A stretch of DNA of 64,000 nt from Candidatus Velthaea sp. (lineage in GTDB: Bacteria > Vulcanimicrobiota > Vulcanimicrobiia > Vulcanimicrobiales > Vulcanimicrobiaceae), in contig JBEKHC010000005.1 of the NCBI GenBank assembly GCA_050012475.1, positions 1-64,000 of the forward strand, in the 5' to 3' direction. Shown piece after piece: positions 1-64,000 of the stretch. Position 1 is the first letter of the stretch. Every line of letters starts with the position of its first letter. A model generated the notes under the pieces. The model saw only the letters and a program-made list of their open reading frames with translations. It was not told the DNA's origin and searched no databases. The translations under genes and the position numbers were made by a program.

Positions 1-102
1 ACCGATATGCTCTACGAGATGATCCCCGCGTACCTGGAGTTCTTCGGTTTCGGCACGACGACTCCCGACGAACTGCGTGCCTTGTCGAAGGTCGCCTACT
101 GA
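1..102 (+). CDS. C-terminal end of a shikimate/quinate dehydrogenase-family protein (5' truncated by window)
   Basis: Frame +1 reads TDMLYEMIPAYLEFFGFGTTTPDELRALSKVAY*, resembling the C-terminus of AroE/YdiB-like enzymes; aroK lies nearby. Not in the ORF track. Confidence 0.65.
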   Translation, partial: TDMLYEMIPAYLEFFGFGTTTPDELRALSKVAY

Positions 103-445
103 TTCGTACGTTGGCCGTAGAACGACGGACGCGGCTGACCGGCCGCACCGCTCGTGCGAACGATGTGCTGCGGCGCTGCTTCTCGCGCGTGCGTCAACGG
201 CTGCTAGACTTCACGCCGAGTTCCGCTGCAAACGTCGAACCCGGCGGGTGAACCGCAACCCGATACGCTTCGGGTCGATTTGCCGCCGGGCAGCGATTAA
301 TTTTCGCTGCTCCGCAGTGCGCATGCGCTCGGATCGAGCACAACGGGTGCGAAGCACTTGCGAACGCGCGCACCGGCATGCACGTAACCCTCCGTCGCAC
401 GCCAAACTCGGTCAACGAAACTACGATAAGGCAGAAGACACAGCC

Positions 446-730
446 ATGCAGATCGGGTACGCCCTTCCCCTGGTGAAGGGCACCAAGGAGGCCCTGGAGC
501 AAGCGGAACCGGTGGCTGCTCTCGGCTACGATTACGTGGAGTTGCCGCTCGCCGGTTTCGGCTACGCCAAGGCGGTGAACCGCCCTGCGATCAAGGTGGT
601 CGTGGAATTCTATCACCTGGGCGAGGAAGGCGAACCGCTGACCGCTATTTCTCGGTTCGGCGAATGGATCGGTGGTTCGGTTGCGAACGGCTCGCGAGCG
701 CGGCGGCGTTCGAGCGGGCTTCAAGTCTGA
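446..730 (+). pseudogene. Internally deleted sugar-phosphate isomerase/epimerase (xylose isomerase-like TIM barrel) remnant
   Basis: N-terminal motif AALGYDYVEL is joined almost directly to the mid-protein motif VNRPAIKVVVEFYHLGEEGEP; 94 aa, far shorter than a full barrel. Confidence 0.6.
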
Positions 731-871
731 AGCGGTATCCGATCGGCCAGGCCGTTCGATTGCTGGCCGCTGAGGGGCCGCCTCGCGGAGGAGCCGAGAC
801 GCACGGCGAATCAGAAGACTGATGGTTGGATACTCATTTTTGAATGGGCGTTTCGCCCTTGCCGAGGCACG

Positions 872-1396
872 ATGAAGGGGCATTTCGCGCTGACCGGTTT
901 CATGGCGGCCGGAAAATCGACGATCGGCAAGCTGCTGGCGCGTGAGCTGGAGCTTCCGTTCGCCGATACCGACACGCTCATCGTCGAGCGGCACGGGCCG
1001 ATCGAGGGCATTTTCGCGCGGGTCGGGGCCGAGACGTTTCGTCATTACGAGTTCGAGGCGCTGCAGGAAGTGCTCGCGGGGCCGCGCGCGGTCATCGCCT
1101 TGGGCGGCGGTTCGCTGACCTACGAGCCGACGCGCATGCTGATCGCGGAGCGCGCGGTGCGCATCTTTCTCGACGTGCCCGTCGAGTCGCTGGTCACCCG
1201 GCTGCGCAACTCGCACACGATCCGCCCGGTGCTTGGTCCGCACCCGACGGTGGAACGCGTGCGCGAGCTGCTCGCCTTGCGTGAGCCGGTGTATCGCCAG
1301 GCGGAACTCACGGTCCGCGGTGCGCGCCGTTCGCGCCGCGCGCTCGCGCGCGAGATCGCCGACCAGGTCAGGGCACTCGAACTCGTGTCGGCGTGA
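872..1396 (+). CDS. aroK: Shikimate kinase
   Basis: Walker A GFMAAGKSTIG, DTD, FRHYE, VIALGGG and RP lid motifs; 174 aa. Confidence 0.95.
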   Translation: MKGHFALTGFMAAGKSTIGKLLARELELPFADTDTLIVERHGPIEGIFARVGAETFRHYEFEALQEVLAGPRAVIALGGGSLTYEPTRMLIAERAVRIFLDVPVESLVTRLRNSHTIRPVLGPHPTVERVRELLALREPVYRQAELTVRGARRSRRALAREIADQVRALELVSA

Positions 1397-1434
1397 CGAC
1401 GCATGGAGCCGCGTTCGGTTCGTAGCGCCAGGCG

Positions 1435-3678
1435 ATGAGCCGCGCGCTCGCGCCGCTGCACGGCGGGCTGCTGCGCCGAGCGTTTCAAAACGCGCTCGTT
1501 TTCGATCGCAAGCGAGCCGACCTGGGCTTCGCGTTGCGCTGCAGCATGGGCGTCGCGATTCCCCTCATCGGGGCGCTCGCCGCCGGCCATCCCTCGCTGG
1601 GCGTCCCCGGCGCCATGGGCGCGATGAGCGTGGGCTTCACCTCGAAGCAGGGCCTCTATCGCACGCGTGCCGCCGTCATGCTGGTGACCGCGACCGCAAT
1701 GGCGCTGGCGACCTGCGTCGGCGCGGGCGCGGGGAAGTCGACGGTCGCGCTAGTCCTCTTAATGGCCCTCTTCAGCTACGGCTACGGCGTTATTTCAGCC
1801 CTCGGCCCGTCGGCTTCATCGGCGGGCCTCAACGCCATCGTGGCACTGATCATTTTCAGCGGTCAGGCTGCCCAGCCCATGACGGCCGCTGCGTTGCCGG
1901 CGGGGTTCCCGCCGATGGCGGTGCTGCAGCCGCTGCTCGTCTTCGCCGGCGGTCTGGTCCAGACGGTGCTGCTCGTTTTCGTCTGGCCGCTGAGCGGATA
2001 TTCGGCCGAACGGCGGGCGTTGGCGGCCGTCTATCGCGGCCTGGGGGCCTACGGCCGCACGGTTGCTCAGGGAATTGTGGAGATGCCGGACGCGCAGAAG
2101 ATCGCCGCTGCGCGCAAAGCTCTGGCCGACCCGCAACCATTCGCCCGGCGCGGAGACATCGCAGCGTTTCAGTCGCTGCTCGATTGCGCGGAGCGGATAC
2201 GCGCCAGTTTAGCGATCATTGCAAGCGAGCGTGCGGTGGCGGTGGGCGAGAAGGACGAATCGACGCTCGCGGCGCTCAGCGAGGTTGCCGGGGCGACCGC
2301 GAAACTGGCCGACGAAATCGCCGACGCCTTGAGCGCGGCGCGAGCGCCTGAAGCGCAGGTCGACGATTGGCGCCGTGCGGACATTGCGTCCGAGCGCGCG
2401 GAGGGCCTTACGGGGCGTTTCGCGGCGCACGTCGGCGATGAAGCGCGCGGGCTCTTCGGCCAGCTGCGCTCGGCCTGGCGAATTGCGGGTTATCCGGCCG
2501 GCGGCGGGACTGCGGTCCCCGGAGAACGGAGCGACTTCGGCGCGCCGGGCGCGGCCGCCGAGCCTCCGCCGGCGTTCGCGCAGTTTCACGACGCGATGCA
2601 TACGCTGCGCGCGAGTCTCCCGCTCAGCTCACCGTTCGGGCGGCACGCGCTGCGGCTGGCGGTTACCCTCGCACTGGCGACGGCGATCTACCGTGGTTTC
2701 GCGATCGATCGCGGGTACTGGATGACGCTGACCGCCCTGATCGTGCTCAAACCGGATTTCACGACGTCGTTCGTGCGCGGACTGCTGCGCATCATCGGAA
2801 CGCTGATCGGCGCGCTGTTGGCGAGCGGGCTTTCCGTCGGCATCGCGCACGGGCCGCGCGCCGATGTCGCCTTCGCGATTCTCTTCGCACTCCTGGGCTA
2901 TTGGCTCATCGATGTCAACTGGGGCCTGTTAGGTATCACCGTCACCGCCTACATCGTCTTTCTCTTTTCGCTGCTCGGCTTGCCGGACCACGCGGCAATC
3001 GCGGATCGCGTGCTCGCGACATTGTACGGCGGAGGTCTCGCTGTGCTGGCGATGTTCGTGTGGCCCACCTGGGAAGGCAAACGCGCCGGCGAACAAATTG
3101 CCGAGTTGATCGATGCGCTGCGGCGCTACGCAATGCTCGTCTTGGGCGCGTACGCGGAGCCCGCGACATTCGAGCCCGCCCAGATTCGGCAGGCGCAGGC
3201 CGCCGCCTGGACCGCGCGTCTGGAGGCCGAGACATCGGTCGACCGCGCGGTCGGGGAGCCGCCGCAAACGCACGTGCTGCCGCGCAAATCGCTGCTCGGT
3301 ATTTTGGCTGCGACGCGAAGGATCGGCTTCACCGTCGGCCTGCTCGCGCTCAACGCTCGATTACAGCATGCGGCGCCTCACCCGCGGCCGGCACTGGGTA
3401 CGTTCTTGGATTCGCTTTCGGCCGCGTTCGAACGGGTTGCCGCAAGCATTCGCGAAGGTCGTGTGCCGCAAAAACTACCGCCCTTGCGGCGCGAGTTCGA
3501 GGCCATGCGCCGCGAAATCGAGTTGCGCGACGACCGCGAAGCTCCGCTGGTTCTCGCCGAATGCGATTTTCTCGTCGACGCACTCAACACGGCCGCGCAG
3601 CTCGCCGCCGAAGGCGCCGCGGCGATCGAAAACGGCAGCCCGCCGCCGCAAGGCTCGCCCGCGAAAGATCGCGTGTAA
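1435..3678 (+). CDS. FUSC family (YccS/YhfK-like) membrane transporter
   Basis: Two hydrophobic blocks; RHALRLAV, RGYWMTLTALIVLKPDF, RIIGTLIG motifs. Confidence 0.9.
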   Translation: MSRALAPLHGGLLRRAFQNALVFDRKRADLGFALRCSMGVAIPLIGALAAGHPSLGVPGAMGAMSVGFTSKQGLYRTRAAVMLVTATAMALATCVGAGAGKSTVALVLLMALFSYGYGVISALGPSASSAGLNAIVALIIFSGQAAQPMTAAALPAGFPPMAVLQPLLVFAGGLVQTVLLVFVWPLSGYSAERRALAAVYRGLGAYGRTVAQGIVEMPDAQKIAAARKALADPQPFARRGDIAAFQSLLDCAERIRASLAIIASERAVAVGEKDESTLAALSEVAGATAKLADEIADALSAARAPEAQVDDWRRADIASERAEGLTGRFAAHVGDEARGLFGQLRSAWRIAGYPAGGGTAVPGERSDFGAPGAAAEPPPAFAQFHDAMHTLRASLPLSSPFGRHALRLAVTLALATAIYRGFAIDRGYWMTLTALIVLKPDFTTSFVRGLLRIIGTLIGALLASGLSVGIAHGPRADVAFAILFALLGYWLIDVNWGLLGITVTAYIVFLFSLLGLPDHAAIADRVLATLYGGGLAVLAMFVWPTWEGKRAGEQIAELIDALRRYAMLVLGAYAEPATFEPAQIRQAQAAAWTARLEAETSVDRAVGEPPQTHVLPRKSLLGILAATRRIGFTVGLLALNARLQHAAPHPRPALGTFLDSLSAAFERVAASIREGRVPQKLPPLRREFEAMRREIELRDDREAPLVLAECDFLVDALNTAAQLAAEGAAAIENGSPPPQGSPAKDRV

Positions 3679-3911
3679 TTCCAAGCGCACCTCCGAGTTG
3701 CATCGTTTGCGTTCTCGCCGCCAGACCTCGGCACGACGAACCGATGGCGGCTCCGACGCCCGAACGTAATTGCGCGGACGTCGGCCCGCCGCGAGCGGCG
3801 GCCTGAATCGTTACCGGACGGCGAAGGGCTTTATCTGCTACGTAAGAATTTGGATCGGTTCACCCATTCACTGTCGAACATTCACGCCCGAAGCGAGCGA
3901 CTGAGGAAGCT

Positions 3912-5420
3912 ATGTTGAAAATCGACGAGTCCGTGTCCCCCGCGCAGAAACTTTGGGAGCCCTTTGGCGCTCCGATCGTGACCGCGGACGACTACATTGC
4001 ATCGCTGCGGGGTCGCGGGCTCAGGGTGTTCTTCATGGGCGAGCCTGTCGCCGAGCCCGTCGATAATCCCGTTATTTGGCCGTCCATCAACGCGATGGCG
4101 GAGACGTATCGGCTGGCCACGGAACGACCGGAACTGGCCGCTGCACGGCGCGAAGACGGCAAGCTGGTCAATCGTTTTCTCCATATCCCGACGAGCCCCG
4201 CTGACCTGCTCGCCAAACACGATATGCAGCGCGAATTGGGCCGCCGCACCGGGACCTGTTTTCAGCGTTGCGTTGGTATGGACGCGATCGCGACGCTGCA
4301 CTCGGTCACCTTTGAGATGGACGCAAAATTCGGAACCGCGTACGCGCGACGTTTCCGCGCTTTTCTCGAGCGCGCGCAAGACGCGAACATCATCATCGGC
4401 GGAGCGATGACCGATCCGAAAGGCGATCGCTCGAAACCCCCGCATCAACAGACCGATCCCGATCAGTTCCTGCACGTCGTCCGCCGCGACGAGAACGGCA
4501 TCTACGTGTCGGGAGCCAAAATGCACCAGACGGGTGCGGTGAACTCGCACTGGATGATCTTCATGCCGACGATGCGGCTGGGCGAAGGGGATCGGGACTG
4601 GGCGATCATCGGCGCGCTTCCGGTGACGGCGCCTGGCGTGACGTACATCATGGGCCGGCAAACCAACGACATGCGCATCGTCGACGGCGGCGTGCTTGAC
4701 GCGGGGAACGCGCAGTTCGCCGGTCAGGAGGCGCTCGTCGTGTTCGAGAACGTCTTCGTCCCGAACGAGCACATCTTCATGGACGGCGAGATCGGGTTCG
4801 CATCGACCGTCGTCGAGCGCTTCACGACGTACCACCGGTCGTCGTATGCCTGCAAGACCGGGCTCGGCGACGTCATGATCGGGGCCGCCGCGGCGGCCGC
4901 CGAACTCAACGGGCTCGAAAAAGTACGGCACATCCAAGACAAGCTCATCGAGATGACCCATCTCAACGAGACGATGTATTCGAGCTGCGTGGCCGGCGCG
5001 ACGCGCTCGAAAACCGAGGCCTCCGGCGTTCAAATCAACGACGTGATGCTCTCGAACGTGGCCAAGCAAAACGTCACGCGCTTTCCGTACGAGATCGCCC
5101 GGCTGGCGCAAGACATCGCCGGCGGCATCATCGTGACGATGCCCTCGGAAAAAGATCTCGAGCACGACGAGATCGGCCCGCTGGTCCGCAAATACATGCA
5201 GGGTCAGGACGGCGCCGACCCCGTCGACCGGATGCGGGTGATGCGCCTCATCGAAAACATGACGATTGGCCGCAACGCCGTCGGCTACCTGACGGAGAGC
5301 ATGCATGGCGCGGGTTCGCCGCAGGCGCAACGCGTCGAGATCGGCCGGCGCATGGACCTCGAAGGCAAGAAGAACTTAGCCTACCATCTTGCCGGAGTCG
5401 CCGCAAAACCGAAAGTTTAA
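3912..5420 (+). CDS. abfD: 4-hydroxybutyryl-CoA dehydratase / vinylacetyl-CoA isomerase ([4Fe-4S]/FAD)
   Basis: [12 protein letters not shown] (two Cys ligands), YHRSSYACK (His and Cys ligands), [22 protein letters not shown]. Confidence 0.88.
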
Positions 5421-6655
5421 AAACGTTCGCCGTTCGCGCCGGTCTGCGCGTCGCGGTGGCGCCGGAGTTCGAGCTTGGCCACCGTCGCGCGGTGCACTTC
5501 GTCTGGCCCGTCGGCTAACCGCAGCGAGCGCGCATTTGCCCACAGCGCCGCCAGGCCAGGATCCTCGGCGACGCCCGCGCCGCCGAAGGCCTGGATCGCG
5601 CGATCGATCACCCGCAGCGCCATGTTCGGCGCGACCACTTTGATCATCGCGATGTCCGTGCGCGCCGCTTTGTTGCCGGCGCGGTCCATGAGGTCGGCTG
5701 CGCGATGCGTCAACAGCCGGGCCTGATCGATCTCGATCCGCGAGTCGGCGATCCATTCGCCGATCACGCCTTGTTCGGCCAGCGGCTTGCCGAACGCGAC
5801 CCGCTCGGTGACGCGCTTGCACATGAGTTCCAGCGCGCGTTCCGCGCCCCCGATGAGCCGCATGCAGTGATGAATGCGGCCCGGCCCCAAACGGCCCTGG
5901 GCGATCTCAAACCCGCGGCCCTCGCCCAACAATACGTTCGCGCACGGGACGCGCACGTTGTCGAAGCGCATCTCGGCGTGGCCCTGCGGCGCTTCGTCGT
6001 AGCCGAAAACCGTCAACGCGCGGACGATCGAAACGCCCGGCGTGTCCATCGGCACGAGCACCATCGACTGCGCGAGATGGCGCGCCGCGGCAGGATCGGT
6101 CTTGCCCATGAAAATCAAGATCCGACAGCGCGGATCCGGTGCGCCCGTCGTCCACCATTTGCGTCCGTTGATGACGTAGTCGTCACCGTCCCGTTCGATG
6201 CGCGCCTGGATGTTCGTCGCGTCCGAGGAGGCGACGTCGGGTTCGGTCATGGCGAAGCCGGAGCGAATCTCGCCCCGCAGCAGCGGCTCGAGCCAGCGCT
6301 GCTTTTGTTCGGATGTGCCGTAGCGAACCAGAACCTCCATGTTGCCGGTGTCGGGCGCGCTGCAATTGAAGATCTCGGGTGCGATATACGAGCGGCCCAT
6401 GATTTCGCACAGCGGCGCGTATTCGCGATTCGTCAGGCCCGGGCCGTAGTCGCTGTCCGGCAAGAACAGATTCCACAGCCCGGCGGCACGCGCTTGGGCC
6501 TTCATCTCGTCCATCACCGGCGGGATCGTCCAGCGATCTGCGAACGCGGCGTGCTCTGCCCAGTAGCGGCGTTCGCCCGGTTCGACGACGTCGCGCACGA
6601 ACGCGCGCAGCCGCGACTCTAATTCGATTGCGTGAGGACGAACGTCGGCCGGCAT
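5417..6655 (-). CDS. Acyl-CoA dehydrogenase, ACAD10/11 / LvaC-like subfamily
   Basis: [61 protein letters not shown]. Confidence 0.92.
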
Positions 6656-6800
6656 CGGTTCGCTTTTCGGCGGGAGACCGGGCCAAACATGCGCCCCTCG
6701 TTACGCGTGCGCGATCCTCTCGTTGGCGGAGGATCGGCCGTGCGCCACGCGAAGCCGTCGACCCATCGCCGGTTTCCGGCCGCTCGGAGGTTCGCGCGCG

Positions 6801-7610
6801 TTGCCGTTCGTCGCTCTTGATGATCTCAACGTCTTCTACGATTTGAGCGGTCCCGAAAACGCTCCGATCGCAATGCTTGCGAACTCGTTGGGAACGAACG
6901 TCCATATGTGGGACGCGCAGATCGCGGGATTGTCGGCAACGCATCGTATCTTGCGCTTCGACATGCGCGGACACGGACTGACGGAAGCCGGTTCGCGTTC
7001 GGCGCCGTCGATCGCGGATTTCGCCGATGACGCCGCGCACTTGCTCGATGCGTTGGGGCTGCGCTCCGTTTCGTTCGTCGGCGTGTCGGTGGGCGGGATG
7101 ATCGGGCAGCGTTTCGCGGCGGCTTATCCCGAGCGCGTCGAGGCCCTGGTGCTCTGTTCGACCGCGAGCCGGATCGGGACCGCCGAGACGTGGGCCGCAC
7201 GCATCGACGCGGTGCAACAGGGCGGCATGCGAGCGATCGTCGCAGCGGTGCTCGAGCGCTGGTTCACGCCGCGCGCACACGCCGGAAATCCCGTGTTGGT
7301 CAAGGGTTTCGGGACGATGATCGAACGCACGCCGGCGGCAAGTTACCTCGCGGCTTGCCGCGCGATTCGCGATGCCGATTTGCGGGCGGACGACGCGAAG
7401 GTGCGCTGTCCGACGCTGGTGATCGTCGGAGCCGAAGATGCAACGACCACGCCCGCGATGGCCGGCGAAATGTGCGCGGCGATTGCCGGCGCGCGGCTCG
7501 AAGTCGTCGAGGCGTGCGCGCACCTGCTGTGCGCCGAGGCGCCGGCGGCGTTCGACGCCGTGCTGCTGCCGTTTTTGCGCGAGCACGCACGCAGGCTTCG
7601 GGCAGGCTGA
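6801..7610 (+). CDS. pcaD: 3-oxoadipate enol-lactonase-like alpha/beta hydrolase (candidate lactonase)
   Basis: NSLGT..MWD.Q, RFDMRGHG, nucleophile GVSVGG, ERWFT, AHL. TTG start at 6801 follows GGAGG; stop overlaps the next ATG. Confidence 0.8.
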   Translation: MPFVALDDLNVFYDLSGPENAPIAMLANSLGTNVHMWDAQIAGLSATHRILRFDMRGHGLTEAGSRSAPSIADFADDAAHLLDALGLRSVSFVGVSVGGMIGQRFAAAYPERVEALVLCSTASRIGTAETWAARIDAVQQGGMRAIVAAVLERWFTPRAHAGNPVLVKGFGTMIERTPAASYLAACRAIRDADLRADDAKVRCPTLVIVGAEDATTTPAMAGEMCAAIAGARLEVVEACAHLLCAEAPAAFDAVLLPFLREHARRLRAG

Positions 7611-9193
7611 TGGCCGCCCACGATCGCGGGCCCGGTTACGTTCCGCTCGAGCCGACGGCATTTTTGCGCCGCTCGGCGCGCGTCTTCGGCGATCGCGTCG
7701 CCGTGATCGATGACGACGCGCGGTTCACGTATGCGCAATTTTCCGAACGGGTCAACCGGATCGCCGGCACGTTGATCGACCTCGGCATTCGCCCGGGTGA
7801 CCGCGTCGCGGTCCTCGCGCCAAACACCCACGTTATGCTGGCGCTGCATTACGCGCTTCCGCTCGCCGGCGCGGTCATCGTCGCGCTCAACACGCGGCTT
7901 TCGGCGGGCGAGCTGGCCGCGATCGTCAACCATGCCGGCGCCGATCTGCTCGTGTACGATTACGAGCTCGAAGCGGTCGCACGCGAACTCATCGGTCTCG
8001 GCGGCCGCTCGATGCGCGGCATTCGCTGCGGCGACGCGTCCAGCGAGTTCGAGCAGCTGGTTGCGGCGGGATCCGCGAAAGGACAGCCGCCGCACGACGA
8101 GATGGGCATGATCGCGCTCAATTACACGAGCGGGACGACCGGGAAGCCCAAAGGGGTCATGTACAGTCATCGCGGCGCGTATCTGCAAGCGTTGGCGATG
8201 GCCTTTCACACGCAGCTCGATTCGGGTTCGGTGTATTTGTGGACGCTGCCGATGTTCCACTGCAGCGGATGGTGCTTCACCTGGGCCGTGACCGCGGCTG
8301 GAGCAACGCATCGCTGCCTTCGCAAGCCCGATGCGGCGCTCATTTGGCACCATCTGCGGGAGTCGGAGATTTCCCATCTGTGCGCCGCGCCCACGGTGCT
8401 GGTCATGCTCGCCAACCACGAAGCGGCGAAGGCCGGGAAGCCCGCTCGGCCGGTCCGGATTTATACCGGCGGCGCTCCGCCCAGCCCAGCTTTGCTGCAG
8501 CGCACCGCCGAGCTCGAGATCGACGTGTTTCATCTCTACGGTTTGACCGAAACCTATGGCCCGGCCGTCATCTGCGAGTGGCGCGCGGAATGGAATGCGC
8601 TATCGATCCCCGCTCAGGCCGAACTCAAGGCGCGTCAGGGCGTGGGCAATATTGTGACGCAAGAAGCGCGCGTCGTCGACTTCGACGGGCGCGACATTTC
8701 CGCTGACGGCGTCGCTCAGGGTGAGATCGCGCTGCGCGGCAACAACGTGATGCTCGGGTATTATCGCGACCCGGAGGCGACGGCGGCTGCGGTTCCCGAC
8801 GGCTGGTTTCGTACCGGCGACATCGGTGTCATGCACCCCGACCGCTACATTCAAATCACCGATCGTTCGAAGGACGTCATCATCTCCGGCGGTGAAAACA
8901 TTGCGTCGATCGAGATCGAGCAGATGCTCGAACGGCATCCGGACGTGCTGGAAGTTGCCGTCGTCGCCGGTCCGGACCCGACCTGGGGCGAGGTTCCGAT
9001 TGCGTTCGTCACCTTGCGGCCGGGGGCTTCGGCCGACGAGGCGATGCTCGTCGCCTACGCGCGCGAACACATTGCGCGCTTTAAAGCGCCCAAGCGCGTC
9101 ATCTTCGGAGACCTTCCCAAAACCGGGACGGGCAAGATTCAGAAATTTGCTTTGCGCGACCGCGCCAAGGCGTTGTTCGGCGCGACGGCGTGA
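7610..9193 (+). CDS. Acyl-CoA synthetase (AMP-forming), LvaE-like
   Basis: NYTSGTTGKPKGV, YLWTLPMFHCSGW, YGLTETYGP, GWFRTGD, DVIISGGENI, PKTGTGKIQK. Confidence 0.92.
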   Translation: MAAHDRGPGYVPLEPTAFLRRSARVFGDRVAVIDDDARFTYAQFSERVNRIAGTLIDLGIRPGDRVAVLAPNTHVMLALHYALPLAGAVIVALNTRLSAGELAAIVNHAGADLLVYDYELEAVARELIGLGGRSMRGIRCGDASSEFEQLVAAGSAKGQPPHDEMGMIALNYTSGTTGKPKGVMYSHRGAYLQALAMAFHTQLDSGSVYLWTLPMFHCSGWCFTWAVTAAGATHRCLRKPDAALIWHHLRESEISHLCAAPTVLVMLANHEAAKAGKPARPVRIYTGGAPPSPALLQRTAELEIDVFHLYGLTETYGPAVICEWRAEWNALSIPAQAELKARQGVGNIVTQEARVVDFDGRDISADGVAQGEIALRGNNVMLGYYRDPEATAAAVPDGWFRTGDIGVMHPDRYIQITDRSKDVIISGGENIASIEIEQMLERHPDVLEVAVVAGPDPTWGEVPIAFVTLRPGASADEAMLVAYAREHIARFKAPKRVIFGDLPKTGTGKIQKFALRDRAKALFGATA

Positions 9194-9206
9194 GCGGGCA
9201 TCCGTA

Positions 9207-9974
9207 GTGTCCGCTTCGCTCGCGATGCGTGGGAAGGTCGCGCTCGTGACGGGTGCTTCGGAGGGCCTGGGGCGGCATTTTGCCCGGACGCTGGCCGATG
9301 CGGGCGCGCGGGTCGTGCTCGGCGCGCGACGAGCCGAGAAGCTTGCCGACGCGGTTGCGGAGATTGCGGCCGGGGGCGGAGACGCGCTGGGCGTCACCAT
9401 CGATGTCACGAGCGACGCCGGCGTCGCGGAGGCCTTTCGCGAAATCGATCGTCGGACGGGCCCCGTCGACGTCGTCGTGAACAACGCCGGCACCACCATC
9501 ACGAAGTCCCTGCTCGACATGAGCGAACGCGAGTGGGACAACGTGCTCGATACGAACCTCAAAGGCGCCTGGCTGGTAACGCGCGAGGCCGCCCGACGGC
9601 TCATCGCGGCCAAGAAGCCGGGAACCATCGTCAACATCACGTCGATTTTGGGCGAACGCGTCGCGGGCAACCTTACGGCGTACACGGCCTCCAAGGCCGC
9701 GTTGACGCAGCTGACCAAAGCTTCGGCGCTCGAACTCGCGCGTCACGGAATTCGCGTCAACGCGTTAGCGCCCGGCTACATCCACTCGAGCCTCAACGAC
9801 GATTTCTTCGCCTCGCCCGCCGGCGAAGCGCTCATCAAGCGCATCCCGCAGCGCCGGCTCGGAACGTTAAGCGATCTCGACGCCCCGCTGCTGCTGTTGG
9901 CCTCGGACGCTTCACCGTTCCTCACCGGTGCTGTTTTGGCGGTGGACGGAGGCCATTTGGTGAGCTCGCTGTGA
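9207..9974 (+). CDS. Short-chain dehydrogenase/reductase, LvaD-like
   Basis: TGASEGLG, NNAG, YTASK, VNALAPGY; start could alternatively be 9225. Confidence 0.9.
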   Translation: MSASLAMRGKVALVTGASEGLGRHFARTLADAGARVVLGARRAEKLADAVAEIAAGGGDALGVTIDVTSDAGVAEAFREIDRRTGPVDVVVNNAGTTITKSLLDMSEREWDNVLDTNLKGAWLVTREAARRLIAAKKPGTIVNITSILGERVAGNLTAYTASKAALTQLTKASALELARHGIRVNALAPGYIHSSLNDDFFASPAGEALIKRIPQRRLGTLSDLDAPLLLLASDASPFLTGAVLAVDGGHLVSSL

Positions 9975-11005
9975 ACGTAGCACGTCCAGGCTCGCGCGGC
10001 GGAGCGGCGTGGACCGGCGACTCGCCGCTCGCGCGTTGGCTCGCGCAAGCCTCCGGCGCGCCCGCGACGATCGCGCAGGTCGTGCGCCTGGGCGGCGGTG
10101 CGATTCAGCAGAATTGGCTGCTCGATGTGACACTCGACGGTCGCCACGTGCAGTTCGTCTTGCGCACCGATGGGCCGTCGTCGCTCGATTTGAGTCACAC
10201 GCGGGCGCACGAGTTCGCGATTCGCAAAGTCGCCTTCGCTGCGGGCGTCAACGTGGGCGAACCGCTCTGGCTGTGTGAAGACCGGTCGGTGATCGGCACC
10301 CCGTTTTTCGTCATGACGCGCATGGGCGGCACCGCGGATGCCGTGCGCGTGGTGCGCGACGTGCAGTTGGGCGGCGACCGCGCGACGCTTCCCCAGCGTT
10401 TGGGCGCTCAACTCGCGCGCATCCATGCGATTCGGCCGCCGCAGCCGGACCTGTCGTTTTTATCGCTGCCGGGTCGTTCGCCGGCGCTGGACTTCGTGGC
10501 CTGGAGCCGGTGCGTGCTCGACCGGTTCGCGGATCCGCGACCGGTGCTCGAATGGGGCGTACGGTGGCTCGAGCGCAACGCTCCGGAGGCCGGCGAACTG
10601 GTGCTTTGCCATCACGACTTCCGCACCGGAAATTACATGCTCGACGAGTCCGGGATTACCGCGATTCTCGATTGGGAGTTTGCCGGCTGGGGCGACGCTG
10701 CGGAAGATCTGGGCTGGTTTTGCGCCGCGTGCTGGCGTTTCGGCGCATACGAACGCGAAGCCGGCGGGATTGGGTCGCGCGAAGCGTTCTTTGCCGGTTA
10801 CGAGCGCGAATCCGGAACGCGCGTCGACCGGGCTGCCGTGCAGTATTGGGAAGTTGCCGCGCACGTCCGCTGGGGAATTATCGCCGTGCTGCAGGCGCAG
10901 CGGCATCTGTCGGGTGCCGAATCATCGCTCGAACTCGCGCTGACCAGTCACCTCGTGCCGGAGCTGGAGTTCGAGATTCTCGCGCTGACCGAGCAAGGAC
11001 GGTGA
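9971..11005 (+). CDS. Phosphotransferase (APH / ACAD10 kinase-like), LvaA-like
   Basis: LGGGAIQQNW, VLRTD, HHDFRTGNY, ILDWEFAGWGD..EDLGW; GTGA overlap with the SDR stop. Confidence 0.9.
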   Translation: MNVARPGSRGGAAWTGDSPLARWLAQASGAPATIAQVVRLGGGAIQQNWLLDVTLDGRHVQFVLRTDGPSSLDLSHTRAHEFAIRKVAFAAGVNVGEPLWLCEDRSVIGTPFFVMTRMGGTADAVRVVRDVQLGGDRATLPQRLGAQLARIHAIRPPQPDLSFLSLPGRSPALDFVAWSRCVLDRFADPRPVLEWGVRWLERNAPEAGELVLCHHDFRTGNYMLDESGITAILDWEFAGWGDAAEDLGWFCAACWRFGAYEREAGGIGSREAFFAGYERESGTRVDRAAVQYWEVAAHVRWGIIAVLQAQRHLSGAESSLELALTSHLVPELEFEILALTEQGR

Positions 11006-11577
11006 TGCGCACCCGGCCGACGGGCTCGGAGCTGCTGTCGACCGCGCAAACGGTCGTGCGCGACGAGATCCTGCCGCATGTTCCGTCCGAAGAACGAGCG
11101 ACGGTGCTTGCGATCCAAACGGCGATGAGGCTCGCCGCGCGCCGGCTGGATCTCGGGGACGCGCCGTCGGCCGAAGAACTCGAACAGCTGGAGGCGGCGC
11201 GCGGCGCGCTGCGGGGCAAACTCTTGGAGTACTTGCCGCAGGCCCGTCAATACAGTGCGCGGCTGGCGGCGAAAGCCATCGCAATTGCCAAGAATGAGCT
11301 CGTGTACGGCAGCGCTCCCGAACGCGAGGAACTCGATCGACTGACCCGTCTGCTTGGCGAGAAGCCGCACTTGGCAAGCACGGCGCGCGACGTTCACGAA
11401 GGGCTGCGCCAACTCTATGTCCGGCTGGCGGACGATATCCGCGCGGGACAGGCGGACCCCGGAACCCCGGCCTGGGCTCTGACGCGCGCGCACCTCGATC
11501 GAATGACGCGCCAAGCGCTCAATGAGAGCAACCCGGCGTATTTGAAGGCGCGCGCCGGATTGGTTCGCCCGCAATAG
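11005..11577 (+). CDS. DUF6285 / LvaB-like helical partner protein with an internally duplicated module
   Basis: RPTGSELL...RDEILP N-terminus and LADDIRAG...LNESNPAYL C-terminus; TGATG-coupled to the phosphotransferase. Confidence 0.75.
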   Translation: MRTRPTGSELLSTAQTVVRDEILPHVPSEERATVLAIQTAMRLAARRLDLGDAPSAEELEQLEAARGALRGKLLEYLPQARQYSARLAAKAIAIAKNELVYGSAPEREELDRLTRLLGEKPHLASTARDVHEGLRQLYVRLADDIRAGQADPGTPAWALTRAHLDRMTRQALNESNPAYLKARAGLVRPQ

Positions 11578-11924
11578 CCTCGGCTCGGCGGACGACCGCA
11601 ACTGCCATCGAAGTGCGCGCACGCAGTGAGCCGTCCCGGACCGGCGCCGATCGATTCGCCAACTTGGGGCTCACGGCGATCGAACGAAAACGAATGCCGC
11701 GAGCAGTCGGATCGCTTGCGATGCCGGTGTTTCGGGCTGCTGACGATCCGGTCCGAGCGGAAACGAATGAGGAGGCTTGGCGCCATCTTGGAATGCACCC
11801 TCGCGCGAAGCGCGAACGTATGGAACTTCCTGCCAGCCGGCTTGACCGGCTTGCGCGGGTTGGTCGCGACCGGAGGGCGGAGTTCCCCCGGATCGAGACC
11901 GGGGCGGTCCGGCGCTGCCGGCGG

Positions 11925-12302
11925 ATGGACGTGAACGCTGGGGAGGCGATGGTGGACTTCTGGTTCGGCAGTTCCCAATGTGCGCAGCCGCTGCGCACCT
12001 GGTCGCGCGTGAACGAGGCGGTCGGCGAGGCTCTCTGCGCCTCGGCCAAGGCCGTCTTGCGCAAACAAGCCGAGCTGGCACGCGATTGGGCCGAACGCGT
12101 TGCCGTGGATTCGCGCAGCTCGAAGCTCACCGTTGAGGGCGCCCATCAGGCCTACGATCTCGTGGTTGCCTACACCGAAGCGAGCGCGCAATGGTGCGAA
12201 ACCTGGCTCGCCATGCTGCGAAGCATCGACCCCCAACGGGCCGCGAGCCGCCGCCCAGCGCCCGGACAGGAGCCCGGCGCGGCGCTCACCGAGCTGCCCT
12301 AA
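11925..12302 (+). CDS. Hypothetical helical protein, possibly PHA-granule associated (phasin-like)
   Basis: Trp/Ala-rich amphipathic ORF whose stop overlaps the phaE ATG (TAATG); start uncertain. Confidence 0.5.
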   Translation: MDVNAGEAMVDFWFGSSQCAQPLRTWSRVNEAVGEALCASAKAVLRKQAELARDWAERVAVDSRSSKLTVEGAHQAYDLVVAYTEASAQWCETWLAMLRSIDPQRAASRRPAPGQEPGAALTELP

Positions 12303-13375
12303 TGACGGCCGACAAGAAACCGGGCGCAAGCTCGCTGTGGGAAAATTGGCTCGACACGCTCAAGGCTGCTTCGGTTCCGCTGGGCAGCACGGCGATGATG
12401 GAGCAGTGGCAGCGCGCGATGGGCGCAGCCGCGAAAACCACGCCGGCCGATTTTTTTCAGGCGTCGATGGGCGATCAGCAAGCCCTGCTTCGGCTGACCG
12501 AACTGGCAGCGGAAACGATACGCTCCGCCGGCAGCCCCGCCGACGGGGCAGCCGTGGACTCAGCGGAATCGCTCGAACGGTCGGCGGAGAACTTCCGCGC
12601 AAAATTTTCGGTTAGCCCGATGACCAACGCGCTCGATCTCTGGCTCGCGAACGCGGCGCAATTCCAGCGCAGCGCCGAGCCGTGGACGCAGTTCATGCAG
12701 CGTTCGATGAGCCTCGCTGCGATGATGGGCAGTCCGGCGGGCGCGGGCGATCCGCTTGGTGACGCGCTCGAACGCAGCTTCGGATTGCTGGCAAATTTTC
12801 CGGGCATCAACCAAGAATTGCCGCAGCTGCTGACGGAAGCCGCGGCGAATGCGGCGGCGCTCGCGGCAGCGCGCGAAAACTACCGCGTCATCCTGGCAGC
12901 AACATGGCAGCGGGCGTTCGAAGAGATCGGGCGCGAAGTCCTCAAACGCACTGCCGAGCGCCGGCCGGTTCAAACGTCGGCGGCGCTGCTCTCGTTATCG
13001 ACCACCGTCGCCGACCGCGTGTTCGTCGAAACATTCAGCTCGCAGCGCTATGTCGAAGCGCAGGAGCGATTGTCGACGGCGCTTGCCGATCAGCGCCGCC
13101 ACGAGATGAAGGTCGTGGATCTGTTCGCCCGGTTCGGACATTTTCCGACCCGCCGCGACCTCGACGAAGTTGTGCGTGAAATCAGCGTGCTGCGCCGCGA
13201 AGTGCATGCGCTCAAACGAACGTTGCGTTCGGCTGCGAGCGTGCCCCCGGCCGGCGCGGCCGGCGCTCCGCCGTCGGCCAATGGCGGTGCAGCACCGGCC
13301 GCTGCACCACGCTCGGCGCGTAAGACGGCGCGCAAGAGTCCCGGTTCCGCAAAAAAGGCCGAACATGGCGCGTGA
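12302..13375 (+). CDS. phaE: Class III PHA synthase subunit PhaE
   Basis: C-terminal FPTRRDLDEVVREISVLRREVHALKR coiled coil typical of PhaE; directly upstream of and overlapping phaC. Confidence 0.8.
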   Translation: MTADKKPGASSLWENWLDTLKAASVPLGSTAMMEQWQRAMGAAAKTTPADFFQASMGDQQALLRLTELAAETIRSAGSPADGAAVDSAESLERSAENFRAKFSVSPMTNALDLWLANAAQFQRSAEPWTQFMQRSMSLAAMMGSPAGAGDPLGDALERSFGLLANFPGINQELPQLLTEAAANAAALAAARENYRVILAATWQRAFEEIGREVLKRTAERRPVQTSAALLSLSTTVADRVFVETFSSQRYVEAQERLSTALADQRRHEMKVVDLFARFGHFPTRRDLDEVVREISVLRREVHALKRTLRSAASVPPAGAAGAPPSANGGAAPAAAPRSARKTARKSPGSAKKAEHGA

Positions 13376-14462
13376 CCCGAGCGCCGATTTGGAACTGCTG
13401 TTCTCGGGTTTGGGGGCGGTGGCCGTTCGCGAGTACAGCGAGATGCTGCGCAAAGCGCTCAAAGGCACCCACGTTCTGAGCGAACTGCGGCAGAGCGACT
13501 TGGATAGCGCGACGACGCCCAAAGAACTCGTCTATTCCGACGGCCATTTGAACTTGTTTCACTATCTGCCGGCGCGGCCCGCCGCAACGTTGTTACCGCC
13601 GATCCTCATCGTGTACTCCCTGATCAACCGCTACTACATGATCGACTTGCAGCCCGATCGCTCGCTGGTCCGCCGGCTGCTGGAGTTGGGCGCCGATCTC
13701 TACGTGATGGATTGGGGGTATCCGACGCCCCTCGACCGCTTTACCACGATGGAAGATCATATCGGCTATCTCGGAGACTGCGCGGATGTCGTGCGCGAGC
13801 GGCATGGTTCGGAGCGCGTGAACCTGCTGGGCATTTGCCAAGGCGGCTATTTCACGCTGTGTTATGCCGCGCTCAACCCCGAACGCGTCGGCAGCCTCAT
13901 CACGATGATTACGCCGCTCGATTTCGACCTGGACGACACGATCTTGGCGAGGGTTGCGAAACATACCGATACCGACCGGCTCGTCGACACGTTGGGAAAC
14001 ATTCCCGGCTCGTTGATGCACCAACAATTTTTGCTCCGCAGTCCGTTCGCGCAAAACGTTCAGAAGTACGCCGACCTGATGAATTTATTCGACGACCGCG
14101 AACAATTGATGACATTCCTGCGCATGGAACGCTGGATCAACGACAGCCCCGATCATCCGGGCGAGACGTTTCGCAAGTGGCTCAAAGACGGCTACCAAGA
14201 GAACAAGCTCGTCAAAGGAACGTTCGAACTCGGCGGCCAGCCGGTCTCGCTCGCCAACGTGCGGATGCCCGTACTCAACATGTTCGGCCAGCGCGATGAC
14301 ATCGTCGAGCCGAAGTCATCCGCCGCGCTCGAAAAACACGTCGGCACTTCCGACTACACCGCCCGGTCGTTTCCGGTCGGACACATCGGGATGTACGTCA
14401 GCACGAAAGTGCAAAAAGAGTTGCCGTCGACGATCATCGAGTGGCTCCGAGCCCGGAGCTGA
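13365..14462 (+). CDS. phaC: Class III poly(R)-hydroxyalkanoate synthase subunit PhaC
   Basis: TPKELVY, PILIVYSLINRYYMIDLQPDRSLV, lipase box GICQGG, FLRMERW, DDIV, GHIG; about 365 aa. Confidence 0.95.
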   Translation: MARDPSADLELLFSGLGAVAVREYSEMLRKALKGTHVLSELRQSDLDSATTPKELVYSDGHLNLFHYLPARPAATLLPPILIVYSLINRYYMIDLQPDRSLVRRLLELGADLYVMDWGYPTPLDRFTTMEDHIGYLGDCADVVRERHGSERVNLLGICQGGYFTLCYAALNPERVGSLITMITPLDFDLDDTILARVAKHTDTDRLVDTLGNIPGSLMHQQFLLRSPFAQNVQKYADLMNLFDDREQLMTFLRMERWINDSPDHPGETFRKWLKDGYQENKLVKGTFELGGQPVSLANVRMPVLNMFGQRDDIVEPKSSAALEKHVGTSDYTARSFPVGHIGMYVSTKVQKELPSTIIEWLRARS

Positions 14463-14467
14463 CCCGC

Positions 14468-15334
14468 GTGATCGGGCCGCCGCCCTTTGCTGCGACGGAT
14501 TTCGATCTGCAGCTTCCCGGCGGACGAGTCCGGGCCCATCGCTTGGGCGACCCCGAGGGTGAACTCGTCCTCTGCGCACCAGGCCTGTCGGCCAATTCGC
14601 GGTGGTTCGATTTCCTGGGCGAACGGATCAGCGAAACCGGCCGCCAAGTCGTGGCGCTCGATCTGCGCGGGCGCGGCCACAGTGCGGTGACCGCACCCGG
14701 AACGTACGGCTTCGCAAACCACGCGCACGACATTTTCGCCGCGGCCGAAGCGCTGGGTGCAACGCGTTTCGACCTCATCGGTCATTCGATGGGGGCGTAC
14801 GTCGCGATGGAAGCCGCCGCGCTCGATGCCGGCTCGCGGCTGCGCCGGCTGGTCCTCATCGACGGACTGGGCATACCGCGCTACGCCGCGGTGAAATCGA
14901 TCCTGCAAAATCTGCAGCGGCTCACCCACGTTTACGCCTCGCCCGAAGACTATCTGGCTTCGATCCGCAAGCTCGACTTGATCGATTCGTGGAACGAGTA
15001 CTGGGAGCGCTGCTATCGGTACGAACTCGTCCCGGTGCCGGGCGGCGTGCGCGCGCGCACGAACCCGGCGCCCGTCAACGAAGATTTCAGCTACGGCAAC
15101 CTCCACGATGCGCGCCGGCTTTGGAAGTGCATCGCGGTGCCGGTGTTAGCGTTGCGTGCGTTGCGCCCGATGACGGGGCGCAACGGATTCATCGTCACCG
15201 AGTTCGACTTCCGTCACTTCGCTCGAACCGTGCCCTCGGCGACAGCGTTCGAGATCGATGCCAATCATTACGACATCATGACCCATGCCAAAACGCTCGA
15301 AGCCGTCCGCCGTTTTCTTGACACGACGCAATGA
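14468..15334 (+). CDS. Alpha/beta hydrolase (esterase/lipase family)
   Basis: DLRGRGHS, GHSMG nucleophile elbow, ANHY; begins just after the phaC stop. Confidence 0.85.
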   Translation: MIGPPPFAATDFDLQLPGGRVRAHRLGDPEGELVLCAPGLSANSRWFDFLGERISETGRQVVALDLRGRGHSAVTAPGTYGFANHAHDIFAAAEALGATRFDLIGHSMGAYVAMEAAALDAGSRLRRLVLIDGLGIPRYAAVKSILQNLQRLTHVYASPEDYLASIRKLDLIDSWNEYWERCYRYELVPVPGGVRARTNPAPVNEDFSYGNLHDARRLWKCIAVPVLALRALRPMTGRNGFIVTEFDFRHFARTVPSATAFEIDANHYDIMTHAKTLEAVRRFLDTTQ

Positions 15335-15361
15335 CGCCGGGACAGGTTGACGCCGGGCGGG

Positions 15362-15739
15362 TTATTTGAGCGTGTGACCGGCAGCGCGTAACGCCGCCTT
15401 GGCTTCTTCGAGCCGGTCGGCCCGAACCAGAATGTGATCGGTGTCGTAGGTCGAGATACCGAAGATCGAAATGCCGGCGTCGGCGAGCGGTTTGGCCAGG
15501 CTGGCGATGACGCCGGTGAGCGCGAAGTCGAGCGTGCCGATCACGGCCAGACAGCGAAAATCGCGCTCGACTTCGGTGACCGTCGGCGGCACGGCGTCGT
15601 TGCGGCAAACGATCGACAGCTCGTTGCGCGTTCGAACCACCGCCAGCAAATCGTTGCCGCCGACCCAACCGGGCACCGGTGCGTCTGCTGCCAAGCGGGC
15701 AAGGGCGAAGGTCTCGTCGAGCGTGCGTAATTCCAACAC
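15362..15739 (-). CDS. ACT-domain protein (DUF2241/CASTOR-like)
   Basis: RTRNELSIVC, GTLDFALTGVIA, ISIFGISTYDTDHILV. Confidence 0.88.
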   Translation of the reverse strand: MLELRTLDETFALARLAADAPVPGWVGGNDLLAVVRTRNELSIVCRNDAVPPTVTEVERDFRCLAVIGTLDFALTGVIASLAKPLADAGISIFGISTYDTDHILVRADRLEEAKAALRAAGHTLK

Positions 15740-15791
15740 GGCTGATATACTCCGGGATTCTCCGGTCGGTGTCGTGCTCCCGGCAGAAACG

Positions 15792-15824
15792 TCGCGAGCT
15801 TCGGCGGTTTGCCGAAGCTCGCGA
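15792..15824 (-). terminator. Probable intrinsic terminator / stem-loop after fumC
   Basis: Perfect 14-bp stem TCGCGAGCTTCGGC/GCCGAAGCTCGCGA with a 5-nt loop, about 20 nt after the fumC stop; only a weak U tract. Confidence 0.55.
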
Positions 15825-15846
15825 TTGGGCCCGGAGGCGCCGTGAC

Positions 15847-17268
15847 TTAGGACGGCTGCGTCATCTTCACCGGGACGACGAACTTGTCGAAGTCTTCGCT
15901 GTTGACGTGGCCGAGCGCCAAAGCCGCTTCCTTGAGTTTCGTTCCGTCGTGATGGGCTTTCTTGGCGATCTCCGCCGACTTGTCGTAACCGATGTGCGGC
16001 GAGAGTGCGGTCACCGTCATGAGCGAGTCGTCGAGGTACTTTTTGATGACCGGTTCGTTGGCGGCCAAGCCTTCGATCGCGTGCTCGCGGAACATCGTGC
16101 ACGCATCCTGCAGCAGTGACGTCGAGTGCAGGAAATTGTAGATCATCACCGGGTTGAAGACGTTGAGTTCGAAGTTGCCCTGCGAGCCGCCGAAACCGAT
16201 GGCCACGTCGTTGCCGAACACTTGCACGCAGACCATCGTCATTGCTTCGGATTGCGTCGGGTTGACTTTGCCGGGCATGATCGACGAGCCCGGTTCGTTT
16301 TCGGGCAGGATCAGCTCGCCGATGCCGGCCCGCGGCCCGGACGCCAGCCAGCGCACGTCGTTGGCAATCTTCATCAGCGAAGCGGCGAGTGTCTTGAGCG
16401 CGCCTGATGCGTAGACCACTTCATCGTGCGAAGCCAGCGCCGCGAATTTATTGGGGTGCGAGCGGAACGGCAGGCCCGTCAACTCGGCGATTTTCCGGGC
16501 TGCGCGTTCGGCGAATTCGCGCGGAGCGTTGAGCCCGGTGCCGACGGCCGTACCGCCGATGGCCAGATCGTACAGTCCGTCGAGTGCTTCGCGACAACGG
16601 GCAATGCTGCGATCGAGTTGCGAAACGTAGCCCGAGAACTCTTGACCCAGCGTCAGCGGGGTTGCGTCCTGAAGGTGCGTGCGCCCGACTTTAACGATGT
16701 TCGCCCATTCCTGTGCTTTGTGGTCGAGCGCGTCGCGCAACTGCTCGACGGCCGGCAACAAGTCGACCATTGCTTCGGCGGCCGCCATATGCATCGCGGT
16801 CGGAAACGTGTCGTTCGAAGACTGCGACATGTTGACGTGATCGTTGGGATGGACGGGCTTCTTCGAGCCCATTTCGCCGCCCGCGATCTCGATCGCACGA
16901 TTCGAGATCACTTCGTTGACGTTCATGTTCGTCTGCGTGCCCGAGCCGGTTTGCCAAACCCGCAGCGGAAAATGCTCGGCCAACTTTCCGGCGACGACTT
17001 CGTCGGCGGCTTGGGTGATCAGTTTGGTTTTCTCGGCATCGAGTTTGCCGAGGTCGTGGTTGACCAGCGCCGCGGCTTTCTTGAGGATGGCCATCGCGCG
17101 GATGATCTCCGGCGGCATAACGTCGCGCGCCGCGACCCCTTCACCGATGTCAAAATGGATCAGTGACCGCGCCGATTGGGCGCCGTAATAGCGGTCGGCG
17201 GGAACCGCGATCTTCCCCATACTGTCGGACTCGATGCGGGTGGCGGCGCCGTTGAGCGTGCTGCTCAT
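15847..17268 (-). CDS. fumC: Class II fumarate hydratase
   Basis: [46 protein letters not shown]. Confidence 0.97.
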
Positions 17269-17465
17269 GCTTCTCCTCGATTCTTGCGGGTCAAAGTGGA
17301 CGCGAGAGACTCCGGCAACGGGTTGCCGTTCCCCTCGACGAGATTTGTCGGATTGCTCCTCGACGCCGGCGCGCCGGACTTGCCCCGCTGGGGCGCCGCT
17401 CTTATACTTACGGAAGAGCCCAGCCCCTACAAAAGTCGGTTTCTTTGTTGATCGGGGTGCCGCCG

Positions 17466-18599
17466 ATGCGTCGATGGATCGTCGTTGCTGTTGTTGTCTT
17501 TCTTGGCTTCGCGCTCGCCTTGCCGGCGGCCCGCGCCGACACGGTTCCGGCGCTCGACGCGGCGCGGGCGAAGGTTGCCGCCGGGGACTCGGCGGGGGCG
17601 ATGCGCGACCTTCAGGCCTACGTCCCCGCTCACCGCGATGACGTCGACGCGGCGCGATTCCTGGGCGATCTGTACTTCCGCGTGCCCGACTTCCGCGACG
17701 CCGAAGCGACTTGGAAGGCGATTATCGCGCGACGCAGCGACGACCGCGAAACCCACAACCGGTTGGGCAGCCTGTATGCCGTCGAGGACCGCGTCGCCGA
17801 TGCCATCGGCGAATACGAAAAGAGCCTGCCCAGCCGCGGCGGCTTTCAGGGGCTGGTCGAACAGCATCGGCGGCAAGGCGACCTCGCCGCATTCCAAGCC
17901 CAATTCCAGCGCAACGCCGACGAGTATCCGCTCGACGCGCGGGCCCAGTCGTTCAACGGCAGCGTCCTGCACGCCATGCGCAGTTACGATCTCGCGCAGC
18001 GGTACTTCGAGCGCGCCGCGAGTCTGGCGCCCAAAGACTGCGGCGCCCTCGTCGATGCGGGCAACAACCTCATCGACCTTGCGCGCTTACCGGACGCCCT
18101 GCGCTTTTTGAACCGTTGCCTCACGATCGATCCGGGCGACTACGCGGCCAACGTCGACAGCGGCGAGGCCTATGTCGAGCAGCATGACGACGCGGCGGCT
18201 CGGCCGTATTTCGAACGGGCCTTGGTGGCGCGGCCGACCGGCTCGGAAGCGCTGGTCGACATCGGCTATCTCGAGGACGACCGCGGCCAGTGGAAGAGCG
18301 CGGTGAACTACTACGTGCGCGCGATGAACGCGTATCCGTTGGAGTCGGCGGCGTACATCGATCTCGGCTACGATTACAACGCCCATCAGCTCTACAGCCT
18401 CGCCGAAGCTGCATTCATCAAAGGCCTGAGCGTCGCGCCGGACGACGGGCGCCTGCACTATATGCTCGCCGTCACCTATAACGTGCAAGGCAAAGTCGGG
18501 CTGGCGCGCGACCAATACAACCTTGCCATCGCGTCGAAAGAACCGGTCGTCGTCCATGCTGCGCAAGCCGAGTTAGCCCTGCTCCCGCCGCATTCCTAA
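17466..18599 (+). CDS. Secreted tetratricopeptide-repeat protein
   Basis: Signal peptide [24 protein letters not shown] followed by repeated LG..Y....A..Y..AL...P helices. Confidence 0.85.
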
Positions 18600-18979
18600 A
18601 TTTGGGCGATCGCCTCGATCTCGACGCGCGCGCCTAACGGCAGCGCTGCGACCGCGACCGTCGATCGGGCGGGCGCGACGCCGCCGGCAAAAGGTTCGCC
18701 GTAAATCGGATTCACGATCGGGAAATCGGCCATGTCGACCAGGAAGATCGTGGTCTTCACGACGTTCGCGAAGGTCGTCCCGGCGGCGGTGAGTACGGCG
18801 TCGAGATTGCGCATCACTTGCCGCGTTTGCGCCGCGACGTCACCGTCGATGAGTTTTCCGGCGCTGGGATCGATGGCGATTTGACCGCTGCAAAAAATGA
18901 AGCCGGCGCAGCGCACGGCTTGGTTATACGGCCCGATCGGCGCCGGCGCCGACGGGCTGAAAATGCGCTCGGCGCTCAT
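18596..18979 (-). CDS. ridA: RidA/YjgF reactive intermediate deaminase
   Basis: APAPIGPYNQAV, SGQI, VVKTTIFL, PARSTVAVAALPLGARVEIEAIA. Confidence 0.93.
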   Translation of the reverse strand: MSAERIFSPSAPAPIGPYNQAVRCAGFIFCSGQIAIDPSAGKLIDGDVAAQTRQVMRNLDAVLTAAGTTFANVVKTTIFLVDMADFPIVNPIYGEPFAGGVAPARSTVAVAALPLGARVEIEAIAQI

Positions 18980-19154
18980 GCCGCCGCCGCTTGGGAGGCG
19001 TGACCGGCGGTGCCGGGCGCAGATCGGGGTTCGAGCCAGGGACGACGTCTCATCGGCGGTTCTCCAATTCAGCTTGCCGCGTTGGTGTTCGCGCGTCGGG
19101 AACGACGCGCATGCTGCGGTCGTCCCACCGAGGAGAACCAACGGAGGGACCACC

Positions 19155-19385
19155 GTGGAGAATCGCGGGTCGAGCTACGACGTTGCGGCCGTTGAGGCGT
19201 TCGCCGGGATGAACGTTCGCGTGCGGCTCGACGACGGCAGCGAGCACACCGGGCATCTTCGCACCGAACTGCTGTCCCACCGTTCGCTCTCGGTTTACAT
19301 CACCGGGAGCGGTGATGAAGGCGCGACGCTCTACATCGACCAAATCGTGGCTATCGTGCCGCTTTCCATCAATCCGGTAAGATGA
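19155..19385 (+). CDS. Small hypothetical protein with an Sm/LSm-like beta pattern
   Basis: GGAGG RBS before GTG; GMNVRVRLDDGSEHTGHL and LYIDQIVAI; ATGA overlap with the decarboxylase. Confidence 0.6.
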   Translation: MENRGSSYDVAAVEAFAGMNVRVRLDDGSEHTGHLRTELLSHRSLSVYITGSGDEGATLYIDQIVAIVPLSINPVR

Positions 19386-20812
19386 CACTCGACTGCGACG
19401 ATTTCAGCACCCGCTTCGACCGCGTCGGTGCCTGGATTGTCAACTACTATCAAGAAACACGGGCGTTTCCGGTTCTCTCGCGCAACGCGCCCGGCGATCT
19501 CACGCGTGCGCTGCCGGCTCACGCGCCGCAAGAGCCCGAATCGTTCGATGCCATTTTTGCCGACTTCGAACGCTTGATCGTGCCCGGCATCACGCACTGG
19601 AATCATCCGCGGTTCTTTGCGTATTTCGCCATCAGTGCCGCGCCGATCACCGTGCTGGCGGAAGCGCTGGCCGCCACACTCGACGTCAACGCGATGTTGT
19701 GGCGGACGTCGCCGGCGGCGACGGAACTCGAAGAGGTCACGTTGGGCTGGCTGCGCGAGATGCTCGGCTTGCCGGCCGCGTTTTCGGGCATCATCTACGA
19801 CACCGCGTCGATCAGCGGCTTCACTGCACTAGCAGCGGCCCGCGAGTCGCTCGATCTGGATATCCGCGGCCGCGGCCTCGCCGGCCGGCCCGACCTCCCG
19901 CCGCTGCGCGTGTATCTCACCGAGCACACGCATTCGCACATCGAACGAGCCGCCATCGTGCTGGGCGTCGGCCGCGACAACGTGGTCAAAGTGCCGTGCG
20001 ACCGCAATTATGCGATGGACCCACGCGCGTTGGCGGCCTGTATCGATGCGGACGTCGCCCGCGGGCTGCGCCCGATGTGCGTCGCGGCGACCGTCGGCAC
20101 GACCTCGAGCACGTCGTCGGATCCGGTCGGCGCAATCGGAGCCGTCACGCACGAACGCAACGTGTGGCTGCACGTCGACGCCGCCTACGCCGGCCCCGCC
20201 GCGATCCTCCCGGAGTTTCGTTGGCTGCTCGACGGCGCCGCGGCCGCCGATTCAATCGTCCTCAATCCCCATAAGTGGCTCTTCGTGCCGGTCGATCTGT
20301 CGGTGCTTTACGTGCGCGACATGCCGCTGCTGCGCCGCACCTTCAGCCTGGTGGCGGACTACTTGATGACCCCCGAGACCGGCGTGCGCAACTATATGGA
20401 CTACGGGCTGCAGTTGGGCCGCCGTTTCCGCGCGCTCAAGCTGTGGTTTGCGATGCGCGCTTACGGCGTGCGCGGCTTGCAGGACGTGTTGCGCCGCCAC
20501 ATCGCGCTGGCGCAGGAACTCGCGGGGTGGATTGCGGCCGAACCGGACTGGGAGCTCGCTGCCCCGCACCCGCTCTCGGTCGTCTGTTTTCGGCATCGCC
20601 TGCCCGATGGCGACGGCGGCGCGACCGACGCTCACAATGAAGCGGTCATGGAAGCCGTCAATGCGACGGGCGAGGTCTATCTCTCCCACACCAAACTCGA
20701 CGGCCGCGTCGTGCTGCGCATCGCGATCGGGAACGAACGCACGACGCGCGCCGATGTCGAGCTTGCATGGCAGCTGCTGCGCAAGCACGCAGGAACGCTC
20801 GCGCCGGCGTAG
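19382..20812 (+). CDS. PLP-dependent aromatic-L-amino-acid decarboxylase (group II)
   Basis: PGITHWNHPRFFAYF, SPAATELE, WLHVDAAYAG, PLP lysine NPHKW, LGRRFRALKLW. Confidence 0.93.
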   Translation: MTLDCDDFSTRFDRVGAWIVNYYQETRAFPVLSRNAPGDLTRALPAHAPQEPESFDAIFADFERLIVPGITHWNHPRFFAYFAISAAPITVLAEALAATLDVNAMLWRTSPAATELEEVTLGWLREMLGLPAAFSGIIYDTASISGFTALAAARESLDLDIRGRGLAGRPDLPPLRVYLTEHTHSHIERAAIVLGVGRDNVVKVPCDRNYAMDPRALAACIDADVARGLRPMCVAATVGTTSSTSSDPVGAIGAVTHERNVWLHVDAAYAGPAAILPEFRWLLDGAAAADSIVLNPHKWLFVPVDLSVLYVRDMPLLRRTFSLVADYLMTPETGVRNYMDYGLQLGRRFRALKLWFAMRAYGVRGLQDVLRRHIALAQELAGWIAAEPDWELAAPHPLSVVCFRHRLPDGDGGATDAHNEAVMEAVNATGEVYLSHTKLDGRVVLRIAIGNERTTRADVELAWQLLRKHAGTLAPA

Positions 20813-20831
20813 GGATGCGACCTGCGAGCGG

Positions 20832-21119
20832 TCACAGATGATCGCAGGGTTTGGTGTCGCCGGGGGTCGCCCGGCCGTGCGAGAGATACCACAGTTCGTT
20901 GAGTTGAGCGTACATCGCAATGACCGCCGGCCGCTGCCGGACGGCGCTCTTGTTGTCCTTGAACGTGCGATTCATTTTGCAGCCGGCGTCATGCACCGCG
21001 TTCGGGTTGCCATCGCTCGGATAAGCAGCACAACCGCACGGCAGATATTCATCGCCTTGGGGACCTGAGTTCATCGCAATTGCCGAGTTATCGTGCTTTG
21101 TTTTTGCCATGCTGTTCAT
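20832..21119 (-). CDS. Small Cys/His-containing hypothetical protein
   Basis: ORF in an otherwise empty, more AT-rich gap; PCGC...HDAGC...PCDH; start uncertain. Confidence 0.35.
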   Translation of the reverse strand: MNSMAKTKHDNSAIAMNSGPQGDEYLPCGCAAYPSDGNPNAVHDAGCKMNRTFKDNKSAVRQRPAVIAMYAQLNELWYLSHGRATPGDTKPCDHL

Positions 21120-21192
21120 ACCATCCAATGCGGTCGTTGCGCTGCGCCTGCGGCAACTCGTCCAATTCGTTCCAAGACGCAAATGGAACGAA

Positions 21193-21426
21193 TCAAGAAT
21201 GGACTTGGTGCCAGAGATCGGCGTTTTGCGCGTGACCGCCGCAGCGATCCCACGTCACGTCGAAAGCTGTATCGTGCCGTCCGGTGCCGCTACATCGTAA
21301 GATGCAGCCGCAATCCCATGTCCAGCGCTGGACGGTTGGGAAACTGTTACTTTGTGTACACGCGTAACGATAGTCGTTGCCGAGGATCCGCCGTGCATCG
21401 TTGATGAGTTGCTTCGCGCGATTCAT
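21193..21426 (-). CDS. Small Cys-rich hypothetical protein
   Basis: 77 aa; AAAGG upstream of ATG; WDCGC...WDRCGGH. Confidence 0.45.
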   Translation of the reverse strand: MNRAKQLINDARRILGNDYRYACTQSNSFPTVQRWTWDCGCILRCSGTGRHDTAFDVTWDRCGGHAQNADLWHQVHS

Positions 21427-21675
21427 GGTACGCCTTTAGTGGCGTCGCGCCGCCAAGATCGGAAGCGCGCATGGTGTACGGTTCAAATGAACGCCACCGG
21501 GAGGAAATGAAAACCGATGAGCGAGTCGCCCCGCCCTGGTTCTAAGTCTACCAAGCATTGCTGCGTTTTTCTCTACCCAATATAGGTAGTTTTCTCGTCA
21601 AAAAGAGCGTTCGAGCGTTCGGTATATGCAGCAGACCACGTCCAGGCTACGGCTTATGTCGCAGCCGCGCGCGCT

Positions 21676-23493
21676 TTACCGCAATTGCGTGAGCGGTGCG
21701 GCGGGAACGTGATGCAGCGCTCGTTGCGCTTCGTAGCTCGCGCGTGCGGCCGCGAGTTCGCCCGCATCAACGCAGACGCCGGCGTAGGCTCCGTCGGTGA
21801 GCGGCGTCCCCAGACGCGGCGGCAGCACGTCGTCGGCGGTGGTCCAGCCTTGGCGGACATTGATGCGACGTTTGCGTTCCCAGGTGCGTTGAGCGCTCGC
21901 GCGCAGCGCGTCGGCGTCAAGCGGCAGTCCGGTCACCGCGCACCACAAATCCGCTGCTTCCGCGTAAAAATCCTCGAAGCAGTCGCGGATGAATTTGCAG
22001 AGCACGAGCGAGTCCCAAATGGCGGCGTAATCCTCGGCATCGATCGTTGCGCGCGCGCGTTCGGCAGCGCCGCGCAGCGTGCCGGGGGCGCGCAAGTCCG
22101 CATCGTACGTCGCGGCGCGATTGTGGCACGCGCCGCGCGTACAGACCGCTAACCCCAACGCATACGTCGGCAGCGCTCGCGGCTCGTAGCCGGGAAGCTC
22201 TAATCCTTTGGCGTGCATTGCGAAAGTAACGGAGCCGCCGCCGATCTGTTCGGCCGCAGCGCGGACACCGAGCGACAAAAGGCCGCCGACACCGGTGCGC
22301 GTCGCGATTGCTTCGATCGCCGGAGCGAGCACCGCGGCGTTGCCGAACGTCAGCGGCGTGCCGAACGCATCGCGCGCGATGAGCCCGTGCTCCGCGCACT
22401 CCATCGCGAACGCGATCGCGCTGCCGGTTGAGATCGTGTCGAGTCCGTAGCGATCGCAGCAGAAGATCGCGTCGAGCACGGCGTCGAGATCGTCGATGCC
22501 GCAGTTCGGTCCGAACGCCCAGACCGATTCGTATTCGCTGGCCGCAGCCGTTTTGCGATCGCGCTCGCGGCGCACGTACATGTGCTCGCACTGCACGGGA
22601 CAGCCTGCACAGCCCGAACGCAGTTCGACATAGGCGCCTTTGGATTCGCGTGCGCGCTCGGGCGTGACGGCTTCGACCCCCGCGAAACCCGAAGCGGTGA
22701 AGTTGCGCGTCGGCAGTTGTCCCATGCGCTGCAGAACGCGCATGTTCGCGCCCGTTCCCAGGATGCGATATTTGGCGGTTTGCGGTCCCAGTGCACGCAT
22801 TTTCAGCGCTTGAGCGAAAACCGCGGTCGCTGCCCCGTCGGCGACGCCGACCGTTCCGCGCGCGTGCAGCGCGATTGCTTTGAGACGTTTGGCGCCCATT
22901 ACGGCGCCCGTGCCGCCGCGGCCGGCTTGCCGCCCGTCGTTCTCGACCGCCGCATAGCGCACACCGCGTTCGCCGGCAAGCCCGATGGCGCAGACGCGCA
23001 GCGTGCGTTCTTGCCGGCGCGCGCGTAGCGCCTGCGTCGTTTCACGCGCCGTCATGCCGAGCAAATCGGCGGCATCGGCGAACACGACGCGTTCGCCGTC
23101 GAGGATGACGGTCGTCCAATGCGCGGCCGCGCCGTAGACGACGAGCGCGGCGAAACCGCAGCGGCGAAGCGCCGCCGACCAATGACTCGACGACAGCCCT
23201 TCGTTGAGCAGTCCGGTCAGCGGCGAAAGCGTCGCCAGCGCATGTTTGTTGGCCGCGGGCACGGGTGTCGCAGCGAACGGTCCGGCGGCGAAGACGATCG
23301 CGTTGTGGGCGCCCAGCGGATCGACCGCGGACAGGCCGCGTTCGTCGAGGTAACGCTCGAGCAGCAGCACCGCCAGACCGACGCCGCCCAGCGCGCCGGC
23401 GAAGTCGGCATCGCCGAGCGCATACCGCCGCGTCGTTTGGGTGGTGAGATCGATTTCGAGCACGTCGCGCGGCCCGGCGTACGCGCTGTTCAT
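21676..23493 (-). CDS. aor: Aldehyde:ferredoxin oxidoreductase (tungstopterin AOR family)
   Basis: SPLTG, GRGGTGAVMGAKRLKAI, CAGCPVQC plus LVLCKF (4Fe-4S ligands), EYES, GLDTISTG, KGLELPGYEPR, RGACH. Confidence 0.92.
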   Translation of the reverse strand: MNSAYAGPRDVLEIDLTTQTTRRYALGDADFAGALGGVGLAVLLLERYLDERGLSAVDPLGAHNAIVFAAGPFAATPVPAANKHALATLSPLTGLLNEGLSSSHWSAALRRCGFAALVVYGAAAHWTTVILDGERVVFADAADLLGMTARETTQALRARRQERTLRVCAIGLAGERGVRYAAVENDGRQAGRGGTGAVMGAKRLKAIALHARGTVGVADGAATAVFAQALKMRALGPQTAKYRILGTGANMRVLQRMGQLPTRNFTASGFAGVEAVTPERARESKGAYVELRSGCAGCPVQCEHMYVRRERDRKTAAASEYESVWAFGPNCGIDDLDAVLDAIFCCDRYGLDTISTGSAIAFAMECAEHGLIARDAFGTPLTFGNAAVLAPAIEAIATRTGVGGLLSLGVRAAAEQIGGGSVTFAMHAKGLELPGYEPRALPTYALGLAVCTRGACHNRAATYDADLRAPGTLRGAAERARATIDAEDYAAIWDSLVLCKFIRDCFEDFYAEAADLWCAVTGLPLDADALRASAQRTWERKRRINVRQGWTTADDVLPPRLGTPLTDGAYAGVCVDAGELAAARASYEAQRALHHVPAAPLTQLR

Positions 23494-23756
23494 CCGCCGC
23501 TCGCCAGGAAGAGCACGCAGGGGCGGTCGGAAGCGTCGAACGGCTCGTCGTCGCCGGTCGCACGGCGGCCGTCGAGCAGCAGCAGATTGGGATGGACGAA
23601 CGACTCGCCGCCGGCGTCGATCACGCTGCCGAGCATCGCCGGACAGCGCTGGGCGAGTTCGCGCACGAGTTCGCGTTTGGTAAGCCGTTCGCCGCCGATG
23701 TCCAAACCTGAGGCGCCGGCGAACACCCGGGCCATCCCGAAGAACTCGACCGTCAT
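23490..23756 (-). CDS. moaD: MoaD/ThiS sulfur carrier protein
   Basis: 88 aa, VEFFG start, C-terminal SGG; overlaps both neighbours. Confidence 0.85.
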   Translation of the reverse strand: MTVEFFGMARVFAGASGLDIGGERLTKRELVRELAQRCPAMLGSVIDAGGESFVHPNLLLLDGRRATGDDEPFDASDRPCVLFLASGG

Positions 23757-25714
23757 ACCGCGGCCGGGACCGTTTCGACGATCCGCACGTCGCCGGCAAG
23801 CGCCGCGTCGTAGCCGCCCAGCGCGTCGATCGCGGCGCGCAGCGCCGGGTCGCGCATCGTGGCGATCAATGCGCCGATGCGGGGATCATCGAGCGCGTCG
23901 GCCCGCAGCGCGAGCTCGTACGGTTCGGTCGCCAAGGGCACGAAGTCGCAGCCCAGCGCACGCGCGGCCGCCAGAATGCCCAACCCGCAGTCGGCGCTCC
24001 CGTCGGCGACGAGCGCGGCGACCGCCAAGTGGGTGAATTCGAGCCGGTCGTAGCCCTCGATCTGCGTCGACGCGAGTCCGTCGCGGGCCAACAGCGCGTC
24101 GAGCAGCATGCGCGTTCCGGCGTCGCGCTGACGGTTGACGTAGCGTGCGCGCCGCGCGACGACGTCGGCGAGCGAACGCAGTCCCAGCGGGTTGCCCCGC
24201 GCCACGATCAGCCCCTGTTCGCGCTGCGCGAACGCGATGAGCGCGACGCGGGCATCCGGGATGTAGCGCCGCACGGCGACGTCGTTATACGTTCGGCTTG
24301 CCGGATCGAGCACGTGCGTGCCGGCGACGTGCGTCGAGCCCGTGCGCAGCGCAACCAGACCGGCGATGCTGCCGACGTTGGCCGACACCAGTTCGAGCCC
24401 GCGATCCGCCAGCGCGCCGGCCAGCAAGTCGATCGCGACGTCGTGGCTGCCGACGGCCAGCAAGGTGCGTTCGATCGACGCGATCCCGCGCAGCGCGCGG
24501 GCCGGCAGCGTCGTTCCGGGATGTGCGCCTTCGGTGAAGCGCGAGATCGTGACGATCGCGTTGGCCCGCGATAACGAGGTGATCACCCCCGCCCCGCGCC
24601 GCAGCGGAACCGCTACGATGCGCCCACCGACCCGGGCAGCGACCACGCGCACGAATTCATCTTCTCCGAGCGGTGAAAAGAGCTTGCGCGTCAGCGTCAC
24701 CTCGAACGTGGCGGGATCGGGCGGATCGGAGTGGGCGAGCCGTTCGATCAGCGGCGCCACGAACAGGTCGGCGCAGATCGCAGCGCTGACCGGGTACCCC
24801 GGGATGCCCAACAGCGGGACCCGCCGGCCCGCGGATTCGTGCGCCAGCGCCAGCACGAGCGGGTGGCCGGGGCGGATCGCCACGCCGTGGACGAGCAGCT
24901 CACCGAAGCGCTCGAAAATGCGCGCGGTGAAATCATGGCGTCCCGCGGAGCTGCCGGCGTTGACGAGAACGATGTCGCAGGCCTCGATCGCGGCGCCGAC
25001 CGCCGTCGCGAGCTGCGCCGGATCGTCGGGCACCCGCGGATAGCGAACCGGCAGGCCGCCGTAGCGGCGCACGGCGGCCGCCAACAGCACGCCATTCGAA
25101 TCAAGGATCGCGCCGCGTTCGGGCCGCGCGACGGCCGGATCGACGAGTTCGTCGCCGGTCGTGACGATCGCCACGCGCGGCCGGCGCACCACCGCGACCT
25201 CGACGATGCCGCCCGACGCGATCGCCGCCAAATCGGCCGGACCCAGCCGCCGGCGCTTGGGCACGATCGCTTCGGTCGCCACGATGTCTTCGCCGATCGG
25301 CCGCACGTGGGTCCAGGGCGCAACGGGTTCGCGAATCGCGACCGTCCCGTCGCCGAGCGGCTCGAGATCTTCGACCATGATGACGGCGTCGGTCTGCGGC
25401 GGCAGCGGGTCGCCGGTATCGACCACGAAGGCGTCGCCGTCGAGCCGGAGGATGACCGGCGCGCCCTCGGACGCACCGCGCGTCGCCGCTGCCGCAACCG
25501 CGATCCCGTCCATCGCGCAGGCGTGGTAATGCGGCGACGAGAGCCGGGCGAAGACCGGCTGCGCGGTGACGCGATCGAGCGCGTCGTCTAGCGCCACGAT
25601 CTCGATGCCGGCGTTGGCGACGCCGGCCGCGTCGAGCGCAGCGGTGAATCGCTGACGCGCCGCGTCGAGCGGGATGTCGGTCAAAAATGCGGCGTCGCCA
25701 AACCGGCTGCTCAT
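23753..25714 (-). CDS. moeA: MoeA fused to a C-terminal PBP/LysR substrate-binding-like domain
   Basis: CAMDGIAV, VDTGDPLP, TGDEL, GIPGYPVSA; then GSHD, GSIAGL, REQGLIV, YVNRQRDAGTR. Confidence 0.92.
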   Translation of the reverse strand: MSSRFGDAAFLTDIPLDAARQRFTAALDAAGVANAGIEIVALDDALDRVTAQPVFARLSSPHYHACAMDGIAVAAAATRGASEGAPVILRLDGDAFVVDTGDPLPPQTDAVIMVEDLEPLGDGTVAIREPVAPWTHVRPIGEDIVATEAIVPKRRRLGPADLAAIASGGIVEVAVVRRPRVAIVTTGDELVDPAVARPERGAILDSNGVLLAAAVRRYGGLPVRYPRVPDDPAQLATAVGAAIEACDIVLVNAGSSAGRHDFTARIFERFGELLVHGVAIRPGHPLVLALAHESAGRRVPLLGIPGYPVSAAICADLFVAPLIERLAHSDPPDPATFEVTLTRKLFSPLGEDEFVRVVAARVGGRIVAVPLRRGAGVITSLSRANAIVTISRFTEGAHPGTTLPARALRGIASIERTLLAVGSHDVAIDLLAGALADRGLELVSANVGSIAGLVALRTGSTHVAGTHVLDPASRTYNDVAVRRYIPDARVALIAFAQREQGLIVARGNPLGLRSLADVVARRARYVNRQRDAGTRMLLDALLARDGLASTQIEGYDRLEFTHLAVAALVADGSADCGLGILAAARALGCDFVPLATEPYELALRADALDDPRIGALIATMRDPALRAAIDALGGYDAALAGDVRIVETVPAAV

Positions 25715-26949
25715 GGCGCGATGACCCGCACGGTCGTGCCGGCGGCGGCGCCGCTGCTGTCCAACGGAATGACGATCAGGCCGTCGGCGCGGATCAGCGT
25801 GAAGATGAGATTGGACTTGCCGAAAATGGGCGTAGCGCGAACCTCACCGGAGCTCGACGTCTGAAGATTGCACGCAACGTAGTCTTCCCGGCCCGGCCGC
25901 GAACGCACCGGAGCCGTCAGCACGGCCGCGCACGACTCGGCCGCCCGGACGTCCGGCTGGGCCTCGCCCCCGAGTTGCCGGACGAGCGGCCCCACCAGCC
26001 GCCAAGCCACGACGAGCGCGCTGGCCGGATTTCCCGGCAGCCCGATGACCGGCTTGCCGTCGGCCAGCGCGATTAGCGTCGGTTTCCCCGGTTTGATCGC
26101 GATGCCGTGGACGAGAATTCCCGGCGGCCCCAGGCTTGCGACCACTTGCGCGGTGAGATCGCGATACGAGACCGACGACCCCGCCGAGAGCACGAGCGCA
26201 TCGCTGGCGGCCAGTGCCGCGCGGGCCGCCGCCGCGAGCCGGGGCAGATCGTCGGCGACGATCCCGGCGTGGACCGGGACCCCGCCGGCGGCGCTGATGA
26301 CCGCGGCGATCGTGGAGGCGTTCACGTCGCGAACTTGCCCGATCGCCGGCTGCACGCCCGGTCCCACGACTTCGTCGCCGGTCGAGAGGATCGCAATCCG
26401 CGGCCGCGCGTACACGCGCACCGCCGGACAGCCCAGGGCGGCGAGGCCGCCCAGATCCTGGGCCCGCAACCGGCGGCCGGCCGGCACGGCGACGTCACCT
26501 CTGCTGATGTCTTCGCCCACAGCCACGACGTTCTCGCCCGGCGCCGCCGCGTCGAGAATCTCGATCTCGTCGCCGTGCGCGTTCGTATCTTCGACCATCA
26601 CGACGGCGTCGGCGCCGGCGGGCAGCATTGCGCCGGTGTGAATGCGCGCCGCGGCGAGCGGCTCGACCCGCAACGCCGGCGCGCTGCCCATGGCGATCTC
26701 GCCGCACAGCCGCAGATATGCGGGCGCCGATTCGGACGCTCCGAACGTATCGGCGGCGAGCACCGCGTAGCCGTCCATCGTCGAACGTGCGAATGCCGGC
26801 AAGGTCTCGCCGGCACGGACTTCAGCCGCCGTGACGCGGCCCAGAGCGTCGGCGGTCGCGACCGTTTCGGCACTCGAGACGGGCGCGCAGCGCGCCAGCA
26901 GGATGGCGAGCGCATCCTGCGGCGGCACGACCGTAAACAACTCGTTCAC
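25711..26949 (-). CDS. moeA: Molybdopterin molybdo/tungsto-transferase MoeA (gephyrin-like)
   Basis: RSTMDGYAV, IHTGAMLPAGADAVVMVE, STGDEV, IKPGKP, GLPGNP. Confidence 0.94.
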   Translation of the reverse strand: MNELFTVVPPQDALAILLARCAPVSSAETVATADALGRVTAAEVRAGETLPAFARSTMDGYAVLAADTFGASESAPAYLRLCGEIAMGSAPALRVEPLAAARIHTGAMLPAGADAVVMVEDTNAHGDEIEILDAAAPGENVVAVGEDISRGDVAVPAGRRLRAQDLGGLAALGCPAVRVYARPRIAILSTGDEVVGPGVQPAIGQVRDVNASTIAAVISAAGGVPVHAGIVADDLPRLAAAARAALAASDALVLSAGSSVSYRDLTAQVVASLGPPGILVHGIAIKPGKPTLIALADGKPVIGLPGNPASALVVAWRLVGPLVRQLGGEAQPDVRAAESCAAVLTAPVRSRPGREDYVACNLQTSSSGEVRATPIFGKSNLIFTLIRADGLIVIPLDSSGAAAGTTVRVIAP

Positions 26950-27002
26950 TTCGTTCCGTTCAACGCTGCTCGAGCGCGCGCATTTGCGGGTACAACGCGG
27001 CG

Positions 27003-27266
27003 ATGACGCAGGAAAACGACGCGCTCGACCGGGTCTTCGCCGCCGACCGCAACACCGGTTCGACGCCGCCCGAAACCCAAGCCGAAAGCAGCAACGTCGT
27101 CGGACGCCCGGGCGGGGCCGATGAAGCGGCCGGCTTCCGCGAGCCCACCGAAACGCCGGCAGTGGAGCGCGAAGCGTTCAGCGGCGAAGAAGCGATCCGC
27201 GAGGGTGCGAGCTTCGACGGTTTGGGTCTTCCGGTCGCCGAGGGCGCTGGCACGTCCGACCGCTAA
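27003..27266 (+). CDS. Small acidic, probably disordered hypothetical protein
   Basis: 87-aa Glu/Asp/Gly-rich ORF filling the gap between divergent moeA and the FDH genes. Confidence 0.45.
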   Translation: MTQENDALDRVFAADRNTGSTPPETQAESSNVVGRPGGADEAAGFREPTETPAVEREAFSGEEAIREGASFDGLGLPVAEGAGTSDR

Positions 27267-27355
27267 ACGCACGGAGCCCGGCGCCGGCGGCCGCGGCAGG
27301 CCGTGTCGGTTAGCCTTACCGAAACGACTGTTCCGTTTCGCGCTCGCTGGAGCTG

Positions 27356-29086
27356 GTGTTGGACACGATCGATCTCACCCCAATCCGCCTCGGCATCGCC
27401 GCCCGTCCGGCGGGCGTCGACGCCGATATCAAGCGCAAGAAGCGCCGCGAAGGCAAGGGCCGGCCGGTCGATCCTGCGGCGCTGGCCCAAGTGCGCGAGC
27501 TGTTGGGCGACGAGCCGCGACGGCGCGATCTGCTCATCGAGCATCTGCACAAAATCCAAGACCGCTATCACTGCATCAGCGCCGAGCACATCGTGGCGCT
27601 GGCCGACGAGATGCGCTTGGCACCCGCCGAAGTCTTCGAGGTCGCGACGTTCTATCACCATTTCGACGTGGTGAAGGAAGGCGACACTCGTCCGCCGGCG
27701 ATCACGATCCGCGTCTGCGAAAGTTTGTCGTGCGAGTTGGCGGGTGCGAACAGTCTGCTCGCACTGCTCGCCGACGGCAGTTACGGCGCGGGTGTCCGCG
27801 TGCTGACTGCTCCGTGCGTCGGGCGCTGCGAAGTCGCGCCGGTTGCCGTCGTCAATCAACACGTGATCGGCCATGCAACGGTGGCCGACGTCGACGATTG
27901 CCTCGAACGCGGTGCCGTTGAGGCTGACGTCGGCGGCTACGTCGACCACACGCGGTACGTTCGCGAGGGCGGCTATGCGCTGGCGCGGTCGTGCCTTGCG
28001 GGAAGGCGCGACGTCGACGAAACGATCGCGGCGCTCGAACACTCGGGTTTGCGCGGGCTGGGCGGCGCCGGGTTTCCAACCGGGCGCAAGTGGAAGATCG
28101 TGCGCGGCGAACCGGCGCCGCGCTTGATGGCGGTCAACATCGATGAAGGCGAGCCCGGGACGTTCAAGGACCGCTGGTATCTCGAGCGCGATCCGCACCG
28201 GTTTCTCGAAGGAGTGCTGATCGCGGCGTGGGCCGTCGGCATCAGCGAGGTCTACATCTACTTGCGCGACGAGTACGCGCACGTGCGCACCATTCTCACG
28301 CGCGAATTGGAGCGGCTGCGCGCCAACGCGCCGGTCCCGCTGCCGGACATTCACCTGCGGCGCGGCGCGGGCGCATATATCTGCGGCGAAGAGTCGGCGA
28401 TGATCGAGTCGCTCGAGGGGAAGAAGGGCATGCCGCGGCTGCGTCCGCCGTTCGTCGCCCAAGTCGGTTTGTTCGGCCGTCCGACGCTCGAGCACAATAT
28501 GGAAACGCTGTATTGGATCCGCGAAATTCTCGAGCGCGGACCGCAGTGGTTTGCCGCTCACGGCCGCAACAGCCGCAACGGCTTGCGGTCGTTCTCGGTC
28601 AGCGGGCGCGTGCGCCGGCCCGGCGTGCACGTCGCGCCGGCCGGCATCACCGTGCGCGAACTCATCAGCGAATTTGCCGGCGGCATGTTGCCCGGTCATA
28701 CGTTTTACGGCTATTTCCCGGGCGGTGCGTCGGGCGGCGTGCTGCCCGCGGCGATGGGCGACATCCCGCTGGATTTCGACACGCTCAACCCGTACGGATG
28801 CTTCATCGGTTCGGCGGCGATCATCGTGCTCTCCGACCACGACACCGCGCGCGCTGCCGCGCGCAACATGCTGCGTTTCTTTCGCGACGAATCGTGCGGG
28901 CAGTGTACGCCCTGCCGGGTCGGCACGGCGAAAGCGGTGGCGCTCATGGAAGGCGAGACCTGGGACAAACCACTGCTCGACGATCTCGCCAAGGTGATGG
29001 TCGACGCGTCGATCTGCGGTTTGGGGCAAGCGGCGCCCAATCCGTTCTTGTGCGCGATGAAGTATTTCCCCGAGGAGTTTTCCTAA
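27356..29086 (+). CDS. NAD-dependent formate dehydrogenase beta subunit (NuoE+NuoF-like fusion, Fdh1B type)
   Basis: LLIEHLHKIQD, EVATFYHHF, VCESLSC, GLRGLGGAGFPTG, DEGEPGTFKDR, GAGAYICGEE, ESCGQCTPCRVG, SICGLGQ. Confidence 0.92.
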   Translation: MLDTIDLTPIRLGIAARPAGVDADIKRKKRREGKGRPVDPAALAQVRELLGDEPRRRDLLIEHLHKIQDRYHCISAEHIVALADEMRLAPAEVFEVATFYHHFDVVKEGDTRPPAITIRVCESLSCELAGANSLLALLADGSYGAGVRVLTAPCVGRCEVAPVAVVNQHVIGHATVADVDDCLERGAVEADVGGYVDHTRYVREGGYALARSCLAGRRDVDETIAALEHSGLRGLGGAGFPTGRKWKIVRGEPAPRLMAVNIDEGEPGTFKDRWYLERDPHRFLEGVLIAAWAVGISEVYIYLRDEYAHVRTILTRELERLRANAPVPLPDIHLRRGAGAYICGEESAMIESLEGKKGMPRLRPPFVAQVGLFGRPTLEHNMETLYWIREILERGPQWFAAHGRNSRNGLRSFSVSGRVRRPGVHVAPAGITVRELISEFAGGMLPGHTFYGYFPGGASGGVLPAAMGDIPLDFDTLNPYGCFIGSAAIIVLSDHDTARAAARNMLRFFRDESCGQCTPCRVGTAKAVALMEGETWDKPLLDDLAKVMVDASICGLGQAAPNPFLCAMKYFPEEFS

Positions 29087-29087
29087 C

Positions 29088-31880
29088 ATGGCCATCGCTC
29101 CGCCCCGCACCGCCGCCGACGGCGCCCAAACCGAAACGCTCACCACGTTTTCGCTGAACGGGCAAGACGTCACGGCGCGGCTGGCCGAAACGATCCTGCA
29201 AGCCGCCGACCGGCACGGCGTGGCCATCCCGCGCCTGTGCTACAAAAACGGTTACCGTCCCGATGGCAACTGCCGCGCGTGCATGGTCGAGATCGAAGGC
29301 GAACGGGTATTGGCGCCGTCGTGTTGCCGCGTTCCCACGCCGGGGATGAAGGTGACGTCCGACAACGAGCGCGCGCGGCGCGCGCAAAAGCTGGTCGTCG
29401 AACTGTTGCTCTCCGACATGCCCGGGCAGTCGGCGTCGCCCTACAAACGCGATTCGGAGCTGGACCGCTGGGCCGCTGCGCTCGCCGTCGGTGCGCCGCG
29501 CTTCCCGGAAAGGCGGCAGCCGCCGCCGGATCTTTCGCATCCGGCGATGTCGGTCAATCTCGACGCCTGCATCCAGTGCGGACGCTGCGTGCGCGCTTGC
29601 CGCGAAGTGCAGGTCAACGATGTGATCGGCTATGCCGGGCGCGGCGCGCATGCCAAAATCGTGTTCGACCTCGACGATCCGATGGCAGCGAGTTCGTGCG
29701 TTGCCTGCGGCGAGTGCGTGCAGGCCTGTCCGACGGGCGCCTTGATGCCGTCGAACAACGTCGGCCTGATCGTGCCCGATACGAAAATCGATTCGGCGTG
29801 TCCGTACTGCGGCGTCGGGTGTTTGTTGACGTTCAACGTCAAGGAGAACACGATTCTCTCCGTCGACGGCCGCAACGGGCCCTCGAACGCGAGCCGGCTG
29901 TGCGTCAAAGGCCGCTTCGGCTTCGACTACATTCACAACCAGAACCGGCTGACGACCCCGCTCATCCGCCGCACCGGCGTACCCAAAAGCGCCGAGCTCG
30001 TCGATCCCGAAGCGCTCGAGAGCGTCTTTCGCGAAGCGACGTGGGAAGAAGCGCTCGACGCCGCGGCGGCCGGGCTGCGCGCGATTCGCGATGCGCAGGG
30101 TCCGTCGGCGCTGGCCGGGTTCGGCTCGGCCAAAGGCTCGAACGAAGAAGCGTACCTGTTTCAAAAACTCGTGCGCACGGGATTCGGAACGAACAACGTC
30201 GATCATTGCACGCGCTTGTGTCATGCCTCGTCGGTGGCGGCGCTGCTCGAGGACATCGGCTCGGGCGGCGTCTCGAACCAAGTCGCCGACGTGTTGCTGG
30301 CCGACGTCGCGATCGTGATCGGCTCGAATCCGACCGTCAACCATCCCGTCGCCGCGACGTTCATGAAGAACGCGGCAAAAGCCGGAACCAAACTCATCGT
30401 CATGGACCCGCGCCGCAACGACATGGCGCGCCACGCGGCCTACTATTTGCAGTTCCGTGCCGACACCGATGTCGCGCTGCTCAACGCGTTCATGCACACG
30501 ATCATCGAAGAGGGGCTGGCGGACGAGGCGTTCATCCGCGAGCGCACCGAGAACTATGCCGCGCTCGCGGCGCTCGTTGCCGACTATCGCCCGGAGAAGG
30601 TCGCGCCGGTTACCGGGATCGATGCGAAAACGATCCGCGAAGTCGCGCGGCTGTATGCGACGTCGAAACGTTCGATGATCTTTTGGGGCATGGGCATCTC
30701 GCAGCACGTTCACGGGACCGACAACGCGCGCTGCCTGATCTCGTTGGCGCTGTTGACCGGGCAGATCGGCCGCCCGGGCACCGGACTGCATCCGCTGCGC
30801 GGACAAAATAACGTCCAAGGCGCTTCGGACGTGGGCCTCATCCCCATGTCGTTCCCCGACTACGCGCGAGTCGACAACCCCGCCGCGCACGAACGCTTCG
30901 AGGCGCTGTGGGGCATGCCGCTCGATTCCAAACCGGGCCTGACCGTTACCGAAGTCATGGATGCGGCGCATGCCGGGACGCTGCGCGGCATGTACATCAT
31001 GGGCGAGAACCCCGCGATGTCCGACCCGAACGTCGCGCACGCGCGCGATGCGATGGTGCTTTTGGAGCATCTCGTGGTCCAGGACATTTTCTTCACCGAG
31101 ACCGCCGGTTTCGCCGACGTGATTTTGCCCGCGTCGGCCTTCCCGGAGAAGACCGGCACGTTCACCAACACCGACCGGCGCGTGCAGATGGGGCGCAAAG
31201 CCGTCGACCCTCCCGGCCAGGCGCGTCAGGATCTGTGGATCATCACCGAACTCGCGCGGCGCATCGGACTGGACTGGAATTACCGCGGGCCGCAGGACGT
31301 GTTCGCCGAGATCCGGCGGGCGACGCCGTCGATGGCCGGCATCACCTGGGAACGGCTCGAAGCGGAGGGGTCGTGCACGTATCCGCTCGAGCATGAAGGC
31401 GACCCCGGGCAGCCGGTGATCTTCGTCGATTCGTTTCCGCGCGCGGGCGGCCGCGCGCTGTTCGCGCCGGCGGCGTTCAGCGCCGCGGCCGAACTGCCCG
31501 ACGACGCGTACCCCTTCATCTTCACGACCGGACGGCAGCTCGAGCACTGGCATACGGGATCGATGACGCGGCGCGCCAGCGTCCTCGACGCGCTCGAACC
31601 CGAGCCCACCATCGTCATCCATCCCGACGATCTCGCGGCGGCCGGCGCCGAACCCGGCGGCACGCTGACGCTCGAGTCGCGGCGCGGCACGCTGACGGCG
31701 AGTGCGCGCGCCGACCGCGGCATGCAGCGCGGCACGCTCTTCATGGCCTTCGCATACAATGAAGCCGCGGCGAATCTGCTCACCAACGACGCGATCGATC
31801 CGTTCGGGAAGATCCCCGAGTTCAAGTTCTGCGCCGTGCGCTTGCGCGCTGGAGGAAATCTCGTTGCCTCGCTTTTGTAG
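29088..31880 (+). CDS. fdhF: Formate dehydrogenase alpha subunit (Mo/W-bisPGD, Cys-liganded, Fdh1A-like)
   Basis: 2Fe-2S (LC..GNCRAC..C), two CxxCxxCxxxC, CPYCGVGC, DHCTRLCHASS, PLRGQNNVQG, PEFK. Confidence 0.95.
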   Translation: MAIAPPRTAADGAQTETLTTFSLNGQDVTARLAETILQAADRHGVAIPRLCYKNGYRPDGNCRACMVEIEGERVLAPSCCRVPTPGMKVTSDNERARRAQKLVVELLLSDMPGQSASPYKRDSELDRWAAALAVGAPRFPERRQPPPDLSHPAMSVNLDACIQCGRCVRACREVQVNDVIGYAGRGAHAKIVFDLDDPMAASSCVACGECVQACPTGALMPSNNVGLIVPDTKIDSACPYCGVGCLLTFNVKENTILSVDGRNGPSNASRLCVKGRFGFDYIHNQNRLTTPLIRRTGVPKSAELVDPEALESVFREATWEEALDAAAAGLRAIRDAQGPSALAGFGSAKGSNEEAYLFQKLVRTGFGTNNVDHCTRLCHASSVAALLEDIGSGGVSNQVADVLLADVAIVIGSNPTVNHPVAATFMKNAAKAGTKLIVMDPRRNDMARHAAYYLQFRADTDVALLNAFMHTIIEEGLADEAFIRERTENYAALAALVADYRPEKVAPVTGIDAKTIREVARLYATSKRSMIFWGMGISQHVHGTDNARCLISLALLTGQIGRPGTGLHPLRGQNNVQGASDVGLIPMSFPDYARVDNPAAHERFEALWGMPLDSKPGLTVTEVMDAAHAGTLRGMYIMGENPAMSDPNVAHARDAMVLLEHLVVQDIFFTETAGFADVILPASAFPEKTGTFTNTDRRVQMGRKAVDPPGQARQDLWIITELARRIGLDWNYRGPQDVFAEIRRATPSMAGITWERLEAEGSCTYPLEHEGDPGQPVIFVDSFPRAGGRALFAPAAFSAAAELPDDAYPFIFTTGRQLEHWHTGSMTRRASVLDALEPEPTIVIHPDDLAAAGAEPGGTLTLESRRGTLTASARADRGMQRGTLFMAFAYNEAAANLLTNDAIDPFGKIPEFKFCAVRLRAGGNLVASLL

Positions 31881-32424
31881 ATCCGCCCGGGCTGTGAGCA
31901 TCGCGGCGCTGCTGTTGTTCGCGCTTAGCCGCGGCGCGGGGGCGCAGAACGTCCCCGAAACGGCGACGCCGACGCCGGTCGACGCCGATCGCGCCGCGGT
32001 CGCGGCGATCGTGATGGAGTCGGTCAGCGACGTCAAGCGGTGCGGCCTCGCGACCGAAAAGTCGAACGATCCCGAGGTGCGTTTGCTGTGCCGCAAAGGC
32101 TCCGCCGAGAGCGCACGAACGGCCATCGCGGGCATGCAGTTGGCGCAGACCCTGGGTGGGCCGGCCGCCAAGTTACAACCGTCCCCCCAGACGTCCGCCG
32201 AACTCGATACGCTCGCGCAGTATTCGGGACAAGACTTCGATCGCGAATTCTTGCTGGCCGAAATCCGGGACCGGTCCGGCGAGGAGCTTGACGTGCGCTA
32301 CGCCGTCGAAGTCGCCAACGACAAATCCGTCAAATCGTACGAAGACGGCGTGCTGCCCAAGCTCGCAGACCAGCTCGAACGCGCCGAGGGCGCTCTACGC
32401 CGAATCAGCGAAGCGTCGCCCTAG
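31864..32424 (+). CDS. Exported DUF4142 (ferritin-like) domain protein
   Basis: Signal-like N-terminus; A.EKS.DPEVR, L...SG.DFDREF, VK.Y....LP.L; GGAGG before TTG. Confidence 0.7.
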   Translation: MPRFCRSARAVSIAALLLFALSRGAGAQNVPETATPTPVDADRAAVAAIVMESVSDVKRCGLATEKSNDPEVRLLCRKGSAESARTAIAGMQLAQTLGGPAAKLQPSPQTSAELDTLAQYSGQDFDREFLLAEIRDRSGEELDVRYAVEVANDKSVKSYEDGVLPKLADQLERAEGALRRISEASP

Positions 32425-32751
32425 ATACGGTGTTGGTTGTCAAGGGTTTTCGCGCCTCCGGGCGCGCAGGCCGTGCTCGACGCGATCTGCGGATCGCGTC
32501 TGTGCCGGCCTTTCAGGGTGGTTCATCGAGCCATTCCGTAGGCGGGGTCAAAGTGAAGCCGGATTTGAGCTCGCCGTAAGCCAGCGTGGGCAGCTTGCAC
32601 ATTGCAGCGGCAACGATGGTCATTTTGGCCGCGATTGCGTAGTCGCTCGGCGAGGGCACGAATTGGCGGATTGTGATTGTAACGAATCGCGGTGATCGCG
32701 GGAAAGAAAAGTGCCCGTCGCCTTACCCGTCTTGACGAGCCGACTTCGACG
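32423..32751 (-). mobile_element. IS110-family (IS621-like) transposase 3' remnant with right end
   Basis: Minus strand across frameshifts: RSRLVKTG / RALFFPAITAIRYNHNPPIRALAERLRNRG / KMTIVAAAMCKLPTLAYGELKSG / FDPAY; ends TTGACAaccaacACCGTATCT. Confidence 0.8.
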
Positions 32752-32769
32752 CTCTATCGAGCTGGACTG

Positions 32770-33608
32770 TTAGCGAAGCCGGCTGCGCACTCCCATGCCG
32801 AACAAGGGCGGCGGTAGCAGCCGGCGGAGTAGATGCATCGTATGGGCGTCGGTGCCGACGCGGGTGCGGAGTGCGGGGCGTCGCGCCGTGATCGCTTTCT
32901 CTACCGCGCGCCCAACGGCGTCGGGCGCGGTCCCGTTGCTAACGCTGCGCTCGAGCAACCGAGCGATCGCGGAGCGCATGTCCCCATACGCTGCGATCGT
33001 CGTCGCCGTGGCCGCTCTATTTGCACTAAAATTCGTTTTGATGTAACCCGGCTCGATCAGCAGCGCGCGCAGGCCGAACGGCGAGATTTCGTAGTCGAGC
33101 TTTCTACGTAACCCTCGAGCGCGTGTTTCGAGGCGCAATAAAACGGCTCGAACGGCGTCGGCAAGAAGCCGGCGATCGAGCCGATCGTGACGAGCCGGCC
33201 GCAGCCTCGGCTACGCATTGCAGGAAGCACCGCCCGGCAGAGCCGCTGCACCCCAAAAAAATTCGTGTCAAAAAGTGCCAGGGCTTGCTCGGTCGTTGCT
33301 TCCTCAAACGCGCCGAGCAAATCGAGGCCCGCATTGTTGACGATCGCATCGATGCGGCCGGTTCTGTTGAGCACCTCGGAGACCGCAGCCGCGACGCTCT
33401 CGTCGCTCGTGACGTCCATAGCGAGCACATCCGGACCATGGCTCTCCGGATCCGGCCGACGCATCGTTGAAAAGACTCGCCTGCCTGAGTTGCGCAGCCT
33501 GGTCACGATTGCCGCGCCAATGCCGCCTGAGGCTCCCGTGACGACGACGGTCTCTCGGCCATCGCTGGTTATCTCTGGCGTCTGACTCAGGATGGTGTTC
33601 GACATCAT
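32770..33608 (-). pseudogene. SDR oxidoreductase split by a 1-nt frameshift
   Basis: TGASGGIG, NNAG, YCASKHALEGYVES in one frame; LDYEISPFGLRALLIEPG continues in another (shift near 33100). Confidence 0.85.
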
Positions 33609-33653
33609 TTTCAGACGTTTATCTAATCAGAGCGGCGAACCGGCAAAAGATCT

Positions 33654-35007
33654 TTATCGGTCCGGAGACCATGCGCCATGGAATCCAAAGGGGACGCGAA
33701 CCGGCAACTTGATCGTTGCCACCGGGCGAGCTGAGAACTCTTGGGCATTTACGATTACGACATCGGAGGCATTTCCATCGGCATCATAGACGTAATCCAA
33801 TACCCACCCGTCGTCTTCGCTCCTTGCGCTTGCGCGCGCAACGAATACCGGCTCGAAAGAAAGTCGCCCCGGACCCTCGTCGTGTAGTTCCGTTTCGCCG
33901 GTCGTAAGGTCATGCTTCATGATGGGTCCGAATCGAACGTTTTCTTTCCAGCCGGCAGTGTACCCGAAGCGATTCGGAAGATCCTCAAAGGCGCTGTTTG
34001 ATCCGCGGAAACTCGGTTCCATTCTCATCAATTATGGTTTCAACGAGCGTTCCGCTTCGTTTATTGAGTAGCCAACGAGCGAGAACGGGTTTTCCCTTCA
34101 TTGGTGCCCCGTATATCCGTCGCAAACATTTTCGGATGGCGGCACACGTATGCCACTACATTGCCGCCGCTATCGTAACTGTTCAAGAAGTGAAACACCC
34201 AGCATCGGGGGCTTGGAACCATTGAATCGAGTTTTGGATCTCACCAGATCGCGGTAGCAAACCGACGCGAGCTTCTTGCTGCTCATTCCACAAATATGGA
34301 AAAGATGACGGACCGTTCGATTTTGGTTGAAACGTGACTGGCAGATCTAAGATAATCACACTCGACGCCGTTAACGCGATATCATGTATCTGCGGCATAT
34401 GCGGAAGCGATATCTCGCAGCGCACTGTTGCAATGCCATCAATGCCGACGACGATGTATTGGACGTCTGGCTGACCGGGCTGATATGCCAAGGCGTGAAG
34501 TTCGCCCGTCGCTGGATCGCGCTTTGGATGCGCGCTGAACCCGCGTGAAAGTCCGCCTAGATTGCTACGCGCAATCGATTCGAGCTCGTACGAAAATTCG
34601 ACCGGAAACGGGCCGCCTTCAACCAAAGCATAGCATTGATTGCCAGCTCTGACGACATTCGTATTAACGGCGTAGTCGCCATTACTAGGCCCGGGAAGTG
34701 AGGGAAGTCCCATCGCTTTCGGTCCGGGGCCAACTCGGACGTACCGGCTACGATACCAGTCGGCTTTTTCGTCTGAGAGCCGCGGCCGTGAAGTAGACCT
34801 GTGCCGGTGAACCAGTGATAGTGCTGCCTATCAGGGAGCTGGCGAACCGGATTTGGCCCGATGCGAAGAAATCGACCATTTAGTTCGCGTGGGATCTCGC
34901 CTTCGAATTGGCAACGCAAACGAAGTGGTCTCGAAATCAATCGGCCCAAAATTCCCAGCAAGGTACGGATTATCGATCAACGGACTAACATCAGGCACCG
35001 ATCTCAT
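33654..35007 (-). pseudogene. Carotenoid/stilbene cleavage dioxygenase family pseudogene (multiple frameshifts)
   Basis: Ordered fragments: NPYLAGNFGP; GEIPRELNGRFLRIGPNP..HWFTG; NTNVV..FSAHPKRDPATGEL..IHDIALT; EPVFV..EDDGW..LPVRVPFGFHG. Confidence 0.88.
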
Positions 35008-35597
35008 AGCATCGGCGGCTCTCATCGTTTGCATCGAGTCTCTCCAGAAAAGCGCTCGACCTACGAGCGAACTTGTTTGCATGCCCGCATCGGTCCCGCC
35101 AGGATCCGAGGGAGTTCACCGCGCCGGAGAGCACAGATTGTTTGTGTGAGCCTCGCCGCCTTGCGCAGCCACGACGTCGTGCGCTGCGCACGGATCTTCA
35201 GTCTTTTCTACATGTTATTCATGAGGCGTCGCTCTACGGTTCCCGCGTGCTTTGTCGACACGTTTGTGATCACTGATCTGCATCCAAATATCGCATCCGA
35301 GATATTGAAAATAGCGATTTGCATTATGCTGTCGCTGGCGCGCGCTTACGGATCGACGTCCGTTGGCGTCTGAGCGCACTCGGGGCCACCAAAGAAGTCG
35401 GATCATAATAGCATGAAGGATCTGACGCTCGTCCGCTGGCGCCAAGGTTGCGAGCGAGCCGCGCAGCGGCTGCGGGCATTCGGCGGTGACGATGGACCCG
35501 AGGATCTGCCAGCGGGCGCTCGTCAGCCTCGCCCAGGCTTAGCGCCCACATACCAATCGAGGCCCAGTCGTTCTAAATTTCTGTAGAACGTCGGAAG

Positions 35598-35624
35598 TGT
35601 CACAAGTCGCCGGGCATCCCGGTC
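35598..35624 (+). promoter_or_regulatory. Predicted ECF41 (SigJ-type) promoter
   Basis: TGTCACA-N16-GGTC, 32 nt upstream of the NmrA-like ATG; the ECF41 consensus is TGTCACA-N16-CGTC. Confidence 0.7.
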
Positions 35625-35656
35625 CATTAAAGGCAACGTTCTGGCAAGGAGATCAC

Positions 35657-36517
35657 ATGAACGTTTTAGTCCTCGGTGCAACCGGACGAGTGGGGCGCGA
35701 GCTGATACCCCAGCTTTTTGACCGCGATGCGCATGTTGTGGCCGTAACCCGCCACCCGAAGAGCGCCAATTTACCGGCGCACACGACGGTCGTCCAAGGC
35801 GACCCTTCATCGCCGCAAAGCATTGCGGATGCGTTGAGCGGCATCGATGCGATCTTTCTGACGCCTTGTGCCGTTGGTGCCGCGATAGACTCGCTCCTTC
35901 GTCTTGCACGCGATTGCGGGGTCAGGCGGGTCGTCTTCATATCAGCTTTGACGGTTGAGTACGGCGGCGGAGATCCAAAGTTCAGCGATCAATTCCGCGC
36001 CGCAGAAGACATCATCAAAGCGTCAGGTCTCGATTGGACGATCCTGCGGTGCGCCGATTTCGACGCAAATAGCGGCATTTGGATCCCTCAGATCCGCTCG
36101 TCAAAAGTGGTGCGCGGTGCATATGGCGAAGCGGCCACTGCCAGTCTTCACGAGCGCGATATCGGGGCGGTAGCGGCTGTCTGTCTCACACACGACGGTC
36201 ACGTACAGGCGACCTACGGACTAACTGGTCCAGAGCGCGTTTCTCAGACCGAGAAGGTGCGACTAATCGGCGAAGCGATCGGCAAGAACCTCGTGTGGGA
36301 AGAAATGCCTGCCGAAGACGTGCGTGATGCGATGATCGCGGCAGGCGTTCCCCAAGAAGTGCCCGAGAGGATGCTTGGGTACCTCGGAAGCATCGCGGGC
36401 AAAGCGGCACCTTGCACTCAAACCGTTCAGCAACTCTTAGGGCGAGATGCGCTCTCCTTCGCTCAATGGGCGCGCGAACACTCGGCGGAGTTTTCGCAAG
36501 TTGCCATGGCGGGCTGA
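35657..36517 (+). CDS. NmrA-like NAD(P)H-binding oxidoreductase
   Basis: AAGGAG RBS; VLVLGATGRVG, SGLDWTILR, HERDIGAVAA, LTGPE. Confidence 0.9.
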   Translation: MNVLVLGATGRVGRELIPQLFDRDAHVVAVTRHPKSANLPAHTTVVQGDPSSPQSIADALSGIDAIFLTPCAVGAAIDSLLRLARDCGVRRVVFISALTVEYGGGDPKFSDQFRAAEDIIKASGLDWTILRCADFDANSGIWIPQIRSSKVVRGAYGEAATASLHERDIGAVAAVCLTHDGHVQATYGLTGPERVSQTEKVRLIGEAIGKNLVWEEMPAEDVRDAMIAAGVPQEVPERMLGYLGSIAGKAAPCTQTVQQLLGRDALSFAQWAREHSAEFSQVAMAG

Positions 36518-36586
36518 AAAGTCAGCGCGTTTTGGCGCCGTTGTAATTGCGACCGGAGCAGCATTCGAGAAGCGGGAGACTCAGTA

Positions 36587-38098
36587 GTGGAAAGTTCTAT
36601 GGACCAAACTGCCGACCAGCCGATTGACGTGGCAGTCGTGGGCGCAGGACCCGTCGGCCTGTTCCTCGCTCGAGAATTGATCCGGCGCGGACACGCCGTC
36701 AGGCTCTTTGAAAAGAACACGCACCAGTCCGAGCATTCCAAAGCGCTCGCCATCATGCCCAGGACGATGGAAGTCTTCGAATTGGCGGGAGTGGTCGCGC
36801 CGTTCGAGGCGGCGGCTAACCGCGTCATCGCCGCGAGCATCGTGTCGCACAAGCGGGAACTCGGACGGATTCCATTCGCGCCGCACGAGTCGCGCTACCC
36901 TTACGTCGCCATGGTCCCGCAGGACGTGACGGAACGGCTCCTTCACGACGCGCTCATCGCCGCCGGCGGCAGGGTGGAATATGCGACGGAGCTTGTCCGG
37001 ATCGACCAACGCAACGACGGCGCGACCCTGCACCTGGCCGCGGCCGGCGTCGAGAGCGCCTGCGAAGCGCGCTTCGTCGTCGGATGCGACGGCGCTCATA
37101 GCACCGTCCGGCACCTGATGGACGTGCCGTTCGCCGGAAACGAGTACGCCCAGACGTTCTTACTCGTCGACGCCGAGATAAGCGGCGATCAGCACGGAGA
37201 CGCGATGCAGTTGTGTCCGCACGAGTCCGGCCCGCTCGCGATTTTCCCGATGAGCGTCAGCCGGCGGCGCCTGATCGCGATGGTTCCACCTGATTTCCCG
37301 AACCAGCCGACCCTCGAACAAGCCAACGATCTTCTGCTGCGGCGCGGCCCGCGCGGCTTGCGCGCCGAGAAGATCCTCTGGTCGAGCACGTTCCGCATCC
37401 ACCATCGGCAGACGCCCCACATGCAGCAAGGCCGTCTCTTCATTGCCGGCGATGCGTCCCATATTCACAGCCCGTTCGGTGCGCAAGGAATGAACACCGG
37501 GCTTCAGGACGCGTGGAATCTTGCATGGAAGTTGGACTTCGTGCTTCGGGGCTGGGGTTCGGACGGATTGCTCGACACCTACTCACTTGAACGGCATCCC
37601 ATCGCGAAGAGCGTCATCTTCGTGACCGACGCGATCACGCGCGCGATGAGCACTCCGAACATGCTGGCCCAGACTGCGCGCGACACTTTCATCCCCCTCC
37701 TGACGCGCCTCGCCCCGTTCCGCCGCGTCTTTGTGTCGAATCTCTCAGAGCTCGGCGTTTCGATCGGCGGTTCACCAATCGTCGACGGGCCTGGGCGCCG
37801 GGCCGCGGACGCGATCGTGCGCATCGGTGGCGTCCGGAAGAGAACCTACGAAGTTCTCGGCGATCGCTACCTCCTAATTTGCCCCGCGGCCGACGCGGCC
37901 GTTGCTTCGGCGGCCGACGCGTTGGCGCGGAATTATGGCAACGCGGTGAGCGTTTGCACGCCGGGAACTGATGACGAAAGACGCGTAAGGCTCGTGCGGC
38001 CCGATGCATACGTCGCGTACGACCGCGTTCTCGGCGAAGGAGCTGCTGCGTTCGCGGCAATACGCCGCTTACTTCGGACGCAGGTGCGAACCGTCTGA
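36587..38098 (+). CDS. FAD-dependent monooxygenase (PheA/TfdB-like)
   Basis: VVGAGPVGL, VGCDGAHSTVR, FIAGDASHIHSPFGAQGMNTGLQDAWNLAWKL. Confidence 0.92.
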   Translation: MESSMDQTADQPIDVAVVGAGPVGLFLARELIRRGHAVRLFEKNTHQSEHSKALAIMPRTMEVFELAGVVAPFEAAANRVIAASIVSHKRELGRIPFAPHESRYPYVAMVPQDVTERLLHDALIAAGGRVEYATELVRIDQRNDGATLHLAAAGVESACEARFVVGCDGAHSTVRHLMDVPFAGNEYAQTFLLVDAEISGDQHGDAMQLCPHESGPLAIFPMSVSRRRLIAMVPPDFPNQPTLEQANDLLLRRGPRGLRAEKILWSSTFRIHHRQTPHMQQGRLFIAGDASHIHSPFGAQGMNTGLQDAWNLAWKLDFVLRGWGSDGLLDTYSLERHPIAKSVIFVTDAITRAMSTPNMLAQTARDTFIPLLTRLAPFRRVFVSNLSELGVSIGGSPIVDGPGRRAADAIVRIGGVRKRTYEVLGDRYLLICPAADAAVASAADALARNYGNAVSVCTPGTDDERRVRLVRPDAYVAYDRVLGEGAAAFAAIRRLLRTQVRTV

Positions 38099-38416
38099 GC
38101 CTTCACGAGTGCTGAACTCAACGATTCGTTCCAAGCGTTGATCCCGCTTCGACTGAAAGCAACCGCACTTGCGACTGGTTCAGCGGCGCACCGGGACGAT
38201 CTTAAAGGCTATACAGGCTCCGAACGGTAAAATGATCAGCCAGTTCCAGCGACTCCGGGTTCCGCATCGCCGGTAGGGGATGGTCGTGAAGGTTATCGCG
38301 ATGGCCGCCATCACAGGGGTGATGATCGTGGAACCGCCTAGGCACGTGCCTTCAGCGATGACGTTCTCCGAGCGCCTCCTGCGCCACATCCAAGGCGCCG
38401 TGCCGGTCTCATAGAC

Positions 38417-39310
38417 ATGGGCGACCCTTCTTCCGACGCCGATCGTTTGGCGGAGTTTAGCCAGTATCGACCGCTTCTATTTTCGATCGCGTATCGCATG
38501 CTCGGCACCGTGACGGACGCCGAGGATATGCTTCAAGAAGCTTTTATTCGCTTGCAGCGTTCGACCGACGAGGATATACGTAACCCTCGGGCGTTTCTGC
38601 TGACGATCATCACGAGGCTGTGTCTCAATCAATTGCAGTCGTCGCGAGTGAAACGTGAGCAGTACATCGGCCACTGGCTGCCCGAGCCGATCGTGACCGA
38701 CGACCCGAACGATCCGCTGGCTGTCCTCCGAGTTGATGAATCGCTTTCGATGGCGCTACTGGTGTTGCTTGAGCGCCTTACGCCGGTAGAGCGCGCGGTG
38801 TTCATACTGCGGGAGGTCTTCGACTTCAAGTATCCGGAGATCGCCGCGACTCTAGGTCAAACTGAAGCGAATTGCCGGCAGCTGCTCCATCGAGCTCGAG
38901 GACACATCGGAACCATACGCCGCCGCTCCAGGGTGTCGATGCCGCAGCACAGAATCCTTGTCGAGCGATTTATCGAAGCCACGCGCACCGGTGATCTGAA
39001 TGGGCTACTGGCCTTGCTTTCCAGCGATGTTCGTTTGCACAGCGACGGCGGCGGCAAAGGGAAGGCCGTCTCCAACATCGTCAACGGATCGGACAAAGTT
39101 GGACGGGCAGTGATACTTGGTATGGCGCATTACCTTCCGCGCGAGTTGGTGTCCAAACCTACGTGGATCAACGGCGACCCTGGCGTGGTTTCCTATTTGA
39201 ACGGAACCCCGTACTCCGTTCTCGCCTTGGATGTTTGCGACGGTTTGGTGAAAACACTGTTTGTCGTTACGAATCCCGATAAGCTTACGCACCTTCCAAT
39301 GCAGCCATGA
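38417..39310 (+). CDS. sigJ: ECF sigma factor, ECF41/SigJ group with SnoaL-like C-terminal extension
   Basis: AYRMLG..DAED, YIGHWLPEP, LERLTPVERAVF, SDGGGK, NPDKL. Confidence 0.92.
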   Translation: MGDPSSDADRLAEFSQYRPLLFSIAYRMLGTVTDAEDMLQEAFIRLQRSTDEDIRNPRAFLLTIITRLCLNQLQSSRVKREQYIGHWLPEPIVTDDPNDPLAVLRVDESLSMALLVLLERLTPVERAVFILREVFDFKYPEIAATLGQTEANCRQLLHRARGHIGTIRRRSRVSMPQHRILVERFIEATRTGDLNGLLALLSSDVRLHSDGGGKGKAVSNIVNGSDKVGRAVILGMAHYLPRELVSKPTWINGDPGVVSYLNGTPYSVLALDVCDGLVKTLFVVTNPDKLTHLPMQP

Positions 39311-39345
39311 CTTCGCTGCAGCCATGACCTCGCTCCGACTCGTCC

Positions 39346-39966
39346 TCAATCCGAAAAGCCGACGATTTGTCGAGAGTAGGATTGTTGCTCCATGGCTTGG
39401 ACCATGAAGTCGCCGACGTTTGCACGCGAGGCCGTAAAGCCCATGAACGGGAGATGCCCGATACGAACGCGAGATTTCCCAGAGCGCGTTTTATTTGTCA
39501 ACTGTGGAGGACGGACGATCGTCCAATTGAGTCCGCTTTCCTGAACGATCGTCTCCATGGCGGCGCAGTCGGCAACGTGGTGTTTGAAGAGCAGCTGACC
39601 AAACGGGTACGTCGGCGGCAAGACGGAATCCCGAAATAGAAATGCGACCGATAAGATTATCAGACGCGAAACGTCGCTTTCAGCCATGGCAGCGGTCAGT
39701 GAGCGAGCGAAAGGCGCGACCAATTGTTCTCTGCTCCTGGGATCTCGTGGACCGAAGGCGGACAACACGGCATCATGCCCCGAGATTACCCGTGTGAGGT
39801 CGGCCGCGTTCAGGGGGCTGCCCTTGATGATATCGACGTTCGGCGCGAACGGAGCAAGCCTCTGCCCGGAACGAACGAACGCCGTTACGGAATGCCCCCG
39901 CTCGATCGCGCGCTTCACGATTTCAATCCCGGTGCCGCCAGTTGCTCCTAACACTACGAATTTCAT
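39346..39966 (-). CDS. NAD(P)H-binding flavin reductase / biliverdin reductase B-like protein
   Basis: VLGATGGTG, GHSVTAFVR, DAVLSAFG, SGLNWTIVRPPQL. Confidence 0.88.
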   Translation of the reverse strand: MKFVVLGATGGTGIEIVKRAIERGHSVTAFVRSGQRLAPFAPNVDIIKGSPLNAADLTRVISGHDAVLSAFGPRDPRSREQLVAPFARSLTAAMAESDVSRLIILSVAFLFRDSVLPPTYPFGQLLFKHHVADCAAMETIVQESGLNWTIVRPPQLTNKTRSGKSRVRIGHLPFMGFTASRANVGDFMVQAMEQQSYSRQIVGFSD

Positions 39967-39976
39967 CGGAAGTGAA

Positions 39977-40003
39977 GACCGTCATAAGGCGCCGCTTGTG
40001 ACA
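39977..40003 (-). promoter_or_regulatory. Predicted ECF41 (SigJ-type) promoter
   Basis: Minus strand TGTCACA-N16-GGTC ending 10 nt before the ATG at 39966. Confidence 0.72.
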
Positions 40004-40113
40004 GACCGGGTCGCCTCAAAACAGGGGCGGGTTGCAATTCAATCGGATCACGAGATCGAGGCCCATAGGGATTGCGGATGTGGCCGACCCATCGGGCGCC
40101 TTCGACGAACATA

Positions 40114-40217
40114 TTGGGATGCTCTGATTTCGCCCTGGACGTCGTCGCTACGCGGCTCATTGGCTAAACAACCTTCGCCGCTATGCTCCTGGGCAGGGCG
40201 AAATAAGCGCATCCCAA
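40114..40217. repeat. 104-bp element with 24-bp terminal inverted repeats (MITE/ERIC-like)
   Basis: TTGGGATGCTCTGATTTCGCCCTG (40114-40137) matches the reverse complement of 40194-40217 at 22 of 24 positions. Confidence 0.7.
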
Positions 40218-40225
40218 GCTCGCGT

Positions 40226-41536
40226 TTAGTACGTGCGCAGGTAGGCTTCGTGCTCCCACGGGTGGACGGCGCGCCGATAGCGCTCGTACTCGGCGACCTT
40301 CGCGTCGCGGAACGCATGATAGATATGATCGCCCAGCGCGCCGCGCACGATGATGTCCTTGTCGAGTTCGGTGATCGCTGCGCGCAGCGATTTCGGCAGC
40401 GTGACGATGCCGCGTTCGTTGCGCACTTTTTCGGACAGCTCGTAGGTCGAGCCGGTGAACGGATCGCCCGGCAAGGCGCGGCTGCGAATGCCTTCAGCGA
40501 TCGATTCGACGAGCACCGCCATCGCCAGGTACGGGTTGCACGATGCGTCGGGGCTGCGGACTTCGATGAGCGGCTGCCCTTCGACCGCCGGCGGGACCCG
40601 CACCAGCGCGTTGGCGCTGCGCTGCGACCACACGGTATAGATCGGTGCGTCCCAGGCGGCGACGAGCCGCTTGTACGAATTGACGGTGGGATTGCAGACC
40701 GCGGTGAAGCCCGGGGCGTGTTCGAGCAAGCCGGCGATGGCGTGGAGCCGGATGGCTTCGTCGACGTCGCCCAAGCTGAAATAGACGTGGAGTCCGTTGC
40801 CGGCTTGGTTTTCCAGCGGTTTGGGCATGAACGTCGCGTGCAGGCCATTTTGATCGGCAACGTGCTTGATGATGCCGCGCACGGTGATGAGATGATCGGC
40901 GGTCGAGAGCGCGCCGGTCGCCGCTAGATCGATTTCATGTTGACCCGCGCCGTGTTCGTGGTGCGCGCTCGAGACGCCGATACCCATCGCTTCGAGCGAT
41001 GAGACCATCGCCGTGCGGGTGATGTCGCCGCGGTCGCTGGGCGAGAAGTCGAAGTAGGATCCGTTGTCGAGCGCCTGGGTCGTGGGCGTGCCGTCGGCAA
41101 GCTTGGTGAAGAGATAGAATTCGACTTCGAGCGCCGTGCGCACGCGCGACACGACGTCGCCGGCATCTTCGAGCACGCGCTTGAGCGTCGAGCGCGGGCA
41201 GCCCTCGAACGGCGTTCCGTCGGGCATTGCGATGTCGCACAGGATGCGCGCTTCGGCGGCGCCGTCGCGCGTCCAGGGCAGGATCGCGAACGTCGCCGGA
41301 TCGGGCCGCAAGGTCATGTCGACCTCTTCACCCCGCACGAATCCGTCGATCGATCCGCCGTCGAAGGTGACGTGGCCGCCCAGCGCGCGCTCCAACTCGC
41401 TGGCCGGGATCATGATGTTCTTCTCGATGCCCAGGATGTCGACGAAGGCCAGCCGCACGTAACGGACGCCGCGTTCTTTGGCGGTTTTGAGAATTTCGCG
41501 GCGCGCTGCGGCGCCGTCCTTAACCGCCGAGAGCAT
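40226..41536 (-). CDS. glnA: Glutamine synthetase family protein (type I-like; possibly a gamma-glutamyl-amine ligase)
   Basis: FDGGSIDGF, EVEFYLF, HHEHGAGQHEI, TFMPKP, NSYKRL, IEVRSPDASCNPYL. Confidence 0.85.
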   Translation of the reverse strand: MLSAVKDGAAARREILKTAKERGVRYVRLAFVDILGIEKNIMIPASELERALGGHVTFDGGSIDGFVRGEEVDMTLRPDPATFAILPWTRDGAAEARILCDIAMPDGTPFEGCPRSTLKRVLEDAGDVVSRVRTALEVEFYLFTKLADGTPTTQALDNGSYFDFSPSDRGDITRTAMVSSLEAMGIGVSSAHHEHGAGQHEIDLAATGALSTADHLITVRGIIKHVADQNGLHATFMPKPLENQAGNGLHVYFSLGDVDEAIRLHAIAGLLEHAPGFTAVCNPTVNSYKRLVAAWDAPIYTVWSQRSANALVRVPPAVEGQPLIEVRSPDASCNPYLAMAVLVESIAEGIRSRALPGDPFTGSTYELSEKVRNERGIVTLPKSLRAAITELDKDIIVRGALGDHIYHAFRDAKVAEYERYRRAVHPWEHEAYLRTY

Positions 41537-42755
41537 CGATCGCAATCGCCGCGCGCAGCGTGAGCTGGTCGTGCGGACTGTCGAGGTCGAGACCGCCGAT
41601 CTCGGCAATCTGACGGAGCCGGTAAAACACCGTATGCCGGTGGACGTTGAGCGAGGCGGCCGCGACTTTGATGTTCTGACCGACGTCGAAGAACAAGCGC
41701 AGCGTGCGAACCAGTTCGGTCTGATGCTTTTCGTCGTAGCCGCGCAGCGGTTCGAGGACGCGGTCGGCGAAGGCTTGCCATTCGACGCGGTTGACGCCGC
41801 CGCGGTACAGCAGCGGGTAGACGCCCAGGTCGTCGTGCGGCATCACCCGGGCACCGCCGAACATGCGCCGTGCGATCGTCAACGCTTCGCGCGCTTCATC
41901 GACGCTCTGGGCGACCCGCAGCATATCGGCGTGCTGGCCGACGCCGCCGACCACCTTCACGTCGATTCCGGCGCGCGTGATGCCGCGCGGGATCAGCGTG
42001 GCCGCGGTGCGGGCGTTCTGCGCGTCGACTTCGTGGGGGGTCGGAACCAGGAACAGAAACCCGCCGCCGCGTTCGATCGCGACGACGTCGCCGGTGCGCG
42101 ACCCCAGGGTGTCCAGGCACACGCGCCGGATCTCGGCGTTCTTCTGCGGCGCGGTCGCTTCGTCGAGACCCTCGCCTTCGATCGCGACCGCGACGTAGCC
42201 CGGCGCCAAAGCGATGCCGCGTGCGGTGGCGTCCTCGCGAGCTTCGATCGGATCGTCGTAGGCGCGAGCCAATAAGCGATCCCAAAACGAACGCCGCCGC
42301 CCTTTGCTGCCGCCGTTATCGCGGGACATTTCGACGGCCACCGACGCAGCGGTGAGCCGAATCAAACCGTGCTTTCCCTCCAAACTTCCGGTCGCGGGAA
42401 AGATCGAAAGCCAGCCCAGCCGAGCCTCGCCGGCGCGAATGGGAAAGGCCCGCGACCGCGCGTCGGCCGGAGCGCCGAGTTCAACGCCGTCCGACGCGTC
42501 GCTGAGGTCGCGGGGCAGCAAATCACGGACCGACGGGGGCACCGAACGATCGCCGGTGCCGGCCAGCGCGAGGTGGCGCCACTCGGCGTCCTCGATGAGC
42601 ACCGCCGCATCGAGCACCGATGCAAGATGTCCGGCCAGCGCCTGGGCACCTCCGCCGCCTGCTGCAATGCGTGCCAGCGCCTCGGCGAATGCGAGCAATG
42701 CATCCGCGCTGTCGCGGCGAACCCGCCGCGCATGAACAACGCTCTCCTCTTGCAT
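41520..42755 (-). CDS. PucR/CdaR family transcriptional regulator
   Basis: VLEPLRGYD, LVRTLRLFF, C-terminal HTH AAASLNVHRHTVFYRLRQI; overlaps the glnA start. Confidence 0.9.
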   Translation of the reverse strand: MQEESVVHARRVRRDSADALLAFAEALARIAAGGGGAQALAGHLASVLDAAVLIEDAEWRHLALAGTGDRSVPPSVRDLLPRDLSDASDGVELGAPADARSRAFPIRAGEARLGWLSIFPATGSLEGKHGLIRLTAASVAVEMSRDNGGSKGRRRSFWDRLLARAYDDPIEAREDATARGIALAPGYVAVAIEGEGLDEATAPQKNAEIRRVCLDTLGSRTGDVVAIERGGGFLFLVPTPHEVDAQNARTAATLIPRGITRAGIDVKVVGGVGQHADMLRVAQSVDEAREALTIARRMFGGARVMPHDDLGVYPLLYRGGVNRVEWQAFADRVLEPLRGYDEKHQTELVRTLRLFFDVGQNIKVAAASLNVHRHTVFYRLRQIAEIGGLDLDSPHDQLTLRAAIAIDALGG

Positions 42756-43061
42756 TACTCTCTCGCTTTCCTCGTCGCGGCAACTGCTGTCCTTTTGATT
42801 TGGTGGCCATGGGGCCGACGCGTGATGCTGTATTTGCTAACCGTCCATATTCTTGTCGGGGGCTGGGTGCTTTCACAGCATTTCCAGGCTCCGCCGTTAC
42901 ATTACGTGTTTGCGCTGCTGGGTTGGTTCGGTTACATGGCTGCGAATGGAATCGGTCGCCGTGCCGGTAAAGAAAACGTGGCACTCGCGATCACGATCGT
43001 TTCGAGCGTTTGTGTTCTTATGGCCTTTGCAATCGGCCAATGGGCCGTGAAGCCCTTCTAA
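42732..43061 (+). CDS. Small membrane protein (about 4 TM helices)
   Basis: 109 aa with four hydrophobic segments; overlaps the PucR start head-to-head, so one start may be miscalled. Confidence 0.6.
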   Translation: MNNALLLHYSLAFLVAATAVLLIWWPWGRRVMLYLLTVHILVGGWVLSQHFQAPPLHYVFALLGWFGYMAANGIGRRAGKENVALAITIVSSVCVLMAFAIGQWAVKPF

Positions 43062-43111
43062 AAACGCACGAAGGATTGTTCCCTTACAGCTGAGCTGCAA
43101 GGCGGCAAGCG

Positions 43112-44446
43112 CTAACCGCCCGCACCGTTCCCGGATACGATCGTCTGGATCGTCGAGACGACGGTCAGCACGCCGACGATGACGACCGTCGCCCAGGCGA
43201 TCACGTTGAAGGCCAGGTTGTTGACGTAAGTGCCCATGAGCCGCGGGCGGTTGATGAGCAGGAGCATGAGCACTAGGACGACCGGCAGCAGCACCCCGTT
43301 GAGCACCTGGGAGTAGAAAATGATCGCGACCAGCGGTGCGCCCGGGATGAGAACGAACCCGCCGCCGATCACGATGAGCGCGAGATAGAGCGAGTAGAAG
43401 ACGGGCGCTTCGCGGAACCGGTTTTGGACGCCCGACTCGAAGCCGAAGGCTTCGCAAACGTAGTACGCCGTCGAGAGCGGCAGGATCGATGCCGTGAAGA
43501 CGGCCGCGTTGAGCAGTCCCAGCGCGAACAGCAGCGAGGCGTACTTTCCGGCAAGCGGAACGAGTGCGGTCGCGACGTCGCCGGCGTTCTCGACGTCCAG
43601 CGGTTTGGCGCCCGGCGCGAGATGGAGGTTGGCAACGAAGATCGTCGCGGCGCAGGCCACGATGATGAAATAAGCGATGACGTCGGTGATGATCGCGCCG
43701 GTCACGACGTCGATGCGAGAGTAGGGGTAGTCTTTGACGCGCACCCCTTTCTCGACGACGGCGGATTGAATGTAGAACTGCATCCACGGCGAGATCGTGG
43801 TGCCGATGACGCCGATCGCCGTCAGCAGGTACGCTTGCGTGGGCTTGAAGTGCGGGATGAAGGTTTGAGCGAGCACCTCGTGCCAGGGCGGATGCACGAG
43901 AAAGCCGCTGACGACGTACGCCAAATACACCGTGCAGAAGGCGAAGAAGATCTTTTCGACGACCTTGTAGTTGCCGCGTGTCACCATCAGGAAAACGAAC
44001 ACGGCCGCACCCACGACGAGCACGTATTTGTTGAGGAACGGAACGTAACTCTGAAACACCGGTGACGCGTACGCAATGCCGGCAAACTCGGCCGCGGTGT
44101 TGCCCAGATCGCCGAAAACGAACAGCAAGAGCACGACGAAGGTCACCCGCACGCCGAAGTTCTCGCGGATCAGATCGGCCAGCCCCTTGCCGGTAACCGC
44201 GCCCATCCGCGCGCACATCTCCTGCGTGACGATCAGCGCCAGCGTCACCGGAATCAGCAGCCACAACATCGAGTAGCCGAATTGTGCGCCGGCGAGTGAA
44301 TAGGTCTGGATGCCGCCGACGTCATTGTCGGCGTTGGCGGTGATGATCCCGGGGCCGATCACCGAGAAGAACATCACGAGCGTGCGGCCGAGACTAGGCC
44401 GCGCGGCCGGCGCCGGCCGGTTCGCTGCGGGAGGTTGCGTATCCAT
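43112..44446 (-). CDS. NRAMP-family divalent cation transporter (NRMT/Mg-type signature)
   Basis: GPGIITANADNDVGG, QEMCARMGAVTGKG, GTTISPWMQF. Confidence 0.9.
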   Translation of the reverse strand: MDTQPPAANRPAPAARPSLGRTLVMFFSVIGPGIITANADNDVGGIQTYSLAGAQFGYSMLWLLIPVTLALIVTQEMCARMGAVTGKGLADLIRENFGVRVTFVVLLLFVFGDLGNTAAEFAGIAYASPVFQSYVPFLNKYVLVVGAAVFVFLMVTRGNYKVVEKIFFAFCTVYLAYVVSGFLVHPPWHEVLAQTFIPHFKPTQAYLLTAIGVIGTTISPWMQFYIQSAVVEKGVRVKDYPYSRIDVVTGAIITDVIAYFIIVACAATIFVANLHLAPGAKPLDVENAGDVATALVPLAGKYASLLFALGLLNAAVFTASILPLSTAYYVCEAFGFESGVQNRFREAPVFYSLYLALIVIGGGFVLIPGAPLVAIIFYSQVLNGVLLPVVLVLMLLLINRPRLMGTYVNNLAFNVIAWATVVIVGVLTVVSTIQTIVSGNGAGG

Positions 44447-44448
44447 CC

Positions 44449-45774
44449 TTACCCTGCGGCCGTGGAGTGTGCTTGACGCGGGGGACGTTTGGTGAAGCGC
44501 GGCAGTTTGCGTTTGAGCTTCTCGGGGATGAGTTCATCGATCGCATCGTCGACCGTCACGATGCCTTGCATTTTGCCGTCGTCGTCGAGCACGGGGCACG
44601 CGAGCAGATCGTAGCGAGCGATCATCGAGGCCACGTCTTCGGCCGTCGTATCGGCGCTGACGCTGACGATATCCGTTTCCATCACGTTGTCGACGGTGGC
44701 ATCGGGCTTGGCCAGCAGCAAGGTCCGTAAACTCAAGACGCCCAGCAGTTTTTCGGACTGATCGGTCACGTAGAGATAATAGATGAACTCGGTCTCCGGT
44801 CCGATTTCGCGGATCTTCTCGATCGTCGCGGCGATCGTGCGGTGCGGATAGATCCAGAGATAGTCGGTCGTCATCAGGCCGCCCGCGGTGTGATCGCCGT
44901 AGCTGACGAGTTCGCGCAGATCGTGCGCGGTCTCGGCGTCCATCTCCGCGAGTAGTTCGGCTTGTTTTTCTTCGGGAAGATCGCCGAGCAGATCGGCGGC
45001 GTCATCCGCGTCCATCTCCTCGATGATGTCGGCGGCGCGTTCGGTGCCCAGATCGTCGATGATCGCGCGCTGCGTGTCGGCGTCGAGATGTTCGAGCGCG
45101 TCGGCGGCGGTCTCGTCGTCGAGCGACCCCATCACGCGCGCGGCGTCTTGGGCAGAGAGATCGCCGATGATCTCGGCCAAGTCCGAGGGATGCAGCCGCG
45201 ACAAGCGGCCTTCACTCACCGAGAGCTTGATCTCGTTGGGATTCAAGTCGCGGATCGGGGCGACGTTGTTCCAGGCGATGAGGTTGCGCGGCACACGGTC
45301 GACCAGATCGCGGGCCACTCGTCCCGCGCCGAGCCGGCGCAGCAAGCCCGCAACGCCCACCTCGGCCGCCACGACGCGCAGCGTGCCGCCGGTCATCGCC
45401 AGTTCGAGGTCGTTGATCCGCACGACCTTACGGCCGTCGACGTCCACGATCTGTTTGTCGAGCAGATCTTCCACCAGATACAGCGCGTCGTCGTCGGAGG
45501 GCGACGCGATGGTTGGAAACGCGTCGAGCAGCAGCGGGCCGTTGCGGTCGACGGACACCTCGGCGATCGGGACGATCCGCATTCCGTCCTTGGTCTTGAT
45601 CTTGACGGCATCGATCCGCGGAAAGGTGTCTTCGGGATGCGAAATCAGGAAATCGACGATTTTTCCGGCCGGCGTGCGCGATGCGCTGCCTTTCACTTTG
45701 GCCGGCAAGCCGATGAATTCGGACAGGAAGCCGTCGCGAAAGGCTTCGGGCCGTTGCTCGACGTGGGGAGGCAT
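44449..45774 (-). CDS. Soluble MgtE-like protein (PRC barrel, MgtE_N, CBS pair; no TM domain)
   Basis: LLDKQIVDVDGRKVVRIND, LHPSDLAEII, EMDADDAADLL, TAGGLMTT, GIVTVDD. Confidence 0.87.
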   Translation of the reverse strand: MPPHVEQRPEAFRDGFLSEFIGLPAKVKGSASRTPAGKIVDFLISHPEDTFPRIDAVKIKTKDGMRIVPIAEVSVDRNGPLLLDAFPTIASPSDDDALYLVEDLLDKQIVDVDGRKVVRINDLELAMTGGTLRVVAAEVGVAGLLRRLGAGRVARDLVDRVPRNLIAWNNVAPIRDLNPNEIKLSVSEGRLSRLHPSDLAEIIGDLSAQDAARVMGSLDDETAADALEHLDADTQRAIIDDLGTERAADIIEEMDADDAADLLGDLPEEKQAELLAEMDAETAHDLRELVSYGDHTAGGLMTTDYLWIYPHRTIAATIEKIREIGPETEFIYYLYVTDQSEKLLGVLSLRTLLLAKPDATVDNVMETDIVSVSADTTAEDVASMIARYDLLACPVLDDDGKMQGIVTVDDAIDELIPEKLKRKLPRFTKRPPRQAHSTAAG

Positions 45775-45775
45775 G

Positions 45776-46249
45776 CTACCCCTCCCGGCGCGCGGCGGCC
45801 ATGACGATCGCGATGAGCCCGAGCACAACGACTCCCCCGTAGACGATGGTGGACCGGCCGTGCAGCGCGTGATACTGCGGCGAGTTCACGTCGTTGACCG
45901 CGGCCATCGCGGGGACGATCGCGTGCGACTCGAACCAGACCAAGACCAGCGCCATCGCGACCAGCAGCGCGCGCACGAAGTCGAAGATCCGATCGCCGGC
46001 TTCGAGCGAACGCCACACGGCCATCAGGATCGCGATGCCCCCACAAATGTACCCCATGATCGCCAGCGCCGCCAAGATTGACGAAGTGAGCGCCGCGAAG
46101 CGGGTCACGTCCAGGGGTGCGACGATGCGGAAGGCGATCGGAGCGAAAATGAAGGCAAAACCGCACAGGGCGCCGAGCCACAGGCCCAGGGCCGGAATCT
46201 CGATCGCCGCGAGGATGCGGTCGACGCGGGAGCGATTACCTGTCCACAC
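45776..46249 (-). CDS. DUF4149/TMEM205-like membrane protein
   Basis: LWLG...FIFAPIAF, four TM helices, YHALHGRS. Confidence 0.75.
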   Translation of the reverse strand: MWTGNRSRVDRILAAIEIPALGLWLGALCGFAFIFAPIAFRIVAPLDVTRFAALTSSILAALAIMGYICGGIAILMAVWRSLEAGDRIFDFVRALLVAMALVLVWFESHAIVPAMAAVNDVNSPQYHALHGRSTIVYGGVVVLGLIAIVMAAARREG

Positions 46250-46276
46250 AGCCCATCGTTACGTTCGAGGAGAGCC

Positions 46277-47032
46277 GTGGACCCGCTCGATTTCATCATC
46301 TCGCTCGCTCGCGAGGCGGGGACATTGCTCATGGAACGGCTCGACGGGCCGCGCGAGATCGCCTTCAAGCACCGCGCCGACTTGGTCACCGACGCCGACC
46401 GCGCCTCCGAAGCGCTCATCGTCGAGCGGATCCATGCCGCCTTCCCCAACGCGGCCATTCTCGGCGAAGAGGGCGGCGTGTATGCCGGCGCCGGCGACGA
46501 GCGGTTCATTGTCGATCCGCTCGACGGAACCACGAACTACGCGCATCGCTATCCGCTGTTCTGCGTTTCGATCGCTTACGAACGCGCGGGCCGGCTCGAG
46601 GCCGGCGCCGTCTACGGACCGATGATCGGCGAGCTGTATGCCGCGCGGCGCGGGCAACCCGCGACCCTCAACGGCAAGCCGATCGCCGTTTCACCGATTC
46701 CCGCGGTGAGCGAGGCACTCGTTTGTACGGGATTCATCCCTTCGCGCTACGAGCGCAACGCCGCCAATTTCGCCGCGCTGTCGCACGTCGCGCAAGCCGT
46801 CCGGCGCGACGGGTCGGCCGCGCTCGACATCGCGTTCGTGGCGGCGGGACGGTTCGAGTCGTTTTGGGAGTGGGATCTCAACCCGTGGGATATGGCTGCC
46901 GGCGTGGTCATCGTCGAAGCGGCCGGCGGCACGGTCACCGCGATCGACGGCTCGCCGCTCGATCTTACCAACGGGTCGATCTTGGCGTCCAATGGGGCCA
47001 CCCACGACGAGATGGTCGGGCTGCTGGTCTAG
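46277..47032 (+). CDS. suhB: Inositol monophosphatase family protein
   Basis: DLVTDAD, ILGEEG, VDPLDGTTNYAH, RRDGSAALD, PWDMAAG. Confidence 0.92.
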   Translation: MDPLDFIISLAREAGTLLMERLDGPREIAFKHRADLVTDADRASEALIVERIHAAFPNAAILGEEGGVYAGAGDERFIVDPLDGTTNYAHRYPLFCVSIAYERAGRLEAGAVYGPMIGELYAARRGQPATLNGKPIAVSPIPAVSEALVCTGFIPSRYERNAANFAALSHVAQAVRRDGSAALDIAFVAAGRFESFWEWDLNPWDMAAGVVIVEAAGGTVTAIDGSPLDLTNGSILASNGATHDEMVGLLV

Positions 47033-47091
47033 CCCCGGAAAGAGGCTCGCGGCGCACGATATTCGGGCGGCACGGCGGGTACGAGACGGCA

Positions 47092-47355
47092 ATGCGTTCG
47101 CGCTTCGAGTTTGCTTTGTATCCCCTGGAACCGGACGACGTGGCCGGCGGGATCGATCCGACGTTGGCGCTCATGGGGGCGCAGGGGTGGGAAATTCGGG
47201 GGATCGCCCAGGGGCCCGACGGCGGGCTTACGTTTGCGCTGCAGCGTCCCATGGGTGAGGAGCTGCCGTTGCCGGACGCGCCGACGCTGGCTGCGACCCT
47301 GGAGGAACCGTTGGCCGCCCCGGACCGCGAGGAGCTGGAACTGCCGCAGGTCTAG
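47092..47355 (+). CDS. Small hypothetical protein (DUF4177-like pattern)
   Basis: FEF...L..MGAQGWEI...F.LQRP; 87 aa. Confidence 0.55.
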   Translation: MRSRFEFALYPLEPDDVAGGIDPTLALMGAQGWEIRGIAQGPDGGLTFALQRPMGEELPLPDAPTLAATLEEPLAAPDREELELPQV

Positions 47356-47546
47356 GCTGCTTCGACTGGGCGGGCGCAGGCCGGGCAGCTCAGGCCGGAC
47401 GCGGAGCGCAGCACGTGGGTGCCGCACCAGCCGCTGCCGCAGGCGCATACGTAGCGGACGTGGCCGCGACAGAGCGCCTGCGACCGGGTCGTGCCCGAAC
47501 AGTGAAGTTTCGGCGCGCCGACCACCGTCAGCGTTTGGGGGTTCAT
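47352..47546 (-). CDS. Small zinc-finger-like protein
   Basis: 64 aa with C-x9-C-x7-CxC-x4-CxxH-x9-CxxC. Confidence 0.55.
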   Translation of the reverse strand: MNPQTLTVVGAPKLHCSGTTRSQALCRGHVRYVCACGSGWCGTHVLRSASGLSCPACARPVEAA

Positions 47547-47664
47547 ACATCTCGTATCGACCTAGCGAGCGCGATTCTGGAGCCGGCGGCGCTGCTTTGC
47601 GAAAGATTTGTTACCTGCGACAAAGGACGGGCTCGGCTTGATCCGGTGCCGAACGATAGGTACG

Positions 47665-48804
47665 ATGGCGCCGATCCGCCGAGGGCTGAGCCGTAATTCC
47701 GATCCGGTACTCGCGGCCCGCGAGCTTGCCGATCAGTTGTACGCGCCCGATACCGGTGCGGTTATCTTCTTTTGCTCGGCGACGTACGACCTCGAAGCGC
47801 TCGAGTCGGCGCTGGCCGATCGGTTCGCCGGAGCGAATCTGCTGGGTTGCAGCACCGCTGGTGAGATTTCACTGGAGGGGTATACCGAGCGGGCACTGGT
47901 GGGGATCAGTTTTCCGCGTTCGGAGTTCTTGGTCGTCAGCGACCGCTGCGAGCATCTCACGACCCGGTCGCTGCTCAGTGTTTGCGCGACGGTCGGCGGA
48001 TTGGTCAAGCGCTTGCGCACGCAAGCGCCGAGCGCGAAGGCGAGCAATACGTTTGCCGTGCTGCTCATCGATGGGTTGGCCGGGCTCGAGGAGCCCATCC
48101 TCAGTGCGATCGTGCGCGAGTTGGGCGATATTCCGCTCGTGGGCGGGTCCGCCGGCGATAATCTGCGGTTCAAAGAAACAGTGGTCTTTCATGAGGGCGC
48201 CTTCTTTGCCGAGAGTGCGGTGCTGGCGTTGATTCATACCGAGCGGCCGTTCGAGGTTTTCAAGACGCAGCATATCCGCAGTCTCGATACCAAGATGGTT
48301 ATCACGGAAGCCGACCCGATGCGGCGCGTCGTCACCGAGATCAACGCCGAACCGGCGAGCGTTGAATATGCCCGGCTTTCGGGGGCGGGGATCGAACCGC
48401 TCGCACCGATGCAGCTTGCGACCCATCCGCTTACCGTTCGCGTGGGCGGCGACGACTACGTGCGCTCGATCCGAAGCGTCAACGAGGATTCGAGCCTGAC
48501 GTTTTATTGTGCGATCGATGAAGGGCTGGTGCTTTCTGCCGGCACCGGCATCGACATGGTTCGCGATTTGCAGCGGCTGTTCACGAGGATCGAACAGGCC
48601 GTCGGGCCGCCGGCTGCGGTTTTGGGATTCGATTGCATTTTCCGGCGGCTTGAATTGCAGACGCGCGGGATGGAAGCGCACGTTTCGGGGATGCTGGCGG
48701 CGAACAACGTCGTGGGTTTTTCGACGTACGGCGAGCAGTTTCAGGCGATGCACCTCAACCAGACGTTCAGCGGTATCGCGTTTGGCCGGAGCGGCCGGCG
48801 GTGA
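47665..48804 (+). CDS. nosP: FIST-domain sensor, NosP/GfdT-like
   Basis: FFCSATYD, GCSTAGEI, LLIDGL, GGSAGD, EINAEPA, YVRSI, FYCAIDEG, GFSTYGEQ...HLNQT. Confidence 0.88.
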   Translation: MAPIRRGLSRNSDPVLAARELADQLYAPDTGAVIFFCSATYDLEALESALADRFAGANLLGCSTAGEISLEGYTERALVGISFPRSEFLVVSDRCEHLTTRSLLSVCATVGGLVKRLRTQAPSAKASNTFAVLLIDGLAGLEEPILSAIVRELGDIPLVGGSAGDNLRFKETVVFHEGAFFAESAVLALIHTERPFEVFKTQHIRSLDTKMVITEADPMRRVVTEINAEPASVEYARLSGAGIEPLAPMQLATHPLTVRVGGDDYVRSIRSVNEDSSLTFYCAIDEGLVLSAGTGIDMVRDLQRLFTRIEQAVGPPAAVLGFDCIFRRLELQTRGMEAHVSGMLAANNVVGFSTYGEQFQAMHLNQTFSGIAFGRSGRR

Positions 48805-50195
48805 GCGCGATCTTCGAGGACGGGCGTCCGTCCGTAGGCGATCTTGCGCGCGAAAACAAGAAGCTGCGCAAGATCGTCAGCGTGCTCATGAACCGCGTCG
48901 AGCGCAGCACCGACGCGCAGGGGAACGCGTTCAGTTTGTTTCAAGCCGCGATCATCTTGGAGTCGACGGTGCGCGAGCGGACGGCCGAATTGCAGTCGCT
49001 CAACGGCCGGCTGTCCGATGAGATCGACGAGCGCCGAGCGATCGAGGCGGCATTGCAGATCGCCAAAGCGCAAGCCGAGCGCGCCAATGCCGGCAAGACG
49101 GAGTTTCTGGCGGCGGCCAGCCACGACTTGATGCAGCCGCTCAATGTTGCACGGCTCTTCGTCGACGCGATCGCCGAGCGGCCGCTCGACGCGCAGACGA
49201 CGCAGATGCTCGAACGGGTTGCGCGTTCGCTCGAAAGCGCTGAAACTTTGTTGCGAACGCTGCAGGAGATGTCGCGCTTAGACGCCGGTGCGCTGCGCGT
49301 CGAGATGAGCGACTTCGCGCTCGAACCGCTGCTGCATCACCTCGCCGGCGAGTATGGGTTGGCGGCCGAAGAACGCGGGCTGCGGTTGCGCGTCGTTCCC
49401 TGCGATGCCGTGGTTCATAGCGATCGGGGCCTGCTCGAACGCATCGTGCGCAACTTGCTCAGCAATGCTCTGCGCTATACGGAGCGAGGCGGGATTCTGC
49501 TGGGCGTGCGGAGGCGCGGCGACACCGCGCGCGTTGAGGTCTGGGATACGGGCCCGGGCATACCGGCGGCAAGTCTGAGCGATATCTTCCGCGAGTTTCA
49601 CCGGCTTGCCAATCGCAATCGCGGGCAGGACCGCTCGCCCGGAATGGGACTCGGTTTGGCGATCGTCGACCGGATCGCACCGCTCATCGACGCGACGGTC
49701 GACGTGCGGTCGCGTGAGGGGCGCGGCTCGGTCTTCAGCGTGACGGTTGCGCTTGCCGCGGGCGAAGCCGCTCCGGCGGCGGCCGCGGTGCCCAGCGAAC
49801 GGGCGGGCGAGGTGTTTCGCGGCCGCACCGTGCTCATCGTCGACGACGACGGTGCTGCGCTCGACGGAATGCGCCGGATTTTGCGCGGCTGGGGCATGGA
49901 CGCGATTGCCGCGCGTTCGGTCGACGACGCCGTCCGCTTCTCGCTGGGGCGGCGCGAACTGCCCGCCGTCATTCTCGCCGACTACCATTTGCTCGACGGC
50001 GCGACGGGTTTCGATGCGATCGATGCGGTTCGCGCATCCTTTGCGTGCACGAAGATTCCGGCGATCGTCATCAGCGCCGACCCCAACGAAGCGACACGCC
50101 GTCGCGCGGCCGAACGCGGCTTCGGCTATCTGGGCAAGCCGTTGCGGGTGGAGCGGCTGCGTTCGCTGCTCGCGCACATGTTGTCTGCCGCGTAA
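48801..50195 (+). CDS. Cytoplasmic hybrid histidine kinase/receiver, NahK/ErcS-like
   Basis: LMNRVERS...FSLFQ..LE..VRERT, H-box AASHDLMQPL, NLLSNALRYT, DTGPGI, GLGLAIV, receiver with ADYHL; GTGA-coupled to nosP. Confidence 0.92.
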   Translation: MSAIFEDGRPSVGDLARENKKLRKIVSVLMNRVERSTDAQGNAFSLFQAAIILESTVRERTAELQSLNGRLSDEIDERRAIEAALQIAKAQAERANAGKTEFLAAASHDLMQPLNVARLFVDAIAERPLDAQTTQMLERVARSLESAETLLRTLQEMSRLDAGALRVEMSDFALEPLLHHLAGEYGLAAEERGLRLRVVPCDAVVHSDRGLLERIVRNLLSNALRYTERGGILLGVRRRGDTARVEVWDTGPGIPAASLSDIFREFHRLANRNRGQDRSPGMGLGLAIVDRIAPLIDATVDVRSREGRGSVFSVTVALAAGEAAPAAAAVPSERAGEVFRGRTVLIVDDDGAALDGMRRILRGWGMDAIAARSVDDAVRFSLGRRELPAVILADYHLLDGATGFDAIDAVRASFACTKIPAIVISADPNEATRRRAAERGFGYLGKPLRVERLRSLLAHMLSAA

Positions 50196-50276
50196 GGGAA
50201 CCGGTTAGGCTCCCGAAATCTCGCGTCCAGCCGATCGGTTTGCGATCGCGCCGGCGGTTAAGGAGAAGAGCGACCG

Positions 50277-51248
50277 TTGGAAAAATCGATGAGCACCGGC
50301 GCACCGTTCGACGTGATCACGATGGGCCGCAGTGGGGTCGACATCTATCCCCAGCAAATCGGCGTGTCGCTGCGCGACGTCACCTCGTTCGCGAAGTTTC
50401 TGGGCGGCACCGCGACCAATGTTGCCGTGGCCGCTGCGCGTTACGGTCGCCGCGCGGCGGTCATCACGCGCACGGGAAACGATCCGTTCGGGGCGTACAT
50501 CCACGACGCGCTCAAAAAGTTCAACGTCGACGATCGTTTCGTCACCCCGGTTGCGCATCTCCCGACGCCGGTGGTCTTTTGCGAGATTTTCCCGCCCGAC
50601 CACTTCCCGCTGTACTTCTACCGGCTGCCCAAAGCCCCGGACTTGGAAATCTACGCAAGCGAACTCGACTTCGACGCCATCCGGGCCGCGCGAATTTTTT
50701 GGGTGACGGTCACGGGCCTCTCGCAAGAGCCCAGCCGCACCGCGCTGTTAGCCGCACTTGAAGCGCGCGCGAAGTCGGGTATTACCGTGCTCGACCTCGA
50801 CTATCGTCCGATGTTTTGGGATTCACCCCAGGCCGCGGGGCCGTGGGTCCGGCGCGCGCTCGAGCACGTCACGGTGGCGGTCGGCAATCTCGAGGAATGC
50901 GAGGTCGCCGTCGGCGTTCGCGAACCGCGGGCGGCGGCGCAGGCGCTGCGCGATTGCGGCGTCGAGTTGGCCGTCGTCAAACAGGGGCCCAAGGGCGTCT
51001 TGGCCGTCGACGGCAAGGGGTCGGCTGAAGTCCCACCCGTGCCGGTAACGGTCGTCAACGGCCTCGGGGCGGGCGACGCCTTTGGCGGCGCGCTGTGCCA
51101 CGGATTGCTGGCTGGTTGGGATATCGAGCGAATCATGCGCTTTGCCAATGCCGCGGGTGCGCTCGTCGCCTCGCGGCTGGCCTGCGCGGACGCCATGCCC
51201 GATGAAGCAGAGGTCGAGGCGATGCTCACGCCGGGCGTCCATGCATAA
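50277..51248 (+). CDS. iolC: 5-dehydro-2-deoxygluconokinase
   Basis: TMGRSGVDIYP, FLGGTATNVAV, CEIFPPDHFPLYFYR, DLDYRP, GLGAGDAFGG. Confidence 0.93.
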   Translation: MEKSMSTGAPFDVITMGRSGVDIYPQQIGVSLRDVTSFAKFLGGTATNVAVAAARYGRRAAVITRTGNDPFGAYIHDALKKFNVDDRFVTPVAHLPTPVVFCEIFPPDHFPLYFYRLPKAPDLEIYASELDFDAIRAARIFWVTVTGLSQEPSRTALLAALEARAKSGITVLDLDYRPMFWDSPQAAGPWVRRALEHVTVAVGNLEECEVAVGVREPRAAAQALRDCGVELAVVKQGPKGVLAVDGKGSAEVPPVPVTVVNGLGAGDAFGGALCHGLLAGWDIERIMRFANAAGALVASRLACADAMPDEAEVEAMLTPGVHA

Positions 51249-51423
51249 CGGCGGACTCGACGCGATTCGCAGCGCGGGCCTGCGGCCCCTGACCGCGCTG
51301 CGGCAGCCGTCGGTGGTGGGCTTGGTGATCGGCCGGCGCCTGTTGTATCCTCCGGATGACGACGTCGCGGCCGCGGTCGACACGTCGGTGAGTCTGTTTG
51401 CGGAGCGTGCGAGCCTTGTCTAA
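51241..51423 (+). pseudogene. In-frame internally deleted remnant of a Cgl0159-like iol aldolase
   Basis: 60 aa ending ALRQPSVVGLVIGRRLLYPPDDDVAAAVDT, matching my recollection of the C-terminus of the barrel protein found between iolC and iolB in actinobacterial clusters. Confidence 0.7.
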
Positions 51424-52309
51424 CGAGCGCTATATTCCGGCCCGCGCATCGGCGCACGGTCCGTTTTCCGCCGTCGTCACTCCCGAGCGCGCCGGCTGGG
51501 GATACAGCAGTTTACGCGTGCTGGAGCTGCCGCCCGGCGAATCGATCGAATTCGATACGGCCGGAGACGAGATGCTCGTCTTGCCGCTGAGCGGCGCGTG
51601 CGCGGTCGAGTGTGACGATCGGCGGATCGAACTCACCGGCCGCGGCTCGCTGTTCACCGAGGTCAGCGATTTTGCGTACCTGCCGCGCGCCGCAAAAGTG
51701 CGGGTCGCGACGGTTGGCGGCGGGCGCTTCGCGTTACCGGGAGCGCGCGCCGAACGCCGGTTTCCATTTCGTTACGGACCGGCGGCGAACGTTCCGGTCG
51801 AACTCCGCGGCGCCGGGGCCGCCAGCCGGGAAGTCCATAACTTCTGTTCGCCCGAGGTCTTCGAGGCCGATCGGCTCATCGCGGTCGAAGTCCTGACGCC
51901 GGGCGGGAATTGGTCGTCGTATCCGCCGCACAAACACGACCAGCATCGCGCCGGTCTGGAAGAAGCGCTCGAAGAGATTTATTATTTCGAGGTTGCGCCG
52001 GGGATGGCCGGTGCCGGCTTCGCGTACCAGCGGGTGTACGCGTCGGATCCGCAGCACCCGATCGACGTTTGTACCGAAGTTCGCAGCGGCGACATCGTGC
52101 TCATTCCGTTCGGCTATCACGGACCGTCGATGGCCGCGCCCGACTACGATCTGTATTATCTCAACGTCATGGCCGGTCCGGGCGAACGCGTCTGGCGGTT
52201 TTGCGACGATCCCGCGCACGCGTGGATTCGCTCGTCCTGGGCCGGGGCCGAGATCGATCCGCGCCTTCCAATGACTTCTGCCATCTCCACGTCTGGGCAA
52301 GCAACATGA
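51416..52309 (+). CDS. iolB: 5-deoxy-glucuronate isomerase
   Basis: TPERAGWGY, ELRGAG, EVLTPGGNWSSYPPHKHD, LEEIYYF, YYLNVMAGP. Confidence 0.94.
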   Translation: MSNERYIPARASAHGPFSAVVTPERAGWGYSSLRVLELPPGESIEFDTAGDEMLVLPLSGACAVECDDRRIELTGRGSLFTEVSDFAYLPRAAKVRVATVGGGRFALPGARAERRFPFRYGPAANVPVELRGAGAASREVHNFCSPEVFEADRLIAVEVLTPGGNWSSYPPHKHDQHRAGLEEALEEIYYFEVAPGMAGAGFAYQRVYASDPQHPIDVCTEVRSGDIVLIPFGYHGPSMAAPDYDLYYLNVMAGPGERVWRFCDDPAHAWIRSSWAGAEIDPRLPMTSAISTSGQAT

Positions 52310-54183
52310 GTTTGAACGGCAAAATGTATCGTCTCACCGTCGCGCAAGCACTGGTGCGGTTTCTGGCCGCTCAGTACACGGAGCGCGACGGGATCGAACA
52401 GCGGTTGATCGCCGGGTGTCTAGGCATCTTCGGGCACGGAAATGTTGCGGGCGTGGGCCAAGCGCTGCTCGAAGCGCAAGACGACCTGCGCTACTTTCCG
52501 GCGCGCAACGAACAGGCGATGGTGCATATCGCCGTTGCGTACGCGCGCATGAAGAATCGGCTTTCGACGTATGCGTGCACGTCGTCGGTGGGTCCGGGCG
52601 CGACCAATATGATCACCGGCGCCGCGCTTGCGACGATCAACCGGCTGCCGGTGCTGCTGCTGCCCAGCGACACGTTCGCAACACGCAGCGCCGGCACGCT
52701 GCTGCAAGAGCTCGAGGATCCAGCGACCCTCGACGTCACGGTCAACGATTGCTTCCGCCCGGTCTCGCGGTTTTTCAGCCGGATCGAACGGCCGGTGCAG
52801 CTGCTGACGGCGGCCGTCGCCGCGATGCGCGTGCTGTCCGATCCGATCGAGACCGGCGCGGTGACGCTGGCGCTGCCCGAAGACGTGCAGGCCGAAGCGT
52901 TCGATTGGCCGGCCGAATTCTTCGCCAAGCGCGTGTGGCGCGTCCGGCGTCCGCCGCCGGACTTGGCCACGCTGCACGATGCCGCGGTGCTGCTGCGCAG
53001 CGCGCAGCGCCCGCTCATCGTCGCGGGCGGCGGTGTCATCTACAGCGAGGCCGTCGACGCGCTCAAAATGTTTGCCCAAGCGACCGGCGTCCCCGTGGCC
53101 GAGAGTCAGGCCGGCAAAGGCTCGCTGCCCTACGATCACCCGTGCGCGGTCGGAGCGGTCGGCGCGACCGGGACGGCTGCCGCAAACGCGCTCGCGCGTG
53201 ACGCCGATGTCGTGCTCGGCATCGGTACGCGTTGGAGCGATTTCACCACCGCGTCGCGCAGCATCTTCGCCGGTTCGGGCGTGCGCTTCATCAATCTCAA
53301 TGTCGTCCCGCTCGATGCCGGCAAGCATGCCGGGATTCCGCTCGTCGCCGACGCCCGCGTGGGCTTGCTTGCGCTGCAGCAGGTGCTCGGCAGCTGGACC
53401 GTTCGCCGCGAGTACGGCGAGCGGATACGGGCGCTCGCGGCGGCTTGGGATGCGACGGTCGAAGCCGCGTACGGCCAGCGCCATACGCCGCTGCCGGCGC
53501 AAGCCGAGATCGTCGGCGTCGTCAACGCGGTGAGCGAGCCGCGCGACGTCGTCGTTTGCGCCGCCGGAAGTCTCCCCGGCGACTTGCACAAACTGTGGCG
53601 CACGCGCGACCCCAAGGGCTATCACGTCGAGTACGGCTATTCGTGCATGGGCTATGAGATCGCCGGCGGCGTCGGCGTGAAGATGGCCGCGCCTGACCGC
53701 GAAGTCTTCGTGATGGTCGGCGACGGTTCGTACTTGATGATGAATTCCGAACTCGTCACCGCGATCCAAGAGGGCATCAAGATCAACGTGGTTCTCATTC
53801 AGAATCACGGGTTTCAATCGATTGGCGAACTCTCGGAGTCGGTCGGGTCGCAGCGTTTCGGCACGCGTTACCGCTACCGCGACCCGGCGACGGGGAGGCT
53901 CGACGGCGGCACCCTGCCGGTCGATCTCGCCGCAAACGCCGCCAGTTTGGGTTGCGACGTCCTGCGGGCGAGTACGACCGCGGAGTTCCGGACGGCGCTC
54001 GAACGCGCCCGGGCCTCGACGCGCACGACCGTCGTCTATGTCGAGACCGACCCGCTCGTGACGGCCCCCGACTCCGAAGCGTGGTGGGACGTCCCGGTCG
54101 CGGAAGTGTCGCGGCTCGAATCGACGCAGCTTGCGCGTGAGGGGTACGTCGCGAGCAAACAGCACCAACGCCTGTATCTCTGA
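52306..54183 (+). CDS. iolD: 3D-(3,5/4)-trihydroxycyclohexane-1,2-dione acylhydrolase (TPP)
   Basis: RLTVAQALVRFL, GIFGHGNVAG, RNEQAMVH, YHVEYGYSCMGYEI, VGDGSY, WWDVPV. Confidence 0.96.
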   Translation: MSLNGKMYRLTVAQALVRFLAAQYTERDGIEQRLIAGCLGIFGHGNVAGVGQALLEAQDDLRYFPARNEQAMVHIAVAYARMKNRLSTYACTSSVGPGATNMITGAALATINRLPVLLLPSDTFATRSAGTLLQELEDPATLDVTVNDCFRPVSRFFSRIERPVQLLTAAVAAMRVLSDPIETGAVTLALPEDVQAEAFDWPAEFFAKRVWRVRRPPPDLATLHDAAVLLRSAQRPLIVAGGGVIYSEAVDALKMFAQATGVPVAESQAGKGSLPYDHPCAVGAVGATGTAAANALARDADVVLGIGTRWSDFTTASRSIFAGSGVRFINLNVVPLDAGKHAGIPLVADARVGLLALQQVLGSWTVRREYGERIRALAAAWDATVEAAYGQRHTPLPAQAEIVGVVNAVSEPRDVVVCAAGSLPGDLHKLWRTRDPKGYHVEYGYSCMGYEIAGGVGVKMAAPDREVFVMVGDGSYLMMNSELVTAIQEGIKINVVLIQNHGFQSIGELSESVGSQRFGTRYRYRDPATGRLDGGTLPVDLAANAASLGCDVLRASTTAEFRTALERARASTRTTVVYVETDPLVTAPDSEAWWDVPVAEVSRLESTQLAREGYVASKQHQRLYL

Positions 54184-54260
54184 CGGCCCCGCTCGAGAAT
54201 CGCCCGCGGGCGTACGACGAGCCGGATCTCTCCGATGCCGCTGAAAGGTAAACACTACTC

Positions 54261-55775
54261 ATGAAAACGATGCTCAAGACGATCCAACATCGCATCGGCG
54301 GCCGCGATACGAACGGGACTTCGCAGCGCACGGCTGCGGTGTACAATCCGGCGACCGGCGAACAGGAAGCCGAGGTGCTGCTCGCCGAGCCCGCCGACGT
54401 CGACGCCGCGGTGCAAACGGCGCACAAAGCGTTTCTCGAATGGCGGGACGCATCGTCGACGCGGCGCGCACGGGTGATGTTCGCTTTCCGCAATTTGGTT
54501 CTCAAGCATACCAAAGAATTAGCCGTAATCGTTTCCCGCGAACACGGAAAGGTCGTTTCCGACGCCCAGGGCGAGGTCACGCGCGGCATGGAGGTCATCG
54601 AGTACGCCTGCGGGATTCCGCAGCTGCTCAAAGGCGAATACTCCGATCAAGTCTCGGCCGACGTCGACCTGTTCTCGTTCCGCCAGCCGCTGGGCGTGTG
54701 CGCGGGCATCACGCCGTTCAACTTTCCTGCCATGGTGCCGATGTGGATGCATCCGGTCGCAATCGCGTGCGGGAACACGTTCGTGCTCAAGCCGTCCGAG
54801 CGCGATCCGTCGGCCTCGAATTTCGTCGCGAACCTGTACGCCGAAGCTGGCCTGCCGGACGGCGTCTTCAACGTCGTGCACGGCGACAAGGTCGCCGTCG
54901 ATGCGGTGCTCGATCATCCCGGCATCGCTGCCGTGTCCTTCGTGGGCTCCACGCCGATCGCGCGCTACGTGCACGAACGCGGGACCAAGAGCGGCAAGCG
55001 CGTTCAGGCTTTGGGCGGCGCAAAAAATCACGCCGTCGTCATGCCCGACGCCGACTTGGAGTTTGCCGCCAACCACATCACCGCCGCGGCGTACGGATCG
55101 GCGGGGGAACGCTGTATGGCGATCTCCGCAGTGGTTGCCGTCGGCGACGCGGCCGATCCGCTCATCGCGCGGCTCAAACAGAAAGCATTGGAAGTAAAGG
55201 TCGGTCCGGGTTCCGATGCGTCATGCGACATGGGACCGGTCGTGACGGCGCAGGCCCGCGATCGCATCAAGGGCTACATCGACCGTGGCGCGGAAGCCGG
55301 GGCAACGCTGGTCGTCGACGGCCGCGATTGTTCGATCGACGGCTACCCCAACGGCTATTTCGTGGGACCGACGCTCTTCGACAAGGTCGAGCCCAAGATG
55401 GATATCTACACCGACGAAATCTTCGGGCCGGTGCTCGTCGTGGTGCGAGCTGAGACGCTCGTCGAAGCGATCGGCCTCATCAATGCCAACCCGTACGGCA
55501 ACGGGACCGCGATCTTCACTAGCAGCGGCAGCGCCGCGCGCATCTTCCAGCGCGATATCGAAGTCGGCATGATCGGGATCAACGTGCCGATCCCCGTGCC
55601 GATGGCGTTCTATTCGTTCGGCGGCTGGAAGGCGTCACTATTCGGCGACCACCACATTCACGGTCCCGAAGGCATCAAATTTTACACGCGCGGCAAAGTC
55701 GTGACGACCCGCTGGCCCGACGATGAAATCGCGTCCGCCAAACACGCCTCGATGCATTTCCCGACGGCGAAGTAG
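54261..55775 (+). CDS. iolA: CoA-acylating (methyl)malonate-semialdehyde dehydrogenase
   Basis: ITPFNFPAMVP, LKPSERDP, GGAKNH, GSAGERCMA, GINVPIPVP. Confidence 0.94.
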   Translation: MKTMLKTIQHRIGGRDTNGTSQRTAAVYNPATGEQEAEVLLAEPADVDAAVQTAHKAFLEWRDASSTRRARVMFAFRNLVLKHTKELAVIVSREHGKVVSDAQGEVTRGMEVIEYACGIPQLLKGEYSDQVSADVDLFSFRQPLGVCAGITPFNFPAMVPMWMHPVAIACGNTFVLKPSERDPSASNFVANLYAEAGLPDGVFNVVHGDKVAVDAVLDHPGIAAVSFVGSTPIARYVHERGTKSGKRVQALGGAKNHAVVMPDADLEFAANHITAAAYGSAGERCMAISAVVAVGDAADPLIARLKQKALEVKVGPGSDASCDMGPVVTAQARDRIKGYIDRGAEAGATLVVDGRDCSIDGYPNGYFVGPTLFDKVEPKMDIYTDEIFGPVLVVVRAETLVEAIGLINANPYGNGTAIFTSSGSAARIFQRDIEVGMIGINVPIPVPMAFYSFGGWKASLFGDHHIHGPEGIKFYTRGKVVTTRWPDDEIASAKHASMHFPTAK

Positions 55776-55790
55776 CTCCGGCGCGCGACG

Positions 55791-56582
55791 CTACGAACCG
55801 ACGCTCATCGGCAGCTGCCCGTACTGACCGTCGCGCGTCATGTCGCGGGCTCGAGCAAGCGGGAGATCGAGCAGCGAATGAAAGCGGCCGCCGAAAGCAT
55901 ACACGTGCGCACGGAACGGCTCGAGACCGTCGAGCGTCGCGTGATAGCGCACGACGCCAAACGGAAATGCCGGGTGGTGCCAGAGTTGGACTCGTCGCAG
56001 GCGCTGCTTGGAGTTGGCGCTGCCGGCGGTGAACTCGGCGACGACGTGCGTGGCATCGACGTTGCGGCTGGCCGCGTGGATGGTCTGCGGGGCAACCGAG
56101 ACGATCCGTATCGGCCGCGTATCGTAGAGGTAGGCTTCGTCGAACAGCCGCAACGTCGTGTCCGTACGGGCAACGTGACTGCCGTCGGTCGTGTCGCCGA
56201 AACGATAGATGAAATTCTCGGTTCGCCCGATGCTGACGAGCAACGGGTACGTATCGAGCAGCGATCCGAAGCGGCCGGCGCGCAAATACGATTTGCGCAT
56301 CGAACTCGGATTGCACGATCCGCCCGGACTGCCGATCTGCGTCTCGAAATACAGCAGCCGCTTCCCGTTCGGATCGCGCTCGAACCCGGCCCCGACTTGT
56401 TTCTGATACTCGGCGCCCGAACCCAAAATAATGCGGGTCCAACTGCCTGGCTCAATGCGCGGCAAGGACGCGAACAGCGTTTGCTGCGTCGTTACGCTGC
56501 CTTCGAGGCGGCGTGCGAAAGCCGCAAGCGGTACGCCTGCGGCTCCTGCCGCGAGCAGCGCGGCAAAGGTCGCGCGATCCAT
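55791..56582 (-). CDS. Exported hypothetical protein (Tat-like leader)
   Basis: MDRATFAALLAAGAAGVPLAAFA leader; TGATG overlap with the cytochrome c stop. Confidence 0.65.
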   Translation of the reverse strand: MDRATFAALLAAGAAGVPLAAFARRLEGSVTTQQTLFASLPRIEPGSWTRIILGSGAEYQKQVGAGFERDPNGKRLLYFETQIGSPGGSCNPSSMRKSYLRAGRFGSLLDTYPLLVSIGRTENFIYRFGDTTDGSHVARTDTTLRLFDEAYLYDTRPIRIVSVAPQTIHAASRNVDATHVVAEFTAGSANSKQRLRRVQLWHHPAFPFGVVRYHATLDGLEPFRAHVYAFGGRFHSLLDLPLARARDMTRDGQYGQLPMSVGS

Positions 56583-56980
56583 CAAAACTTCATGCTGCTC
56601 GACTTGACGACGGCCGGCGTCAACGCTTTCGTTCCGGCCGCATGACCGTTGCGGCTGAGAATGTACGCGACGATATTGAGATACTCGGTGCTCGACAAAC
56701 TGCCGGGGTTGCCGGCCGGCATTTGCGTCGAAATGAACTTGTAGGCCTCGCTGACCGAATCTCCGTTGAGCCCGCTGCCCGAGCCGGTGAGTGCCGGGGC
56801 CGAAACGCCCTCCAGCTTCGCCCCGTGGCAGCGCGAACACTGTGCCGCGTACGTTTTCGCGCCCGCGGACGCTTGGGCGCTGGTGAAAACGGACGGGCCC
56901 GAACTTCCCGCTTGTGACGACGCCACCGATGCGCCAGCGAAGATCGTAACGCCGAGCAGTGCGGCAAAATAAGGCTTCAT
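56582..56980 (-). CDS. Periplasmic monoheme cytochrome c
   Basis: Signal peptide, CSRCH heme motif, TQMP axial Met; GGAGAA/TAGAAA upstream. Confidence 0.92.
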   Translation of the reverse strand: MKPYFAALLGVTIFAGASVASSQAGSSGPSVFTSAQASAGAKTYAAQCSRCHGAKLEGVSAPALTGSGSGLNGDSVSEAYKFISTQMPAGNPGSLSSTEYLNIVAYILSRNGHAAGTKALTPAVVKSSSMKF

Positions 56981-56984
56981 GTTT

Positions 56985-57755
56985 CTATCCGTTCTCCCGT
57001 TCGTATGGACTGACGATCGATTCAAGTTCACCGCTGCGTTCGAGCCGAATGAGTGCGCCCTCGAAGCGGCGGGCCTGAGCGGGGTCGCTTTCAAGGTAGA
57101 GCGCGGCGATGTGCCAACGTGCGTGCGCAATATTCAGCGGCGATACGTAGAGGCCCCGCGCTTGGGGATGCGATGCCCGATAGCGTACGAGCGACGGTTT
57201 CCACACCATCGCCGCGTCGGCATGCCGGGAGAGAAGAGCTTCCAAGACCTGTTCCTGGGTTTGGTAGGTGTCGGCGGTGTAGTTCGGGACCTTCCCGAAC
57301 GCACCCGCGAGATAGAAGTGCGGTGACGTCGCCATCCCGACCGCGATCGTCATTCCGGGCCGGAGTGTGGCTTGGCGCAGCGGCGTGCGCCCGACCAGCA
57401 CGTACGCCGTCGTCAGATAGGGTTTGGTGAATGCCAAACCGTTGGGCGGGTCGGGATCGGTCAGATCGACCGGGAAGCCCATGATGAGCCCGCATTTCAG
57501 ATGTCCCAAATAAGCGAAGAAGCGATCGCTTACACCCGAGCTGCCATCGAAGGTGAAGGGTTTGAGCGGATCGCCGAAGCGCGCGAGTGACGCGACGATG
57601 CGGCGGTCGACCGCGTACGACGGACTTGACGAATCAAGACAGGCGGTGTTCGGGCGGGGCGGACCACCGGCAGCACTCGCCCCCGGCCCGTGAAGGCCGA
57701 GGGCGAGTGCTGCTGCCGCGAGGATCGCGCCGAATCGACGCGGCCGCAATGGCAC
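56985..57755 (-). CDS. Periplasmic binding protein, MxaJ/XoxJ-like quinoprotein accessory
   Basis: Signal peptide; ACLD, CGLIMGFP, TKPYLTTAYVLV, DAAMVW; located between the PQQ dehydrogenase and cytochrome c. Confidence 0.78.
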   Translation of the reverse strand: MPLRPRRFGAILAAAALALGLHGPGASAAGGPPRPNTACLDSSSPSYAVDRRIVASLARFGDPLKPFTFDGSSGVSDRFFAYLGHLKCGLIMGFPVDLTDPDPPNGLAFTKPYLTTAYVLVGRTPLRQATLRPGMTIAVGMATSPHFYLAGAFGKVPNYTADTYQTQEQVLEALLSRHADAAMVWKPSLVRYRASHPQARGLYVSPLNIAHARWHIAALYLESDPAQARRFEGALIRLERSGELESIVSPYERENG

Positions 57756-59485
57756 TATTTGCTGCCGGGCAGTGCGAAGACGTAGAGCCGGCCGCCGGTC
57801 GGAATGCCGTCGGTTTTGGTGGCCGGCGCCCAAATCGGCGTCGCGCCGCCGTAGCCGGCGAACACTGCTACGTATTGCTTGCCGTCGACTTTGTACGTCG
57901 TCGGGACGCCGACGATGCCCGAATTGGTCTTATAGGTCCACAGAATCTTGCCGGTCTTGGCGTCGAAGGCCAGGAACTTCTGATCGAGGGTGCCGGTGAA
58001 GACCACGCCGCCGGCAGTGGAGAGTGCCGGGCCGTTGCACGGGAGCTTCGTGTCGTAGCTCCAAGTGCGCTTGCCGGTGCTCATGTCGATTGCTTGGAAC
58101 ACACCGTAACCATCGGAGCCGGGCTGCGGAACCACCTTGAACGATTCGCCGAGGTATGGCAGGCCGGCCTTATAGTCCGTGCCGACGCCTTTCATCGTCA
58201 TGCACCACTGATTGCTCGGCAGATAGAGCATGTGATTGGTCTGGTCGTACGACGGCGGATACCAATTCGTGCCGCCCAAGAAGCTCGGGCAGGTGAAGAC
58301 CGAGGTGCCCAGATGTGGGCGCATCTTCGGATCCGTCACCGGTTTGCCGGCGGCGCTGAAGCCGACCACCGACGTGGCTTTGACGAAGGGCTTGGCCCAC
58401 AGGAACTTCCCGTTCGAGCGATCGAGGGCGAACACGTAGCCGTTACGATCGGCGTGAATGAGCGCCTTGACTGTCGAGCCTTTATACGGAATGTCCGCGA
58501 GGATCTGCGGGCTGGTCGAATCGTAGTCCCAGGTGTCGTGCGGCGTGTATTGATAATACCATTTCAGTTTGCCGGTCGCGGGATCGAGTGCGACCACCGA
58601 TTCGGTATAGAGGTTCGTGCCGGGCCGCAGATCTGCCAGCCACGGGCCGGGGTTGCCGACGCCCCAAAAGATCGTCTTCGTTTCGGGATCGTAACTGCCG
58701 GTCAGCCACGTCGAGCCGCCGCCGGTCTTGTACATGCCGGCTTTCCAGGTGTTGCCGCCGGGTTCGCTCGGCGAAGGCACGGTCTGGAATTTCCAAAGCT
58801 GCTCGCCGGTCTTGGCATCGAGCGCGACGATGAAGCCGCGGCCGCCGTATTCTCCGCCGGCGATCCCGGTGATGATCTTGCCGCCTTCGATGGCCAGCGG
58901 TGCGGCCGTCATCGCGTACCCGACGCCCGGATCACGCAGCTGCTTGTTCCAAACGATCTTGCCGGTCATCCCGTCGAACGCGATGACGCGGTTGTCGAGC
59001 GTCTCCATATAGACATTGTCGCCGTAAAGCGCGACGCCGCGATTGACGACGTCGCAGCACACCGTTTTGAGCGCGGCGGGCGGAAGCGTGTGGACGTATT
59101 TCCAAAGCACTTTGCCGGTCGTTGCATCCATCGCGATGAGATGATCGAGCGGCGTCGTCACGTACATGAAATGTCCGTTGACGATCGGCGCGGCTTCGTG
59201 CCCTTGTTTGAGTCCGGTATCATAGGTGAAGACGGGTTTGAGATCGGCGACGTTGCTCGCCGTGATTTGATCCATCGGAGAGAAGCCTTGGCTATCCCAC
59301 GTGCGCCGGTACATCAACCAGCCGTCATCGGTCGCCGCAGCGGTCAGGCGCTCGTCGGTGACGGACGGATATGCCGCCGCCGCGTGACTGGGGACCGCGC
59401 GGGCGCCGAAAAACGCGGCCGTCGCAAGTGCCGCGATGCCGACATAACTAAAGACGCGACCGCGCCTAGAAAGACGTTCGATCAT
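57755..59485 (-). CDS. PQQ-dependent alcohol dehydrogenase (methanol/ethanol family), predicted lanthanide-dependent
   Basis: CCDVVNRG vicinal Cys pair, GGEYG, GVGNPGPW, PHDTWDYD, W-motif propeller repeats, N-terminal signal. Confidence 0.92.
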   Translation of the reverse strand: MIERLSRRGRVFSYVGIAALATAAFFGARAVPSHAAAAYPSVTDERLTAAATDDGWLMYRRTWDSQGFSPMDQITASNVADLKPVFTYDTGLKQGHEAAPIVNGHFMYVTTPLDHLIAMDATTGKVLWKYVHTLPPAALKTVCCDVVNRGVALYGDNVYMETLDNRVIAFDGMTGKIVWNKQLRDPGVGYAMTAAPLAIEGGKIITGIAGGEYGGRGFIVALDAKTGEQLWKFQTVPSPSEPGGNTWKAGMYKTGGGSTWLTGSYDPETKTIFWGVGNPGPWLADLRPGTNLYTESVVALDPATGKLKWYYQYTPHDTWDYDSTSPQILADIPYKGSTVKALIHADRNGYVFALDRSNGKFLWAKPFVKATSVVGFSAAGKPVTDPKMRPHLGTSVFTCPSFLGGTNWYPPSYDQTNHMLYLPSNQWCMTMKGVGTDYKAGLPYLGESFKVVPQPGSDGYGVFQAIDMSTGKRTWSYDTKLPCNGPALSTAGGVVFTGTLDQKFLAFDAKTGKILWTYKTNSGIVGVPTTYKVDGKQYVAVFAGYGGATPIWAPATKTDGIPTGGRLYVFALPGSK

Positions 59486-59510
59486 GCAAGATCCTTTACG
59501 AGTAAGTGAT

Positions 59511-59897
59511 TTACGAGACGACTTCGACGGGTTGTAGAGAGTCGAGTTCCTCGGGCGTATACATGCGCGAACGGGTGAGGAAGCGGACGCCTTCGCCGTT
59601 CTCGAGGGAGAACATACCGCCTCTCCCTTCGACGACGTCGATGATGAGCTTGGTATGCTGCCAATACTCGAATTGCGAAGCGCTCATGTAGAATCCCGCG
59701 CCGGCGATCTCGCCGAGTCGCACGTCGGCGCTGCCTAACAGCAGATCGCCAACCGGGTAACACATCGGGCTGCTGCCGTCGCAACAGCCGCCGGACTGAT
59801 GGAACATGATGGGGCCGTGGCGCTCCCGCAGCCGCTCGATGAGTTGAGCGGCTGCGGGGGTCGCGTCGACACGCGTCGCCGGTTTAGAAGAATCCAA
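59511..59897 (-). CDS. DUF779 family protein
   Basis: [42 protein letters not shown]. Confidence 0.93.
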
Positions 59898-61434
59898 GCT
59901 TGTTCGGGTTGTAGTTCACGAGAACGTTCTTCGTCTGCTGATAGTGGTCCAGCATGTCCTTGTGGTTCTCGCGGCCGATGCCGGATTGCTTGTATCCACC
60001 GAATGCGGCATGCGCCGGATAAGCGTGGTAGTTGTTCACCCATACGCGCCCGGCTTGGATGCCGCGGCCCATCCGGAAAATCGTGCCGCTATCGCGCGAC
60101 CAGACTCCGGCGCCCAATCCGTAGAGCGTATCGTTCGCGATCTCGAGCGCTTCGGCTTCGTCTTTGAACGTCGTGACGCTCACGACCGGCCCGAAGATCT
60201 CTTCCTGGAACACGCGCATCGAGTTCTTGCCTTCGAAGACGGTCGGCTGGACGTAGAAGCCGTCTTTGAACGCACCGTCGAGCTGGTTGCGCGCGCCGCC
60301 GGTCAGGACTTTCGCCCCTTCTGCGCGGCCGATGTCGAAATACGACAGGATCTTTTCAAGTTGCTCGTTCGAGGCTTGGGCGCCGATCATCGTGCTGGGA
60401 TCGAGCGGGTTGCCCTGAACGACGGCCTTAACTCGCGGCAGCACGCGTTCCATGAACTTCTCGTAGATCGATTCTTGAACCAGTGCACGCGAGGGGCAGG
60501 TGCAGACTTCGCCTTGATTGAGGGCGAACATCGTGAAGCCTTCGAGCGCCTTGTCGAAGAACGCATCGTCGTCGCGCATCACGTCGGCGAAAAAGACGTT
60601 CGGCGATTTACCGCCCAGTTCGAGGGTCACCGGAATCAAGTTCTGCGCGGCGTACTGCATGATGAGCCGGCCCGTGGTCGTCTCACCGGTGAAGGCGATC
60701 TTGGAGATGCGCTTGTTGGAGGCCAGCGGCTTCCCAGCTTCGAGCCCGAAGCCGTTCACAATGTTAATCACGCCGGGCGGCAGGAGGTCGGCGATCATCT
60801 CGATGAGGACCATGATCGAGGCCGGTGTCTGTTCGGCGGGTTTGAGCACCACGCAATTGCCTGCGGCGATGGCGGGCGCAAGTTTCCAGACTGCCATGAG
60901 GATCGGGAAATTCCACGGAATGATCTGGCCGACGACGCCGAGCGGCTCGTGGAAGTGGTAGGCGATGGTATCAGCATCGATCTGGCTGATCCCGCCTTCT
61001 TGCGCGCGCAGGACGCCGGCAAAGTAGCGGAAGTGATCGATTGCGAGCGGGATATCCGCTAACGTCGTCTCGCGGATCGGTTTGCCGTTGTCGATGGTTT
61101 CCGCAAGGGCCAGCACGGAGAGCTTTTCCTCCATGCGGTCGGCGATCTTGAGGAGGACCCCCGAGCGTTCGGCGACCGACGTCATCCCCCAACGGGCTCG
61201 CGCCTCGTGTGCCGCGTCGAGCGCAAGCTCAACATCGGCTGCGGACGATCGGGCGATCTCGGTAAAAGGTTGCCCGATTACTGGACTCACGTTCGGGAAA
61301 TAGCGCCCGTCTGAGGGCGGCACGAACTTGCCGCCGATGAAGTTGTCGTAGCGCGGGCGGAAGGGATTTTGAACTCCAAGCGTCGTGAGATCAAACAGCG
61401 GCTGTGTCGTCTTGGCCTCTAGTGTAGCAGTCAT
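59884..61434 (-). CDS. aldB: NAD-dependent (acet)aldehyde dehydrogenase, AldB/ExaC type
   Basis: [57 protein letters not shown]. Confidence 0.94.
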
Positions 61435-61529
61435 GCGTCTCCCCGGGTTTGTGGCAAGAAGGTTCCTCTACTAATCGGTGAATTGTAGCTTAGTTGCGTT
61501 AAGAGACATATTCTACGAAAGTTCAATCC

Positions 61530-62150
61530 TTGAAGCGAACGACGCGGATCCTCCTGGCCGACGACCACCCACTCTTCCGGGAAGCGTTGCGGCATGTGAT
61601 CGGCGCTTCTTTTTCGCCCACGGAAATCGTCGAGGCTCACAGCTTCGCAGAAACGGTCCGGGCCGCAGTCTCAGACGGCGCTTTTGATTTGGCGTTCGTC
61701 GATCTTATCATGCCTGGGTCTTCCGACCCGCTTGATGAACTTAGCAAACTGCGCGCGGTGATTCCCGAGACGCCGATCCTCGTCGTCTCATCCCGCGACG
61801 ATCGGGAAACGGTCGAGCAGGTGCTCGCTTTGGGAGCCGCGGCATTTATTTCAAAGTCGGCGACCAAGCTGGAGATGGAACGGGCGATTCGCAGCGTTCT
61901 CGCCGGCGACGTCTACGGTCCGATGGAATTCCATCAGCCGGCGGCAGCGCGATCCGAGATTCTCTCTCCGCGCCAGCGGGCCGTGCTCGAACTGCTCGCC
62001 CGAGGACGCTCGAACCGCCAAATAGCCAGCGATCTCAACGTCGAGGAGTTTACGGTCAAGGCCCACATCTCGGCAATTCTGCGCAAGCTCAACGTCAAGA
62101 GCCGCCTGGAAGCCGTCGTGGTCTCGAAGTCGATCCTCGACGGGCGTTAA
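61530..62150 (+). CDS. NarL/LuxR family response regulator (ErbR/AgmR-like)
   Basis: LADDHPLFREAL, DLIMPG, FISKS, LSPRQ..VL.LL..G.SN.QIA, TVKAHISAILRKL. Confidence 0.93.
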   Translation: MKRTTRILLADDHPLFREALRHVIGASFSPTEIVEAHSFAETVRAAVSDGAFDLAFVDLIMPGSSDPLDELSKLRAVIPETPILVVSSRDDRETVEQVLALGAAAFISKSATKLEMERAIRSVLAGDVYGPMEFHQPAAARSEILSPRQRAVLELLARGRSNRQIASDLNVEEFTVKAHISAILRKLNVKSRLEAVVVSKSILDGR

Positions 62151-62183
62151 CTCGCTTACTTGCCGACGGTAAAGGGACGACGG

Positions 62184-62609
62184 TCAGGTTCGCCTTTTTG
62201 CGAGCACGCGCAGTCTGGTCGCGGCCGTTCGACGGAGACTCGATTGGAGGATCGTCCAACGCAGGTCGTCGGCATTTTCCAGGTTCTCGAAAAGGTCGAC
62301 ACCATAGCTATACTGACGAAACTGGGTTGACTCGTGAACGATTCGCCCATCAAAGACGTGCATTCGTTGTGTTCCGTCTTTGCACTGGAGCGCTCCCGAC
62401 GGGAACGCAACCGTAATAATGGTCCCGACCGCAATCGGTTCGCCGGCGACCAGCCGCAGACTCGTACTTGAGATCTGGGAGACGTTCGCGATGATCGGGC
62501 CCGATCGACCGGTCGTATATGCCACGACGTGATCGACGGGTACGCGAACGGTACTACGCCGTTCTTCATGCCACCGCTTGTGTGGTATGTGTGAGGCACG
62601 TTGTTTCAT
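62184..62609 (-). CDS. PilZ-like domain protein
   Basis: ERRSTVRVPV (RxxxR), degenerate QISSTSLRL, G.IVH, YGVDL. Confidence 0.6.
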   Translation of the reverse strand: MKQRASHIPHKRWHEERRSTVRVPVDHVVAYTTGRSGPIIANVSQISSTSLRLVAGEPIAVGTIITVAFPSGALQCKDGTQRMHVFDGRIVHESTQFRQYSYGVDLFENLENADDLRWTILQSSLRRTAATRLRVLAKRRT

Positions 62610-62782
62610 TCGTATCTCAATGGCGGAAGCTGGTTGAGAGTTTGACTTCAATATCGGCCGGCGCGCCGAACTCCTGAATCGTGCGCCTGCGCGGAGCCGG
62701 CCTCGGCGAAACGACCCGACGCGGCCGGCCGTAGCCATGCGGCGTTCTGGTTTGGGAAGGCGGGGACACCAAGCGATCTGGA

Positions 62783-63085
62783 AACGGCTCGCGTCGCGGG
62801 CGCGGCGTATGGGTTCGTCGTGCAAGCCCGGGATGAGGCTCGCGTGGCACTCATCCTCTGGGGCAGATGTTGATCGCGACTTTCTGCGAGATCCGTGCCG
62901 GCGACGTCGTCTGGTTCCCGCCCGGGCGGCAGCATTGGCATGGTGCCACGCCGACGACGGTCATGATGCACATCGCCGTTGAAGGAGCGCTCGACGCGAA
63001 GAACGTCGTCGGGATGGAGCAGGTCATCCCCTCAAACGTCCGTTGTTCGCTCAGTTCGGCGCCGCTGCGCATGCCAAAAAGATAG
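62783..63085 (+). pseudogene. Cupin-domain pseudogene
   Basis: PGMRLAWH, frameshift, [10 protein letters not shown], apparent deletion, [26 protein letters not shown]. Confidence 0.75.
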
Positions 63086-63231
63086 CGCTAATTTCGCTGG
63101 ATTGATTGCGATGCCGGCAGTGCAGCCCGCGCCGGCCGACCCCGAGCGAATTGTAATAAAGGCAGGCAAAAGTACCGATAGAGATTTTGACAATCATCTG
63201 CCGACGAGCCTTCGTCGAGAAAAACACCGGT

Positions 63232-64000
63232 ATGCAACGCTATTCGTCTCCTCTGCTAGGGTTATTCTTGTGCTTGGTCGCGATGTGCAACTCATCGCCG
63301 GCTGCGGCGCAACAAGACGGCTCACCAGCAAACGCCTCGCCGCCTTCAACGTGTTATGCCGACCCGGTGGACCTTCGACCGGGCGGAGCAGGCAACTATC
63401 CGTGGGACGCGCCGGCGTGTGCGGCCGCACGAGCGAAATGGGAAAAAGCACACGTCAAGCGGGTCGCAACAGAGGCCTCGTCTCCGATGGTTTCCGCCGC
63501 TCCACCGAGCGTTCTTGCTACGGAAACGCCTGCCACCTCATCGGTAGCAATTCCCATGACGACGTTGCCGGGCGGGACGCCAATGAGCGTCCACCTTACT
63601 TCCGAGCTTTCGTCCAGCAGCGCGCACGAAGGCGACACTTTTGGGTTCAGCGTTGCAAACGATGTTCGCTGTAACGGCTGGCTCGTGATCGCGGCCGGTG
63701 CCCAAGGGGTTGGCGAAGTTACAAACGTCGAGAACGCTGGAGGCAACGGCCATTCGGGGAAAGTTGGTCTGAAATTTGACTACGTGTACGCCGTCGATGG
63801 AGCGAAAGTCCGCGTCTCGCAAACCAACAACACAACCGAAGGCGAACAAAAAAAAGGTGCCGCTTCAACTGCAACTATCGCAACATACGCCCTGATTGGG
63901 CCGCTCGGTCTCTTTGCGCATAATTGGGTCAAGGGGCACGAGGCGACCATTACACCAAAGACATGGTTCGCAATCTTCGTGGCGGATACCGTTCACGTGC
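63232..64000 (+). CDS. Secreted hypothetical beta-rich protein (3' end beyond window)
   Basis: Open frame from MQRYSSPLLGLFLCLVAMCNSSPAAA through LPGGTPMSVHLTSELSS..EGDTF..V.NDV..G.LVI..GA..GEV to the window end; not in the ORF track. Confidence 0.7.
   Translation, partial: MQRYSSPLLGLFLCLVAMCNSSPAAAQQDGSPANASPPSTCYADPVDLRPGGAGNYPWDAPACAAARAKWEKAHVKRVATEASSPMVSAAPPSVLATETPATSSVAIPMTTLPGGTPMSVHLTSELSSSSAHEGDTFGFSVANDVRCNGWLVIAAGAQGVGEVTNVENAGGNGHSGKVGLKFDYVYAVDGAKVRVSQTNNTTEGEQKKGAASTATIATYALIGPLGLFAHNWVKGHEATITPKTWFAIFVADTVHV

Follow-up and report, generated by a model that had tools for sequence, protein, structure and literature searches.

A candidate storage-and-use operon for 4-oxo and 4-hydroxy acids joining lva-type genes to a class III PHA synthase in Candidatus Velthaea sp.

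Analysis of a 64,000-nucleotide stretch of a Candidatus Velthaea genome (contig JBEKHC010000005.1, positions 1 to 64,000; hereafter the window) reveals a + strand run in which genes resembling those of levulinate catabolism (lva) are joined to the genes of a class III PHA synthase. Judged from sequence and gene order, the conserved unit is ligase-SDR-kinase-lvaB-orfX-phaE-phaC-hydrolase. We lean towards the interpretation that the run is a storage-and-use operon for 4-oxo and 4-hydroxy acids, with a dedicated class III synthase and an exit through a kinase and an ACAD11-type enzyme acting in trans. Built from known parts, the arrangement looks like the natural version, in a group of peat and soil bacteria, of a pathway that has been engineered by hand.

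Results

Organization of the locus

All genes that the sequence-only reading had named between positions 3912 and 15334 are located where it placed them, in open and intact frames. It overlooked one gene, orfX, which lies between lvaB and phaE. The features are as follows.

abfD, 3912..5420, + strand: AbfD, apparently of the oxygen-tolerant type; accessory, own transcription unit
ACAD, 5417..6655, - strand: ACAD10/11-type acyl-CoA dehydrogenase, putative 4-phosphoacyl-CoA phosphate-eliminating enzyme and LvaC stand-in
pcaD-like, 6801..7610, + strand: alpha/beta hydrolase, putative lactonase; accessory
acs, 7610..9193, + strand: LvaE-like acyl-CoA synthetase (ligase); conserved core
sdr, 9207..9974 (start perhaps 9225), + strand: LvaD-like putative 4-oxoacyl-CoA reductase; conserved core
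aph, 9971..11005, + strand: LvaA-like putative 4-hydroxyacyl-CoA kinase; conserved core
lvaB, 11005..11577, + strand: DUF6285 protein, LvaB-like kinase partner; its 190 aa include an additional helical module at the N-terminus
orfX, 11925..12302, + strand: phasin-like amphipathic helical protein, fused to LvaB in relatives
phaE, 12302..13375, + strand: class III PHA synthase subunit; conserved core
phaC, 13365..14462, + strand: class III PHA synthase; conserved core
hyd, 14441..15334, + strand: alpha/beta hydrolase, putative PHA/oligomer hydrolase; conserved core

The + strand run had been described as tightly coupled. This holds at most junctions, with start/stop overlaps at pcaD-acs, sdr-aph, aph-lvaB, orfX-phaE, phaE-phaC and phaC-hyd, but lvaB and orfX are separated by 347 bp, which splits the lva half from the pha half. 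Because abfD and ACAD are convergent, tail to tail, and ACAD is directed away from the + strand run, the locus comprises at least three transcription units. A promoter and terminator scan of the locus gave no useful excess over shuffled sequences.

Four peat metagenomes, each from a different study, contribute contigs that give depth in 30 of 30 bins, and single metagenome contigs span abfD/ACAD (5277-5982), pcaD/acs, lvaB/orfX and orfX/phaE. The bridging contigs and the full depth rule out a chimeric assembly. Composition gives no signal of a recent foreign island (GC3 of 0.74-0.83 in the cluster and 0.78-0.86 in the flanks).

Lva-type genes

A complete plasmid-borne Pseudomonas lva operon (L216) served as the Lva reference, as a proxy for that of P. 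putida. All five LvaABCDE families had been claimed for the locus. Reciprocal counterparts are indeed present for LvaA, LvaB, LvaD and LvaE (49%, 39% over 59 aa, 57% and 47% identity, respectively), whereas the dehydrogenase is not LvaC.

The kinase, which is single-copy in the genome, aligns with LvaA over 340 aa. Its catalytic motif HHDFRTGN and its LDWE motif align with the ACAD11 kinase, to which the match reaches 52-56 bits. Directly 3' of the kinase gene and overlapping it is lvaB, the product of which matches PF19802 and aligns with NCBI-annotated LvaB. The predicted kinase-LvaB complex obtained a model score of 0.90 (best control 0.00) against a mark attained by 116 of 157 solved pairs and 2 of 215 mismatched pairs; its contacts agree to at least 97% between runs and the partner pLDDT is at least 88. 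The model supports, short of proving, binding of LvaB to the kinase.

The SDR is the top match of the LvaD proxy in the genome and is 71-74% identical to its counterparts in four relatives. The ligase scores 639 bits with PRK08162, below the cut-off of 677, and is 70-74% identical in the relatives G093, G094 and G288. Its assignment as LvaE rests on position too, because a paralogous ligase on another contig (C56) slightly outscores it against LvaE (481 versus 465 bits). No tblastn match at E 1e-4 was found in the 94% complete genome for the proxies of LvaR (a sigma-54 activator), LvaF and LvaG.

The ACAD10/11-type dehydrogenase

The dehydrogenase matches mouse ACAD11 with 467 bits, as compared to 195 for the LvaC proxy and at most 153 for ordinary ACADs. 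It is the best match of the LvaC proxy in the genome, at 36% identity; this value and its placement in a separate clade (100% SH-aLRT in a quick IQ-TREE run) rule it out as an LvaC orthologue. Alignment, with a one-residue offset, shows that the R626/H634/R637 helix (R-H-R) and the catalytic D753 of mouse ACAD11, residues named in the available portion of PMC12440821, are kept in the window enzyme. The LvaC proxy carries R-H-R and Asp too, so these residues mark chemistry and not clade. By these alignments the window enzyme is best described as being of ACAD10/11 type while sharing the phosphate-handling residues of LvaC. All four operon-bearing relatives tested have an ACAD11-type gene (74-80% identity) and no better LvaC match, and in G003 the gene is head to head with lvaAB, as in the window. 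Bacterial ACAD10-like proteins can substitute for ACAD10 domains in vitro, according to the excerpted text of PMC11342911.

PHA genes and OrfX

PhaE matches PF09712 with 86 bits (cut-off 25.7) and TIGR01834 with 75 bits, below the cut-off of 155. PhaC matches TIGR01836 with 402 bits (cut-off 365), and its triad C158, D311 and H340 is invariant across 13 aligned sequences. Its PDB matches include no class III structure, and it forms a clade of its own (members at least 59% identical, next matches at most 56%). The hydrolase has a GHSMG motif and scores only 50 bits with the intracellular PHA depolymerase model (cut-off 300); homologues (51-58% identity) occupy the same place in G093, G094, G288 and G011, and in G368 lie two genes past phaC. 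Ordinary PHB does not depend on the class III enzyme in this genome, since a separate pha locus encodes a thiolase, an SDR, a depolymerase and a synthase of class I/II type, and another class I-type synthase is present as well. In G094 the class III enzyme is the sole PHA synthase found.

OrfX has no Pfam or NCBIfam match, and fold searches returned nothing at E 0.001 and weak Atlas matches. Its family counts 254 representatives; among 62 scanned members, 11 match Phasin_2 (weakly, all below cut-off) and 14 match the PhaE N-terminus. Homologues lie directly upstream of phaE in G368 and G042. The protein is amphipathic and is modelled as a helical hairpin, which suggests that OrfX is phasin-like, a small amphipathic helical protein of pha clusters.

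An in-frame LvaB::OrfX fusion is present in G093, G094, G011 and 11 of 13 database matches. In the fused protein the OrfX tail is conserved about as well as the LvaB head (56% and 61%, against 30% in the linker), and in its model (pLDDT 86, pTM 0.59) a loose linker connects two helical parts. OrfX is unfused in the window, missing in the metagenome contig L136 and shortened in G288. None of 12 fused tails is amphipathic, as against 78 of 89 free members; the fused tails are evenly hydrophobic, which lends no support to granule anchoring through an amphipathic helix of the tail. In G288, apparent decay of phaC was discarded as evidence, the gaps being runs of N.

Conservation in relatives

The family of the relatives is Vulcanimicrobiaceae, as judged from homologue names. 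The proposed linkage of lva genes to phaEC is kept in three other genera (G093, G094 and G288), where order and strand are the same, acs-sdr-aph-lvaB-(orfX)-phaE-phaC-hyd, and in L136, where phaE starts about 17 bp after lvaB. The linkage persists at 64-71% protein identity with a kinase-to-phaC distance of 1.6-2.4 kb, through three kinds of junction (fused, separate, orfX lost) with phaE in line in all. Eight more kinase/PhaC cluster pairs match in the size of their longest contig, and the identities of kinase and PhaC co-vary (rho 0.79), the sequences being kin and hence not independent.

The operon in relatives is always without lvaC. It also lacks phaA, phaB and phaJ, the lva genes being its only monomer-supply genes; a plain pha cluster in G042 holds all three. 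Of 348 family genomes, only 13 have the kinase and 5 have this PhaC, and a sample of the phylum gave this PhaC in 4 of 401 genomes with no new carriers. Among 80 metagenome kinase loci, phaE and phaC are each found in one. The modules also occur apart: G003 carries lvaAB and ACAD but no PhaC of this kind, in G011 the operon runs from lvaB::orfX to the hydrolase with phaEC missing in between, and G368 and G042 have orfX-phaEC with no lva genes nearby.

Discussion

Proposed mechanism

Gene identities, motifs, gene order, the fusion and the absence of lvaC are read directly from the data; substrates, flux direction and polymer are what we infer. The ligase would form the CoA ester of a 4-oxo or 4-hydroxy acid and the SDR would convert 4-oxoacyl-CoA to 4-hydroxyacyl-CoA, the branch point (LvaE and LvaD chemistry, respectively, by orthology). 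On the storage branch, PhaEC with OrfX would build a granule by polymerising 4-hydroxyacyl-CoA, either as such or once isomerised, and the hydrolase encoded downstream would free the stored monomer again. On the exit branch, the LvaA-LvaB kinase would phosphorylate the 4-hydroxyl, removing the group required for chain growth, and the ACAD10/11-type enzyme, encoded outside the operon, would eliminate the phosphate to give 2-enoyl-CoA for beta-oxidation. Two species-level accessories may contribute: a lactonase opening gamma-lactones, which 4-hydroxy acids form in acid, and an oxygen-tolerant AbfD interconverting 4-hydroxybutyryl-CoA and crotonyl-CoA.

As a bolder and rather unlikely possibility, the family may have a dedicated poly(4-hydroxyalkanoate) organelle, its class III synthase having evolved for 4-hydroxyacyl-CoA to store acids whose alternative fate in acid peat would be cyclisation to diffusible lactones. 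The kinase would be anchored to the granule via the fused hydrophobic hairpin of LvaB, and phosphorylation on the granule would switch the flux between chain growth and beta-oxidation; in this species, the oxygen-tolerant AbfD could also feed 4HB from crotonyl-CoA into the polymer without added precursor.

Comparison with known systems

The lvaRABCDEFG operon of P. putida is said to have been described by Rand et al. in 2017. Its composition is given in the available portions of PMC6692424, PMC12440821 and PMC11342911. The window resembles it in its LvaA, B, D and E counterparts, in the kinase followed by a small partner and in the predicted LvaA-LvaB complex. It differs in lacking an LvaC orthologue, LvaR, LvaF and LvaG, in the TetR regulator of the relatives, in a longer LvaB that is often fused to a phasin-like domain and in the PHA synthase genes in the same run. 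As in mammalian ACAD10/ACAD11 and bacterial stand-alone orthologues, R-H-R and Asp are kept, and the dehydrogenase resembles ACAD11 much more closely than LvaC does; unlike in these proteins, kinase and dehydrogenase are separate and of different subfamilies, the window kinase being LvaA-type. Class III PHA clusters share PhaE, a PhaC with a Cys-Asp-His triad, a phasin-like gene upstream and a hydrolase downstream, but here lva-type monomer genes stand in place of phaA/phaB/phaJ and PhaC belongs to its own clade.

Engineered LvaED with PhaC yields P(4HV), and LvaEDABC with PhaC yields P(3HV-co-4HV) (PMC9628823). The enzyme sets of this strain and of that with 4HcD and PhaC (PMC13288912), for 4HV/3HV or 4HB polyesters, are those of the window, although here the joining is natural, the synthase is class III and the product is a predicted one. 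PHAs containing 4HB or 4HV are valued materials, for which poor synthase activity on 4-hydroxyacyl-CoA is a bottleneck (PMC9628823); a synthase clade kept beside 4-hydroxyacyl-CoA supply genes is a direct candidate for relieving it. If true, the storage-and-use reading would give the lva-type pathway a storage role, show bacterial ACAD11-type enzymes in place of LvaC and assign DUF6285 a structural role.

Alternative explanations

It is possible, though we doubt it, that two metabolically uncoupled modules, an lva-type operon for catabolism and a class III pha cluster of the ordinary kind, came to adjoin each other in a single event and have been co-inherited since; PhaEC would then make plain PHB or PHBV, and the fusion would stem from a lost stop codon. 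The single origin of the link in one family, the occurrence of each module alone (G003, G011, G368 and G042) and the 347-bp gap fit this explanation and count against a storage-and-use operon. Also counting against the latter are the class III enzyme being the only synthase found in G094, the lack of orthologues of the relatives' tetR, second ligase and lyase in this genome and the poor use of 4HV-CoA by one known synthase (PMC9628823). Uncoupled modules would further agree with OrfX being unfused in the window, lost in L136 and shortened in G288, and with the scarcity of amphipathic character among fused tails (0/12 versus 78/89). They agree less well with linkage held at 64-71% identity through three junction types with phaE always in line, with 56% conservation of the fused tail, and with lva genes as sole monomer supply in an operon devoid of phaA, phaB and phaJ. 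Should plain PHB be the polymer, the finding would shrink to a tidy gene-cluster note.

We consider it unlikely that AbfD, lactonase, Lva-like enzymes and PhaEC were selected together as one unit for 4HB-containing PHA, with AbfD supplying 4-hydroxybutyryl-CoA from crotonyl-CoA or draining it. The best PDB matches of AbfD are 4-hydroxybutyryl-CoA dehydratases (669 and 501 bits; HpaB monooxygenases at most 131), and the [4Fe-4S] ligands and catalytic residues C116, C120, C314, H308, E273, Y312 and E462 are all kept in alignments. Like the Nitrosopumilus maritimus dehydratase (PDB 6vjr), it has all catalytic and tunnel-closing residues (L77, T102, R441 and N442, as L90, T115, R454 and N455), which makes it an oxygen-tolerant type by residue set, one that is widespread in bacteria (58 of 82 sequences checked) and so unremarkable by itself; unlike that enzyme it is bacterial and lies beside catabolic and PHA genes. 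The N. maritimus enzyme feeds up to 12.6 mol% 4HB into PHA in engineered C. necator (PMC13288912). A second AbfD in the genome, of the anaerobic type and adjoining a CoA transferase, suggests that 4HB metabolism matters here, and near-identical strains (98-99% identity) have abfD together with pcaD, as judged by matching contig sizes. A third AbfD-like gene (contig C12) was set aside as HpaB-like and without cluster ligands.

Synteny argues against such a unit. None of 347 family genomes has AbfD, nor does any of 60 relatives, 24 of which belong to other families; kinase, DUF6285, PhaE and PhaC occur in 0 of 80 AbfD loci elsewhere, and AbfD or PcaD in 0 of 80 kinase loci from metagenomes. These counts rule out abfD as a conserved operon member, contrary to the earlier proposal, and it forms a separate convergent transcription unit. 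The PcaD-like gene, proposed to head the run, is likewise absent from the operons of relatives. By this distribution the 4HB arm is probably a species-level add-on and not the organising principle of the locus, and abfD looks like a recent addition confined to this species.

Least probable, and improbable outright, is another substrate, such as 4-hydroxy acids that derive from lipid oxidation and are longer or branched, diols via the linked PQQ dehydrogenase, or, through a true PcaD, 3-oxoadipate originating from aromatics; this would alter the substrate, not the chemistry, and overlaps with the storage-and-use operon. The modest identity to the Lva proxy (39-57%), the missing LvaR, LvaF and LvaG matches and the activity of ACAD11-type enzymes on substrates of C6 and longer (in the available text of PMC11342911) would suit it. 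The PcaD-like hydrolase, with nucleophile motif GVSVG, scores 269 bits with the equivalog TIGR02427, narrowly above the cut-off of 256, and 3-oxoadipate appears as a levulinate precursor in the accessible part of PMC10164729; against this, the 94% complete genome has no intradiol dioxygenase, and neither PcaB nor PcaC passes its cut-off there. Another substrate would also fit the extension of the relatives' operons to a Rieske protein and a PQQ alcohol dehydrogenase, and in G094 also an aldehyde dehydrogenase. The conserved unit is followed in these operons by another ligase gene and one for a 2-hydroxyacyl-CoA lyase (767 bits against a cut-off of 600); the lyase would suit another substrate as well, but the pair matches the beta-then-alpha-oxidation route of 4-hydroxy acids outlined in the available portion of PMC12440821 and so also speaks for the storage-and-use operon.

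Organization of the locus

Every gene named in the sequence-only reading is present with an open frame, but that reading overlooked a small phasin-like gene, orfX, which follows the DUF6285 gene after a gap of 347 bp. The locus is organized as follows.

3912-5420, + strand: abfD, convergent with the acyl-CoA dehydrogenase gene
5417-6655, - strand: acyl-CoA dehydrogenase (ACAD) gene, directed away from the + strand run
6801-11577, + strand: run of pcaD-like, ligase (acs), SDR (sdr), kinase (aph) and DUF6285 (lvaB) genes
11925-15334, + strand: run of orfX, phaE, phaC and hydrolase genes

Most junctions of the gene run overlap, and close homologues bearing names belong to Vulcanimicrobiaceae or Eremiobacterota. 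An assembly chimera is ruled out because contigs from four peat metagenomes, each of a different study, span the abfD/ACAD, pcaD/ligase, lvaB/orfX and orfX/phaE joints. All parts of the locus come from known families.

Lva-like enzymes

A Pseudomonas plasmid record (L216) that carries the complete lvaR-lvaABCDEFG operon, its lvaB annotated by NCBI, was used as proxy for P. putida. In this record the operon adjoins an integrase and a recombinase, and the canonical lva operon is therefore mobile. The proposed Lva-like pathway stands for the kinase (49% to LvaA), the DUF6285 protein (39% over 59 aa to LvaB), the SDR (57% to LvaD) and the ligase (47% to LvaE), whereas the dehydrogenase is only 36% identical to LvaC and falls in another clade. 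The kinase and the DUF6285 protein are predicted to bind each other, with a complex score of 0.90 (best of three controls, 0.00; the mark is attained by 116 of 157 solved pairs and 2 of 215 mismatched pairs), contacts agreeing at least 97% between runs and a partner pLDDT of at least 88. This prediction is in line with an LvaA-LvaB pull-down to which PMC6692424 refers. A further use of this type of kinase pair is seen in a Cupriavidus pinatubonensis plasmid (L219:7926-14989), where an LvaA/LvaB-like pair with no ACAD nearby has a DapA-family gene on one side and indolepyruvate oxidoreductase, SDR and BktB genes on the other.

Identification of the window dehydrogenase as LvaC was rejected, given the low identity, its position in a 76-row quick tree (within a family clade of 24 rows, separate from the LvaC clade of 18 rows and from a second operon clade of 31) and its far higher score with mouse ACAD11 (467 bits vs 195 for the LvaC proxy). 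The residues described in PMC12440821, an Arg-His-Arg helix and a catalytic Asp, are retained, and ACAD10-like proteins of bacteria are reported to perform this chemistry in vitro (PMC11342911); for these reasons the enzyme is probably LvaC-like in function although it lies outside the LvaC clade. Gene order was compared in five relatives with a kinase 64-71% identical (G093, G094, G288, G011 and G003), and lvaC is absent from the operon run in all of them. The four tested (G093, G094, G288 and G011) carry an ACAD11-type gene elsewhere at 74-80%, with no better LvaC match in these genomes; in G094 it is convergent with the operon, at its distal end. A second family cluster (L239, L240 and L241 in G086, G087 and G371) combines an ACAD11-type gene with a short DUF6285 protein and a kinase that is more distant, at 40-44%; it is placed in G371 after ligase, enoyl-CoA hydratase, SDR and 3-hydroxyacyl-CoA dehydrogenase genes.

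Conservation of the lva-phaEC operon

A survey of 348 family genomes recovered the kinase in 13 and the window-type PhaC in 5; AbfD turned up in a single genome, that of the window itself. The proposed lva-phaEC linkage is borne out by synteny: the order acs-sdr-aph-lvaB-(orfX)-phaE-phaC-hydrolase is unchanged in three of the five relatives, from three genera (G093, G094 and G288), and in a metagenome contig (L136, 69-74% identity) about 17 bp separate lvaB from the start of phaE. Kinase and PhaC identities are correlated across 11 pairs (rho 0.79, Mantel p 0.0014; the pairs are kin and not independent, and one is discordant), and eight kinase/PhaC cluster pairs agree in the length of their longest contig, an indirect sign of co-location. 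The closer kinase/PhaC homologues have 69-82% identity. In G011 the run lacks phaEC between lvaB::orfX and the hydrolase, and the contig stops short of the ligase; G003 has lvaA-lvaB only, head to head with ACAD; in G283 and G279, two other genomes of the family, the sdr-ACAD-kinase cluster is conventional and has no phaEC close by; and one of four relatives with a window-type PhaC (G368) has no adjoining lva genes. Across 80 metagenome kinase loci, 40 of them shorter than 8 kb, ACAD occurs in 58 (31-41% to the window's), SDR in 44, DUF6285 in 36, ligase in 28, phaE and phaC in one each, and abfD and pcaD in none. The lva-phaEC link is rare outside the family.

We lean towards metabolic coupling of the lva operon to PhaEC, in which 4-hydroxyacyl-CoA is made and polymerised with the kinase as an exit. 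That the lva and pha modules are uncoupled neighbours lying side by side is rather unlikely.

In the relatives the operon opens with tetR. Its continuation encodes a 2-hydroxyacyl-CoA lyase (over cut-off), a second ligase and a Rieske protein, to which G094 and G288 add a PQQ dehydrogenase. Orthologues of this tetR, second ligase and lyase were not found in the window's genome. Window positions 50289-61434 hold inositol-catabolism-like genes (PfkB, KduI/IolB, TPP enzyme, aldehyde dehydrogenase) and a PQQ alcohol dehydrogenase cluster, whose PQQ enzyme is only 41-43% identical to the operon-linked ones of G094 and G288. At 21679-31877 an aldehyde:ferredoxin oxidoreductase with two moeA genes is accompanied by an NAD-linked molybdopterin (formate dehydrogenase-like) pair; in G003 this block lies next to the lvaAB locus.

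AbfD and the lactonase-like gene

The window AbfD retains the cluster ligands, together with the four residues that the N. maritimus structure (bioRxiv 2020.02.05.935528) links to oxygen tolerance; the latter set is common to 58 of 82 AbfD-like sequences checked. In GTDB genomes, the kinase, DUF6285, phaE and phaC are absent from all 80 AbfD loci compared, many of which are short contigs. A search of five relatives found no pcaD in four and, in the fifth, a gene at another site with 42% identity; abfD and pcaD are seen together again only in strains that are near-identical. Neither AbfD nor the PcaD-like hydrolase belongs to the inherited unit. They are sensible additions to it, since no beta-ketoadipate partner genes score over cut-off in the window's genome and an oxygen-tolerant dehydratase is reported able to feed 4HB into PHA (PMC13288912). 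The full AbfD-centred system is improbable.

A second AbfD (52%) with the anaerobic-type residues T/S/S/S is encoded on another contig of this genome (C56, L001:6443-9688), directly followed by an acetyl-CoA hydrolase/transferase-family gene in the clostridial abfD-cat2 style; the organism may have aerobic and anaerobic 4HB isoenzymes. The C56 ligase is 75-76% identical to counterparts in two genus relatives. On contig C12 (L002:7639-9144) an HpaB-like flavoprotein gene without AbfD cluster ligands adjoins a sugar ABC transporter, isochorismatase and LacI regulator.

OrfX and its fusion to LvaB

OrfX homologues immediately precede phaE in class III clusters of the plain type (G368 and G042). 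The family has 254 representatives; of 62 members scanned, 11 match Phasin_2 below cut-off and 14 match the PhaE N-terminus. The model is a helical hairpin with no significant match in a fold search, and 78 of 89 free members are amphipathic. The window OrfX is unfused, whereas G093, G094, G011 and 11 of 13 database matches have an OrfX homologue joined to the LvaB C-terminus. The fused tail is conserved (56%, vs 61% for the head and 30% for the linker) and under selection, hence more than a read-through remnant. A phasin-style anchor is unsupported, as the fused tails are evenly hydrophobic and amphipathic in 0 of 12; it is possible that the fused hairpin is buried in the polyester. Many family members (P0321, P0323, P0326, P0333, P0345 and others) have a C-terminal helix-hairpin-helix domain, which suggests granule proteins that also bind DNA.

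Possible function and novelty

Under metabolic coupling, the conserved run would suffice to convert a 4-oxo or 4-hydroxy acid into 4-hydroxyacyl-CoA and then polymer. The dehydrogenase, hydratase and PhaA/PhaB needed for 3-hydroxy monomers lie outside this run and would act in trans; MaoC-type candidates are located on other contigs of the genome. Phosphorylation of the 4-OH by the kinase would stop the chain from growing, which makes an exit to beta-oxidation the best reading of this enzyme. The relatives' lyase would serve alpha-oxidation, described as a second route for 4-hydroxy acids (PMC12440821). The same enzyme sets joined by hand are reported to yield P(4HV) and P(3HV-co-4HV) (PMC9628823). 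That the operon serves another substrate is very unlikely.

Published lva/PHA synthase combinations are engineered, judging from titles and abstracts. At that level, neither a natural lva-phaEC operon nor an LvaB-phasin fusion was found in a literature that covers few subscription journals and does not include Rand et al. 2017, which reportedly surveys lva homologue clusters. The arrangement is real, conserved, testable and new; it is narrower than the system first proposed, with AbfD and the lactonase outside the inherited unit.

PHA granules are reported in cultured Vulcanimicrobium (PMC9758169). The window PhaC has an intact catalytic triad. Other PHA synthases occur in its genome, one accompanied by thiolase, SDR and depolymerase, and class I-type synthases in three of four operon-type relatives, G094 being the exception; this fits a second, specialised polymer system. 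The other PHA loci of the window's genome, on contigs C14 and C29 (L003:974-13700 and L004:6743-9936), contain a thiolase, SDR, DUF3141/PhaC-like protein and depolymerase, together with a class I-type synthase upstream of a MaoC-phosphate acyltransferase fusion; one of their synthases scores higher as class II than as class I.
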